A stretch of 64,000 bases of DNA from Diplonema japonicum. Taxonomy: Eukaryota > Protista > Euglenozoa: Diplonemea. Below are positions 1-64,000 of the stretch, piece by piece. The notes under the pieces are model-generated. The model was not told where the DNA came from. It worked only from the letters and a program-made list of their open reading frames with translations, and made no database searches. A program made the position numbers and the translations under genes. The DNA lies in the NCBI GenBank assembly GCA_964019335.1, contig OZ025681.1, forward strand, positions 534,079 through 598,078, in the 5' to 3' direction. How positions within the stretch are numbered: the stretch's first letter is position 1; every line of letters starts with the position of its first letter.

Positions 1-750
1 CTGTTTTGAGACAGATGACAGCAGGCCAAGGTTTGCTTTATTCTTGTCTCTCTGCCGAGCTCCCCCTTGGCACAGACTTTCCTGAAATGACTCGCTTAAG
101 GGGAGGTGTCGTTACGCACCCAGACCCGGCCAAAGGTCTTGCTGCCCCTGGAAAAAAAAAAGAAAAGAAAGGCGATGTTTAAGGGCAAATCCCACCGAGG
201 ACCACCCTAAAAAAAAGATCGGAGCTGTCAACGTGCGTTCTGGGGTTGGAAAAGAGAGGGGGAAAGAAAAAGAATAGGGGGTATTTGGCTGTTTGTGTTG
301 CGTGTCTCCATTGCTTAGACAAGAAGAAGAAGGGGGAAAACAAAAAGAATTCTGACCTTCATTTGTATTGGTACCAACTAAAAAAACAAAAGAACTCGTG
401 TAGATTTTCTTTCTTTTTTTTTTTTTTTTTTTAATCGAGCTGCCTATTCTAAAATCATGTTGAAAAGAGTACCGCAAAAGAAAAAGAGAATTTAGGGTTT
501 ACAAAGGTCTTATGCGCGGGGCGGGATTTCTTTTTCGGTTTTCTCTCTTTTCCCTCCTCCTATTTTTTTTTTTCTCTTTTTTTTTTTTTTCTCGCGCAGC
601 ACGAACACATTTTATTTTTTCTCTTCTTTTCTCCCTCAAAAGCCCCTGTGAATAGTCTTCAGTGCTGAAGTGTAAGAATTGTCACAACAAAAAAAAAAAT
701 CAAAACGTCTGGGGGTGGGGGAGAAAAAAAAAAAAAAAAACATACCTGAC

Positions 751-781
<31 letters not shown>

Positions 782-1062
782 GTAATGAAAAAATTACTAT
801 AAATGACAATCATGGGGGATCCGGAAAAAAAAAGGGGGGGGAGATATATAAAGAAAGACAACAAAAGACTCCAAAGATAATGATGCTTGGCTGACAAGTA
901 CGTAAGTGAGGAGGGGCCTCTGGACTAAATGCCCTGCTCCACTTATTCAGTGATCCTTATGAGCTTTTTTTTTTTTTTTTTTGAGTCTAAAATCATTTCT
1001 AATATCCCCCCCACCCCACGATGCAAAGTTCTTTTTTTTTTTTTTTTTCTTCTTAAAAAAAA

Positions 1063-2664
1063 TCATTTCAAACATTCCCCGCTCCTCAGAGGGGCTCCGG
1101 ACACATAATTAACATCCCATTTCCTCGCTGCCAATGCATGGTACGGCGCGACACGGTGGCCCTTGGGGTCAATACTGGTGGGGACATGGCTAGCAGGCTG
1201 GAGAAGAATACAAAGTGCCTCTTCACGATGGTAGGTCCAAACCGCACAAGACTGTTCCACAAAACAAAGGGAGCAACAGTCAGAAATAGAATTCGTATGT
1301 TCATACTTTGTGGTAGTTGTAGATCGGTCCATATCGGGAATGTATTGGAAATTCTGCTCGCTGAAACAGGTATGCTCACCCGGGCCTTCAAGGTCGATGA
1401 AGTGGGTGTTTTCTGAAACAGTGTGCCCGATCTCCTTGAAACGCCTTCTCAGAGCTCTTGTGAATCGCAAGATTGAAAAAGAAATTGTTGAATTCAAATC
1501 AACAGACAGCAACGGGGCGCGGAACCCCCGCTTGCTCTCCGCGGTAGGCGTTGTTTTCTTCTGAACGTAGTACTGCAGCGACTTCGTCCCGTAGTGGTTG
1601 TACCCCAACCCGGCTGAACAGCATTTTGAACTGTACTCCCGTTTCGCCGTGGAGCCCCCTCCGGTGTACAGCCATTGTTCGCACCTCCATTGGTCCTTCA
1701 TATCGGTGGCGTAGGTGCAGTTGTCGGATTTCCAATGAGCGCCCAACCCTTCCGACTGTGTCCAGATTTTGTAATGGTCTTTTCTTTTTTCCGGTGTCAT
1801 GTCGTCCTTCCAATCTGTTGTGTTTGTGGGCCAGTGTATCCATCCTGCATGGTCTAGGGTTGCGCACTGTCCGGTGTTCCATATTACTTTTGTGTGGCGG
1901 CACTCCCCGCACATTGCAAAGGGGTGCTTCGAGCAGTGGTTTCCGAAGAAATCGAAGAACGGACCCGGCTTGCTGCAGTCCCCACCGGATGTAAGAAAAT
2001 TTTCTGTCATCAACCCTTGAGGGTGCTGTTCAAAGCCGGATGTTCCAAAGCGTTCCCACCTGACAAGAATGTGCGATTGCATAGCGCTGCAATGTGTCTC
2101 GATGTGATCTCTAATGCTGCACGAGGTGTGTGGGAAGATGAACTCATCTGTATCGGCAAAGAGAAGCCAGTTCACATGCGGTGAAGCATGCTCGAAACAT
2201 ACTTTCGGGGGGACGCAGTTGTGCACACCAGCAGGGCCGCCTAGTTGCTTGCAACCAGGATGCGATTTGGGCATTCTCCCTGGTATTACTGTTACGTAGC
2301 CTAGTTTTTCGTACTCTTGAAGGATTTTCTTCGTGACTTCTTGTGATTCGGGTGGGTTGTCGTCCACAATCCAGACGTGATCCACGCCAACGAGGAGCTG
2401 GTGTTCTAACCACTCTCTGAGCCATACGCCGCTGCCCTTTGTGCCCGTGCACGTGCCGAAGAACCAAGGGCCTTCTTTTTGTATCGTAATCTTGCCGCCC
2501 AGGATCTGGGGTACGATTTTCTCCTTTTCCAGATTTGCCTTGTACTCGTGAAGGCCGTCCTCATTCACCTCTTGGGAGCGCTGCTCGCTTAGCATGAAGC
2601 TGTACACCAATCGAAGTATTATCACCCCCACCATGATGCTCAGAAATTGCTTGTCGATTTTCAT
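1063..2664 (-). CDS. Type II membrane glycosyltransferase (GT92/Glyco_tranf_2_4-like, GT-A fold) with C-terminal PAN/Apple-like domain
   Basis: Likely start MKIDKQFLSIMVGVIILRLVYSF (ATG at 2664) gives a signal anchor. Motifs WLREWLEHQLLVGVDHVWIVDDN and WLLFADTDEFIFP (DxD), plus C-terminal SISDCCSLCFVEQSCAVWTY..C. The ORF extension to 3033 is low-complexity spacer. Confidence 0.8.
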   Translation of the reverse strand: MKIDKQFLSIMVGVIILRLVYSFMLSEQRSQEVNEDGLHEYKANLEKEKIVPQILGGKITIQKEGPWFFGTCTGTKGSGVWLREWLEHQLLVGVDHVWIVDDNPPESQEVTKKILQEYEKLGYVTVIPGRMPKSHPGCKQLGGPAGVHNCVPPKVCFEHASPHVNWLLFADTDEFIFPHTSCSIRDHIETHCSAMQSHILVRWERFGTSGFEQHPQGLMTENFLTSGGDCSKPGPFFDFFGNHCSKHPFAMCGECRHTKVIWNTGQCATLDHAGWIHWPTNTTDWKDDMTPEKRKDHYKIWTQSEGLGAHWKSDNCTYATDMKDQWRCEQWLYTGGGSTAKREYSSKCCSAGLGYNHYGTKSLQYYVQKKTTPTAESKRGFRAPLLSVDLNSTISFSILRFTRALRRRFKEIGHTVSENTHFIDLEGPGEHTCFSEQNFQYIPDMDRSTTTTKYEHTNSISDCCSLCFVEQSCAVWTYHREEALCILLQPASHVPTSIDPKGHRVAPYHALAARKWDVNYVSGAPLRSGECLK

Positions 2665-3038
2665 TTTATTTATTTTCTTTTTAAATATCCCCCCTTTCCC
2701 CCCTCCCCCCCCACTCTCTCCTTCTTTTTTGAGGAAATGAAAGGGGGGGTACTTTGTTTTAAAAAAAAAAAGAAAAAAATGGATAAAAAGGATTTTCTTT
2801 CTTTTTTTTTTTTGCGTTTCTTTTTTCTCGCGTTGTAGGGAAGGGTAGGGGATTTTTGAAGAGAAAAAAAAAGAAAAGAGAGGGGGGGGGGGGGGGGGGA
2901 AAGAGAAATGACGGTTCGATGGGGAGGGGAGGGGAAAGATAAACATGCAAACAGGCAAATAAAAAAAAGGAAGAAGAAAAAAAGATGTCTTTGAAGGGAA
3001 CCTGCAGTATGTGACAGGATCGCCTAACGACAATCAAC

Positions 3039-6000
3039 TCATCTAGTGTTTGATCCCTTCTGTCGTGGTAGTGCCTTAGGCCCGTCGTAGTATCTCATCA
3101 GCAGCTTGGGCGTGAAACCGACTAGCGAGTTGTTGAGGATGCAATGCGTTCGCAGTTGTTCCTCTAGGGTCGGGTGGGTTGCCTTCGGGGACGCGAAGAC
3201 CGGACGAGTGGAGTATCCAATGATGGAATGGCTGTGGAGCCCCAGGGTACGCAGTGAGTGTACTGACTTCTTAGTTTCTGCCGGAATCAGGTGATTCCCC
3301 GTTCCTGTTCTGTGTGCCCTGTCCAGGACGTTGAGGATTCTTCCGATTTTCCTAGCCCAGCATGCCAGGTCTTCACCACCCATGTGGATTCTCTCCGTTG
3401 CTATGAAGTCGACAGCAAGCTCCGCCTTGGACACTTGCCCTCCATCCTTGCCCCATTTCAGGGCACTCAGCCATTTGAGGACAAACGGGATCAGCCCCGG
3501 GAAGTACTTCTTCCCCAGCCCGTGCTTGTGATACCAAATGAGGGGTTTCGGTTCTAATAGGTTTCCCGGTTGGAATGGTCTTTTCCAGAAGTGCAGATTG
3601 TCGTATCTGACCTGCTTCTCGGTGTGCAGGCTCTCGAGTTTCCCCGCAATTTCCGCAAACATCAGGTGTAGTTCCTTGACACTTGTCAGGCTTATGTCCA
3701 TATCAGAGGTAATAATGCCGTGTAGTCGGGCGCAGCTTGGCCAGCTGACGTGGTCTTGCACCAGCCGAATGCGGTCAGTGTTGGTCGTTCTGCAGTCGGC
3801 GTGCGCTGGGCATTGCCAGATCGTATGTTGTAGTAGGGAGCTGGTCCCGTTCCCAATGTTATATGGTGTGCCACACCCCAGGCATTTCGTATGTGAGCCG
3901 TTCATGTCGCCGTAAGCTCTGGGGTGTAGGGGAAGCATCGCGCCCGCAATGGCACAAAGTATCCTCCTTGCTTTCTGTGGGTTGGTGGTCGTCACCTCGT
4001 TGTGGAGGAAGTTCGTTTTCTCCTCGTCAATGCCTGTTTCGACCCCCTGGTAGGTGTCTCGCTCTTCGGCCAGATCCTCACGTAGTTTGGCTTTCAGCAG
4101 CGTCCTGATCTCGTGTTTCAGGAGCTGTTTGCCTTGCGGTAGTATCTTCGTCTGGAAGTCCTTCCACCTTGACCCTATTTCTCGGAGCCATAGGTCTGCA
4201 TTGGCAAATGGTCCCATCGGAAATGATGGAGAGCCTTGATCCCTTGCTCTCCTGTACGCTTCCCAGCATGATATGAAAAGGGACTTGTTCGAATGTCGTG
4301 TGCAAAGTCGTCCCAGAGTAGAGATGGCCTTGTAGATCGCAGTAGAGTACGGGTCCAGGGTGTGTCCCTTATGGGCAATTCCCAGCAGGGCGCTGGAGGA
4401 GCGCATTGGGTTGCGGGCACCCCAGACGCAAAGAGTGATCCGCTTCTTCAATTTCTCCATCCAAGAGTCCGGGATCGGGTCGAACAGGATGCCGTAGAAG
4501 GCGGATGGCAGGATGTTCTCTGCGATGATCCGTACCTTGCGATCGTGGTATAGCCTAGTTGAGGCGAGGCGTTCTATTTCGGCCAGGGCTTTGTGGACCC
4601 TGAGTTATCCCTCCTGCTCGGCTGGAAGTAGATTTGTACTCCTAAGATTTGCAGACTACTGGTCGTGGCAAAGGTCTCTCCGTTCAACTTCACATTCCCC
4701 CGGTATTTGGGTTTCGTTCCAAATGACCTGGTCTTCTTCGGGTGTACGGTCATCCCCGTGAGCTTGCAAAGGCTGCCTAGTAGATTTACGGAACGCTGAA
4801 CCGCGGCCTCCGAGGTAATTGACGTGAAGTTAAGGTCGTCTGCATATGACACTGGGTGTGCGTTTCTTGGATTTGCCGTACATTTCTTGGTGAAGATGGC
4901 AAGGATTGCGTTGATGAAAACGGGCGAGATCGGGCATCCCTGGAGTATTCCATTCGTGGTTCGGAATGGAGCACCTACTCCCACGGGGAAACGTAGGCGG
5001 CGGATTAGGTCAGAGTAGATGGCCTTGATCGGTCTCAGGATGAGCTGGCTTAGGCCTAACCGATCGACCAGTTCGAACGTGAGTGCGTGGGGGACAGAGT
5101 CAAAGCATTTCTTGAAGTCGACCGAGAGACCCCAAAGGTGGTTGCCAGATACTTTTGCCAACTCCACACTGGTGCAGACCTTCGCGAGGAGGTCATCTGT
5201 GCTGTGTTCCGGTCTGAAGCCGAATTGGAGCGGAGTAATCCACTCCTCTTGCCATTCGAGGATGGCTGGTAGTCGTGCGCCAGCCCAGAGCCGATAGAAT
5301 GCGCTCGATACAGTAATAGGTCTGTGATCTAGCGGCTCTTCGGATTCTCCTTTCGGGATCATCGTAACAAGCGCGGTCAGGACTGCCTTTGGCCATCGTC
5401 CCTCATCCTCAATCCAGTTGTATAGGAAGATGAATCCCTCTAGCAGGGCATCTGGTAAGTGGGCGAGTTCGCAGAGCCTCCATCCATCAATCCCAGCGCA
5501 TTCCTGTTTCTCCTTCTTACTCAGCACTCTTCGCAGGTCTTCTAGCGTGATCGCGAGGTCGACCATGGGGTGGTGGGTGATCTGCGACCCAAAAGTTTCC
5601 TCAAAAGAATCAAAACTCGGCTCAGGGTGGTCCTCGTATTTGCGGAAGATGTGGCGCCATGCCGACCTGAAGGCTTGGTCTATCTCTTCGACTGAGGTCG
5701 AGAGGGTACCGTTCGTGTTTGCTGCAACTAGCTCTCTATTTGGCTTGTCCGTCACAAATTGCATAATCGCGCTCCGGTTCACCGAGAAACCCGAGTTCAG
5801 GTCCCTCCGTGCCTTCACGTTGCGCAGGATCTTCGAAGCGATGTCCATGTTCCGTTGTCGTGCCGTAACGTTCTCCCGAATCAGGTCTGCTTCCTTGACG
5901 ATGTTACCCTCGGAGAAGGTTTCCGGGTGGAACCGTAGGATCTTAATTGCCTTTGCCTTAATATTGTCCCAGCTCTTGCGTAGGTCATACGGCAGGGCCG

Positions 6001-7417
6001 GGTCTTTCAACAGTGGGACTCTCCGCACAATAGCGGCTGCACTCTGCCGGATTTTCTCAAGTGTTAGGTACTTTTTAGAGACTGCCCCAAATGCTGTCAT
6101 CGTAGACGGAGCCGCCGTCCTCCGCATGCTGGGGGTATTAATCACGCCTCTGCCAGAGTAGATCGAATTCTCCAGCTGCGCCGTTCCACTCAAAAGGTGT
6201 TTCTCGCAAGCAGAAGAAAGCTCTAAGAAAGCTGCATCCAGGTCCCCGTTGTCTTTCAGGGATCTCAAAGTAGGGAGAATGTCGCTGTACGGAGCGCGGT
6301 TCCGGGAGTCATGGAGAGGGATGATCTTCTTGGGTATACTGTACTGGAGTGAGGGCTCGTAGAATCTCGGCATATCGATTCTAATTACTAGTGCGCGGTG
6401 TGAGGGTACGCCAATGTCCAGAGTCTGGCAGTCGGTCAGCGCCATCGCAGCTGTCTTGTTCACCAAGATGTAGTCTGGCCTCGTCTTCGCTGTTGCAGTT
6501 ACGAAGGTAGGAGGGGCTTGTGTTCCATGTAGGCGCGATATTTTGTTCGAAGCGTCTGTCCAATGTTGAGAGAGGGCGTGCGAGAGGACCGGGGAGTCCA
6601 TTATCGTCGTGTTGAAGTCTCCTGTCACAATGACCGGAACGTCCCCCAGCTGAGCCGATCTCTGTAGGGTGTCGGATATTAGCGCCTCCCTATTTCTCTT
6701 GGCGTGTCTGGAGCCGTCGCTTACCTGGCAGTAGAGGGTGATAATGTGTAACCAGTCACGTTTCCCAATCGCGACTCTTACATGTACCCTTCGCGAGTTG
6801 GTGTTGTGGTCCTCGAAAAGGGAGGATTCCTTCTTAGCTGTCAGTTGCTTGTTCACCATAATTCCCACGCCTCCTCTTTGGGCGATTGAGGGGGATTCTG
6901 CACCTTTTGACACCTTCCCTTGTTGTGGGGGTCCCCAAAAGAGACGGTGTTCTTTTAGGAAAACGTCTTGCTTCGCTTCCTTGTCCATCATCCATTGCCC
7001 CGCTTGCGTAAGGGCGGTCTCTTGCAGGCAAATCACGTCAAACTCCTGTAGTTTGACCCTGTTCAGCTGATTTGGGAGGTTCGTCACGTTCACAGAGATA
7101 ATAGTGATTTCCTTCTTCCCCTTCTCGGGCCCCGGATTGGGGTGGACGTCACCGTGTGTCATGAGCCGTTTCCTCGCTTCTCGCGCAATGGACCGCTTCG
7201 ACCTTTTCATAATGAGGAAATGTGCCCGCGGGAGGTGGATTATTGCCAACGAGTAGATCAGATGATTGTTTTCGGTCGGGGAGCCGAACCAGTCGCAGGA
7301 GAGAGGGGCAAAGGGGCGTGGTGTGGCCGAAAAGGTTAGGAGGTCAATGATTGATAGACTAATAATGATGATGATGGGGAGGGATAGAATTTCCCCGAGA
7401 TGCCTCAGACCCTCCTG
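3039..7417 (-). CDS. Retrotransposon ORF2: 2A-like motif, AP endonuclease, reverse transcriptase, CxxC..H..C motif; -1 frameshift at about 4576-4603
   Basis: APE motifs SVNV, DVICLQET, VIVTGDFN, RPDYIL, PSHRAL. RT motifs IPKG, RPITV, QFGFRP, VDFKKCFDSV, GILQGCPISP, YADDL, ILGV. After the shift the frame continues LRVHKALAEIERL...MEKLKK...CLGCG...HTIWQCP. Confidence 0.93.
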
Positions 7418-9039
7418 TCAGATCTTTTGATTCTTGGGGCTCGGCGACGTCTGTGCGTGGGTCTCCGATTCACCCCTCTTCCGTGAGCTCTCGGCCCTGG
7501 CAGCCTCCGCCTGTGCTTTCTCCTGCGCCGCCCTTGAACTGGGGAATTCTGCCTCCGACAGCTTCACCCTATGCTGTTTCCCCCGGAAGCTCCTCTCGTT
7601 CTTGTTTGGTGCATCTTCCCGTGTCCAGTCCCTAATCGTCAGGGAATGAAGTTTTTCCCCCCTCGCAATAAGCCTGGCGGTGGGAGGGGTGGTGGCCCGA
7701 ACGAGCCATCTCGAACCTTCTAGTCTGTCCAAGTGGCTAATGGACCATCCACATCCTGCGAGGTCGTTCATCAAGTCACACGGGTGTTCCCAGCTGAGGC
7801 ACCCTTCCAGGATATATTTGTCCCCAGCCTTCCGCGCCGGGAGAAGTATGGGGTTGACCCTTGCCAGTACCTCGCTGCGGACTGCTCCTCTCGGTAGCAT
7901 TAGGGCCAGTCCGATCGGCGTTACCGTGAGTGAGGTGCCTATTGATGCTGTGGGGACATCGGCCGCCTTGATCCCCTTCTTCAACTGGATGACCTCCAGT
8001 CTGTCTGCAGCGAACGCGTGTGTCCAGAATACACATTGGTCTCCGATGCGACCAGCAGTCTAATCGCGTGCTCAGGGTCCACCCGTACCAGGGCAGAGGC
8101 GGTGTTGTTCTCGGTCGAGCGGTTGATCCTGAAGACGTTTTGCGGGGTTACCTTGAAGGGACCCTCCTTGTCTCGCGCCGCTAGAAGTGCCATTCTTTTA
8201 ATGGCATTGCCGTCCGCTGTTCGCTTCCACTGTGCAGCTGAGCAATGGTCCTTTGCAATCACTGCCTTGAGGATAACGGTCCCTTTGCTGTCCTTGGGAG
8301 GGGCGTCCATGGCTTGCGGTAGTACTTCGTCCCCCAGGACCCAGGTTTTCATAATGCCCCTCGAGGTTGGGGAGTCGGACTCGGTTCCACCAGAGAATGG
8401 TTGGGTGCTGATGATTTTGAAAGTCAGGCCGAGGGCCTTGAGGCGTGCGGAGAGTTGGACAGGGTCTGCGGGATTAAAATATATTCCTGTCGTGAGTTTG
8501 TCCGGGAGCGCGTTGTGTATCTGCATATCTCCCCAGTGCTGCTGGATCAGGGCTAAGGGGGGTTTGGCGGGGCCCGGTCTGCTCATCCAGTTGGTGGCGG
8601 CTCCAAGGTAGGACTTGGTGTTACCTCTTGAAGCCTTCCTTGGCGGGGTCCTCTTCTCGTTCGTCTTGGCGGTGGGTTGCTGCTGCTGACTATTCTTGCC
8701 TTGCTGCTTGTGCGGTTGTCCTTTAGGCTGTTGGTATTGTTGCTGCTGAACCTGTTGCTGTTGTTGTTGGAATTGTTTCTGGGGCTGATGAACTTGTTGG
8801 AGCTGCTTGAGTGGCGGCTGTTGCGTGTACGATTGTTGGGGTTGTGGTGAGGAATTTTGGAATTGCTGTTGTTGAACTTGGGCCTGTAGCGGAGTGGGCT
8901 GCTGGGGTGAGGACTTCTGTGCCATCTCGACCAGCTGCAGGATGCAGCCTAGGGTGGTCAGGACGAGGCTTCTGTTCTCCTCGGATAGTTCGCCTGCGAG
9001 CAGGCTCTGGGCTCTCTGGACCAGTTGATGGGGGTCCAT
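7418..9039 (-). CDS. Retrotransposon ORF1-like protein (Gln-rich N-terminus), interrupted by a -1 frameshift near 8042
   Basis: ORFs 7981..9039 and 7418..7984 overlap in the -1 frame. Adding one G at TCG-GAG-ACC restores ...LLVASGDQCVFWTHAF... Confidence 0.7.
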
Positions 9040-9108
9040 GTTAAGAGCGTGATGGGGGGAAGTGGAGTACGGAAAGGGGGTTGTGGGATGACGGAGTCGG
9101 TCGCTTTC

Positions 9109-9157
9109 TTACACTTACACTGTCACTGTCACTATTACTATCACTGTCACTGTTACC
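9109..9157. repeat. Degenerate hexamer tandem repeat (TCACTG/TTACAC/TTACTA) at the 5' edge of the retrotransposon
   Basis: ttacacttacactgtcactgtcactattactatcactgtcactgttacc. Confidence 0.6.
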
Positions 9158-10030
9158 GTATTTATACTGTTCTTTTCTTCCTGCTATTGTCGTCACTTCT
9201 AAACACTTGCTTGGATATATCCGGTTGTGGTCTGGTCAATATATTTTTTCTTTTCAAACCGTTCTACCTGGTTCCTTTATTGGCACGGTCGATACCAATA
9301 AAGTACAGAAACTGTAGCTTTAGAATCGTTGCTAAAAAAGGAAGAGAAAGAAAAAAAGAATACTGGCCTACTGGTGTGGGAGGAGTGGGGAGAGGGGATC
9401 TAGCGATAAAAAAGAGGTAAGGGCCCTGCCCCCCACCGGTATTCCAGTGGCCGAAGATTCATATCGATGAATTTAATCGCAAGTGAAAAGGTTGGCAACA
9501 AGTTTAACTACATCTTTAAAAAAAAAGGGGGTGACATCAACTAACAGAAGATGGTGCAAAAAAGGTGCGCATTTCTAGTCATTGTATCCCACTTTCTTTT
9601 TTTCTTTTCGTTTTTTTTTTCTTCTTCATTTTCGCAAAAAAGCATAAAAGAAATTATAAAAAAAAAAAAAAAAACAGGGAGTGGGCACTAAAGGTACTAA
9701 AAAGGAAGAGGGGGAGGGGGAAAAAAAAAGAAGGAAGTTTACCAAAGATTTGATTCAGAAGAAAAAGAACAAGAACACATTGACTTATTTGTTTCTCTTT
9801 TTATTTTATTTTTTTTATTACAGTTGGTCAAACCCGTTTGTGCGCACAAACAAAGAATAACCCTTGGCCTGTTCTTTTTAATAAAAAAAAAAACCCGGCA
9901 AAAAAAGAAGAAAAAAGAGAGAAAACGAAGGGGTTTTTCTCGTTTTTTTTTCCCCTAAAATCTTTTTTATTTCCTCGCATATGTTTTTTATGGCAGTCAC
10001 ACAGAGAAGAGAAGAAAAAAAAAAGAGAAA

Positions 10031-10162
10031 AAAAAGAGTCGGTTGATGGTTGTTTGTGCACAGCCGGGGTTAACCTGTAGAAGGATAAGCCCAACAATGC
10101 CACCACTACTCTTTTTAGCAATAACAATTCATTATCAATATATTGTTTTTCTTGTTCTTGCA
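10031..10162. repeat. Dispersed structured non-coding element, diverged copy
   Basis: AAAAAGAGTCGG...CTACTCTTTTT stem followed by GCAATAACAATTC...CTTGTTC; homologous to 37597-37720 and 61241-61365. Confidence 0.7.
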
Positions 10163-10177
10163 AAAAAAAAAAAAAAA

Positions 10178-10243
10178 GAGACATTTAAGGGTACCTGCGG
10201 TGTGTGGCAGGACGCCTGAAGAGTCTCAATCTATCTCTTGATC
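10178..10243 (-). mobile_element. Solo 3'-terminal remnant related to the retrotransposon
   Basis: ttaagggtacctgcggtgtgtggcaggacgcct aligns with tgaagggaacctgcagtatgtgacaggatcgcct (2992-3025); both abut an A-run on the + strand. Confidence 0.65.
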
Positions 10244-10501
10244 GAAAAAAAAGAGAAAGATAAAAAAAAAAGCGGTGGGGGAAAGAAAGTCACTAACTAT
10301 GTACTGACTAATCATATGTTAATATTTGGGTTTTAAAGAAAGAAAAAAAACTTTAGAAACTATAAAAAATGGTGCACTTTTAACGGGCACATACAGCAGA
10401 ACAAAGAGGAAGACTGGGGGGGGGGGGGGGGGGGGAGAGAGAGAGAAAAAGGGAAAAACCAAAACTGACAAAAACGGAACAAGAAATAAGAAATCATCAT
10501 T

Positions 10502-13500
10502 CTAATTCAAAAATATATCTTCCTTAGGAGGCGCACTCGGTGTCGGTGCTATGCCCATGTACTCTGGGCAGTTGGGAAGGGGTACTGACTTCCTTCGGGA
10601 GGACCTCCTAGAAGTGAGACGAGAGGGAATCGGCGAAGAGCGCATAGGTGCCGAGGGTAGACAGGCGCTGCTCTTTAAGTCGGGTGTGTAGCCATAGACA
10701 TCTTCTTGTTCCTCGGAAGCAAGCTGCCGTTTGACTGCGCTCTCTAGCCCAGCGTGCACCACCAGTGGGTTCGGGACATCTTCTTCGTCTTCCTGGTTCA
10801 GATGCTTCACTGTTTTGTTTTTCTTCCCCTTCCTAGTCTTGCACAGCATCGCTACAAAGAGCCCTGTGCACAGTCCCAGCCCTCCTGCCACGTACCACAG
10901 TGACAGCGCTGCACTGCTCCCCGTGCTGCAGGGCGGCTCGATCTCGCCCTCGAAGTCGTTCTGCAGGATGTCGTGCACATTGGCACACCCCTTCGCCTCC
11001 TCCACCTCCGCCACCTCTGGGAACACCGCCACCGTCGTGCTCCCGCTGCTGTCGACCGTCTCGTTGCAGCACGCCACCTTCCACCCCTTTTGTTCAAACA
11101 AAGCACGCTGCTCGCTGCAGGACACCCCCCGCACCTTCACCTGGAAGTTCCCGCAGGTGTTGGCCGGAGACGGCTCAGAAGTGGTGGGCTCGGGTGTCTC
11201 AGGGGCGATGGTAGGGGCGATGGTCTCAGGAACAGGCGCTGAGGTGTCAGGTGCTGGTGTCGCGGGTGCAGGAGTGTCGGGGGCTGGTGTCTTGGGTGCT
11301 TGAGTATCAGGTGCCGTCGTGTCGGGAGCAGAGGTGTCTGGTGGAAAGGTCTTCCCAGCCGGAAGAGGGGTAGGTGCAAGGGTGTCGGGGGCCGATGTCG
11401 CAGGTGCTTTCGTGTCAGGGGCTGGTGTCTTGGGTGCTTGAGTAACAGGTGCTGGTGTGTCAGGAGCAGAGGTGTCTGGTGGAAAGGTCTTCCCAGCTGG
11501 AAGAGGGGTAGGTGCAAGGGTGTCGGGAGCTGGTGTTGATGGTGCTTGCGTGTTAGGTGCTTCTGTACTCGGGGCTTGAGTATCAGGTGCAAGTGTGTCA
11601 GGGGCAGAGGTGTCTGGTGGAAAGGTCTTCCCAGCCGGAAGAGGGGTAGGAGCAAGAGTGTCAGGTGCTGGTGTCGCGGGTGCCGGAGTGTCGGGGGCAG
11701 GTGTCTCTGGTGCTTGGGTATCAGGTGCCGTCGTGTCGGGAGCAGAAGTGTCAGGTGGAAAGGTCTTCCCAGCTGGAAGAGAGGTAGGTGCAAGGGTGTC
11801 GGGGGCCGATGTTGATGGTGCTTGCGTGTCAGGTGCTTCTGTATTCGGGGCTTGAGTATCAGGTGCAAGTGTGTCAGGGGCAGAGGTGTCAGGGGCAGGT
11901 GTCTCTGGTGCTTGGGTATCAGGTGCCGTCGTGTCGGGAGCAGAGGTGTCTGGTGGAAAGGTCTTCCCAGCTGGAAGAGGAGTAGGTTCAAAGGTGTCGG
12001 GTGCAGGTGTGTCAGGAGCAGATGTGTCAGGTGCATTTGTCGGCTCAGCCGTAGGGGGAGCCGGGGTATCAGGGGCAGCTGTGTCTGGAGCAAGAGTGGG
12101 CTCTGCAGTGGGCGGAGCTGGCGTATCTGGTGATGAAGTTGGCTCTGCCGTGTCAGGGGATGGTGTGTCAGGAGCTGAAGTTGGCTCTGCCGTATCAGGT
12201 GCAGGTGTGTCAGGGGCGGGTGTGTCAGGAGCAGGAGTGTCAGGAGCTGAAGTTGGTTCTGCCGTGTCAGGTGCAGGTGTATCAGGGGATGGTGTGTCAG
12301 GTGCAGGTGTGTCAGGAGCGGGTGTGTCAGGAGCTGAAGTCGGCTCTGCAGTATCAGGGGCAGGTGTGGCAGGGGCAGCTGTGTCAGGAGCAGGTGTGTC
12401 AGGGGCCGGCGTGTCGGGTGCAGGTGTGTCAGGAGCTGAAGTTGGCTCTGCCGTGTCGGGGGCAGGTGTGGCCGGGGCGGGTGTGTCAGGAGCAGGTGTA
12501 TCAGGAGCAGTTGTGTCAGGAGCTGAAGTTGGCTCTGCCGTGTCAGGAGCAGGTGTGTCAGGGGCTGGCGTGTCAGGAGCAGTTGTGTCAGGAGCAGGAG
12601 TGTCAGGAGCTGAAGTTGGCTCTGCAGTATCAGGTGCAGTTGTGTCAGGGGCAGGTGTGTCAGGTGCAGGTGTATCAGGTGCTGGTGTGTCAGGAGCTGA
12701 AGTTGGCTCTGCCGTGTCAGGTGCAGGTGTGGCCGGGGCGGGTGTGTCAGGAGCAGGTGTATCAGGTGCTGGTGTGTCAGGAGCTGAAGTTGGTTCTGCC
12801 GTGTCAGGGGCAGGTGTGGCCGGGGCGGGTGTGTCAGGTGCAGGTGTGTCAGGAGCAGTTGTGTCAGGAGCTGAAGTTGGCTCTGCCGTATCAGGTGCCG
12901 GCGTGTCAGGTGCAGGTGTGGCAGGTGCAGGTGTGTCAGGAGCGGGTGTGGCAGGTGCTGAAGTTGGCTCTGCCGTGTCAGGTGCAGGTGTGGCCGGGGC
13001 TGGCGTGTCAGGAGCAGGTGTATCAGGAGCAGCTGTGTCGGGAGCTGAAGTTGGCTCTGCCGTGTCAGGAGCAGGTGTATCAGGGAATGGTGTGTCAGGG
13101 GCGGGTGTATCAGGAGCGGGTGTGTCAGGAGCTGAAGTTGGCTCTGCAGTATCAGGTGCAGGTGTGGCAGGGGCGGACGTATCAGGAGCAGGTGTATCGG
13201 GGGCAGGTGTGGCAGGAGCACTTGTCGGCTCAGCTGTAGGGGGAGCTGGGGTATCGGGTGCCGGCGTATCAGGGGCAGGTGTGGCAGGAGCAGGCGTGTC
13301 GGGGGCAGGTGTGGCAGGAGCAGGTGTGTCGGGGGCTGGTGTATCAGGTGCAGATGTGTAAGGAGCACTTGTCGGCTCAGCCGTAGGAGGAGCTGGGGTA
13401 TCGGGTGCCGGCGTATCAGGGGCAGGCGTGTCAGGAGCAGGTGTGGCAGGGGCGAGTGTATCAGGTGCAGGTGTGTCAGGTGCAGGTGTATCAGGGGCAG

Positions 13501-13999
13501 GCGTATCTGGAGCAGGTGTGTCAGGTGCAGGCGTATCTATCTTGTACCATAACCTGACCCTTTCTGAGCTGCAGCACTTAACCCACTTCCCTTCGGTTGT
13601 ATAGAACTGTCTCCACTCACCCGAGGGCACGTCTTGTATCCACAAGTGCTTAATGCGGAGCCCGTCCGTGCTGTCGGAGACAAGCTTGATGCTGTAAATC
13701 TCTTCGTAGCTGAAAGGGGAGTCGAAGACAGCAAAGGTCTTCACCTCACTAGCACTGAGGGGGCCGAGGGTCATCCAGTACCAAGAGGGCTGATTGTATT
13801 TGCGGAGGAAAGCCCTGACGTCACCATTGGTACCTGCATTCTTCTCAACACTCCAGCTCTCGACTTGTATGCGGAAGTACATAGGAGGAATGGGTGCTGC
13901 TGTGTCAGGTGCATTTGTGTCTGGGGCAGCAGTGTCAGGTGGCACTGTGTAGGCGGGAGTGGCGAGGCACAGGAAGAAGGTAGCGAGAGCGCGTAACAT
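10502..13999 (-). CDS. Type I membrane surface protein: signal peptide, PLAT/LH2-like domain, long PDTPA mucin stalk, Cys-containing juxtamembrane module, TM, tail with PSAP motifs
   Basis: Signal MLRALATFFLCLATPAY; PLAT-like NAGTNGDV...DGLRIKHLWIQD...W; about 780 aa of Pro/Thr/Asp/Ala repeats; TM LSLWYVAGGLGLCTGLFVAML followed by KTRKGKK. Confidence 0.85.
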   Translation of the reverse strand: MLRALATFFLCLATPAYTVPPDTAAPDTNAPDTAAPIPPMYFRIQVESWSVEKNAGTNGDVRAFLRKYNQPSWYWMTLGPLSASEVKTFAVFDSPFSYEEIYSIKLVSDSTDGLRIKHLWIQDVPSGEWRQFYTTEGKWVKCCSSERVRLWYKIDTPAPDTPAPDTPAPDTPAPDTPAPDTLAPATPAPDTPAPDTPAPDTPAPPTAEPTSAPYTSAPDTPAPDTPAPATPAPDTPAPATPAPDTPAPDTPAPPTAEPTSAPATPAPDTPAPDTSAPATPAPDTAEPTSAPDTPAPDTPAPDTPFPDTPAPDTAEPTSAPDTAAPDTPAPDTPAPATPAPDTAEPTSAPATPAPDTPAPATPAPDTPAPDTAEPTSAPDTTAPDTPAPDTPAPATPAPDTAEPTSAPDTPAPDTPAPDTPAPATPAPDTAEPTSAPDTPAPDTPAPDTPAPDTTAPDTAEPTSAPDTPAPDTTAPDTPAPDTPAPDTAEPTSAPDTTAPDTPAPDTPAPATPAPDTAEPTSAPDTPAPDTPAPDTPAPDTAAPATPAPDTAEPTSAPDTPAPDTPAPDTPSPDTPAPDTAEPTSAPDTPAPDTPAPDTPAPDTAEPTSAPDTPSPDTAEPTSSPDTPAPPTAEPTLAPDTAAPDTPAPPTAEPTNAPDTSAPDTPAPDTFEPTPLPAGKTFPPDTSAPDTTAPDTQAPETPAPDTSAPDTLAPDTQAPNTEAPDTQAPSTSAPDTLAPTSLPAGKTFPPDTSAPDTTAPDTQAPETPAPDTPAPATPAPDTLAPTPLPAGKTFPPDTSAPDTLAPDTQAPSTEAPNTQAPSTPAPDTLAPTPLPAGKTFPPDTSAPDTPAPVTQAPKTPAPDTKAPATSAPDTLAPTPLPAGKTFPPDTSAPDTTAPDTQAPKTPAPDTPAPATPAPDTSAPVPETIAPTIAPETPEPTTSEPSPANTCGNFQVKVRGVSCSEQRALFEQKGWKVACCNETVDSSGSTTVAVFPEVAEVEEAKGCANVHDILQNDFEGEIEPPCSTGSSAALSLWYVAGGLGLCTGLFVAMLCKTRKGKKNKTVKHLNQEDEEDVPNPLVVHAGLESAVKRQLASEEQEDVYGYTPDLKSSACLPSAPMRSSPIPSRLTSRRSSRRKSVPLPNCPEYMGIAPTPSAPPKEDIFLN

Positions 14000-15659
14000 C
14001 CCCCCTGCTTCTTAACACTCCCTCCCCTCCCCACCTTTATCTGGGTTTGTATGAGTTTTGCGTCTGGTCAAAGTTGACCCATCGATCGTCAGTTAAAAGA
14101 AGAAGAAGAAGAAAGAAGAAACTAAGGGGGGGAGAGGGGGGTTCTTCCTTTTTTGTTCGTCATCTTTCGGTTTCCTGTTTTCTTTCTTTCTTTTTTTTTT
14201 TTTTTTCTGGGAGGAAAAAAAAAAAAAAAAAAAAAGAACAGAAAATAAAGAAGACATGACAAAGGAGAAGGAAAGAAGAGGAAAAAAAAAGAATCGCATA
14301 CACAAGAATCAACTGAAAAGAGCAACAAAGAATATGTGAGAAATAATGATCAAAAAAAAAAAAAAAAAAGAAAAGAAAAGAAGAAAAATAGCTAGCAATA
14401 GTCTGACTTTTTTTCTGTGATCGAAAAGGAAAAATCGTTGAACAAAAAAAAAAGCTTTGACTAGATGGAGGAAAAAACTGAAAAAAGAGAACTGAAAACT
14501 GAAAAAGAGAAAAGAGAAAGATCACGCACAAAGGGCTCCCGAGCACACTGCAAAATCCCTTTTTTTCCCAGCAGATTATAAGTACATTGGACCGCTGATT
14601 TTTTTTTTTTTTTTTTTTTTTTTTGGTAATTGTACGGGCTGAAATATAAGAATTTCGCCTTAGACAATTTTTCAAATATACGGTCATAAATTTATATGCA
14701 CATACGAAGAAAGAAGAAAAAAAGAAAAAAGAAAAACTGAAAACTTTTTTTTTTTGAAGAGGGGGAAAAAAGAAGAGTCGGTCTTTAGCAATACATGCAT
14801 GCTATCACTACTCTTTTTCGCCCCTACAAGAAGCTAATCAGTACTTGTTAAATACAAATAAAAGGGGGGGGGGGACTGCACAAACAATCATAAACATATG
14901 CTAAAGGAGGTTCCGAGACGCTGCATTCATCTTCTCAACCTCACCATTAACAATAACTGGTATAAAAAAAAAAAACTCATAAAAGAAGACTCAAAGTAGT
15001 AAAAAGACAATAAAAAATATCCCCCCCCCCACGTGAGGTTCTTAAAAACCCTGAAAGAAATTGCAAAAAAAAAAAAAAGATCTTTTTCATCATTAGATAA
15101 GCACAGTGTTGTAGGATGCAAAAATGTAAAATGCATGGCCCTCACCAAAAAATAATTTATTAAATAATTTTATGGAAAAAAAAAAAAGGGAAAAAAAAAA
15201 CGACTTAGCCCAGATGTGCAATGGCCCTGGTACCAAATACTCAGCAAGAGAGAGATGATTCACCAAATTCGATGGTAACCCACGGTATGTGTAAGATAGA
15301 TGAGTTCACTTTATTCACCGTTTTTTTCAATTGGTTTTCTTTTTTTTTCTTTTTTTTTTTTTTTTATTTTTTTTTTTTATTTATCCGTTTCACTGTTCCC
15401 CTTGTCGCGTTTTGGAAAATTTTCAGCGGAGTTATTTTTCTTTTTTTTTTTCTTCTACCCGAGAAATAAAAAATAAAAGAAGAAAAAAAAAAGATTTTTT
15501 TAACTGCCCTCCGCTGGAGAGAACAAAAAAAAAAAAAAAAAAAGAAAAATGGAAATACGACTTAACAAGAGGAGCGAAAAAGTGTTAAATGGGGTACAGA
15601 ATTTAGCCCTTGTCCCGAGAACGTGATTTTATTCCACGACATTGACCCATAGTTTTTTC

Positions 15660-18600
15660 TCAATTTAGATAAATGGCATCGCATGGCGCGCTGGGCACGG
15701 CACACATAGGGGGCTGTGACCCGGAGCCACCCGTCTCTGTGGAGTTGGGGAGCATGATGGACTGCCTTCGTGACGTCGATTGTTGCGAGTACCTGCGGTG
15801 CGTAAATGGGGCAGAGGGCACCTGCTCTTGCTCGCTGGGGGAAAGCACTGCGCCGGCAGCAGGATCCACAACATCAGCAGGATTCACGACTCTAGCAGAA
15901 TCTGCGATTTCACCGTTCAAAACGACTGTTGGGTTAGCTTCTTGCTCCTCCACGTCAAGCTGCATCTTGACTGCCCTCTCCAGTCCTTCGTGCACCACCA
16001 GTGGGTTCGGGACGTCCTCTTCGTCTTCATTCTCCTCTTCCAGCGTCTTCGCCTTCTTCTTCATTTGCATTTTGCACATCATCACCACAAACAGCACCAC
16101 AATAACAGCCCCCGCGACAAGCATGATGTAGGAGAGTGGGATGGGCATCGCAGACGAGCTCCCCGTGCTGCAGGGCGGCTCGATCTCGCCCTCGAAGTCG
16201 TTCTGCAGGATGCCGTGCACATTGGCACACCCCTTCGCCTCCTCCACCTCCGCCACCTCTGGGAACACCGCCACCGTCGTGCTCCCGCTGCTGTCGACCG
16301 TCTCGTTGCAGCACGCCACCTTCCACCCCTTTTGTTCAAACAAAGCACGCTGCTCGCTGCAGGACACCCCCCGCACCTTCACCTGGAAGTTCCCGCAGGT
16401 GTTCGCCGGAGACGGCTCAGAAGTGGTGGGCTCGGGTGTCTCAGGGGCGATGGTAGGGGCGATGGTCTCAGGAACAGGCGCTGAGGTGTCAGGTGCTGGT
16501 GTCGCGGGTGCAGGAGTGTCGGGGGCTGGTGTCTTGGGTGCTTGAGTATCAGGTGCCGTCGTGTCGGGAGCAGAGGTGTCTGGTGGAAAGGTCTTCCCAG
16601 CCGGAAGAGGGGTAGGTGCCATCGTATCAGGAGCAGGCGTGCTGGGTGCAGGTGTTTCGGGGGCAGAGGAGTCTGGTGGAAAGGTCTTCCCAGCCGGAAG
16701 AAGGGTAGGTGCAAGGGTGTCAGGTGCTGGTGTCTCGGGTGCTTGAGTATCAGGTGCCGTCGTGTCGGGAGCAGAGGTGTCAGGTGGAAAGGTCTTCCCA
16801 GCCGGAAGAGGGGTAGGTGCAAGGGTGTCGGGTGCTGGTGTCGCGGGTGCCGGAGTGTCAGGGGCTGGTGTCTTGGGTGCTTGAGTATCAGGTGCCGTCG
16901 TGTCAGGAGCAGAGGTGTCAGGTGGAAAGGTCTTCCCAGCCGGAAGAGGGGTAGGAGCAAGAGTGTCAGGGGCTGGTGTCGCAGGTGCCTTCGTGTCGGG
17001 GGCAGGTGTCTCTGGTGCTTGAGTATCAGGTGCTGGTGTGTCAGGAGCAGAGGTGTCTGGTGGAAAGGTCTTCCCAGCTGGAAGAGGGGTAGGTGCAAGG
17101 GTGTCGGGTACTGGTGTGTCAGGAGCAGATGTGTCGGGTACTGGTGTGTCGGGAGCTGTTTTTTTTTTTTTTTTTTTCTTCCCGTCAAACACAATATGGT
17201 TAAAAGTGTAGTAAAGGAAGGCTGGCACAAAAGTATTAATATGCTTGAACCCTTTTTATAAAGGAAAAGTGTAAAGGATGGCTGGCACAAGAATGCCCTG
17301 AAGGGTAATGTCCATAAGTAAAATGTTCAGAAAAGAAGCTTTGCAGATCGACTCCCTCCGAGTTATCTTACAATAGTTATAAAGGAAGATGAAATCATGA
17401 CACACCTTTCGTATCTGGTGCAGAAGTAGGCTCCGAAGTATCAGGGGCTGGGGTATCAGGGGAACTTGTTGGTTCCGCCGTCATGGGAGCAGGTGTGTCA
17501 GGTGCTGGTGTGTCGGGGGCAAGCGTATCAGGGGCAGTTGTGTCAGGAGCAAGAGTGGGCTCTGCAGTGGGCGGAGCTGGCGTATCTGGTGATGAAGTTG
17601 GCTCTGCTGTGTCAGGGGCGGGTGTGTCAGGAGATGATGTGTCAGGGGCCTGCGTATCAGGAGCAGTTGTGTCAGGAGCTGAAGTTGGTTCTGCCGTGTC
17701 AGGTGCAGGTGTGGCAGGGGATGGTGTGTCAGGAGCGGGTGTAAATGGGGCGGGCGTCTCAGGAGCAGGAGTGTCAGGAGCTGAAGTTGGCTCTGCCGTA
17801 TCAGGTGCAGGTGTATCAGGGAATGGTGTGTCCGGAGCAGGTGTGTCAGGAGCAGTTGTATCAGGAGCTGAAGTTGGCTCTGCCGTATCAGGTGCAGGTG
17901 TGTCAGGGAATGGCGTGTCGGGGGCGGGCGTATCAGGAGCGGGTGTGTCAGGAGCTGAAGTTGGTTCTGCCGTATCAGGAGCAGATGTGTCAGGGAATGG
18001 TGTGTCAGGGGCGGGTGTGTCAGGAGCAGCTGTGTCAGGAGCTGAAGTTGGCTCTGCCGTGTCAGGTGCAGTTGTGTCAGGTGCAGGTGTGTCAGGGGCA
18101 GGCGTATCAGGAGCAGGTGTATCAGGAGCTGAAGTTGGCTCTGCCGTGTCAGGAGCGGGTGTATCAGGAGCAGATGTGTCAGGTGCAGGTGTGTCAGGAG
18201 CAGGTGTGTCTGGGGCTGGTGTATCAGGAGCGGGTGTATCAGGGGCTGGGGTATCAGGAGCAGGTGTAGCAGGGAATGGTGTGTCCGGAGCAGGTGTATC
18301 AGGAGCAGGTGTGTCGGGGGCTGAAGTAGGCTCAGCCGTATCAGGTGCAGGTGTATCCGGAGCACTCGTGTCAGGCGCTGCAGTCGGTTCGGCTGTAGGT
18401 GGCGCCTGTGTGTCTGGTGCTGAAGTGGGTTCAGCTGTAGGGGGTGCAGGAGTAGCGGGAGCAGGTGTGCTTGGCGCGACTGTTGGCACGGCCGTCGGGG
18501 GTGCAGGGGTATCTGGAGCGGGCGTAAGAGGTGCTGGCGTGTCGGGAGCAGGAGTATCGGGAGCAGGAGTATCGGGTGCAGGGGTGTTAATCGTAAACCA

Positions 18601-18999
18601 CAACTTGACCCTGTCGGTCTTGCAGCACTTTAGCCACTTGGAGCCATCAATGTAGAACTGTTTCCAGACCCCACTCGCCACGTCCTCGACCCAAATGGTC
18701 TCGACGCGGAGGCCATCGGCCCCCAAGGCGACCAGCTTGACGCTGTAGATCTCATCGATGGTATAGGGGCACCCGAACACGTCATGTGTCTGCGTTTCGC
18801 CTGCCGCGATGTCCCCGATGGTGGACCAGTACCACGAGGGCTCGTTCCACTTCCTTAAGTACACCTTGAAGTTGTCCTTCGTGCCTGAGTACTGATTAAC
18901 ACTAATGTTGATGCGGAATCTGAGAGGCGGCGGGGTTGTCGCTGTGGAAGAAGCAATGATCAGGAGCAGGGTGTAGACAGCAAGGAAGCAGCGTGACAT
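15660..18999 (-). CDS. Paralogous PLAT-like mucin-stalk type I membrane protein, 2 exons (17406-18999, 15660-17155), 1029 aa
   Basis: The two ORFs join through a GT-AG intron (AAAG|GTGTGT...AAACAG|CTCCC), restoring PDTK-A-PDT in frame. Same architecture as 10502-13999. Confidence 0.85.
17156..17405 (-). other. 250-nt spliceosomal intron (phase 1)
   Basis: GTGTGT donor, TTTGAC branch-like motif, A-run, then CAG acceptor. AT-rich, and removal restores the frame. Confidence 0.85.
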
Positions 19000-19626
19000 T
19001 TTATTTTATAAAACGCTGTGCCCCCCTCCCCCTCCCCGACCTTTGTTGTTGAATAGGATACACCCCACATCTGCAGCAGAGCTCGTTTTGCCAGGTCACG
19101 CGGAATTTTAAATGTGACTTGGTTTTAGTGGGCCATGCAGTATGTGACACAGCGGACTCCCGTGTCTGAAGCTTCGCCCTGAAGCCTCCGAAGTCTGTGG
19201 TCCCGTAGAACGTAAAAGTGAAGTGGCAAAGAAAGCTGAGCTTTGAAACAGGGAGGGCAAAGAAAGAAGCAATGAACATCAACTGGAGTATGCCGTGGGA
19301 GGTATGCTTCACAAGCACAAGCCTGGTGGAACTACCATGTAATGGACTCTCCGTTGAGGGCAGTGCCAACCGGTCTCCACCCCGTTGAGGTTTCTACGTG
19401 TACGGCTTAAGAACGAGAGTTTCCCCCCCAAACCACAATTACAAGGAAACCACCACTGGGTGGTCCCCCCTAAAATTAAAAAAGAATTCTTTCAAGAAAA
19501 AATGAATAAAAAAAGTCAATGTGTGTCGCGTGAAGATGGTGAGGCTAGGTGCCTGATGAGAAGATAGGTCAACCGAACGACGGGACATGGTTGGTCTTTT
19601 TCTTTTTTTTTTTTTTTTTTTAACTC

Positions 19627-22122
19627 TTACTCGAACATGCCAGCAGCCATGGTGCCTGCAGCTTGGGCGATCATTGTGGGCGGGGCGGAGCTGAGCCACG
19701 CCATGGGGTAGAGGACCAGATGCCCAGTGATGGATTTCAAAAGACTGTCGTCGTTGGGGGGCTTGGTTTGAAGACGTTGAGCTTCTTCGAGGGTCGTGAC
19801 CTCCGAGTTCGGTGCTGCAGGGAAAACCTTGGTGTAGGCGTGGGTGTTTTTGGTGGAGGTGGACCAAATGAGGTCCCAAACCTCGCGAGAAGTGGGATTT
19901 TCCACACGATCATCAGGAACACCCAGATGCTCTGTCCACAGACGCACCCGAAGCTCCTTCACACTATGTGCAGATGGCGATCCATCAATCAGAACAGCAA
20001 GCTCGCTGTCACGGTCTCCAAGGAAAGACCTGTCATTGATGTTGGCACTCCCCAAGATGAACCGGGTGTCATCGACAATGATGAACTTCGAGTGGATATA
20101 AATAGGTGAAAACGTCGCCTTTTTATTCTCCGGAGAATGCCCGTACTGCTGCAGGCACCCTACGAACAGGTAGTTGTCGACCTCTTCTTGCGACCCGAGC
20201 TGCTTCGTCAGCATCGCCACCATGCGGAGGAGCGTCTGGTTCTGAAAGTACAAGATCGATCGGATGAACTGGTCCGTGACGGGGTCGCCTTCTCCATGGG
20301 GTTGAAGCAGCAGAAAAACCTTAAACGACAGCTGGTCCTTCCAGGACTTGACGATACGGTTGACCAATGCTTGCGCAACGCCGTTTGTAATTTCAGGGCC
20401 GTAGACACCGGAGATGAAGTATTGGTTTTCGATGTATATGTAGGACTGGGCACTGTCGATGAGTTCGATGTACTTTGCGTGGATGCTTTTCTCCGGGGCG
20501 CCTGAGTTCCCCGACCAGAGCCCGAGGGATCGGCAGACAGTTGCTTTGACGGTATCGCGGTGGTCTTCTATTTTCTGCAGGTTTTTCTTGTCGTACAAAA
20601 CACGCACGTCTGGTGTGATAAAGATGTTCTCTGTAGTCCGCTTCACATGGTGGTGCCAACGCTGCACGAAGTTCAACCCTACTACGTAGGCAAGGCGGCC
20701 TTTGAGACGCAGGTGTAAGTCGTGCCAAGGGAGCCTGTGCGTTGTTCGTTTGTTCAACGCGGAGACAAATGGTGTTTTCGTCTGCGTAACGGCGTCGTCG
20801 GCTAGAAGAACGGGGTTCCTGTAGTCGAGCCCAGGGAACAGTTCTCCCCCATCGCCAGCATCGTAAAGAGGATGTTCCTGCGTGTCGAAGCGTCCGTAGC
20901 AAGGGTCCAACCCGCCTATGAACAGAACCTTCCAATCGATGACCGTGAACTTTTGGTGGTGAGTGAACTGCAGCGGCCCACGGTGCCGGACAACCTTGAT
21001 GTTCGGGTGCAGCGACTCAAGATACGTCTTAGTGTGCAGCGATGTCAAAGCCGTCGCCCGTCCTATCTCTTGATACAGCAGAATGTATATTTTAACACCC
21101 TCATAAGCCTTCTTGTGAAGCAGATTGTCTAACCTGCAATTCTGATCGATTGTGCAGTCGCCCTTTTTCCGTTTCAGGTATATGTAAGGTGACATCCACC
21201 ATGCTGCCATTAGGACTTCCTTCTCGGCTTGGAGGAGTTCGTTGGCAAGCTCTGGGAAGAATTGTTCGCCGTCGATAAAAAACTTCCCGAGGCCAGGGTG
21301 CGTGGTTGCGCCGTAGGGACGGGAGGCGACATGGCACGCTTTGATGGCTGCGGTGGCTGCGGGGTACTCCTTCGGGGGGATTTTTAACTTCAACGGGCGG
21401 TCGCTGTTGAGCGTTGAGATCCTGATGATGAATTCTTGATTGCTGAACGAAAGCTCACTTATTTCAAGTAACACCAACGTGAAGACAGGCGGTGCCTCAA
21501 TGAGCTCATCCCACGACATGAGATTCTTCGAACTGCTGCTTGAAATGAATGGGGACAGCACTCTCTCCGCTGTGGTTGGTTTCCCAGCTTTGTACAGACT
21601 GAAGAACCCCCACTCTTCCCGAATGGCGAAGATGTATGACCCCTCTGCTAATCTTGCTGATTTGCATTCGTACCTCTCCACCGTGTTCAGCGTGCAAATG
21701 AAATTCGTTTTTCGTTTTGTTTTCGGGATGGCCACCTCGGGGTGTTCTCCTTTCGGTTTCAACGCCAGTGCCCTTCTCACGTCATCCCGCTTCTCGTCCG
21801 ACAGCATGGCGAAGGTGTTTATGATTAGGTTTTTTTTCTTGAGCTCGTTCCACCCAGCGACGTCTTCCAAGAACTTCATGTAGGCCTCCACATCGGGCAC
21901 CATCTCCTTCCTCTCCTTTTTTTTCTTCTTGCTTTTCTTCTCCCTGCTCTTGCTTCTCCTTCGTTTTTCCTTTTTTTCCTTCACACCGTGAGCAGGCGAC
22001 GGCGCTGGTGACGTGCCCCCTGTCCCATGCACGGGGTACTGCATTGCAGCCATGTTCATATTCATATTCACATTTCCAAAACTGGGGCCATATGAGGGGT
22101 ACCCTCCCCAGGATGGGTTCAT
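19627..22122 (-). CDS. PLD: Phospholipase D (PLD1/PLDzeta-like, two HKD motifs)
   Basis: HHQKFTVID, GGLDPCYGRFD, RLPWHD, IYIENQYF, IYIHSKFIIVDD, GSANINDRSFLGDRDSE, LRVRLWTEHLG. Confidence 0.95.
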   Translation of the reverse strand: MNPSWGGYPSYGPSFGNVNMNMNMAAMQYPVHGTGGTSPAPSPAHGVKEKKEKRRRSKSREKKSKKKKKERKEMVPDVEAYMKFLEDVAGWNELKKKNLIINTFAMLSDEKRDDVRRALALKPKGEHPEVAIPKTKRKTNFICTLNTVERYECKSARLAEGSYIFAIREEWGFFSLYKAGKPTTAERVLSPFISSSSSKNLMSWDELIEAPPVFTLVLLEISELSFSNQEFIIRISTLNSDRPLKLKIPPKEYPAATAAIKACHVASRPYGATTHPGLGKFFIDGEQFFPELANELLQAEKEVLMAAWWMSPYIYLKRKKGDCTIDQNCRLDNLLHKKAYEGVKIYILLYQEIGRATALTSLHTKTYLESLHPNIKVVRHRGPLQFTHHQKFTVIDWKVLFIGGLDPCYGRFDTQEHPLYDAGDGGELFPGLDYRNPVLLADDAVTQTKTPFVSALNKRTTHRLPWHDLHLRLKGRLAYVVGLNFVQRWHHHVKRTTENIFITPDVRVLYDKKNLQKIEDHRDTVKATVCRSLGLWSGNSGAPEKSIHAKYIELIDSAQSYIYIENQYFISGVYGPEITNGVAQALVNRIVKSWKDQLSFKVFLLLQPHGEGDPVTDQFIRSILYFQNQTLLRMVAMLTKQLGSQEEVDNYLFVGCLQQYGHSPENKKATFSPIYIHSKFIIVDDTRFILGSANINDRSFLGDRDSELAVLIDGSPSAHSVKELRVRLWTEHLGVPDDRVENPTSREVWDLIWSTSTKNTHAYTKVFPAAPNSEVTTLEEAQRLQTKPPNDDSLLKSITGHLVLYPMAWLSSAPPTMIAQAAGTMAAGMFE

Positions 22123-22238
22123 TTTCTTTTTTTTTTTTTTTTTTTTTTTTACACTGAATGTCTGATATATAATCTTTAAAAAAAATGAGGGCGATCAGAC
22201 GACTCTTCTTCTTTTTTTTTTTACCCCCTTCATTCTCA

Positions 22239-23219
22239 TCAAGCGAAGTAAAACGGCCGCCGCCGCAAGCCCTCCGACTCGGGTATTTCCCGATATTCGA
22301 GTATTTCCAACGCTGAAAAATTTGTTAGGTGTGAAAGCAGCTCCGAGGTGTGCTGGTTGCCCCACGCAAGCTTCCCCATTGTCGTGTCGAAGCTCTCTGT
22401 GTCCACGACTAGGGTGGGAGCGCCGTTGATGGTGAGGCACGAAGCTTGAGAAACTTCGGAACAATAAGAAGAGAAGAAAGAGGCGAAGATCGCTTCCGTT
22501 TCCCTGATGAGAAGGGAGTCGGTGTCGTTCTCCACAATCGCCTTAATATGCAACGGGACGAGGGAGAATTCAAAATCGGAGAACGGATTGATGATGGTTT
22601 GTAGTTTAGAAGACAGTGCGGCATCATCAAGCATGCATATGGAGAGCGCGTCCTGCCCGTTCTGCCATGTCCCTTGAAACTCCGATAAAAGCTGGGTTTG
22701 ATGGCCTTCCTGTATAGTCTCAATGACCCCAGGTGAGGTTTCAATGACAGGGTTGTTGAAGCTTGATTTGTATTTTTTTGTGAACTCGCCGGCAAAATCA
22801 CTGCACCTTTCCAATGACGTGAAGTAGCACATGACCCTGACACCGCCCATGTCGAACAACTGTGGTGATGGAACTCCGTCTGATTCGTCTTCCGATACTA
22901 AAAACACGATTTCTGAACGTGTTAGGTGTCCGTATACTTTCTTGCGTAACATCCACGGGTCGCACGAGGCGGGAAACCCCTCCTCTACCCCTTCCAGTCT
23001 CCCTTGCCGACTTTCTTTCATTCTGTCTATCTTCCCGCTGTGTCTTTTTTGCACCTTCAGCCATGCGTCAATGTCCTCCTCTAGTTGATTCCCGTCTGGG
23101 GGTTGTTCTTGCGTGTACCCGGGTTCCTCGGGTGCTGCCCCGCCCCCTTGCTTCTTGTACATCCCTGCTATGCTCTTCCCCAATGTTAGCTTCCGAAGGC
23201 AGGCCGTTCTGCATAACAT
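22239..23219 (-). CDS. Hypothetical protein, probable mitochondrial presequence, SseB/SseB_C-like
   Basis: Start MLCRTACLRKL resembles a euglenozoan presequence. YFTS...IINPF and FF..EV..A...PFY motif order recalls the bacterial SseB N and C domains. The ORF is well supported; the family call is tentative. Confidence 0.65.
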   Translation of the reverse strand: MLCRTACLRKLTLGKSIAGMYKKQGGGAAPEEPGYTQEQPPDGNQLEEDIDAWLKVQKRHSGKIDRMKESRQGRLEGVEEGFPASCDPWMLRKKVYGHLTRSEIVFLVSEDESDGVPSPQLFDMGGVRVMCYFTSLERCSDFAGEFTKKYKSSFNNPVIETSPGVIETIQEGHQTQLLSEFQGTWQNGQDALSICMLDDAALSSKLQTIINPFSDFEFSLVPLHIKAIVENDTDSLLIRETEAIFASFFSSYCSEVSQASCLTINGAPTLVVDTESFDTTMGKLAWGNQHTSELLSHLTNFSALEILEYREIPESEGLRRRPFYFA

Positions 23220-23361
23220 CCTCTCCTCACCTCCCCCCTTCTTTGTACATAAGTATAAACAAACAAAAAAAAGAAAAAGAAGAGAAAGTGTTAACTTATT
23301 TAAAGGGAAAAAAAAAACCCCCCCCTCACTCAATTTTTTTACCCACTTTTTTTACCCCGTG

Positions 23362-24363
23362 TCACCCCGGTGGAACAGCTCCTTTTTGTTTGCCCCAGGA
23401 GTAGAGCACGGCCCCGATGGTTATGGCGAGCATTCCCAATGCTTCGGATGTGTAGAACGCTTCGGAGAAGACCGCGACTGCTGTGAAGACGACAAGAGCT
23501 TCCTTCAGCTGCCCGGCGATGGAGAGAGAGAGGGCGGAACCAATGTTAACCACCTGCGCCTCGGAGAGAAAGAGAAGAAAGGCACAGAGCGCCCCTGCAA
23601 GGACAGTGGGAACAATACACGCAGCAGAGTCGGTGGTGTGTAAACGGGGGTCGGCAGCTGCAGCAGGAAGCTCATCCGACATCACCAGTAGGACCAAAGA
23701 CATCAAGAACGCGCTCGGCGATGAATAGAGAAGGATCTCCACAGGGGACAATCGCTCCTCCTTGGACTTCAACAGGATCTCTGCCAAGACCCACCGGACG
23801 GCCGCGAAGAAGCTCGCAGTCAGCACCATACCCACGCCAACCAGCGATGGAAACCCCCCCGACAGCTTGTGGTAAAAGCACAACGCGATCCCCCCTGTTA
23901 CCGTCACGACAGCAAGTGCTGTGAGGGTGTTCACCACACCAACCCCTGTGTATATGCTGAGCAGGAATGTAAACGGCAGAGATGATGCTTTCAAGAGATT
24001 CGTCAGTGAAACTTCTGCACAGCAGGACACGGCCCAGTTCGTCAGGCATATGTCGCCACCTGCAGCAAGGCCTACAACACTGGCAAGCCTGAACCTGCTC
24101 CATACCAGCGGGTGGCCTATGCGCCTTAAGTACAGGTAGGCTAGAAAGCCTTTTAGAAGGATGTGGCACGCAGCTATCGTGTTCGGGTACACCAGCCCAC
24201 CGCACATCACAGTGAAGGTCAACTTATTGAACACGTTGAGAGCCGTGCTCGTTCCGTACCATATGAGGCACCACAGAACCAACATGGACCTCAGCTGCAG
24301 CGCGTTAGCCGCCATAATAGCCACGATGATAAGGCATGCTATGATGCGGAGGTCATCGAGCAT
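23362..24363 (-). CDS. Triose-phosphate/nucleotide-sugar transporter family (SLC35C2-like, DMT fold)
   Basis: About 10 hydrophobic helices; WY..S.ALNVFNK, YP, DICLTNWA, LLKASS.PF, AVRWVLAEILL, LLYSSP, SALSLSIAGQLKE, GAVLY. Confidence 0.88.
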   Translation of the reverse strand: MLDDLRIIACLIIVAIMAANALQLRSMLVLWCLIWYGTSTALNVFNKLTFTVMCGGLVYPNTIAACHILLKGFLAYLYLRRIGHPLVWSRFRLASVVGLAAGGDICLTNWAVSCCAEVSLTNLLKASSLPFTFLLSIYTGVGVVNTLTALAVVTVTGGIALCFYHKLSGGFPSLVGVGMVLTASFFAAVRWVLAEILLKSKEERLSPVEILLYSSPSAFLMSLVLLVMSDELPAAAADPRLHTTDSAACIVPTVLAGALCAFLLFLSEAQVVNIGSALSLSIAGQLKEALVVFTAVAVFSEAFYTSEALGMLAITIGAVLYSWGKQKGAVPPG

Positions 24364-24509
24364 GGGAAGGGGTGGTGGAAGCCTTTTTTTTTTTTTTTTT
24401 TTTTTTTCTTTTTTTTCTTCTTTTCCCGTCCGAAAAACTGTGCAGAGGAGGGGGGGGGGGGGGGGGGGGGGGGAATTCACTATGATAGGAACGAAGTGGT
24501 TAGCAACGG

Positions 24510-24920
24510 CCCGCCGCGGTGTACCTTATGATGCTCCCCTTTTGGGGTCGTTCCCTGCTACCCACCGTAGTGCCTAGCTGTCGTTTATATCTTCCAATCC
24601 TTTCTTTCCGGTAATCTTCTCTAAGTCCTTTCAGCTTGGTCGCCGTCAGCCCGATGCAAACAGGGCCCTCCTATCAAAGCGGCCAATGGATCGTAGTGAT
24701 CTCACCTTCTTGCATGGCTGGCCGGAAAAGCGCGTCCTCCTCTTCTCCCTCATCCATGTCGCTTGCAGCGTATCCAGGATCCGCTTGATCCTCACCGCCT
24801 TCTTGCCGACGTCTATCGTCGTGTTGACATTGACCCCCAACGTCTTCTTCGTGTAGCATTCGAGCATTCAAGTCAATCGCCAGCTCGATCGCCGACACGG
24901 ACGTTCCCTCCTCCAGTAGC
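24510..24920 (-). pseudogene. Decayed C-terminal fragment of a second family of the same retrotransposon type
   Basis: VSAIELAIDL...RIKRILDTL...KKVRSLRSIG (two frames) parallels VSKAELAVDF...KIGRILNVL...KSVHSLRTLG at the ORF2 end. Left boundary approximate. Confidence 0.65.
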
Positions 24921-24929
24921 TCCTGTAAA

Positions 24930-27058
24930 AAGTGTGAGTCGAGGGAGCACTAAGAAGCCAAGGTGCTCGAATTACCAAGCAAGACTGTCATGCGAAACTG
25001 CACCATCTTCTCTCTCGCTCTCGTTGCGGCATTGGGATGACGCACAAGGCTCGCACTACCCTTGCAGTATTCAAAAGAGGAGGCTCAAGGCCTCAGAAGT
25101 GCCAGGCACGAAATACTGTTCTAAGTTCACTCCTTTTATCCTCGGCAACCGGGTGAAAGTCTGATGGCCGTATGCTCTCTTCGTTCCTATTTTGAGACGG
25201 AGGATATGCGCAGTGCAACACTTCTTGTACACGGGTTGCTGAAGGGACGATGGAAAGAATAAAAAAGGGGGTAAGTGGGAGTGGGAATGAGTGGCGGGCT
25301 GGGTGGAGTGATGAACAAAAAACAAAAAAGAAATTTAAATCTCTCTCTCCCCCCCCCCCCCCCCCCCCCGTAGTTGTTCTTTTTTTTATTTGGGTAAAAC
25401 AACGTTTTTTCAGTAAAACTATCTCTTTTTCTTTTTTCTTTTTTTCTTCTTCTTCCCGGGAGTAACAGAAGTCGTTTTTCTCCACTGTTTACCTTTTTAA
25501 AAAAAAGGGTTTTTTTTTTTGATTTTTCTTAAGTTACAAGTTTTAGTTCCAAAGTGACTGATAATCACAAGTAAATTGGAGTTAGAAAAACGGTGGGGAG
25601 CAAACCTTCCAGCTGAGAAGAAGCGTAGCTACTGAAAGAATGGTGGGTTCCGAACTTCCCAAATATCCCCCCCCCCCCCCCACAAGAAAAGAGTTACTGA
25701 AAACGTTGATTTACCCCCTTTTTATTATGATCTCACAAAAAAGAAGAAAGAAAGAAAAAAGCAGAATCCACATGGAAAGTGAGGTGAGTTTGTTCCGGAG
25801 CATACACAACTTACTATCGTAATTGCTCTGGAAAATAAGGTTCACCAGCCTTTCGTGTTTCATTTGCTTGTTTGAATCAATATGAGAAAAAGCAAGTAAC
25901 AACGGAAGAGAGGGGAAAAGAGAAAAATGAGAAAGACACATTATTTTAAAGGGGGCCATGGGTTCTCTTGCTCCCTGTAGAGACAAAACATTCCTTTTTT
26001 TTTTTTTTTTTTTTTTGTGCCGAAAAATGACATGTCAAACCAGTGAGACATATAATATGTGTTCTCACGAAACTTATCCATTCTCTTCCCCCCCGCTTCC
26101 CCTTTGATTTCGCTTTTTCGTCTTTTCGTCAAGAAAAAACAAAAAAAAGGGGGGGGTGGCGGACACCACCCTCTCATCCTACTCCCTTTACCATATCCTT
26201 TTGTTTTTTTTAAAATCTTTTTTGTTTTTTTATTTTCTTTTTTTTTTGGAGGGAGCTAGAAACTATATTTACTGTAAAATCTCTTTTTTTTTTCGTTGGA
26301 ACATCAGGAAAAAAATCCATAAAAATATAAATCAAAAAACTATCAGTGCTGGCCAAGCGAATGGTACTATCGTTTTTTTTTTTCTTCTTTTTCTTTTTTA
26401 ATTGAAGTAATTAATTGCACGAAAGAATAGATTTACAGCTTTTAAAAGGTGGAACAGGGACTTTCTTTTTTTCCCCCCCCCCCTTCTTTTCCCCTTCTTG
26501 TCCCCATTGATTTTGCTTTAATTATATTTTTTCTTTTTCTTTTTGCGGTTTTAAATTCAAGTGGCTCTGGGGGGCTGGAAGGTCAACTGACGCATCACGA
26601 ACAGCCCTGCGGAAACCGAGGAGGCTCTTGTTGAGAGCATTGTTCAAAATTGCGGGAGATGTATGGGAAAAGAAAAAGCTACCCTATTTATTTCTTTTCT
26701 CTTTTTTTTTATTTGAGAAAGAAACAGGATTTAAAGGGGAGGGGGGGGGGGGGGGGGTGCAAACCCCTAATTCCCCCACCTTCCTGCGCAAGTGAGATAT
26801 GGTGTACGCCCCCCCCCCCCCCCCCTTCTTTTTTCTCTTCCCCGTTTTTATTCCTCGTCACGTGGGCATGGGGGGAGAAGAACAAGAGAGAATAAAAAAT
26901 AAAAAAAAGCTTTTTCTTCCCCCCCCGCTCCCCTCTTCTGTTCATTTTTATCTTTTCCCCACAAGTGCTCGCGAGAAAAACAACGAAAAGAAAAAAAGTT
27001 TCGAAATGAAAGAAAAAAAAAAAAAAGAAGGAGAAACCCGGTAGAAAGGCACGGAATC

Positions 27059-27092
<34 letters not shown>

Positions 27093-27493
27093 AGGTGACA
27101 GGAACGCCTAACGACAATCAACTCATCTAGTCCGTCGTGGCCATTGATGGACGTGGGGATGCTTCCGATTCTCATAGCCCAGCATGCCAAGTCTTCACCA
27201 CCCATGTGGATCCTGTCCATTGCTATGAAGTCGACAGCAAACACTTGCCCCATTTTAGGGCACTCAGCCATGAGGACAAACGGGATCAGCCTGAAGCTGC
27301 ACTGGAGAGGAGTAACCCACTCTTCTTGCCATTTGAGGATGGTTGTCGCGTGCCGGCCCAGAGCCGATAGAATGCGCGAAGAAAAAAAAAAAGGTGGGGT
27401 GGGGGAAATATCTACACTATTACTTTGTGATTATCGACGTGGCAGGAGTGGGAAGGGGTAAGGGGGGAATGTTTGATTCAGGTGGAGAGAGAA
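24930..27493. repeat. Segmental duplication, copy 1 (direct repeat of about 34034-37085)
   Basis: Colinear near-identical blocks (gtgtgagtcgaggga..., ctgagaagaagcgtagc..., gtttgattcaggtggagagaga) with differing insertions. Confidence 0.9.
27095..27377 (-). mobile_element. Multiply deleted derivative of the 2984-9108 retrotransposon
   Basis: Colinear patches matching about 3011-3046, 3217, 3327-3417, 3431-3496 and 5214-5303; absent from duplication copy 2. Confidence 0.85.
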
Positions 27494-28336
27494 CTGGGTT
27501 TTTTTTTTTTTTTTTGTTTCCCACGAGTTTTGCTACCTTTATACCGGGGGGGGGGGGGGGGGTGAAGAAAGGGTATTGTTACGATTACCACCATTTTCCT
27601 TTCCATTTTTCCTCTTCAATTTGCATTTTTTTTTTTTTTTTTTTTCGCTCTGGTACGAAACGAGGCGAGGGATGCAGAGGAAGAGGAGGGGGGGGAAAAC
27701 AGGAGGGGTTCAAACATGAAAGGAAGAAAAAAGAGAAGAAAAAAAGAAAAAGAGATAAGATGACATGCCAAAACCAGAACCAGCAGCAAGAAACCAACCT
27801 CACGGAAACTGTAAACACTTAACAAAAAATTCAAACAGTCACTTTTTTTCAAAATCACTTTTATTATTATTATTATTCCTCTTTCTTTTCTTTTCTCTTT
27901 TGCTAGTACTAGACACCCCCATGTCATTATATCTTCTTTTTCTTCTTTTTTTCCCCTTTCTTTTGTCATTTGTCCACCAAAAAACACATGCCGCAAACTT
28001 CAAATAGAATCAATTAGAATAGAATGGGGGGGAAGGGGGGAGGACGGAAAATAAAAAGATTTAAATATATAAACTAGATTCCTTTTTTATTTTATTTTTA
28101 AATGACAGAAAGAGATAGAAATGGGTTATGTGATCAGTGCAGAGAACGAGTGATAGAGGGTGAGAAAAAAGAAGAAGTAGAAAAGCAAAAATATGTGTAT
28201 GTATGACTCCTTCCCTGCACCCCCTTATGAAACCGCTCAGTCAAGAGCGGTTACAGTGTTCTTGGCAACGAGACGCCTTGTTGGCTGTGTTGTCCCACTC
28301 TGTGCTGCTTTTCTTTTTTTTTTTTTTTTTTTTTTT

Positions 28337-29165
28337 TATTTATTTTCTGGATTCCCTCTAAAGGAATTTTGGCTAGAGCCGGGAAAATAAAGTTTTCATT
28401 ATTGTTCCCTAGGGGAAAATAAAGTACTTTATTTTTTTCCTCATGTTTTAAGCAGATTTGTGAAAATGGGGCTTCAAAGAAAAGAGGCCGAAAAATCAAC
28501 AAAATTTTGCGGTATTTGTGCCATGGTTGGTGCCCACCGTGGACAGGGGATCCTACACGTGCCTGTCACCATTCTGCTGCTGCATCCTGGTGTTGGCTGT
28601 TGGGGTTTGCCTTTCAGTCATGGATGGCATCTGCAGTAAGAGCATCGCTCGCAGCCCCCTAAGTAAGGAGCTGTTTGGGTGGATGCGCTGGTGCACCCAG
28701 GTTCCTCAGGGAGTTCATCGAGTTCAGCCGCATCCACACCAGAAAGCCCAGGGAGGCTGACATGATAACGTAGTTAGATGCCCTGTACAAAGGAGGACTA
28801 AGCCGTCGAGCCTCTGGTCCCTTTATAGCCCCTGAACCATACCATGAAGCATAAGCACAAAACTGTAATGCCCAGGTTGACTGCCATGCTGAAGGCGTGG
28901 ACGAGCAGTGCAAGCAACCCCCTGTCTTAATGTTATGTCAAATCCTGGACTTCCTGGCTTTGGGGGGTTTAGGAGTACCATCGGAAACCAGAAAATAAAT
29001 AAAATTACGTATTCATGAATTAAAGTGGACTTTACTCTTTCCCTTGGCTGATAATCTGTCCCTCGGAATCTGATTTTCACGAGCGAAGCGAGGGAAAATC
29101 ACCCCCTCGGGACAGATTATCAGCCGCGGGAAATAAAGTCCACTTTATTTTTCATAAATCAATAG
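28337..29165 (+). mobile_element. Non-autonomous tyrosine-recombinase (Crypton-like) relic with long 3' hairpin, inserted in poly(T)
   Basis: Broken reading EFIEFSRIHTRKPREADMIT*LDALY../PSSLWSLYS/LNHTMKHK. Imperfect palindrome 29011-29159 with a CGAGCGAAGCGAG loop. Ends TATTT...AAATCAATAG. Confidence 0.65.
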
Positions 29166-29166
29166 T

Positions 29167-29203
<37 letters not shown>

Positions 29204-29291
29204 GTTGTTGTTAGTACGGTCCCTGAGCCCAGAAATGCTTCCACTTTAAAAATAAACAATTTTTTAAAAAAAACCCTTAATTTGATTCACT

Positions 29292-32200
29292 TCATATCTT
29301 CATGGTAGAATAGTCGTCAGCAGGGCTGTACGCCGGTTGCCCGACTTGTACCCCGTTCATGGGCACGTTCATAGGCACATTGCTCTCTGCCCTCTCGACG
29401 CCCCCTAGGAACTCCTGTATGTTCACACCTTTGCTGCGGTGGTTCTTTACCATTATGAGCGCCACACCTGCACACACAGCAAGGACCCCGCCCACCACTC
29501 CCAGCACCCACCAAGGGAAGGACGAGCTGCTGTCCTCCTCAGGGACAGCCTCCGGGACGAGCCCCCCACCGACAACGGGTGCCGACCCATTCCCACCCGT
29601 CGTGTCAGGCGCGTCAGTGGCAGGTGCATAGGTCTGCCCGTCAGGCAGAGGTGTCGGTGCAGCGGTGTCGGGTGCTCCTGTCGCAGGGGCGTCGGTCTTG
29701 GGAGGGTAGGTCTGCCCTTCAGGGAGGGGTGTCGGTGCGACGGTTGCAGGGGCACTTGTTGCTGGTGCCATCGTGTCTGGGGCGGTTGTCGCAGGTGCAC
29801 CCGTTGCAGGTGCGTCGGTCTTGGGAGGGTAGGTCTGCCCTTCAGGGAGGGGTGTAGGTGCAACAGTTGCAGGGGCACTTGTCGCTGGTGCCATCGTGTC
29901 CGGGGCAGTCGTCATGGGTGCACCCGTTGCAGGTGCGTCGGTCTTGGGAGGGTAGGTCTGCCCGTCGGGGAGGGGTGTAGGTGCCACCGTGGCGGGTGCC
30001 GTGGTATCGGGGGCCCCCGTCTCGGGAGCACCGGTCGCGGGTGCCATTGTCGGTGCTGCCGTGTCAGGGGCGGGCGTCTCCGGCGGGTAGGTTGCCCCTG
30101 CAGGGAGGGCCGTTGGCTCCGCTGTGTCCGGTGCCTGCGTCACTGGTGCCGAGGTCTCGGGGGCCCCTGTCCTGGGAGCACTGGTCGCGGGTGCCATCGT
30201 TGCCGGAGCCGTCGTGTCAGGGGCGGGCGTGCTCGGTGGGTAGGTTGCCCCTGCTGGGAGCGCTGTCGGGGCGACCGTGTCAGGGGCAGGTGTCGAGGGT
30301 GCCATCGTGTCCGGTGCTCCTGTCGCCGGAGCTGTTGTCGAAGGTGCCGATGTCACAGGTGCAGAAGTGTCGGGCGCTGTCGTGTCAGGGGCGGGGGTGT
30401 CAGGTGGGAAGGTCTTCCCTGCGGGGAGCGCCGTCGGGGCGACCGTGTCAGGGGCAGGTGTCAACGGTGCCGTGGTGTCAGGGGATGTCGTGTCGGGGGC
30501 ACTTGTCGAAGGTGCCGAAGTGTCAGGAGCACCAGTGGCAGGTGCCATCGTGGCCGGTGAAGTGGTATCAGGAGCCGTCGTGTCAGGGGCGGGGGTGTCA
30601 GGTGGGAAGGTCGTTCCCGCAGGGAGCGCAGTGGGGGCGATAGTGTCAGGGGCAGGTGTCAACGGTGCTGTGGTGTCAGGAGATGTCGTGTCAGGTGCTC
30701 CAGTACTCGGTGCTGACGTGCCAGGGGCCGCGGTGTCAGGAGCAGTAGTGTCAGGAGCCACTGTCACAGGAGCACTCGTGTCAGGTGCTGGTGTTGCAGG
30801 AGAGACTGTCGCTCCAATTGGGAGGGGTGTTGCAGGAGCACTTGTGTCAGGAGCTGAAGTCATAGGTGCAGAGGTATCTGGAGCAGTTGTATCAGGTGAG
30901 GGGGTGTTGGGTGGATTCGTGTTTGGAGCAGGTGTGCCCGGCGAAGGGGTATCAGGTGTAGGTGTGTCTGGTGCTGTTGTGTCGGGAGCAGTGGTGTCGG
31001 GTGTCGGGGTGTCAGGGGAAGGTGTGGCAGGCGCATCAGTGGTTCCGCTGCTGCATGTAGTGAAGCTGCCAGCAATGAGGACCCATTGGTTCCACGAGGC
31101 AGGGAAGTAACAGATCTTGTACTCAGTGTTGTCCGCCAGGCCCGGGAGGGTTCCTGGACTCCACTCAGTCGCAACCCCTTCGACCTTCACAAGGGAGCCG
31201 ACAGAAGCGGAGCAGGCATTCAAAGCCGCACACTGCGTCTCCGCATTGCTGCAGTCGGTAGCTGTGTTCGGGACCACAGCAATCCTGTCAGAAGTCGCGA
31301 GCTCGTCCGTCCCAGGATAGAAGTGGAACACGGGGGCATCCACCCCTGGCTTCGGGCAAGTCGGCTTCGTTGAGAACAGAGGGTCACGGTGATCGCACAG
31401 CAGGGACAGGGTGTCGATGTAGCAGCCACTCGCACCGCTGTTCACAGCCATCTGGACTTGTGCCACAGCACCAAAGGTGGACGGGATCTTGGGTGCGATG
31501 GTTTGTGCCGCCCCATCCAAGGAGGTCGTGATGGCAAGGTTCTGCCAGTTCAGCCCGAGATCCAGCTTGTACCAGGTGTTCGCTGAGGTCGTCCCAAAGT
31601 ACTCGATCGAGTTGGAGTTGATCTTCACACCGAACTGCGAGAACACCCCGATGTACACACGGATGCTGTCACCGCTCGAGGAGGTAAGGGTGACAGAGAG
31701 CTGCGAGGTGGCGCTCGAAACACGTGCCCAGAAGCTCAAGGTGTTGGGCTGGATCCCCCCAGCAGGTTCGCTGTAGAGGTAGCCTGCCTGCTTCATGGCG
31801 AGGGAGCCCGCCCCCTCCTTCTTCACCGAAGTAGACACACCCGCAACAGAGGAGCTCACAGAGCCTGGGTCGTCGTAAGCACGGTTCACACTGTGGTGGC
31901 ACTCTCCGGGAATCTGGAACTCCACGTCCTTCACAGACCAGATGGGGGGCTGCCCGCTCGTGAACATGCTCCCCTTCAGGTAAAGGTCCACAAGCTCAGT
32001 CGCAGCCGTGCGGAAGGTGGAAGCCGCCTTCAAGGGACCAATCGTCACCACCTGACCGTTGATGTTCACAAGGGAGGTGTCGATCATGCTGGAGCGCAGA
32101 CCGTTCCACCCCGTGGTGGAAGGGTAGTCCGCAATCATCGCGTCGATGATGGCCTGCTTGTTCGCTGTCGTGTCCACCCAGGAGTCGTAGTCTCCGACGA

Positions 32201-34010
32201 GGGTGAGGGTAATGGAAGTCCCGCCCGCCCTCAGCTGGTCCTGTGTCAGCCCTTCCACCACAGACCCGGTCATCAAGATGTAAGAGGTGCACCACAAGTG
32301 GAACTCATCCATCCAAGCCGGTCCGAACATGATAGCCTTGTTGAAGCCATTGTTGCAGCCGTTCCTGAAGGCCACGCCTGTGACCTCCTGGTGACCGTCG
32401 ATGAACAAGTCGGCCGTCTGTGCCCCCCAGTTCACGTGGATGTCGAAGTGGTAGAAGTGCTTTCCCAGTGCCTCAGCCCCTGCCTGCTTGTTGTTCAACC
32501 ACCAGCCACCGCTCTGGAACATCACCTGGAAGCAAGAGGTGTCACCGTCACGGAAGTCGAGAGCGGGGGTCTTGGAGTCGTCCGTGAAGCGTGCCATGAA
32601 GAAGGTGATCCTGCGAGGCTTGCTGTTGGAGAGGAGGGTGAGCTGTCCCTGGGCGGAGGCGCCAGGGTCCGCTTCGTCCCCAACCCTCCACGAGCCGCCA
32701 CCCTCCGCGTAGAAGGCCGTGTCCAACTTAACAGTGGTCCCGATCGGGGCCCACGTCCCGATGTCCTCGTCGAAGGCATGCAGGTAGTTCTCAGGACAGT
32801 TCGAGAAACCCAAGCACTCCAGCCCACCGTAGGCCCCGTTGCAGGTACAGGGAGCGAGGGGGTTGTTCCCACAAGTCCCCCTCCCACCGCACACCTTCGG
32901 GTCGTCAGAGGAAACCCCGAAGCACACCGCATCCGTTGCCGACACCGACACCTCCACAGAGCAGGTCGTCGTCGTCCCGTCGCTCCCGGTGAAGACAGCC
33001 GCCAAGGTGTAGTCGTTTCCAGCGTGTGCCGCGGTGGGGGTGAATTTTCCAAGAGCGAAGCCGACCCTCCCGATGTTCGACCCGGTGGCGACAGACCACG
33101 TCAGAGCCGACGAGGGTGCCGTGGTGCCCCCGTAGGCCACAGTCATGGTCTTCCCCGCCGCGAAGAGGGCGTTGAACTCCACACGCCAGAGCTTCGAGTG
33201 CGGGATCACATGCTTCTTCCCGGACTGCTGCGAGGACCTGCAGATCGGGGCCGCGAAGGTGTCCGAGCAGCCGTTGTACATGAAGTTCACGGTGTCGACG
33301 TCCCCGTCGCTCAGCCCGAGACGCTGCCCGATGGGGAGCGGCGACACGATCGTCGGTTGGTTCCCGATGGCGAACCCGTTCGCCCCGTAGTGCATGATGC
33401 TCCCGTAGTCGTAGCTCCCGATGTCCCTCCCGTTCGCCCCCGTCTTCTCAAAGTTGTTCTCCATACCCGCCTTCACCTGGCTCATGTCCACATACACGAA
33501 CTCGTCACGGTCGTTCCTCGCCTGCTCGTGCGACAGCCCGATGCTGTGCCCGATCTCGTGGATCGTCGCCCCTGTCCCGCAGTTCTCCGCCAGGTTGATC
33601 TGGTTCACGTCCCCGTAGGTCCCCACGGGGGAGTTGCACGCCGATGCATCGGAGATGAAGTACAGGTAGGGCTTCCCACAGCCGTTCTTCGTCGCACACT
33701 TCGTGAAGCGCAGGCACGTCTTCGTCTCCCAGTGTGCCAGGGATGCCAGGATCCGAGGGTCCGTCTCCGTCAAGAGGTACGAAGCGGGCCTGGCACTGTT
33801 CGTGTACTGGGTCTCGATGAAGTAGTTCAGGCGGCCCCCTGCCCACAGCTGGTTCGTCGTTGTGAACCCCGATGACCCGAGGGTCTCCCCGCCACGTGTC
33901 TCGCGCACCTGGATGTCCGACTGTGTAATCCTGTACTTGTACTCCTGTGTCGTGGGCAGCTCCGCCACAGCAGCCGCCGCGAAGAGAACCGTGACCAGTC
34001 CTCTTATCAT
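29292..34010 (-). CDS. Astacin (M12A) membrane metalloprotease A: shared head + short mucin stalk + TM, 1572 aa
   Basis: Signal MIRGLVTVLFAAAAVA; HEIGHSIGLSHEQARNDRD; Met-turn SIMHYG; EGF-like CGGRGTC..CTCNGAYGGLEC; beta-rich ConA/LamG-like regions; TM WWVLGVVGGVLAVCAGVALIMV. Confidence 0.92.
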   Translation of the reverse strand: MIRGLVTVLFAAAAVAELPTTQEYKYRITQSDIQVRETRGGETLGSSGFTTTNQLWAGGRLNYFIETQYTNSARPASYLLTETDPRILASLAHWETKTCLRFTKCATKNGCGKPYLYFISDASACNSPVGTYGDVNQINLAENCGTGATIHEIGHSIGLSHEQARNDRDEFVYVDMSQVKAGMENNFEKTGANGRDIGSYDYGSIMHYGANGFAIGNQPTIVSPLPIGQRLGLSDGDVDTVNFMYNGCSDTFAAPICRSSQQSGKKHVIPHSKLWRVEFNALFAAGKTMTVAYGGTTAPSSALTWSVATGSNIGRVGFALGKFTPTAAHAGNDYTLAAVFTGSDGTTTTCSVEVSVSATDAVCFGVSSDDPKVCGGRGTCGNNPLAPCTCNGAYGGLECLGFSNCPENYLHAFDEDIGTWAPIGTTVKLDTAFYAEGGGSWRVGDEADPGASAQGQLTLLSNSKPRRITFFMARFTDDSKTPALDFRDGDTSCFQVMFQSGGWWLNNKQAGAEALGKHFYHFDIHVNWGAQTADLFIDGHQEVTGVAFRNGCNNGFNKAIMFGPAWMDEFHLWCTSYILMTGSVVEGLTQDQLRAGGTSITLTLVGDYDSWVDTTANKQAIIDAMIADYPSTTGWNGLRSSMIDTSLVNINGQVVTIGPLKAASTFRTAATELVDLYLKGSMFTSGQPPIWSVKDVEFQIPGECHHSVNRAYDDPGSVSSSVAGVSTSVKKEGAGSLAMKQAGYLYSEPAGGIQPNTLSFWARVSSATSQLSVTLTSSSGDSIRVYIGVFSQFGVKINSNSIEYFGTTSANTWYKLDLGLNWQNLAITTSLDGAAQTIAPKIPSTFGAVAQVQMAVNSGASGCYIDTLSLLCDHRDPLFSTKPTCPKPGVDAPVFHFYPGTDELATSDRIAVVPNTATDCSNAETQCAALNACSASVGSLVKVEGVATEWSPGTLPGLADNTEYKICYFPASWNQWVLIAGSFTTCSSGTTDAPATPSPDTPTPDTTAPDTTAPDTPTPDTPSPGTPAPNTNPPNTPSPDTTAPDTSAPMTSAPDTSAPATPLPIGATVSPATPAPDTSAPVTVAPDTTAPDTAAPGTSAPSTGAPDTTSPDTTAPLTPAPDTIAPTALPAGTTFPPDTPAPDTTAPDTTSPATMAPATGAPDTSAPSTSAPDTTSPDTTAPLTPAPDTVAPTALPAGKTFPPDTPAPDTTAPDTSAPVTSAPSTTAPATGAPDTMAPSTPAPDTVAPTALPAGATYPPSTPAPDTTAPATMAPATSAPRTGAPETSAPVTQAPDTAEPTALPAGATYPPETPAPDTAAPTMAPATGAPETGAPDTTAPATVAPTPLPDGQTYPPKTDAPATGAPMTTAPDTMAPATSAPATVAPTPLPEGQTYPPKTDAPATGAPATTAPDTMAPATSAPATVAPTPLPEGQTYPPKTDAPATGAPDTAAPTPLPDGQTYAPATDAPDTTGGNGSAPVVGGGLVPEAVPEEDSSSSFPWWVLGVVGGVLAVCAGVALIMVKNHRSKGVNIQEFLGGVERAESNVPMNVPMNGVQVGQPAYSPADDYSTMKI

Positions 34011-34033
34011 TTTACTTTTTGTGCTAACTCCTA

Positions 34034-35979
34034 AAGTGTGAGTCGAGGGAACACTAAGAAGCCAAGGTGCTCGAATTACCAAGCAAGACTGTCATGCGAA
34101 ACTGCACCATCTTCTCTCTCGCTCTCGTTGCGGCATTGGGATGACGCACAAGGCTCGCACTACCCTTGCAGTATTCAAAAGAGGAGGCTCAAGGCCTCAG
34201 AAGTGCCAGGCACGAAATACTGTTCTAAGTTCACTCCGTCTCAAAATAGGAACGAAGAGAGCATACGGCCATCAGACTTTCACCCGGTTGCCGAGGATAA
34301 AAGGAGTAGATATGCGCAGTGCAACACTTCTTGTACACGGGGTGCTGAAGGGACGATGGAAAGAATAAAAAAGGGGGTAAGTGGGAGTGGGAATGAGTGG
34401 CGGGCTGGGTGGAGTGATGAACAAAAACAAAAAAGAAATTTAAATCTCTTCCCCCCCCCCCCCCCCCGTAGTTGTTCTTTTTTTTTATTTGGGTAAACAA
34501 CGTTTTTTTCAGTAAAACTTTCTTTTTTTTTTCTTTGTTTTTCTTCTTCTTCCCTTTGGAAAAAAAAAAAAAAAAGGTTTTTTGATTTTTCACCACTTAG
34601 GCTACTGATGACAGTGGATACCGAAAACTTAAGTTACAAGTTTTAGTTTCAAAGTGACTGATAATCACAAGTAAATTGGAGTTTGAAAAACGGTGGGGAG
34701 CAAACTTTCCAGCTGAGAAGAAGCGTAGCTACTGAAAGAATGGTGGGTTCCGAACTTCCCAAATATCCCCCCCCCCCCCCCCCCACAAGAAAAGAGTTAC
34801 TGAAAACGTTGATTTACCCCCTTTTTATTATGATCTCACAAAAAAGAAGAAAGAAAGAAAAAAGCAGAATCCACATGGAAAGTGAGGTGAGTTTGTTCCG
34901 GAGCATACACAACTTACTATCGTAATTGCTCTGGAAAATAAGGTTCACCAGCCTTTCGTGTTTCATTTGCTTGTTTGAATCAATATGAGAAAAAGCAAGT
35001 AACAACGGAGGAGAGGGGAAAAGAGAAAAATGAGAAAGACACATTATTTTAAAGGGGGCCATGGGTTCTCCTGATCCCTGTAGAGACAAAACATTCTTTT
35101 TTTTTTTTTTTTTTTTTATTTAACTCCATCAAAATTTTCGTGGGTGGGAGTGAAAATAAAAATTCACTTTATTTCACTCCTGACTTTATTTTCACGCTCC
35201 GGCTTCTAAAAGAAATTAGGCCCAGGAGTGAAAAATTCTGATAGCGTTAAAATAAGAAATATTATTTCACTCCTGGGCTAATTTAAGCAAAACCCTCCAA
35301 AAATTCCTACCAAGGTTCCTTTGGGATAGGCAAGAACCCGACTGCACAAGAGGCGGACGCAGCAGGGTTCACCCCCTTCCAAGAGCCATACGAAAAGGAG
35401 TGGGCACGCTTTTGTGTGTTTCATAATTATAGGAAGGAAAAGAAGGGCCCGTCCGAAAGAAGAGGATTCTATTCTACGACGTGAAGCAAGGCCTCCTGCC
35501 GTTCAGTCCGGGCGGCTTATTCAAGGCTAAACTCGGTTGTGAGGAGGAATTACAACAAGCAGTTGCAAGACCACCCCCGACTAAAGGTCCCCCTCAAGAG
35601 GTTCCAAGAAAGCGAGTCAACAAAAAAGGCGAACATCTTTACCCAAGAGCAAATAACAGAATTCTTTAGCACCGAGGTATGGCATCGTCCGCCACGCTTA
35701 TGCAGCGTTGATGTTTGCAGGAAGCATGTGCACTACCGAGGCACATATCCGACACCTGTTGTAATTGGTACCACCTGTACCTCCCACCCACTCAAATTTT
35801 GCTGTCGTTAAATAAAATATCGTATTTGTGAATATAAGATTGATGATTTCACTTGTGGTGGCAGTTTTGACTCGTTAAACGTTATAACACTCGCTTCGCT
35901 CGTGATATAACCGTCATTACTCATCAAAACCACTGCCACCACGCGTGAAATCATAGGATCTTATATTCACTAAATAAAT

Positions 35980-36026
<47 letters not shown>

Positions 36027-37085
36027 TGCCGAAAAAAATGACGGCCTGTGAGATATTTTGTGTTCTCACGAAACTCGTCCATTCTCTTCCCCCCGCTTCC
36101 CCTTTGATTTCGCTTTTTCGTCTTTTCGTCAAGAAAAAACAACAAAAAAAAAGGGGGGTGGGGGACACCGCCCTTTCATCCTACTCCTTTTACCATATCC
36201 TTTTGTTTTTTTTTAATTTTTTTTGTTTTTTTTTTTTTTTTTTTCTTTTTGGAGGGAGCTAGAAAACTATATTTACTGTAAAATCTCTTTTCGTTGGAAC
36301 ATCAGGAAAAAAATCCATAAAAATATAATCAAAAAACTATCAGTGCTGGCCAAGCGAATGGTAACACACTATCGTTTTTTTTTTTTTTTTTTCTTTTTCT
36401 TTTTTAATTGAAGTAATTAATTGCACGAAAGAATAGATTTACAGCTTTTAAAAGGTGGAACAGGGCCTTTTTCTTTTTCTTTTTTTTTCCCTTCTTGTCC
36501 CCATTGATTTTGCTTTAATTATATTTTTTCCTTTTCTTTTTGCGTTTTTAAATTCAAGTGGCTCTGGGGGGCTGGAGAAAAAGCTACCTATTTATTTCTT
36601 TTCTTCTTTTTTTTTATTTGAGAAAGAGACAGGATTTAAACCCATTTGGAGAAAGGTGGGGGAGGGGGAGGGGGTGCAAACCCCTAATTCCCCCACCTTC
36701 CTGCGCAAGTGAGATATGGTGTACGTTCCCCACCTTCATTTTTTTTTTTTTCCCTCCCCGTTTTTATTCCTCGTCACGTGGGCATGGGGGAGAAGAATAA
36801 GAGAGAATAAAAAAAAAAAAAGCTTTTTCTTCCCCTCTTATACTCTCCTCCCTCCCCCGCACCCCTCTTCTGTTTTCATTTTTATCTTTTCCCCACAAGT
36901 GCTCGCGAGAAAAACAACGAAAAGAAAAAAAGTTTCAAAAAAAAAAAAAGAAGAAGAAGGAGAAAACCGGGGCGGGGTGGGGGGGAAATATCTATACGTT
37001 ACTTTATGATTATCGGTACGTGGCAGGGGGTGGGAAGGTAAAGGGGGAAGGGGTAAAGGGGCAGTTTGATTCAGGTGGAGAGAGA
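34034..37085. repeat. Segmental duplication, copy 2 (carries a 65-bp inversion and an 865-bp insertion)
   Basis: Direct alignment by eye with 24930-27493. Confidence 0.9.
35117..35981 (+). mobile_element. Second tyrosine-recombinase (Crypton-like) relic with long 3' hairpin, inserted in poly(T)
   Basis: Empty site (plain T-run) in duplication copy 1 at about 25995-26016. Fragments YEKEWARFCVF and AYSRLNSVVRRNYNKQLQDHPRLKVPLKRFQESESTKKANIFTQEQITEFF. Palindrome 35823-35976 with a CTCGCTTCGCTCG loop. Ends TATTT...AAATAAATAG. Confidence 0.75.
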
Positions 37086-37596
37086 AAAAGATTCCACACA
37101 TATGGTGTTAAAACAATTTTTGAAGGGACATTCTTTTTTTATTATTATTATAAGCACCAAAGTGCTTTGAAATATTGCAAACCAAAGAAAAAGCTTTTAA
37201 AGAAAAAAGGGGGGGGGGGTGTCGGTCACTTTCGGTAAACCTAATTCCTTGATGTTGATTTTTTTGGGGGGGGGGCCTTATGGAAAGCTCTTGGCACGTT
37301 GCCAACGTTCCCCTTTTGTTTAGACAAGTCGAAGACTCGTTCTTGCAAAAACGGAAAAAGAAGAAGAAAAAAAACGAAGGTTTTTTTTTTTTTTTTTTTT
37401 TTTTGTTCGTTTTTTTTTTTTTTTTTTTTTTAAAAGTATTATTATTGCGTGTGCATAGATTTAAAAAAAAAAAAAGCAGGCAAAAAAAAAAGAAAAAGAA
37501 AGAAAGAAAGAAAGAAAGAATACCATTTAAGCAAATTTTACGTGCATTCGTTGTCCACTTTAGATTTAAAAAAAAAAAGAAAAACAGGGCAAAAAA

Positions 37597-37720
37597 AAAA
37601 AGAGTCAGCTGATTGTTTGTGCAAGCCGTTTTCACCTACAGTAGGGATAAACGGACAAGCTGCCTCTACTCTTTTTTGCAATAACAATTCTTTTCAAAAA
37701 TTTGTTTACTTGTTCCAGCA
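37597..37720. repeat. Dispersed structured non-coding element
   Basis: Near identical to 61241-61365. Confidence 0.85.
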
Positions 37721-38524
37721 AAAAAGAAGAAAAAAAAAAAAAGAAAAAAAAAAAAAGGCCTTGCTTGTTCGCAGCGAAATAAACTTTTTTAAGTTGCCTC
37801 TTTTTTTTCTTTTCTTTTTTTTTTCCCCGCTTGTGAGGAAAGCTTCTTGATCGGCAACAGAAGAAAAAAAGGACAAATATTACTGGTTGGGAGGGGTTTC
37901 AAAAGTAGGGGGGGACACTTTTCTCGATTCTTTTTTTTTTGTGACACTTCGCGACCTACGGGATAACGAAGGTCAAGGAGCTTCTCACCAAAACAATTTT
38001 GGTTGCTGCAATGTGCCCACTAAAACTACACATACCTCTTTTTTCTTCCCCCCCAAATTAACCTGAGTGGACCAGGTGGGTGCACAGTCAGGCCGTGGCA
38101 CTACGTTAAAAAGAAAAAAGAAAACCGGGAAAAAAAAAAACGAAAAAGAAGGAGAGGGAGAGAGGAGCAAGAGGGTGCAATTGGTACAGAAGAGCTTTTT
38201 CAGAAAGATCGTCTCCCCTCCTTTTCCTCGGTATAAAGAAAAAAAAAGGGGGGGGGGGAAGAGGAAAAAAAAAGAAAAGAAAAGAAAAGAAAAGAAAAGA
38301 AAAGAAAAGATCCTACTTATTTTGCTACTCTTTTTTCCGAAGACCGAAGGGGTAGAAGATAAAATGAAATTAGAAAGAATACTTTTTTTTTTTTTTTCTT
38401 TTTTTTTTTTCTTACGCTTCATATCCGCTTAGTGACCACAGCCCGCATTTTGAGGGGCTAAAATTCAAATGGAAAAGTGCCCAGGTGCAAAAGTTTGCAA
38501 CTAGTCAAAACCCAAACTGGCGAT

Positions 38525-38559
<35 letters not shown>

Positions 38560-38947
38560 GAAGATTTCTTTTAGAACACTTCCTTGGAACACCTATGACC
38601 CAATTTGGACATAGGCCGGGCCACTTAGCGGATCTGGAGCGTTGTTATTTTTCTTGGTTCCCTCTTTTCTTCTTCTTCTCGCCCTCAATTTCTCCTTTCT
38701 CACTAATCACAAAACTCTGAACAACAACAACGTGAAAGAGCCTAACTCAACAGGCTCCTAGGGGGCCGGGGGGGGGGGTGCTCTTCTTTCTTTCTTCTTT
38801 TACTGATGTCTTAGAGTCCCAGTCGTCCAGCTAAGGGCGGACTAAAAAAAGGCTGTGCCCAACAAAAAAAAAATGTTTCTTTTTTTTTTTTTTTTTTTTC
38901 CCTTTTTTTTTCTTCCTCTCCTTTCATTTTTTTCTAGTTTCGTTCAT

Positions 38948-41900
38948 CTAAATGTTGATGTACTCCCTTTCACCATCGCCTTCAGGGTGGTCGATGACGT
39001 TGACGCCCTGCATCTCTGCCCTCTCGTCTATGTCCTTCAGGAACTCTTTGATGTACACGTCGTTCTTGTTCCTTCGCACAAGGAAGTAGACAAGGCCCGC
39101 TCCGCACACAGCAAGGACCCCGCCCACCACTCCCAGCACCCACCAAGGGAAGGACGAGCTGCTGTCCTCCTCAGGGACAGCCTCCGGGACGAGCCCCCCA
39201 CCGACAACGGGTGCCGACCCATTCCCACCCGTCGTGTCAGGCGCGTCAGTGGCAGGTGCATAGGTCTGCCCGTCAGGCAGAGGTGTCGGTGCAGCGGTGT
39301 CGGGTGCTCCTGTCGCAGGGGCGTCGGTCTTGGGAGGGTAGGTCTGCCCTTCAGGGAGGGGTGTCGGTGCGACGGTTGCAGGGGCACTTGTTGCTGGTGC
39401 CATCGTGTCTGGGGCGGTTGTCGCAGGTGCACCCGTTGCAGGTGCGTCGGTCTTGGGAGGGTAGGTCTGCCCTTCAGGGAGGGGTGTAGGTGCAACAGTT
39501 GCAGGGGCACTTGTCGCTGGTGCCATCGTGTCCGGGGCAGTCGTCATGGGTGCACCCGTTGCAGGTGCGTCGGTCTTGGGAGGGTAGGTCTGCCCGTCGG
39601 GGAGGGGTGTAGGTGCCACCGTGGCGGGTGCCGTGGTATCGGGGGCCCCCGTCTCGGGAGCACCGGTCGCGGGTGCCATTGTCGGTGCTGCCGTGTCAGG
39701 GGCGGGCGTCTCCGGCGGGTAGGTTGCCCCTGCAGGGAGGGCCGTTGGCTCCGCTGTGTCCGGTGCCTGCGTCACTGGTGCCGAGGTCTCGGGGGCCCCT
39801 GTCCTGGGAGCACTGGTCGCGGGTGCCATCGTTGCCGGAGCCGTCGTGTCAGGGGCGGGCGTGCTCGGTGGGTAGGTTGCCCCTGCTGGGAGCGCTGTCG
39901 GGGCGACCGTGTCAGGGGCAGGTGTCGAGGGTGCCATCGTGTCCGGTGCTCCTGTCGCCGGAGCTGTTGTCGAAGGTGCCGATGTCACAGGTGCAGAAGT
40001 GTCGGGCGCTGTCGTGTCAGGGGCGGGGGTGTCAGGTGGGAAGGTCTTCCCTGCGGGGAGCGCCGTCGGGGCGACCGTGTCAGGGGCAGGTGTCAACGGT
40101 GCCGTGGTGTCAGGGGATGTCGTGTCGGGGGCACTTGTCGAAGGTGCCGAAGTGTCAGGAGCACCAGTGGCAGGTGCCATCGTGGCCGGTGAAGTGGTAT
40201 CAGGAGCCGTCGTGTCAGGGGCGGGGGTGTCAGGTGCAAACGTCTTCCCTGCTGGGAGAGGAGTGGGGGCCATCGTGTCAGGGGCAGACGTTGCAGGCGC
40301 CGAGGTGTCAGGGGACGTGGTGTCAGGGGCACCAGTGGCAGGTGCCATCGTGGCCGGTGAAGTGGTATCAGGTGCATTCGTGCTTGGGGCGGAGGTATCA
40401 GGGGCTGTCGTGTCCGGGGCGGGGGTGTCAGGTGGGAAGGTATTCCCTGCTGGGAGAGGAGTGGGGGCGATAGTGTCAGGGGCCGTCGTGTCGGGGGCAG
40501 ATGTCGCAGGCGCCGAGGTGTCTGGTACTGTTGTATCCGGAGCACCAGTGGCAGGTGCCATCGTGGCCGGTGAAGTGGTATCAGGTGCATTCGTGCTCGG
40601 GGCGGAGGTATCAGGAGCCGTCGTGTCAGGGGCGGGGGTGTCAGGTGCAAACGTCTTCCCTGCTGGGAGCGCAGTGGGGGCGATCGTGTCAGGGGCAGAT
40701 GTCGCAGGCGCCGAGGTATCAGGGGACGTGGTGTCAGGGGCACCAGTGGCAGGTGCCATCGTGGCCGGTGAAGTGGTATCAGGTGCATTCGTGCTCGGAG
40801 CAGATGTATCAGGAGCCGTCGTGTCAGGGGCGGGGGTGTCAGGTGCGAACGTCTTCCCTGCAGGTAGCGCAGTGGGTGCGATCGTGTCGGGGGCAGATGT
40901 CACAGGCGCCGAGGTATCAGGGGACGTGGTGTCAGGGGCACCAGTGGCAGGTGCCATCGTGGCCGGTGAAGTGGTATCAGGTGCATTCGTGCTCGGGGCG
41001 GAGGTATCAGGAGCCGTCGTGTCAGGGGCGGGGGTGTCAGGTGCAAAGGTATTCCCTGCTGGGAGAGGAGTGGGGGCGATCGTGTCAGGGGCAGGTGTCG
41101 CTGGTGGCATCGTATCAGGAGACATGGTATCGGGTGCAGTTGTGTCAGGTGCAGAAGTGTCAGGGGACGTTGTGTCAGGAGCCATCGTGTTGGGGGCACT
41201 CGTATCAGGTGCCGAAGTATCCGGGGACGTGGTGCTAGGCGCTGAAGTGTCAGGGGAAGGGGTGTCAGGAGCCATCGTGTCTGGCGCTGATGTGTCTGGT
41301 GCAAATGTCATTCCAACAGGCAGAGGTGTGGGTGCAATCGTGTCAGGGGCAGGTGTCGCAGGGGCCGTTGTGTCCGGTGCCACTGTATCAGGAGAACTCG
41401 TCTCAGGTGCAGACGTGTCGGGGGCGTCCGTATCAGGAGCACTTGTGCCAGGAGCACTTGTGTCTGGTGCCGAAGTGTCGGGAACACTTGTATCAGGTGC
41501 CATCGTGTCAGGAGAAGTCGTGTCTGGAGCACCTGTATCAGGGGCACTTGTGTCAGGTGAACTAGTGTCGGGGGCACTCGTGTCCGGAGCCGTCGTATCA
41601 GGGGCAGGAGTAGCTGGAGCGGGCGTATCGGGTGCGAGAGTTTTCCCGACAGGAAGCGGTGTGGGGGCAATCGTGTCGGGTGCCGGCGTATCAGGAGCCA
41701 TCGTGTCAGGAGCACTTGTGTCGGGTGCAGTTGTATCGGGGGCACTTGTATCAGGGGCAGTTGTATCAGGGGCAGTTGTATCAGGGGCAGTTGTGTCGGG
41801 AGCAGTCGTGTCAGGCGCCATCGTGGCCGGTGAAGTGGTATCAGGTGCATTCGTGCTCGGAGCAGATGTATCAGGAGCCGTCGTGTCGGGAACAATGGTG

Positions 41901-44900
41901 TCGGGAGCAGTTGTGTCAGGGGAACTTGTGTCAGGAGAAGTGGTGTCAGGAGAAGTGGTGTCAGGAGAAGTGGTGTCAGGGGCAGTTGTGTCAGGAGAAG
42001 TGGTGTCGGGCGCAGTTGTGTCTGGAGCAGTGGTGTCAGGGGAACTTGTGTCAGGAGAAGTGGTGTCGGGAGCAGTTGTGTCTGGAGAAGTTGTGTCAGG
42101 GGAACTTGTGTCAGGAGAAGGGGTGTCGGGAGCAGTTGTGTCAGGAGAAGTGGTGTCGGGAGCAGTGGTGACAGGGGCTGTTGTGTCGGGAGCAGTTGTA
42201 TCGGGTGCCGGGGTGTCGGGAGAAGGTGTGGCAGGCGCATCAGTGGTTCCGCTGCTGCATGTAGTGAAGGTGCCAGCAATGAGGATCCACCGGTTCCACG
42301 AGGCAGGGAAGTAACAGATCTTGTACTCAGTGTTGTCCGCCAGGCCCGGGAGGGTTCCTGGACTCCACTCAGTCGCAACCCCTTCGACCTTCACAAGGGA
42401 GCCGACAGAAGCGGAGCAGGCATTCAAAGCCGCACACTGCGTCTCCGCATTGCTGCAGTCGGTAGCTGTGTTCGGGACCACAGCAATCCTGTCAGAAGTC
42501 GCGAGCTCGTCCGTCCCAGGATAGAAGTGGAACACGGGGGCATCCACCCCTGGCTTCGGGCAAGTCGGCTTCGTTGAGAACAGAGGGTCACGGTGATCGC
42601 ACAGCAGGGACAGGGTGTCGATGTAGCAGCCACTCGCACCGCTGTTCACAGCCATCTGGACTTGTGCCACAGCACCAAAGGTGGACGGGATCTTGGGTGC
42701 GATGGTTTGTGCCGCCCCATCCAAGGAGGTCGTGATGGCAAGGTTCTGCCAGTTCAGCCCGAGATCCAGCTTGTACCAGGTGTTCGCTGAGGTCGTCCCA
42801 AAGTACTCGATCGAGTTGGAGTTGATCTTCACACCGAACTGCGAGAACACCCCGATGTACACACGGATGCTGTCACCGCTCGAGGAGGTAAGGGTGACAG
42901 AGAGCTGCGAGGTGGCGCTCGAAACACGTGCCCAGAAGCTCAAGGTGTTGGGCTGGATCCCCCCAGCAGGTTCGCTGTAGAGGTAGCCTGCCTGCTTCAT
43001 GGCGAGGGAGCCCGCCCCCTCCTTCTTCACCGAAGTAGACACACCCGCAACAGAGGAGCTCACAGAGCCTGGGTCGTCGTAAGCACGGTTCACACTGTGG
43101 TGGCACTCTCCGGGAATCTGGAACTCCACGTCCTTCACAGACCAGATGGGGGGCTGCCCGCTCGTGAACATGCTCCCCTTCAGGTAAAGGTCCACAAGCT
43201 CAGTCGCAGCCGTGCGGAAGGTGGAAGCCGCCTTCAAGGGACCAATCGTCACCACCTGACCGTTGATGTTCACAAGGGAGGTGTCGATCATGCTGGAGCG
43301 CAGACCGTTCCACCCCGTGGTGGAAGGGTAGTCCGCAATCATCGCGTCGATGATGGCCTGCTTGTTCGCTGTCGTGTCCACCCAGGAGTCGTAGTCTCCG
43401 ACGAGGGTGAGGGTAATGGAAGTCCCGCCCGCCCTCAGCTGGTCCTGTGTCAGCCCTTCCACCACAGACCCGGTCATCAAGATGTAAGAGGTGCACCACA
43501 AGTGGAACTCATCCATCCAAGCCGGTCCGAACATGATAGCCTTGTTGAAGCCATTGTTGCAGCCGTTCCTGAAGGCCACGCCTGTGACCTCCTGGTGACC
43601 GTCGATGAACAAGTCGGCCGTCTGTGCCCCCCAGTTCACGTGGATGTCGAAGTGGTAGAAGTGCTTTCCCAGTGCCTCAGCCCCTGCCTGCTTGTTGTTC
43701 AACCACCAGCCACCGCTCTGGAACATCACCTGGAAGCAAGAGGTGTCACCGTCACGGAAGTCGAGAGCGGGGGTCTTGGAGTCGTCCGTGAAGCGTGCCA
43801 TGAAGAAGGTGATCCTGCGAGGCTTGCTGTTGGAGAGGAGGGTGAGCTGTCCCTGGGCGGAGGCGCCAGGGTCCGCTTCGTCCCCAACCCTCCACGAGCC
43901 GCCACCCTCCGCGTAGAAGGCCGTGTCCAACTTAACAGTGGTCCCGATCGGGGCCCACGTCCCGATGTCCTCGTCGAAGGCATGCAGGTAGTTCTCAGGA
44001 CAGTTCGAGAAACCCAAGCACTCCAGCCCACCGTAGGCCCCGTTGCAGGTACAGGGAGCGAGGGGGTTGTTCCCACAAGTCCCCCTCCCACCGCACACCT
44101 TCGGGTCGTCAGAGGAAACCCCGAAGCACACCGCATCCGTTGCCGACACCGACACCTCCACAGAGCAGGTCGTCGTCGTCCCGTCGCTCCCGGTGAAGAC
44201 AGCCGCCAAGGTGTAGTCGTTTCCAGCGTGTGCCGCGGTGGGGGTGAATTTTCCAAGAGCGAAGCCGACCCTCCCGATGTTCGACCCGGTGGCGACAGAC
44301 CACGTCAGAGCCGACGAGGGTGCCGTGGTGCCCCCGTAGGCCACAGTCATGGTCTTCCCCGCCGCGAAGAGGGCGTTGAACTCCACACGCCAGAGCTTCG
44401 AGTGCGGGATCACATGCTTCTTCCCGGACTGCTGCGAGGACCTGCAGATCGGGGCCGCGAAGGTGTCCGAGCAGCCGTTGTACATGAAGTTCACGGTGTC
44501 GACGTCCCCGTCGCTCAGCCCGAGACGCTGCCCGATGGGGAGCGGCGACACGATCGTCGGTTGGTTCCCGATGGCGAACCCGTTCGCCCCGTAGTGCATG
44601 ATGCTCCCGTAGTCGTAGCTCCCGATGTCCCTCCCGTTCGCCCCCGTCTTCTCAAAGTTGTTCTCCATACCCGCCTTCACCTGGCTCATGTCCACATACA
44701 CGAACTCGTCACGGTCGTTCCTCGCCTGCTCGTGCGACAGCCCGATGCTGTGCCCGATCTCGTGGATCGTCGCCCCTGTCCCGCAGTTCTCCGCCAGGTT
44801 GATCTGGTTCACGTCCCCGTAGGTCCCCACGGGGGAGTTGCACGCCGATGCATCGGAGATGAAGTACAGGTAGGGCTTCCCACAGCCGTTCTTCGTCGCA

Positions 44901-45214
44901 CACTTCGTGAAGCGCAGGCACGTCTTCGTCTCCCAGTGTGCCAGGGATGCCAGGATCCGAGGGTCCGTCTCCGTCAAGAGGTACGAAGCGGGCCTGGCAC
45001 TGTTCGTGTACTGGGTCTCGATGAAGTAGTTCAGGCGGCCCCCTGCCCACAGCTGGTTCGTCGTTGTGAACCCCGATGACCCGAGGGTCTCCCCGCCACG
45101 TGTCTCGCGCACCTGGATGTCCGACTGTGTAATCCTGTACTTGTACTCCTGTGTCGTGGGCAGCTCCGCCACAGCAGCCGCCGCGAAGAGAACCGTGACC
45201 AGTCCTCTTATCAT
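38948..45214 (-). CDS. Astacin (M12A) membrane metalloprotease B: shared head + long mucin stalk + TM, 2088 aa
   Basis: Head almost identical to gene A; stalk about 524 aa longer; different cytoplasmic tail ending EYINI. Confidence 0.92.
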   Translation of the reverse strand: MIRGLVTVLFAAAAVAELPTTQEYKYRITQSDIQVRETRGGETLGSSGFTTTNQLWAGGRLNYFIETQYTNSARPASYLLTETDPRILASLAHWETKTCLRFTKCATKNGCGKPYLYFISDASACNSPVGTYGDVNQINLAENCGTGATIHEIGHSIGLSHEQARNDRDEFVYVDMSQVKAGMENNFEKTGANGRDIGSYDYGSIMHYGANGFAIGNQPTIVSPLPIGQRLGLSDGDVDTVNFMYNGCSDTFAAPICRSSQQSGKKHVIPHSKLWRVEFNALFAAGKTMTVAYGGTTAPSSALTWSVATGSNIGRVGFALGKFTPTAAHAGNDYTLAAVFTGSDGTTTTCSVEVSVSATDAVCFGVSSDDPKVCGGRGTCGNNPLAPCTCNGAYGGLECLGFSNCPENYLHAFDEDIGTWAPIGTTVKLDTAFYAEGGGSWRVGDEADPGASAQGQLTLLSNSKPRRITFFMARFTDDSKTPALDFRDGDTSCFQVMFQSGGWWLNNKQAGAEALGKHFYHFDIHVNWGAQTADLFIDGHQEVTGVAFRNGCNNGFNKAIMFGPAWMDEFHLWCTSYILMTGSVVEGLTQDQLRAGGTSITLTLVGDYDSWVDTTANKQAIIDAMIADYPSTTGWNGLRSSMIDTSLVNINGQVVTIGPLKAASTFRTAATELVDLYLKGSMFTSGQPPIWSVKDVEFQIPGECHHSVNRAYDDPGSVSSSVAGVSTSVKKEGAGSLAMKQAGYLYSEPAGGIQPNTLSFWARVSSATSQLSVTLTSSSGDSIRVYIGVFSQFGVKINSNSIEYFGTTSANTWYKLDLGLNWQNLAITTSLDGAAQTIAPKIPSTFGAVAQVQMAVNSGASGCYIDTLSLLCDHRDPLFSTKPTCPKPGVDAPVFHFYPGTDELATSDRIAVVPNTATDCSNAETQCAALNACSASVGSLVKVEGVATEWSPGTLPGLADNTEYKICYFPASWNRWILIAGTFTTCSSGTTDAPATPSPDTPAPDTTAPDTTAPVTTAPDTTSPDTTAPDTPSPDTSSPDTTSPDTTAPDTTSPDTSSPDTTAPDTTAPDTTSPDTTAPDTTSPDTTSPDTTSPDTSSPDTTAPDTIVPDTTAPDTSAPSTNAPDTTSPATMAPDTTAPDTTAPDTTAPDTTAPDTSAPDTTAPDTSAPDTMAPDTPAPDTIAPTPLPVGKTLAPDTPAPATPAPDTTAPDTSAPDTSSPDTSAPDTGAPDTTSPDTMAPDTSVPDTSAPDTSAPGTSAPDTDAPDTSAPETSSPDTVAPDTTAPATPAPDTIAPTPLPVGMTFAPDTSAPDTMAPDTPSPDTSAPSTTSPDTSAPDTSAPNTMAPDTTSPDTSAPDTTAPDTMSPDTMPPATPAPDTIAPTPLPAGNTFAPDTPAPDTTAPDTSAPSTNAPDTTSPATMAPATGAPDTTSPDTSAPVTSAPDTIAPTALPAGKTFAPDTPAPDTTAPDTSAPSTNAPDTTSPATMAPATGAPDTTSPDTSAPATSAPDTIAPTALPAGKTFAPDTPAPDTTAPDTSAPSTNAPDTTSPATMAPATGAPDTTVPDTSAPATSAPDTTAPDTIAPTPLPAGNTFPPDTPAPDTTAPDTSAPSTNAPDTTSPATMAPATGAPDTTSPDTSAPATSAPDTMAPTPLPAGKTFAPDTPAPDTTAPDTTSPATMAPATGAPDTSAPSTSAPDTTSPDTTAPLTPAPDTVAPTALPAGKTFPPDTPAPDTTAPDTSAPVTSAPSTTAPATGAPDTMAPSTPAPDTVAPTALPAGATYPPSTPAPDTTAPATMAPATSAPRTGAPETSAPVTQAPDTAEPTALPAGATYPPETPAPDTAAPTMAPATGAPETGAPDTTAPATVAPTPLPDGQTYPPKTDAPATGAPMTTAPDTMAPATSAPATVAPTPLPEGQTYPPKTDAPATGAPATTAPDTMAPATSAPATVAPTPLPEGQTYPPKTDAPATGAPDTAAPTPLPDGQTYAPATDAPDTTGGNGSAPVVGGGLVPEAVPEEDSSSSFPWWVLGVVGGVLAVCGAGLVYFLVRRNKNDVYIKEFLKDIDERAEMQGVNVIDHPEGDGEREYINI

Positions 45215-45937
45215 TTTACTATGACTTAAATGTGCTTCTCAGCTGTGTGGTTAGTCGTCAGCAAGAACAAAATAGGAGAGCATTAAAAAAAATAAAAATA
45301 AAAATAAAAATAAAAATAAAAATAAAAAAAGAATCACCTCATTTTTCTAGCATAACTTACGGACAAGTATTTATGAAAGGTAGCAAGGCAAGTGATCTCC
45401 GCAAACTTAAAAGCGGCGTTGTCAGGAGTGGGCACCCCTTGGGAGGAAGGGAAAAAAAAAAAGAAGAAGAAAAAAGACACAGGGAGGAAACACAGGAGGG
45501 AGGATGGAGGTTCAAAACACGCATGCGTGGCCTAGCCAGTTTCGAAACTAGGGAAAGTGCTACGCCACTAACTTTCTGCATTAGTTTCCGCAGTTTGACG
45601 CAGTGCTAGCTCTGTAGGCGGGTATTGCAATCAAAGCAGAAGGGAACGGTAGCAGATGTACTACAGAAAGAGTCGGTGCTGGCGTTGGAGAAACAGAAGG
45701 GGGGAAAAAAGTGCATGCATATGGTTCACAGTTTCTTGTTTAGTAACACTTCATATCGGGGATATGCTCAAAGGGTGACCTTTAAAAACATGCTTGTACA
45801 CAACCGGGATATTGTAAGAGTTACTTATTTGTATTCTTTCTTTTTCCCTAAACAGGAAGGGGGGGTGGGGGGGGGAGGGGAGACCGTCATATCTAAGAGT
45901 CAAAACCAGAGTGCAAAGTTGAACCAAATAAAATTAA

Positions 45938-47703
45938 CCCATAACACTCCGGGGCCTATCTACATAGGGGTCCCTTTTTTGCTCCTTTTCATAATTTGAG
46001 GGGGAAAATGGCAGCATTTAACCCCCGTTTGCAGGTAAAACGGGTTTTTTGGATCAGGAAAATTAAAAAAAAAGTTCAAAAATTAATAAAAATACAAAGG
46101 GGATGAAGAGTTGGCCGTAGGGTGCTCAAAAACGACCATGTCAAAATGGGTTGTGCACGGGGGGGTGTAAATTGAGCATCTTGGGACAAAAAAGGCAGCA
46201 TCAGGACCCCTCAGATGTCTCAGACCGAGAGAAGTGCCTTTTTGCGGGTGGAATATCGGCCTCGAAATCGTCAAGAGGCCTTTTTGGGGTGACGGAAGAG
46301 TGGTACGAAAAAAGCACTTATTTGGACAGAGGTGTTGGTTTCAGGTGTAGCATTCGTAGATTGTGCGTTTTGTGCATCCTTTCAACCTGCAGACCCTAGA
46401 GGTGCTCCCTTTGAGTGGCTAGCGGTCACGTTTGGTGTAATCTGGGGTATCGGGGGTGTGTGCTCCACTAGTTGGGTGCCGGGAGTGATGTTTTTGCAAC
46501 GCTGGACCCATCAATCAGGCTCTCTCGAAAGCGCTCTTTAAAAGCAGCCAGGGTTGTGTATCTCTTTGGCATCCCTGAACCATATTTTATTTGAAGTGCA
46601 TGGCAGTTAACTATTGTCACTTCTAGGGCCCACCAGAAGAGTCCGCACGAAATGCAAGCCCCTCACAGTTTTTTCACAGGGCTTCGGCCAGACCCACAGT
46701 CGAAAAGTAGCTATCGCAAACTACCGTGTTGTCATTTCCCCGGAAAGGCTCCGTTAGCCCCAGCACCGCCTTTTCCACAACACTGAAATTTTCAAGTGCG
46801 TGCCCCTCGATTTTGGTGGCGTGAAAACGCAAAAGATAACCCGTGCTCGTGCAGTTTAGGCAGTAGATTTTTATGCCATATCTTTTACGCTTGAGAGGAC
46901 AGTAGACCCGCAGCCCCCCAATTGCCCCGTGAAGGTACGTGTCTCGTCAATGCTTAAATATTTTCCTGGCACTGCTGCTTTTGCCCACTTGTCACCAATT
47001 CTGCCCAGAAACCCTCGTATCTTCACAACACGTCACCGTTTGACCCTCCTGTGTGAGTGAAGTGGAGGCTACTTTTGATTTCCTGGTAGCGTCTCCTGGG
47101 CTTCGTGTTACTGAAAAGGGGGATTTTCATGGTCCTGTGGACCAATACGACTGCTGATTCTGGGCACGCCGTAAACCCATCGCAATGCTCAATCCGAGTA
47201 AGCGGTGGAGTCTTGGGTCGAAATTTTATCAATCTCAGCGTCCTTTTGCTTGTTTGTCTCTTCTTGGATGACGTCTGTGAGCTTCCTATAAAAAAACCGA
47301 AGGAATAACCATTTTGCGTCGTCAGGTTTCTGCGTACCACGGGACAGCTTTTTTTCTCCCCACTGGCCTATTTTATGGTCTCTATGGGTACCAACTCCCT
47401 TACCCATGAAGGTTGGACCTCGTCCGTAGCTGTTTTGGCTTTACCTTTGCGTTTTTTGGAAACAATTTGGACACAGTATGCACACCCGTTATTTTGCGTT
47501 TTTAGCCTATCTACTCGGATTTGGGACCCACTTGGTGGGTGGATAACAAGGTTAAGTGACGCAGCGCAGCATGAAATGCAGTTGAAAATAACTCCTCATT
47601 ATAGTCGTTCTTGGAGATCCAGGGGTCGAGTGGCCGAAAAAGTACTTAGAGAAAAAAACGATTTTTCAAAACGACAAATATTTGCGCCTTGGAGTGTTAT
47701 GGG
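45938..47703 (-). mobile_element. Decayed piggyBac DNA transposon
   Basis: TTAA at 45934-45937 and 47704-47707; 13-bp TIR CCCATAACACTCC. Minus-strand fragments LFLRFFYRKLTDVIQEETNK, IPLFSNTKPRRRYQEIKSSLHF, LSIDET, YCPLKRKRYGIKIYCL, VLGLTEPFRG..TVVCDSYFS, with frameshifts. Confidence 0.92.
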
Positions 47704-48786
47704 TTAAAAAGAAAAAAGAAGGGGGGGAAAGGAGGTCAGCCAGTGTTGGTGGCGCCCTGCCTCAAGCACGGTCTAATAGGCACAGCGAGAGCTGTTGGTT
47801 CCTTGCATTCCGGAGTCCGTCATTTGGCTCTCGCCCCCCCCCCCCCCCCCCCCCCCGAGGGGCCCAAGATTCTGTATTTGTGCAGTTTGCTAGGGGATAA
47901 GAAAAAAAGAGAGAAAAAAAAAAAAAAAAGACTCTTTGGCAGTAGATATGAACAAAAGAAGAATGGAAGAAAAAGAACAACGAAACAACAACGGTTGGTT
48001 CCTTAAGGGGAAACAAAGCAAGGTTTATTTTAAAAAAAAATGTTCCTGTAACAAATTGGGGGGGGGGGGGGGGGGGGGGAGGTCCCGAGGGACTGATAAC
48101 GAGGAACTTGAAGAAGAAAAAAACCGACTTTATCCCCAGGAATAACTGTTGTTTATTTCCACAAGTTTTTTTTTTCCCCCCAGCAAACAAGAAAAAACAA
48201 ACAAAAAAAAAAAGCCGTAATTCTCAAAAGAAACAGAAACAAAAACAGGTCACAATTGGGCAATTCGAGAAACTTAGCGGTGGGGAGAAAAATTAAACTG
48301 CAAGGGAGAAATATTTAAAAAAAGAAAAGAAAAAAAAAAAGAAAAAAAGAATAAGAAAACGAGGGTTTTTGCGTTCGCGCACGAGCGATTATGTGTTTTT
48401 TTTCTTCTTTTTTTTTCTTTTTCCCGAAATATTTCGCAAAAAGTTTCTTTCATAACTCAAAAGAAATAAAAAAATGATATTCCAATGAGGTTTGTTCTGA
48501 AACATAAAAAGAAAAAAAAAGAAAGGGGGGGAAATAAATGTCATTTCGTTCTTGTTCTTTTTTTTATTTTATTTTATTTTATTTTATTTCCTTTCTTTTT
48601 TGGCTGCTGGGGGGGGGGGGGGGGGGGGCGCACCCTAATATCATTTTTGAAGGTTTTAATCCGTGGAACCGCCAGCAGGCAATAAAAAAAAGAAAAAAAC
48701 GTTTCCTTTTTTTTTTTTCTTTTTTTTTTCCCCCCCTCTTTCTTGTTTTCTTATTCTTCCTTCTTCCGAGTATGTAGTTTTCATTC

Positions 48787-48820
<34 letters not shown>

Positions 48821-49359
48821 CGTTTCTCGTTCTTGGAGATTCTTGTAACTTCATTGTTTTCACATTCTTAATTTCGCTTCATATTAACTAAAAAACTGTC
48901 AAACCAAAGATTACACAGGAGCTTCGAAAACACCCCTGGTACGGAAAACGGGTGCTTGCCGGCTTTTAGAAATACTAGGCATATTTTTTGTTTTGTTTTG
49001 TTTTTTTTTTCTTCTGGCGCTTCAGCTTCAGGTCTGATTCTAATACGCGCACTTCATTGATTTAGCAGAGAAAGGGAAAAAAAAAAAAAAATAAGAGGGG
49101 AAAAAGTCCTGAAAATTGCAACTTTTCAAAGAGGAGAGCGTAAAATCACAGAATAAGTAACCCATTGGGGGGGTGCCTATTAAATTTTAAAAAAAAATAA
49201 AAACAAGACCATCCCCGAGAACATGAATCTCAGGATTTTTTCTATCTGGCATTTTGCTACTCCTTTGAAGAAGGGAGGGAAATAAGAGGGGGGGTGGGAC
49301 TGCAAAGTGCAAGAAGTTGGCTTTTTTTTCCCCCTCCTTATTTTAATTATTATTCCTTC

Positions 49360-49394
<35 letters not shown>

Positions 49395-49507
49395 CCCCTG
49401 TCCCCTAATATGTTCTTAATACTGGGTGGTGGGTGGGAACGGCGGGGATTCGTGTTTCCTTTCACAAAAGGTTATTTTGAAAGAATAATACCTTTAATTA
49501 AAAAGGT

Positions 49508-49538
<31 letters not shown>

Positions 49539-50053
49539 ATATTCTTTATTCTTTTTTTTTTTCCTGGGGCTGGTCTGTTCCTCCCATCCCCATTCTTTCT
49601 TGATTTCTTCTTTTTTTTTGCCGTAAAATAAAATTTGGGCTAATTTCTAAATAGGAGGGTCAATATTGAAATATTCCGGGATTTTGACTGTTTTATCCTG
49701 TTTTTAAAACCATTTTTTTTTTTTTTTTTTTTTTTTTAAAGGAACATCTAACCTCTAGCTGCACAAAGCTGCTTCCCCCAGACAGCAGCAGCTTGTCCTC
49801 GTTATCAGAGGGGAGGTCCCTCTGAAAAGTCGTTCTCAACAATAGAAGGACAGAAAAGTTAAAATGGGAAAAAAAAAAAAAAAATGCACCACGCACTCCC
49901 TATTACCCGGTGACAGAGCACAAATTTGACCCCCTATTTAGAAATTCCCCAAATAAAAAAAAAAAGAGGGGAGGGAGGGGATATAAGGGGGGAGAAATGT
50001 ATGACGGTTCACACCCCTATAGGAAAAAAAATAATAAAATTAAAAAAGGTTTT

Positions 50054-53000
50054 CTAAATGCGAGTCTGTTCCTGTCTGCCCATCTCATGTTCCTCCTCCA
50101 TGCCTTTCAGGAACTCATCAACAGTGACAGTACTGCTCTGCTTGCGCCACATCACGAAGGCGACACCACCGCAAGCCGCAAGAACGCCCACGGCAATGAG
50201 GATCCAAATCCAGAACGGGGTCGACGACGACGAGCTGTCCTCTGGTGTGCTCACGGGGGACTGTGCAGCGGCTTGCAAGTTGAGGGGTGACTGTGCGTAC
50301 CCATTGCACCCCAACAGCACAGGGCTGCCCTTGCTGCTGACACCGGTCCCGTCGATGCACTTGCAAGTGTAGTCTTTCTTCTTGTCAGTGGTCATGTCGC
50401 CCTCCACGCATACTTCACCGTCGCCACATGGGTTGCTCAGGCATTCGTCAACGTAGTCACATGTAGCCACCTGCTTCCCTGTCTCGTTCCTGCTGGTCCC
50501 TGGGCAGCTGCACACGTAGTCCTTCAGCGTGTCCGTGCCTGTCGGGTCAGTGCACACTTGCCCCCCGCAAGGGTCATCGCTGCACTCGGTCTTCTCCGTG
50601 CACGTAGTAGCGCGTCCCAGTGTGCCGTGGCCTTCGTACCCCACCTTGCATGAGCACAGGTAGTCCTTCAGTTTGGTTGAGCTTGTGTCCTTGTCCTCGC
50701 AGTCCTGGTTGGCACCACACACGTCAGCCTTGCACTCGTCCTTCACATCGCACTTGGCAACAGGCCCCCCTGTCTTTGTCGTCCCCTCCCCCTTGCAAGT
50801 GCAGATGAAATCGTCCTTCTTGCTCATCCCGGTCGGGTCGCTGCACTCCTGTCCATTGCAAGGGTCCTTGGAACACTCATCGGTGGCAGGTGGCTGTGAC
50901 AACGTGTTTTGTCTTGAAAGTAACGTAAACATACCGCAGGGCAATTGGCCACAGGGGCGCCGGTCTGGGTCTTGCCGTTGGTGTTGCAGGTGCACGTGAA
51001 GTCGTCCTTGCTGTTCGCCTTGGGTGAAGGGTCCTTGCAGTCCTGGTTCGTCCCACAAGGAACTGGGTCCGCAAGGCACTCGTCCAAATCATCGCAGGCA
51101 GGCACAGGGCCGCCAGTGTTGTTGGTGCCCTTCGACTGACAGGTGCACACGAAGTCACCAGTGGCATCACTAGGGTCATTGCATTGCTGTCCGTTGCAAG
51201 GGTTAGGAGTGCATTCGTCCTTAGCATCCCTAGTATCTGGGGTGCATGTCGCAGCACCGCCAATTTTGCTGCCATTCATCTTCTCCCCGTTGGGGCCATC
51301 CTTGCAAGTGCACACGAAGTCACCAATGGCATCACTGGGGTCATTGCAGTCCTGTCCATTGCAAGGGTTAGGAGTGCATTCGTCCTTTGGTTCTGAGGTG
51401 CATGTCGCGGCACCACCAATGCTGCTGCCGTTCATCTTCTCCCCGTTGGGGCCATCTTTGCAAGTGCACACGAAGTCCAGGGTCGAGGCAGGTGAAGTGT
51501 TTGGGTCGTCACACTCCTGTGCGGTGGGGCACGGCGACGGGCTATTGCCTGCAGGCTTGCACTCATCGAACACGCAGGTCGCCGAGCCTCCAGTCTTCTC
51601 CCCTTCACCCGCACTGCATGTGCACACATAGTCCCCTGTCTTCGTCTCGTCAGGGTCGCTGCAGGTCTGGTAGTCACCACAGGGCTTGGTTGTGCATTCA
51701 CCCTTTAGCACGCACTCCGCAGGGCCGCCCACCTTCGTGACACCGTTGGGACAGGTGCAAGTGAAGTCGTTCAGACTGCCAGCCGAAGTGTCGGGATCGC
51801 TGCAAGTCTCCTTCACGGACGGGTCTCCAGCCCACACACAGGGGTTGTTCGTGCACTCGTCGCACTTCGCCATCGGGGCACCCTTGTTACTCTGTGTACC
51901 AAAGGGACAGCTGCACATGAAGTCACCGCTCACAAGCAGGTCAATATCTTGGCAGCGTTGGCCTGGCCCGCAAGGGTTCGCAACGCACTCGTCGGACCCA
52001 CAGCTGGGAACGGCTTTGCCAGTCGCATTGATGTCGGTCTTGAGACAGCTGCAGATGAAATCTTTGTCGCTGCCAAACGCAGTATCAGGGTCGCTGCAAC
52101 TCTGGTCAGCACCGCAAGGTTTTGTGTCACACTCGTTTTTCTCGCAATTTGCAGGGCCACCTTCCTGAACCATGCTCTTGTCAGAATCACAAGTGCAAGT
52201 AAAGTCGTTTATGCCTGTCTTATTGAGATCACTACATGTTTGCCCAGATCCACAAATCACTGGGTTGAGAACACATTCGTCAAAGTCACAAGTAGCAGAC
52301 GCACCAATGGTGACATCACCATTTAAGCAAGTGCAGGTGAAGTCATTTAAGCTCTTGAATCCAGTATCAGGGTCCGCGCAGATCTGACCTTGGCCACAAG
52401 GTTTAGTAGCACATTCATCGTTCTCACATATTGCCGAACCACCTATCTTGCTAATGCTAGTGTCAGAGTTGCAGGTGCAGGTGAAGTCACCTTTGCTCAT
52501 CTCCGACTTGTCTGGGTCGTTGCAGGTTTGCTTTCCACCACAGGGCGGGGGGGTGGTAGCACATTCGTTATGATCGCAAGCAGCCGGAGTGCCAGTTGCA
52601 ACAATACCGTTCGTGCAAGTGCACGTGAAATCTTTAGTGCTTGCAAGAGCGGTGTCGGGGTCGTTGCAGGTTTGCCCCGTGCCGCAAGGATTGGCGACAC
52701 ACTCATCTAAGGTACACGTGGCGGCACCGCCTGTTTTAGTACCGGACTGAGGAGCCTTACAACTACACTCGTAGTCGTTCAAACTCTTTAACCCAGTATC
52801 GGGATCTATGCAACTCTGCCCAGCAGCGCAAGGCTTGTTCTTACACTCATCCTTCGTGCACCTTGCAGGGCCATCAATCTTAACAACGGTCGTGTCAGCA
52901 TCACAAGTGCAGGTGAAGTCGTGTTGGCTTGTCTTTGCCTTGTTGGGGTCATTGCAAGTTTGACCAGTACCACAGGGAGCAGGGGTGGCAGCACACTCAT

Positions 53001-56000
53001 CGATCTCACAAGTTGCAGAAGTACCAGTGGCAACAACACCATTGGTGCAGGTGCAGGTGAAGTCATTCAAGTTCTTCAACCCAGTGTTGGGGTCGTTGCA
53101 AACCTGTCCCGTTCCACAAGGGTTGGGGACACACTCATCTTTCTCACATTTCGCAGGGCCATCAACCTTAACAATGGTCGTGTCAGAATCACAAGTGCAG
53201 GTGAAGTCGTGTTGGCTTGTCTTTGCCTTGTTGGGGTCATTGCAAGTTTGACCAGTACCACAGGGAGCAGGGGTGGCAGCACACTCATCGATCTCACAAG
53301 TCGCAGAAGTACCAGTGGCAACAACACCATTGGTGCAGGTACAGGTGAAGTCATTCAAGTTCTTTGTCCCAGTGTTGGGGTCATTGCAAACCTGTCCCGT
53401 TCCACAAGGGTTGGGGACACACTCATCTTTCCCACATTTCGCAGGGCCATCAACCTTAACAATGGTCGTGTCAGAATCACAAGTGCAGGTGAAGTCGTGT
53501 TGGCTTGTCTTTGCCTTGTTGGGGTCATTGCACGTTTGACCACCACCACAGGGAGCAGGGGTGGCAGCACACTCATCGATCTCACAAGTCGCAGAAGTAC
53601 CAGTGGCAACAACACCATTGGTGCAGGTGCAGGTGAAGTCATTCAAGTTCTTCAACCCAGTGTTGGGGTCGTTGCAAACCTGCCCCGTTCCACAAGGGTC
53701 GGGGACACACTCATCTTTGATGCACCTTGCAGGGCCATCAACCTTAACAATGGTCGTGTCAGCATCACAAGTGCAGGTGAAGTCGTGTTGGCTTGACTTT
53801 GCCTTGTTGGGGTCATTGCAAGTTTGACCACCACCACAGGGAGCAGGGGTGGCAGCACACTCATCGATCTCACAAGTTGCAGAAGTACCAGTAGCAACAA
53901 CACCATTGGTGCAGGTACAGGTGAAGTCATTCAGGTTCGTCTTTCCAGTGTTGGGGTCGTTGCAAACCTGTCCCGTACCACAAGGGTTGGGAACACACTC
54001 ATCTTTCCCACATGTCGCAGGGCCATCAACCTTAACAATGGTCGTGTCAGAATCACAAGTGCAGGTGAAGTCGTGTTGGCTTGTCTTTGCCTTGTTGGGG
54101 TCATTGCAAGTTTGACCACCACCACAGGGAGCAGGGGTGGCAGCACATTCATCAACTTCACAAGTTGCAGAAGTACCAGTGGCAACAACACCATTGGTGC
54201 AGGTGCAGGTGAAGTCATTCAAGTTCTTCAACCCAGTGTTGGGGTCGTTGCAAACCTGTCCCGTTCCACAAGGATTGGGGACACACTCATCCTTCCCACA
54301 TTTCGCAGGGCCATCAACCTTAACAATGGTCGTGTCAGCATCACAAGTGCAGGTGAAGTCGTGTTGGCTTGTCTTTGCCTTGTTGGGGTCATTGCACGTT
54401 TGACCAGTACCACAGGGAGCAGGGGTGGCAGCACACTCATCGATCTCACAAGTCGCAGAAGTACCAGTGGCAACAACACCATTGGTGCAGGTACAGGTGA
54501 AGTCATTCAGGTTCTTTGTCCCAGTGTTGGGGTCGTTGCAAACCTGTCCCGTTCCACAAGGGTTGGGGACACACTCATCCTTCCCACATTTCGCAGGGCC
54601 ATCAACCTTAACAATGGTCGTGTCAGCATCACAAGTGCAGGTGAAGTCGTGTTGGCTTGTCTTTGCCTTGTTGGGGTCATTGCAAGTTTGACCACCACCA
54701 CAGGGAGCAGGGGTGGCAGCACACTCATCGATCTCACAAGTCGCAGAAGTACCAGTGGCAACAACACCATTGGTGCAGGTGCAGGTGAAGTCATTCAAGT
54801 TCTTTGTTCCAGTGTTGGGGTCGTTGCAAACCTGCCCCGTTCCACAAGGGTTGGGAACACACTCATCTTTGGTGCACCTTGCAGGGCCATCAATCTGAAC
54901 AATGGTCGTGTCAGCATCACAAGTGCAGGTGAAGTCGTGTTGGCTTGACTTTGCCTTGTTGGGGTCATTGCAAGTTTGACCACCACCACAGGGAGCAGGG
55001 GTGGCAGCACATTCATCAACTTCACAAGTTGCAGAAGTACCAGTAGCAACAACACCATTGGTGCAGGTACAGGTGAAATCTTTAACACTTGCGATGGCAG
55101 TGTTGGGGTCATTACATACTTGCCCTGTGCCACAAGGTGTGGCGTCACACTCGTTCAATATGCACGTGGCTGTGTTTCCTGTCATTGTGCCAGACTTAGG
55201 TGCGCTACACGTGCACACAAAGTCCTTGCTTGTCCCTATCGATTGGTCAGGGTCGTTGCAAGTTTGTCCGTTTCCGCAAGGTGTAGCGTCGCACTCATCC
55301 AACATACAGGTAGCTGCCTTGCCAACTGCTGACCCTGTTCCTGTGGTGCAACTACAGACATAGTCGTTAGCCGGTGCTGATGCTTTGTCGGGATCAAGAC
55401 ATGTCTGGCCTGTAGGACAGGGTGTAGCAGTACACTCGTCATTCGCACCATTGTTACAACTGGCCGGCCCACCTACTTGCGTTATAGCCGTATTCGGTGC
55501 AGGGCAGGTACACACATAGTCTTTTGTAACAGCAGCCGATGGATTGGGATCATTGCAAGTCTGCCCTGTAGCACATGGGTTCGTTGCACACTCATCTTTG
55601 GTACAAGTAGCTGGTCCGTCAACCTTCTTGATGCTAGTGTCAATGTCACAAGTGCAGGTGAAGTCGTGGAGCATGTTTGCAGCCGTGTTGGGATCATTGC
55701 AAGTTTGCCCAGTGCCACAAGGAGCGGGAGTTGCCGTACATTCATCATTCGTGCAAGTTGCTGGACCACCAGTCACGACAATAGTTGTCCCAGTACAAGT
55801 ACAAGTGTAGTCACCAGTCTTGCTTGCTGATGTGTCAGGGTCATTGCAGTCCTGCCCAGCACCACAAGGAGAAGGGGTAGCCGAACACTCATCTTTGGTG
55901 CAGGTGGCTGGCCCGTCAACCTTCTTGATGGTGGTATCACTGTCACAAGTGCAGGTGAAGTCGTGGAGCACGTTTGCAGCCGTGTTGGGATCATTGCAAG

Positions 56001-59000
56001 TCTGCCCAGTGCCACAAGGAGCGGGAGTTGCCGTGCATTCATCATTCGTGCAAGTTGCTGGACCACCAGTCACGACAATAGTTGTCCCAGTGCAAGTGCA
56101 AGTGTAGTCACCAGTCTTGCCAGGAGATGGGTCAGGGTCATTGCAGTCCTGCCCAGCACCACAAGGAGAAGGGGTAGCCGAACACTCATCTTTGGTGCAC
56201 GTCGCAGGCCCGTCAACCTTCTTGATGGTGGTGTCACTGTCACAAGTGCAGGTGAAGTCGTGGAGCACGTTTGCAGCCGTGTTGGGATCATTGCAAGTCT
56301 GCCCAGTGCCACAAGGAGCGGGAGTTGCCGTGCATTCATCATTCGTGCAAGTTGCTGAACCACCAGTCACGACAATAGTTGTCCCAGTGCAAGTGCAAGT
56401 GTAGTCACCAGTCTTGCCAGGAGATGGGTCAGGGTCATCGCAGTCCTGCCCAGCACCACAAGGAGAAGGGGTAGCCGAACACTCATCTTTGGTGCAGGTG
56501 GCTGGCCCGTCAACCTTCTTGATGGTGGTATCACTGTCACAAGTGCAGGTGAAGTCGTGGAGCACGTTTGCAGCCGTGTTGGGATCATTGCAAGTCTGCC
56601 CAGTGCCACAAGGAGCGGGAGTTGCTGTGCATTCATCATTCGTGCAAGTTGCTGAACCACCAGTCACGACAATAGTTGTCCCAGTGCAAGTGCAAGTGTA
56701 GTCACCAGTCTTGCTTGCTGATGGGTCAGGGTCATTGCAGTCCTGCCCAGCACCACAAGGAGAAGGGGTAGCCGAACACTCATCTTTGGTGCACGTCGCA
56801 GGCCCGTCAACCTTCTTGATGGTGGTATCACTGTCACAGGTGCAGGTGAAGTCGTGGAGCATGTTTGAAGCCGTATTGGGATCATTGCAAGTCTGCCCAG
56901 TGCCACAAGGAGCGGGAGTTGCCGTGCATTCATCATTCGTGCAAGTTGCTGAACCACCAGTCACGACAATAGTTGTCCCAGTGCAAGTGCAAGTGTAGTC
57001 ACCAGTCTTGCTTGCTGATGGGTCAGGGTCATTGCAGTCCTGCCCAGCACCACAAGGAGAAGGGGTAGCCGAACACTCATCTTTAGTGCACGTCGCAGGC
57101 CCGTCAACCTTCTTGATGGTGGTGTCACTGTCACAAGTGCAGGTGAAGTCGTGGAGCACGTTTGCAGCCGTGTTGGGATCATTGCAAGTCTGCCCAGTGC
57201 CACAAGGAGCGGGAGTTGCTGTGCATTCATCATTCGTGCAAGTTGCTGGACCACCAGTCACGACAATAGTTGTCCCAGTGCAAGTGCAAGTGTAGTCACC
57301 AGTCTTGCTTGCTGATGGGTCAGGGTCATTGCAGTCCTGCCCAGCACCACAAGGAGAAGGGGTAGCCGAACACTCATCTTTGGTGCAGGTGGCTGGCCCG
57401 TCAACCTTCTTGATGGTGGTATCACTGTCACAAGTGCAGGTGAAGTCGTGGAGCACGTTTGCAGCCGTGTTGGGATCATTGCAAGTCTGCCCAGTGCCAC
57501 AAGGAGCGGGAGTTGCTGTGCATTCATCATTCGTGCAAGTTGCTGGACCACCAGTCACGACAATAGTTGTCCCAGTACAAGTGCAAGTGTAGTCACCAGT
57601 CTTGCTTGCTGATGGGTCAGGGTCATTGCAGTCCTGCCCAGCACCACAAGGAGAAGGGGTAGCCGAACACTCATCTTTGGTGCACGTCGCAGGCCCGTCA
57701 ACCTTCTTGATGGTGGTATCACTGTCACAGGTGCAGGTGAAGTCGTGGAGCACGTTTGCAGCCGTGTTGGGATCATTGCAAGTCTGCCCAGTGCCACAAG
57801 GAGCGGGAGTTGCTGTGCATTCATCATTCGTGCAAGTTGCTGGACCACCAGTCACGACAATAGTTGTCCCAGTGCAAGTGCAAGTGTAGTCACCAGTCTT
57901 GCTTGCTGATGGGTCAGGGTCATTGCAGTCCTGCCCAGCACCACAAGGAGAAGGGGTAGCCGAACACTCATCTTTGGTGCACGTCGCAGGCCCGTCAACC
58001 TTCTTGATGGTGGTGTCACTGTCACAAGTGCAGGTGAAGTCGTGGAGTGAACCAAGTGCCGTGTCTGGATCGTTGCAAGTTTGCCCAGTGCCACACGGCG
58101 CAGGTGTTGCTTTGCATTCATCTTTCGAGTTACCACATGTCGTAAAGCTGCCAGCAATGAGGACCCACTTCTTCCACGAGGCAGGGAAGTAACAGATCTT
58201 GTACTCAGTTTTGTCCGCCAGGCCCGGGAGGGTTCCTGGACTCCACTCAGTCGCAACCCCTTCGACCTTCACAAGGGAGCCGACAGAAGCGGAGCAGGCA
58301 TTCAAAGTCGCACACTGCGTCTCCGCATTGCTGCAGTCGGTAGCTGTGTTCGGGACCACAGCAATCTTGTCAGACGTCCCGAGCTCGTCCGTCCCAGGAT
58401 AGAAGTGGAACACGGGGGCATCCGTCCCAGGGGTAGGGCATTTTGGTTTCAACGAGAACAGAGGGTCACGGTGATCGCACAGCAGGGACAGGGTGTCGAT
58501 GTAGCAGCCACTCGCACCGCTGTTCACAGCCATCTGGACTTGTGCCACAGCACCAAAGGTGGACGGGATCTTGGGTGCGATGGTTTGTGCCGCCCCATCC
58601 AAGGAGGTCGTGATGGCAAGGTTCTGCCAGTTCAGCCCGAGATCCAGCTTGTACCAGGTGTTCGCTGAGGTCGTCCCAAAGTACTCGATCGAGTTGGAGT
58701 TGATCTTCACACCGAACTGCGAGAACACCCCGATGTACACACGGATGCTGTCACCGCTCGAGGAGGTAAGGGTGACAGAGAGCTGCGAGGTGGCGCTCGA
58801 AACACGTGCCCAGAAGCTCAAGGTGTTGGGCTGGATCCCCCCAGCAGGTTCGCTGTAGAGGTAGCCTGCCTGCTTCATGGCGAGGGAGCCCGCCCCCTCC
58901 TTCTTCACCGAAGTAGACACACCCGCAACAGAGGAGCTCACAGAGCCTGGGTCGTCGTAAGCACGGTTCACACTGTGGTGGCACTCTCCGGGAATCTGGA

Positions 59001-61092
59001 ACTCCACGTCCTTCACAGACCAGATGGGGGGCTGCCCGCTCGTGAACATGTTCCCCTTCAGGTAAAGGTCCACAAGCTCAGTTGTAGCCGTGCGGAAGGT
59101 GGAAGCCGCCTTCAAGGGACCGATCGTCACCACCTGACCGTTGATCTTCACAATGGAGGTGTCGATCATGCTGGAGCGCAGACCGTTCCACCCCGTGGTG
59201 GAAGGGTAGTCCGCAATCATCGCGTCGATGATGGCCTGCTTGTTCGCTGTCGTGTCCACCCAGGAGTCGTAGTCTCCGACGAGGGTGAGGGTAATGGAAG
59301 TCCCGCCCGCCCTCAGCTGGTCCTGTGTCAGCCCTTCCACCACAGACCCGGTCATCAAGATGTAAGAGGTGCACCACAAGTGGAACTCATCCATCCAAGC
59401 CGGTCCGAACATGATAGCCTTGTTGAAGCCATTGTTGCAGCCGTTCCTGAAGGCCACGCCTGTGACCTCCTGGTGACCGTCGATGAACAAGTCGGCCGTC
59501 TGTGCCCCCCAGTTCACGTGGATGTCGAAGTGGTAGAAGTGCTTTCCCAGTGCCTCAGCCCCTGCCTGCTTGTTGTTCAACCACCAGCCACCGCTCTGGA
59601 ACATCACCTGGAAGCAAGAGGTGTCACCGTCACGGAAGTCGAGAGCGGGGGTCTTGGAGTCGTCCGTGAAGCGTGCCATGAAGAAGGTGATCCTGCGAGG
59701 CTTGCTGTTGGAGAGGAGGGTGAGCTGTCCCTGGGCGGAGGCGCCAGGGTCCGCTTCGTCCCCAACCCTCCACGAGCCGCCACCCTCCGCGTAGAAGGCC
59801 GTGTCCAACTTAACAGTGGTCCCGATCGGGGCCCACGTCCCGATGTCCTCGTCGAAGGCATGCAGGTAGTTCTCAGGACAGTTCGAGAAACCCAAGCACT
59901 CCAGCCCACCGTAGGCCCCGTTGCAGGTACAGGGAGCGAGGGGGTTGTTCCCACAAGTCCCCCTCCCACCGCACACCTTCGGGTCGTCAGAGGAAACCCC
60001 GAAGCACACCGCATCCGTTGCCGACACCGACACCTCCACAGAGCAGGTCGTCGTCGTCCCGTCGCTCCCGGTGAAGACAGCCGCCAAGGTGTAGTCGTTT
60101 CCAGCGTGTGCCGCGGTGGGGGTGAATTTTCCAAGAGCGAAGCCGACCCTCCCGATGTTCGACCCGGTGGCGACAGACCACGTCAGAGCCGACGAGGGTG
60201 CCGTGGTGCCCCCGTAGGCCACAGTCATGGTCTTCCCCGCCGCGAAGAGGGCGTTGAACTCCACACGCCAGAGCTTCGAGTGCGGGATCACATGCTTCTT
60301 CCCGGACTGCTGCGAGGACCTGCAGATCGGGGCCGCGAAGGTGTCCGAGCAGCCGTTGTACATGAAGTTCACGGTGTCGACGTCCCCGTCGCTCAGCCCG
60401 AGACGCTGCCCGATGGGGAGCGGCGACACGATCGTCGGTTGGTTCCCGATGGCGAACCCGTTCGCCCCGTAGTGCATGATGCTCCCGTAGTCGTAGCTCC
60501 CGATGTCCCTCCCGTTCGCCCCCGTCTTCTCAAAGTTGTTCTCCATACCCGCCTTCACCTGGCTCATGTCCACATACACGAACTCGTCACGGTCGTTCCT
60601 CGCCTGCTCGTGCGACAGCCCGATGCTGTGCCCGATCTCGTGGATCGTCGCCCCTGTCCCGCAGTTCTCCGCCAGGTTGATCTGGTTCACGTCCCCGTAG
60701 GTCCCCACGGGGGAGTTGCACGCCGATGCATCGGAGATGAAGTACAGGTAGGGCTTCCCACAGCCGTTCTTCGTCGCACACTTCGTGAAGCGCAGGCACG
60801 TCTTCGTCTCCCAGTGTGCCAGGGATGCCAGGATCCGAGGGTCCGTCTCCGTCAAGAGGTACGAGGCGGGCCTGGCAGTGTTTGTGTACTTCGTCTCGAT
60901 GAAGTAGTTCAAGCGGCCCCCTGCCCACAGCTGGTTCGTCGTTGTGAACCCCGATGACCCGAGGGTCTCCCCGCCACGTGTCTCGCGCACCTGGATGTCC
61001 GACTGTGTAATCCTGTACTTGTACTCCTGTGTCGTGGGCAGCTCCGCCACAGCAGCCGCCGCGAAGAGAACCGTGACCAGTCCTCTTATCAT
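50054..61092 (-). CDS. Astacin (M12A) membrane metalloprotease C: shared head + about 55 EGF-like modules + TM; 2 exons (50935-61092, 50054-50893), 3665 aa
   Basis: Same head. Six-Cys modules DEC..PC..Q.C.DP...F.C.C...C. A 41-nt GT-AG intron joins ANCPA|PPATDECS. TM FWIWILIAVGVLAACGGVAFVMW. Confidence 0.9.
50894..50934 (-). other. 41-nt spliceosomal intron (phase 0)
   Basis: GTATGT...CACAG; removal links the 3462-aa ORF to the 341-aa ORF in frame. Confidence 0.88.
52840..55150 (-). repeat. Coding tandem array, 288-bp unit (96 aa, two EGF-like modules), about 8 copies
   Basis: Shadow ORF starts recur every 288 nt (52985 to 55001). Confidence 0.9.
55570..58130 (-). repeat. Coding tandem array, 297-bp unit (99 aa, two EGF-like modules), about 8.5 copies
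   Basis: Shadow ORF starts recur every 297 nt (55820 to 57899). Confidence 0.9.
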
Positions 61093-61240
61093 ATTGTTTG
61101 TAAAAACCCTAAGCCTGCGTTGATGCACAGCAGAAGGAAACCAAAAAGGAAATAACAACAAAAGAAAAACAGGGGAAAGGATAAATAAGAAAACAGCGGG
61201 GGGGGGGGTCACATGGTCCTAAAAAACGTGGTTAAACGTG

Positions 61241-61365
61241 AAAAAAGAGTCGGCTGATTGTTTGTGCAAGCCATTTTCACCTACAGTAGGGATAAACGGA
61301 CAAGCTGCCTCTACTCTTTTTTGCAATAACAATTCTTTTCAAAAGTTTGTTTACTTGTTCCAGCA
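61241..61365. repeat. Dispersed structured non-coding element upstream of astacin C
   Basis: Near identical to 37597-37720, diverged from 10031-10162. Confidence 0.85.
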
Positions 61366-62073
61366 AAAAAAAATATATATGAGTAAAAGGAGGCCGGTGT
61401 TGGTGGCGCCCTGCACAAGAACTGTCTACTTGATTACGGGGGGCGCACCGCGGCCGAGTTGTAGCTTCTTCTGCGTTCCGCGTTGTGTCCTTTATGCGTG
61501 CGGTGTACAGCTCAACCCCAGCCGGTGCGTCCCGGGTAACCAAGATTCTGCGCTCGTGCAGTTTGCTGCCTGTTCGTCACCCTGAGCATCTGCGTTACGT
61601 TCTACTCGGGCGCTACCGGTGATGACCGACGAGGAAGTCAACAGCGAACAACACATCTGATGTTTTTCTTATATTTTCATGTTATCCCCACCACCTTTTA
61701 AAAAAAGAATGATAGATATTCATCAGAAATGCCGCGCAAAACACAGAAAAGTTCACAATCGGACAATGTAAGACAGTACTCTGCCGTTCAAACGGTAGCG
61801 GCGTCCTAAATAGCCGCGTTCAAAGGGTGGAACACCATGGTCAAATTCTAAAATTTTCAGAACTCAGAAACTACAGGGGAGACAACAGGCCAGGTGGTCA
61901 CCAGTTTTAAAAATGCAAAATAATGATTTGTAGGTGCCCAAAAAGTAAAAAGTACCGGGCGGAAATCGATTTTTTGGTCGAGAAAGGGGCGTTTTACATG
62001 GTTTAAGCGGCTCCCGTGTTCTGCATTTCCGAATTTGAAAAAACCCACTTTACCACCCCCATGTGACCCCCCC

Positions 62074-62225
62074 TAGGGCTATGCTGGCATGGAAACGCGT
62101 TTCCATGCATTTTTTGAAAAGTATGGAAACGGAAACGGAAACGTTTCCTTATGTTTCCTTAAGAAGGAAACACGTTTCCATAAGAATTTTGAAAAGTGGA
62201 AACGTTTCCTGCCAGCATAGCCCTG
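62074..62225. mobile_element. 152-bp MITE with hAT-like termini
   Basis: TAGGGCTATGCTGGCA(T)GGAAACG ... CGTTTCCTGCCAGCATAGCCCTG; internal GGAAAC/GTTTCC repeats; no 8-bp TSD visible. Confidence 0.75.
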
Positions 62226-62396
62226 GGGGGGGGGGGGGGGGGGGGTGAAGAGAAAAGAAAAAAGGGATAAAGACAGAACGAAATATAAACCCACCCCACA
62301 TTTTGCTAACCCACCTACTCACCAGTTTACTTCACGTTGACATCCTTTTTTTTTTTTTTTTTTACAATCAACCTCGCCTACAAACGTGGTTCCCAC

Positions 62397-62836
62397 TACT
62401 GTGAAAACGAAAAGAGTTTCGTCGAAAAAGATTTTTGTCGTTTTTCTTTCCCTGTTGTTTACGTCACTTTTTCCTGACATGAAAAGTTTTCTGGGTAAGG
62501 CACTTTTCAAAGTCAAGAATCTTTCTCAGATGCGTCTTTTGATTTCTTGTCAAAATCATCCGAAAGACGAAAGGCAACTCAGTCCGGTTAACCAATAACT
62601 CCCTGAGATCTTGGACACAGAAGCCAGGTCACCTCCAGGTACGACTCGCACAGTGCATTGAGGTAGCTCAGCCCTTGCAACCAATTTCGCAACCTTAACA
62701 GCAGTAAGACAGCTACGCACAAGTACCGTTGGATCCTAGGCTAGGGTTGTTCTTAGCGAAGCCGCGGGGTGAAAAAACTTTTTTCTTCTTTTTTCCGTCA
62801 CTTTTTTTCTTGACGAAAGTTTTTCGTTTTACAGTA
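62397..62836. mobile_element. Probable TA-flanked MITE
   Basis: Imperfect ~30-bp TIR: TACTGTGAAAACGAAAAGAGTTTCGTC versus GACGAAAGTTTTCGTTTTACAGTA. Confidence 0.55.
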
Positions 62837-63871
62837 AGTAGTGGGGGGAAAAAAAGGGGGGGGAAGAAAAAAAAAGAGAAAAAAAGGGGATAGAAAAGAG
62901 AAAAAAAGAGAAAAAAAAAACTACGAGACTAACCAGTGTGCCGCGATAAAAAAGAAATTGAAGAGAACCAACCGTCGTTGAACATGGAAGGGACGAGGAG
63001 GACAGGGAGGGAGGGGGTGCAAACGGAATTTTCTCGTGGCCGTTGGGGAGATGCACATACAGTTTCTTTTTTTTTTTCCGACCATTAAGGGACTGGGGGG
63101 GGGGGGGGGGGGGGGGGGGATAAAAAGAAGAGGAAAAAAGTCATTATAGAAATTTTATATTTAGAAATATATGGAGGGGGGCCGTTTGCGAATTTGTCAC
63201 ATCGACGCTGCACGAGGCTCCTTCGGGGCGAAGGATTACATCCTTTTTGTCATTAAATTCATTGAATTTCATTCTTTCTCCCCGACGGTGTAATTGGCTG
63301 GGACCACTGTCACCCCAACACCAAAACTTATTTGATCACAAACTAATTGAGAGGCATGGGTCTAAACAGAAGTGAAGAAATACACCGTAATTACTTTAAA
63401 CGCTCTATACTCTTTTGTAGTTGGAGCGAAGAGGGGAAAAGAAAGGGGTACAAGCGGCTCTTGTTTCTTTTTTTTTTTTCTTTTTAGAGGACGTGGCTTC
63501 AGCCAGTGGAACCCTGTAAAAACGAGGAGTATCACTATGATAGGCAACGAAGAGGTAAGCAACGGCCTATCGGAAAAGAAAGGAGGGGAAAATGTCAGTG
63601 TAGGAATCATAATGGGGAGAGAGCAAGATAAAAGCCCAGTGAACCCAGTGGAGTGGTGAAAGGGGTATCAAAAGCCCGGAAGAGTAGCAACATGCGGAAG
63701 CAGTATGCACTCCCCCTACTTGGAAGTGACACAGAAGGAAAGAAAATGTATGTATGAAAGGTTTTAAAAATAAAAGGACCACGCACGAGAAAAAAAAAAA
63801 GAAAAGTGGGAAAGAAGAAACATTTCAAAAGCTTCCTGCGCCCGCCCTGCACATAGCCTTGCATATGCGTA

Positions 63872-63922
<51 letters not shown>

Positions 63923-64000
63923 TTTCTTATCGCAGGAAGGTTCTTTTTCGGACAGAGAAATGCGAGTTTTATTTTCGCCCACCTTTACACCATTTGGATA

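What the first reader, a model, noticed from the sequence alone, without database searches (positions are those of the whole stretch)
7127..7420. Possible double recoding in a LINE: in-frame TGA readthrough, hydrophobic linker, then a 2A-like (StopGo) motif before the endonuclease
Seen: ORF1b ends at TGA (7420-7418) and the same frame continues without a stop: *QEGLRHLGEILSLPIIIIISLSIIDLLTF...MKRSKRSIAREARKRLMTHGDVHPNPG|PEKG..., directly into the APE domain. The stop context is TGA-CAG, and UGA-C is the leakiest known context. Established: D(V/I)ExNPGP causes ribosomal skipping, and 2A-like motifs precede the APE in L1Tc/ingi and other non-LTR elements; here E is replaced by H. Inference: ORF2 could be made by retrovirus-like readthrough and then released from ORF1 plus a TM-like linker by StopGo, setting stoichiometry without a protease. 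Internal ATGs (MKRSK, MTHG) allow re-initiation as an alternative.
Basis: partly seen in the sequence, partly recalled or inferred. Interest (0 to 1): 0.8.

Follow-up and report, generated by a model that had tools for sequence, protein, structure and literature searches.

The report
LINE with leaky stop and 2A
A jumping gene (LINE) of a marine diplonemid protist keeps its two genes in one reading frame, joined by a single UGA stop, a hydrophobic linker with no start codon and a virus-like 2A peptide, so its copying enzyme is likely made by ribosomes that read through the stop and would then be released by ribosomal skipping, although restarting after the stop is nearly as likely.

Summary
The sequence description is correct. 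ORF1 (about 540 aa; the 'ORF1a/b' break is a one-base loss in this copy or assembly) ends at TGA-CAG. The frame stays open for 69 AUG-free codons, with a hydrophobic stretch, to RLMTHGDVHPNPGP and the endonuclease.

TGA and linker are identical in contigs of 6 of 7 runs laid, so this is not a copy-specific nonsense change. The linker looks translated: a sister family has TTG at the first ATG, and peptide similarity to Diplonema ambulator elements runs upstream of it. Three of four scorable distant relatives also have ORF2 in frame behind a TGA.

The H-type 2A core is already known in LINEs. It is >95% active in one viral context and very weak in one LINE. Readthrough is inferred only: no stimulator structure, no RNA data, sister stop unseen. 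Odds: readthrough about 0.48 (0.35 with skipping), non-AUG restart 0.25, AUG or spliced-leader route 0.22.

Each part has precedent; the serial combination was not found in print. This scan noted the same layout earlier on another piece of this genome. New variant of a known kind.

The parts
9275..9331 (-). Spliced-leader-like head: 36-nt SL exon match (9331-9296), then GT (9295-9294); a predicted 12-bp hairpin (9303-9275) covers the exon/intron joint. Probable 5' end of the element.
   Evidence: 34 of 36 letters match the listed 'Euglenozoa 14' SL (compared by eye); one copy in the window, 0.02 expected; fold; contigs of this family run to 9292 and other high-depth variants share 9244-9292
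7418..9039 (-). ORF1, about 540 aa, Q-rich N-terminus; broken in this copy by a one-base loss at 8042
   Evidence: 43% identical over 167 aa to the stand-alone D. ambulator protein P0011, 503 aa
7418..7420 (-). ORF1 stop TGA, context ATC TGA CAG GAG; candidate readthrough site
   Evidence: unchanged in contigs of X1, X2, X3, X4, X6, X8
7211..7417 (-). 69-codon in-frame linker with no ATG in any frame; in-frame near-cognate codons include CTG 7408 and ATT 7390
   Evidence: sister-family pieces align without gaps at 7173-7261 and (one run) 7319-7386
7340..7390 (-). Hydrophobic segment ILSLPIIIIISLSIIDL, a predicted membrane anchor or signal peptide
   Evidence: KD17 2.57; similar segments in P0003, P0023, P0030, L002, L006, L008, L029, L030
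7359..7360 (-). AG with the most pyrimidine-rich upstream tract between the SL head and the APE start; possible splice acceptor, followed by 148 nt without AG
   Evidence: no contig shows a joint or SL loose end here
7208..7210 (-). First in-frame ATG (MKRSK); TTG in the sister family, Leu in P0001
7160..7162 (-). Second ATG (MTHG), inside the 2A-like peptide; kept in the sister family
   Evidence: (loose end)
7127..7210 (-). 2A-like peptide ending ...RKRLMTHG-DVHPNPG|P; predicted skip between 7130 and 7129
6455..7051 (-). APE endonuclease domain of ORF2
   Evidence: Pfam PF03372
4634..5356 (-). Reverse transcriptase domain of ORF2
   Evidence: Pfam PF00078
3039..4604 (-). C-terminal part of ORF2, in another frame after a break near 4600 in this copy
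   Evidence: resembles the C-terminal part of P0001 and P0002 (by eye)
3011..3047 (-). 3' end of the element, shared with the short derivative at 27095-27377

Best explanation
This two-ORF APE-type LINE keeps ORF2 in frame behind ORF1's UGA, and ORF2 is likely reached by a small share of ribosomes reading through that UGA, which would translate the hydrophobic linker and would then skip at NPG|P, releasing an endonuclease-RT protein predicted to start PEKGKK. Most ribosomes would stop at UGA and make plain ORF1p. Readthrough would give ORF1p-anchor-2A plus free ORF2p, which sets a low ORF2:ORF1 ratio without a protease. Shown: the layout, that TGA and linker are the majority sequence, that the first AUG is not conserved, and that the motif is conserved across the clade. 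Inferred: translation of the linker (about 0.7), readthrough as the entry route (about 0.48), and skipping by this peptide (about 0.65-0.7). Basal UGA-C leakage at the percent level or below is assumed, since no stimulator was found.
For: (1) TGA and linker show 0 differences in contigs of 6 of 7 runs laid, 3 studies. (2) The first AUG is TTG in a sister family in 3 of 4 runs and Leu in P0001. In four D. ambulator relatives the first Met lies 55, 101 and 162 residues before the end of the core, or inside the APE. (3) End-anchored similarity of the AUG-free linker to relatives: P 0.0007 (P0001), 0.01 (P0003). (4) Sister contigs align ungapped at 85-88% in parts of the linker, close to coding regions (81-85%), while no sister contig adds depth at 9132-9225 in the 5'UTR of X3 and X4. 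(5) In 3 of 4 scorable distant loci ORF2 is open back to an in-frame TGA: L006 and L007 TGA-C, L003 TGA-T; L003 and L007 have no Met before the motif; P 0.02 for in-frame and open. (6) 17 of 28 protein representatives carry a 2A-type core before the APE, 12 with H and 5 with E; E and H alternate between sister rows of the tree. (7) A natural p14=H StopGo sequence is >95% active (PMC12846837), and E14H is the only tolerated E14 change in P2A (bioRxiv 2026.09.24.754024). (8) Two RNA-virus-like contigs carry GD(I/V)HPNPGP after the polymerase domain. (9) Readthrough was proposed for Paramecium Group 3 LINEs.
Against: No stable structure 3' of the stop (z -1.41 to +0.19 over 40-210 nt). The context lacks CUAG and CARYYA. 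Openness alone is P 0.11-0.24. Local alignments of the linker to relatives are not significant (P 0.10-0.32) and the anchored test fails for P0004 (P 0.38). Only 2 of 9 sister differences were printed, so no dN/dS, and the sister's stop was not seen. TGA-C in relatives is 2 of 3, P 0.15. L008 is out of frame with a TAG and a nearby Met; the more distant L015 and L017 are also out of frame. The upstream frames of L003, L006 and L007 are not shown to be ORF1, and if the linker is coding under every model only the frame counts (3 of 4 at 1/3, P about 0.11, hand arithmetic). P0003 has a Met about where this element has its TGA, right before a signal-like segment. A LINE E-to-H peptide had very low activity (PMC3708506). 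The hexapeptide RLMTHG is not L-rich, and R sits at p6 where P2A and F2A need L. No ORF1-ORF2 fusion was found (weak search).
Confidence: 0.35

Rival explanations
1. Ribosomes terminate at UGA and restart at a near-cognate codon just downstream (CTG 7408 or ATT 7390). The hydrophobic segment is then an N-terminal signal peptide: skipped ORF2p stays cytosolic and unskipped product goes to the ER.
For: Human L1 ORF2 translation is AUG-independent and needs an upstream ORF to be completed (PMC4091050). P0003 begins with Met plus a signal-like segment at about the position of this stop. P0023 brackets its hydrophobic segment with two 2A-like motifs, which would give it a free N-terminus. Signal-plus-StopGo dual targeting is described for sea urchin proteins (PMC12846837). 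This model explains the coding-like linker and the unconserved AUG equally well.
Against: It does not need the same frame as ORF1 (1 in 3), nor UGA-C (18% of stop triplets in this element). 3 of 4 relatives are in frame.
Confidence: 0.25
2. ORF2 starts at AUG 7210 (or 7162). It is translated either from an ORF2-only mRNA made by SL trans-splicing, or by cis-splicing from the element's own SL-GT head, to the AG at 7360-7359, or after scanning from the ORF1 stop. The 27 residues from 7210 suffice as a 2A peptide.
For: Essentially all D. papillatum mRNAs are SL trans-spliced (PMC10161547). The element carries SL plus GT. The AG at 7360 ranks first for upstream pyrimidines among all AGs from 9296 to 7001. 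It is followed by 148 nt without AG (P 0.009) and with no ATG before 7210. 2A sits near the ORF2 N-terminus in most LINEs.
Against: The sister family has TTG at 7210, and a start at 7162 leaves 11 residues, too few for StopGo, which needs about 20-30. Peptide similarity runs upstream of 7210. The pyrimidine tract is C-rich and may just reflect Ile/Leu/Ser codons; it is unlike the T-rich tract at 9360-9332. GC-rich relatives keep a hydrophobic segment. No SL loose end or joint at 7358 in 4 runs, though these are probably DNA.
Confidence: 0.22
3. Readthrough occurs, but the H-type peptide mostly does not skip. It pauses ribosomes or lowers output, and ORF2p stays tied to ORF1p and a membrane anchor.
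For: Very low activity of a Crack E-to-H peptide. 59% of tested ORF2p 2A-like peptides reduced protein abundance (bioRxiv 2026.06.17.732966). Only 43 of 580 retroelement contigs had highly active peptides. The upstream hexapeptide is atypical.
Against: NPGP and G-D-V/I are kept across the clade with only E/H exchange at p14 among the cores counted, the one change tolerated in P2A.
Confidence: 0.13
4. The TGA is a nonsense change in a dead copy of a single-ORF element.
For: This copy has two frame breaks and a few private differences.
Against: The TGA is in the majority contig of 6 runs while the 8042 break is not. A stand-alone ORF1 relative ends at the same place (34 against 40 residues after the last aligned block).
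Confidence: 0.03

Closest known systems
2A-bearing APE-type LINEs (L1Tc, Ingi; Rex1, L2, Crack, CR1 clades; PMC3708506, passages and section 7 read)
   Same: 2A-like peptide directly before the APE; GD(V/I)HPNPGP already listed in 8 such elements (PMC12338488 supplement rows).
   Different: Most of those lack ORF1 (exceptions CR1-26_BF, CR1-53_BF, CR1-1_LG). Here a full ORF1 lies in frame behind a UGA and an AUG-free hydrophobic linker. Clade membership of this element was not tested against named references.
Paramecium tetraurelia non-LTR Group 3 (PMC5405496, passages read)
   Same: APE-RT LINE with ORF1 and ORF2 in one frame; readthrough of the ORF1 stop suggested from consensus sequences.
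   Different: No 2A or hydrophobic linker is mentioned in the passages read, and no experimental test is reported there; ciliate clade.
Human L1 ORF2 translation (PMC4091050, PMC5860796, PMC5972666; passages read)
   Same: Bicistronic RNA, low ORF2 output, AUG not required.
   Different: 63-nt spacer with two in-frame stops, so readthrough is excluded there; no 2A. Here there is one stop and a 69-codon open, conserved linker.
ORF1p-2A-ORF2p fusions in Cordylochernes scorpioides (bioRxiv 10.64898/2026.06.17.732966, passages)
   Same: 2A-like peptide between ORF1p and ORF2p domains of one frame.
   Different: No stop codon is described there; this element adds a UGA and a hydrophobic segment before the 2A.
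Gammaretrovirus gag-pol and plant/alphavirus replicase readthrough (PMC3542737 table)
   Same: In-frame stop between structural and enzymatic genes sets the ratio.
   Different: These use UAG-G plus a pseudoknot, UAG-CARYYA, or UGA-CGG/CUA plus a stem-loop. None of these signals is present here. Release would be by StopGo, not by a protease.

Membership tests
APE-type non-LTR retrotransposon | ORF2 with N-terminal APE and RT | tested here: met
   Pfam PF03372 and PF00078 above cut-off
APE-type non-LTR retrotransposon | Dispersed copies with a shared 3' end and 5' truncation | tested here: met
   Derivative at 27095-27377 shares the 3' end; sister family with 28 of 34 tallied differences at third codon positions. 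Copy number unknown.
Ingi/L1Tc clade | Single ORF, no ORF1 | tested here: not met
   A 540-aa ORF1 with a stand-alone relative is present; definition
Ingi/L1Tc clade | RT phylogeny with named clade references | not tested
   The tree holds only unnamed and Diplonema relatives and uses the APE domain
StopGo/2A element, class A | Core (D/G/C/N)(V/I)ExNPGP | tested here: not met
   p14 is H, not E; this equals the rare functional variant p14=H
StopGo/2A element, class A | G at p11 and L-rich upstream hexapeptide | tested here: inconclusive
   G11 and L7 present; RLMTHG is less L-rich than LLMRCG or MLLRCG in relatives
StopGo/2A element, class A | Co-translational separation at G|P | not testable with these tools
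   Needs a reporter or MS
Programmed stop-codon readthrough | Single in-frame stop fixed in the family | tested here: met
   0 differences in 6 of 7 runs; the sister family's stop was not seen
Programmed stop-codon readthrough | Coding constraint downstream of the stop and upstream of any AUG | tested here: inconclusive
   Anchored P 0.0007, 0.01 and 0.38; local alignments not significant; no dN/dS possible
Programmed stop-codon readthrough | Known stimulator (CARYYA, CUAG, CGG/CUA plus stem-loop, pseudoknot) | tested here: not met
   UGA-CAGGAG; folding z not below -1.41. Long-range pairing and pseudoknots were not tested.
Programmed stop-codon readthrough | Extended product or ribosome footprints across the stop | not testable with these tools
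   No RNA holder listed
SL-gene-targeting elements (SLACS/CZAR/CRE) | Restriction-like endonuclease and SL sequence at both flanks | tested here: not met
   APE present; one SL match only, at the 5' end; definition partly recalled

The most novel reading that the evidence does not exclude
A protist LINE clade uses a three-step translation cassette. UGA readthrough sets the ORF2 dose, the same ribosome adds a membrane anchor to a minority of ORF1p, and an H-type StopGo frees the endonuclease-RT next to it, so RNPs would assemble on a membrane-tethered ORF1p isoform. The RNA also carries its own spliced-leader mimic. This would be a protease-free counterpart of retroviral Gag-Pol.
Probability: 0.2. 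Interest if true: 0.8.

Novelty: new variant of a known kind. Interest (0 to 1): 0.55.

Why it matters
How LINEs translate ORF2 from a bicistronic RNA is still described as unclear, and so is the role of 2A peptides in LINEs. This element offers a compact 300-nt cassette in which readthrough, non-AUG restart, splicing and StopGo each predict a different result for single point changes. If readthrough plus skipping holds, it explains what a 2A is for in a two-ORF LINE: it removes ORF1p and an anchor from ORF2p. It also extends H-type StopGo to diplonemids. The searches made found no paper on this serial combination; they cover only the open library.

Tried and rejected
No whole genome is held, so copies could not be read directly. 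No RNA holder was listed; the runs look like DNA by their long records, so expression and splicing are untested. X11 did not cover the stop. Rfam gave nothing near a gathering score on 7000-9600. The search for longer, fused ORF2 proteins found 0 of 856 candidates (weak). P0013 (1916 aa, D. japonicum) has 580 residues before its motif but no BLAST match to ORF1; it is not counted as a fusion. Scans with the N-terminal alignment found no relatives in viral or metagenome contigs, nor with the RT alignment in viral contigs. No SL pattern in viral contigs or in the fetched loci. Extra loci from four MAG handles (4 of 20 translated) gave no further junction. Of 38 related loci, 7 close ones reached upstream of the APE and were scored; L002 and L030 (many stops) and L029 (no upstream stop in the contig) were set aside, and counting L002 and L030 as misses raises P from 0.02 to 0.07. 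The ESM Atlas gave only leads under 0.9 for ORF1. No tRNA gene in the window, so this copy is not one of the tRNA-adjacent stacks noted elsewhere in the genome. Rejected: a programmed frameshift between 'ORF1a' and 'ORF1b'; a stimulator hairpin; significance of TGA-C in relatives (P 0.15). In the tree the label printed for P0003 is a script artefact; its motif is GDVHPNPGP. The H:E count is biased by an H-bearing query. Not seen: Alisch 2006 (not held); Additional file 1 of PMC10161547 (too large; it covers SL RNA and repeats and may bear on the SL head and on prior description of these LINEs); bioRxiv supplements; figures listing the tested peptides.
Full report
WHAT IS THERE. The finding lies in a LINE of about 6.3 kb on the minus strand (about 9331 to 3011), in the intergenic tract upstream of a host glycosyltransferase gene. 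The closest proteins come from Diplonema ambulator and D. japonicum transcriptomes, and the element groups with two D. ambulator elements at 100/99 support in an APE tree of 28 rows. The host is therefore most likely a diplonemid. ORF1 runs from ATG 9039 to TGA 7420-7418. ORF1 is about 540 aa and 43% identical over 167 aa to a stand-alone 503-aa D. ambulator protein that ends at a similar place. After TGA CAG GAG the frame is open for 69 codons with no ATG in any frame, then MKRSK (7210), MTHG (7162), DVHPNPGP (7150-7127), APE and RT. A second frame break lies near 4600.

IS THE STOP REAL? Yes. In one search the whole of 7170-7520 lies in one contig with 0 differences in 4 of 4 runs (3 studies; two runs are one sample). 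In one search two more runs bridge the stop without change; X11 has no cover. That makes 6 of 7 runs. Limits: all are the same organism, one may be the source of this assembly, contigs drop rare variants, and depth gives no copy number. The same contigs differ from the window at 8042 and about five other places, so they are not simply this copy, or the window has errors there.

IS THE LINKER TRANSLATED? Probably (about 0.7). Openness alone is weak (P 0.11-0.24). The hydrophobic peak is not chance (P 0.0006). Segments with KD17 of 1.9 or more occur before the motif in L002, L006, L008, L029, L030, P0003, P0023 and P0030, but not in L003, P0001, P0004 and several shorter proteins; L007 was missed by that table and shows no such segment by eye. 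A sister family, about 82-87% identical with 28 of 34 tallied differences at third positions (6 of the 40 printed rows were left out as same-family or UTR, 226 were not printed), has TTG where this family has its first ATG, in 3 of 4 runs. P0001 has Leu there. Sister pieces align without gaps at 7173-7261 and, in one run, at 7319-7386; their assignment to the sister family rests on similar depth. End-anchored similarity upstream of the first Met gives P 0.0007 for P0001, 0.01 for P0003 and 0.38 for P0004; local alignments are not significant. Only 2 of 9 differences were printed, so dN/dS could not be computed.

HOW DO RIBOSOMES ENTER? This is the open step. For readthrough: a single stop, the same frame, UGA-C (18% of stop triplets in this element), and 3 of 4 scorable distant loci with ORF2 open back to an in-frame TGA (P 0.02, or 0.07 with two broken loci counted as misses). 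Against: no stimulator structure, no CUAG or CARYYA, TGA-C in relatives not significant (P 0.15), L008 and two more distant loci out of frame, the upstream frames not shown to be ORF1, and the sister stop unseen. Human L1 reaches ORF2 without needing its AUG across a spacer with two in-frame stops, and P0003 has a Met about where this element has its TGA, so restart at CTG 7408 or ATT 7390 is a close rival. Diplonemids trans-splice nearly all mRNAs. The element starts with an SL match followed by GT, and the best pyrimidine-rich AG lies in the linker, so an ORF2-only mRNA is a third route; the lost AUG in the sister family counts against it. My odds: readthrough 0.48, non-AUG restart 0.25, AUG or splicing 0.22, dead copy 0.03.

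DOES THE 2A-LIKE PEPTIDE SKIP? Likely at least in part (about 0.65-0.7). 17 of 28 representatives have a core before the APE, 12 with H and 5 with E (query bias toward H), and E and H alternate among sister rows. A natural p14=H sequence gave >95% separation (PMC12846837). E14H was the single tolerated change at D12, E14 or N16 in P2A, score 0.85, and not in F2A. Two RNA-virus-like contigs carry the H core after the polymerase. Against: a Crack-clade E-to-H peptide was very weak, only 43 of 580 retroelement contigs had highly active peptides, and RLMTHG is an atypical upstream hexapeptide.

MECHANISM. Most ribosomes stop at UGA and make ORF1p (expected from the layout). A small share insert an amino acid (inferred), translate the hydrophobic linker (inferred, better supported), and skip at NPG|P (inferred), giving ORF1p-anchor-2A and free ORF2p. 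Confidence in the whole chain is 0.35. Whatever the entry route, a working 2A would make ORF2p's N-terminus independent of it, which would also explain why first-Met positions drift among relatives.

COMPARISON AND NOVELTY. 2A peptides before the APE are known from L1Tc, Ingi and five metazoan clades, mostly without ORF1, and the H core is listed for 8 LINEs. ORF1p-2A-ORF2p fusions are reported in a pseudoscorpion. Searches found no paper on stop plus anchor plus 2A in series. Verdict: real feature, new variant of a known kind, interest 0.55.

PAPERS SEEN. PMC10161547: passages, supplement search and list; Additional file 1 not readable. PMC3708506: passages and section 7. PMC12846837: passages and section 14. 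PMC12338488: passages and supplement rows. bioRxiv 2026.09.24.754024: passages, section 24 part 1, section 31. bioRxiv 2026.06.17.732966, PMC3795323, PMC5405496, PMC5972666, PMC11512398, PMC4132726, PMC4091050, PMC5860796, PMC3542737, PMC5009743: passages only. Recalled, from no call: transformability of D. papillatum and part of the SLACS/CRE definition. 'Euglenozoa 14' is not tied to a species in the passage seen.

Noticed in passing
window 9331-9244 (-): The element begins with a spliced-leader match (34 of 36) followed by GT and a 12-bp hairpin over the joint, like the 5' part of an SL RNA gene rather than a trans-spliced mRNA. Several high-depth variants share 9244-9292, one reading GTGTC after the exon, and some join to the ORF1 start through a different 5'UTR.
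   Followed up: partly
window 9360-9332 and about 2995-2960 (-): Both flanks are T-rich tracts that resemble an imperfect target-site duplication of about 27 nt. The 5' one ends in TAG like a host trans-splice acceptor, just upstream of a GT92 glycosyltransferase gene (2664-1063).
   Followed up: partly
window 27095-27377 (-): A 280-nt derivative made of an RT fragment, a C-terminal fragment and the 3' end, set in poly-T; internally deleted and 5'-truncated.
   Followed up: partly
window about 4604-4574 (-): Frame break between the RT and the C-terminal part of ORF2; a private loss or an assembly error, not checked with reads.
   Followed up: no
P0023, P0030, L030:450-830: Tandem 2A-like motifs before the APE; in P0023 they bracket a signal-like hydrophobic peptide.
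   Followed up: no
L006:2140-2180, L007:440-470, L029:310-335, L002, P0026, P0033, P0034: A different motif, (V/I)GEA(S/R/L/A)xPG(P/K), takes the place of the 2A core before the APE in part of the clade; possibly an undescribed StopGo class or a decayed one.
   Followed up: no
L006:1091-2100: ORF ending in a Cys-rich segment, then TGA-CTG and a 333-codon in-frame linker with several hydrophobic segments before the APE; ORF2 frame of 2463 codons.
   Followed up: partly
P0005, P0014, P0015: Related Diplonema ORF2 proteins carry an N-terminal OTU-like domain (PF02338 on P0005) instead of a clear 2A; P0014 and P0015 keep a GN(S/L)PGP relic.
   Followed up: no
L059:1387-1412, L060:2501-2526: RNA-virus-like polyproteins with LLxxSGD(I/V)HPNPGP after the polymerase domain.
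   Followed up: partly
G001-G004 (L029-L033, L039-L058): Four prokaryote MAGs hold 4 to 29 matches to these LINE proteins, which points to eukaryotic contamination.
   Followed up: no
window 10502-14011, 15663-19005, 29295-34091, 38951-45238, 50827-61218 (-): Tandem paralogues of long proteins with signal-like N-termini; some have TPAPD-type repeats, and three share an N-terminus with a near-identical 2.3-kb block.
   Followed up: no
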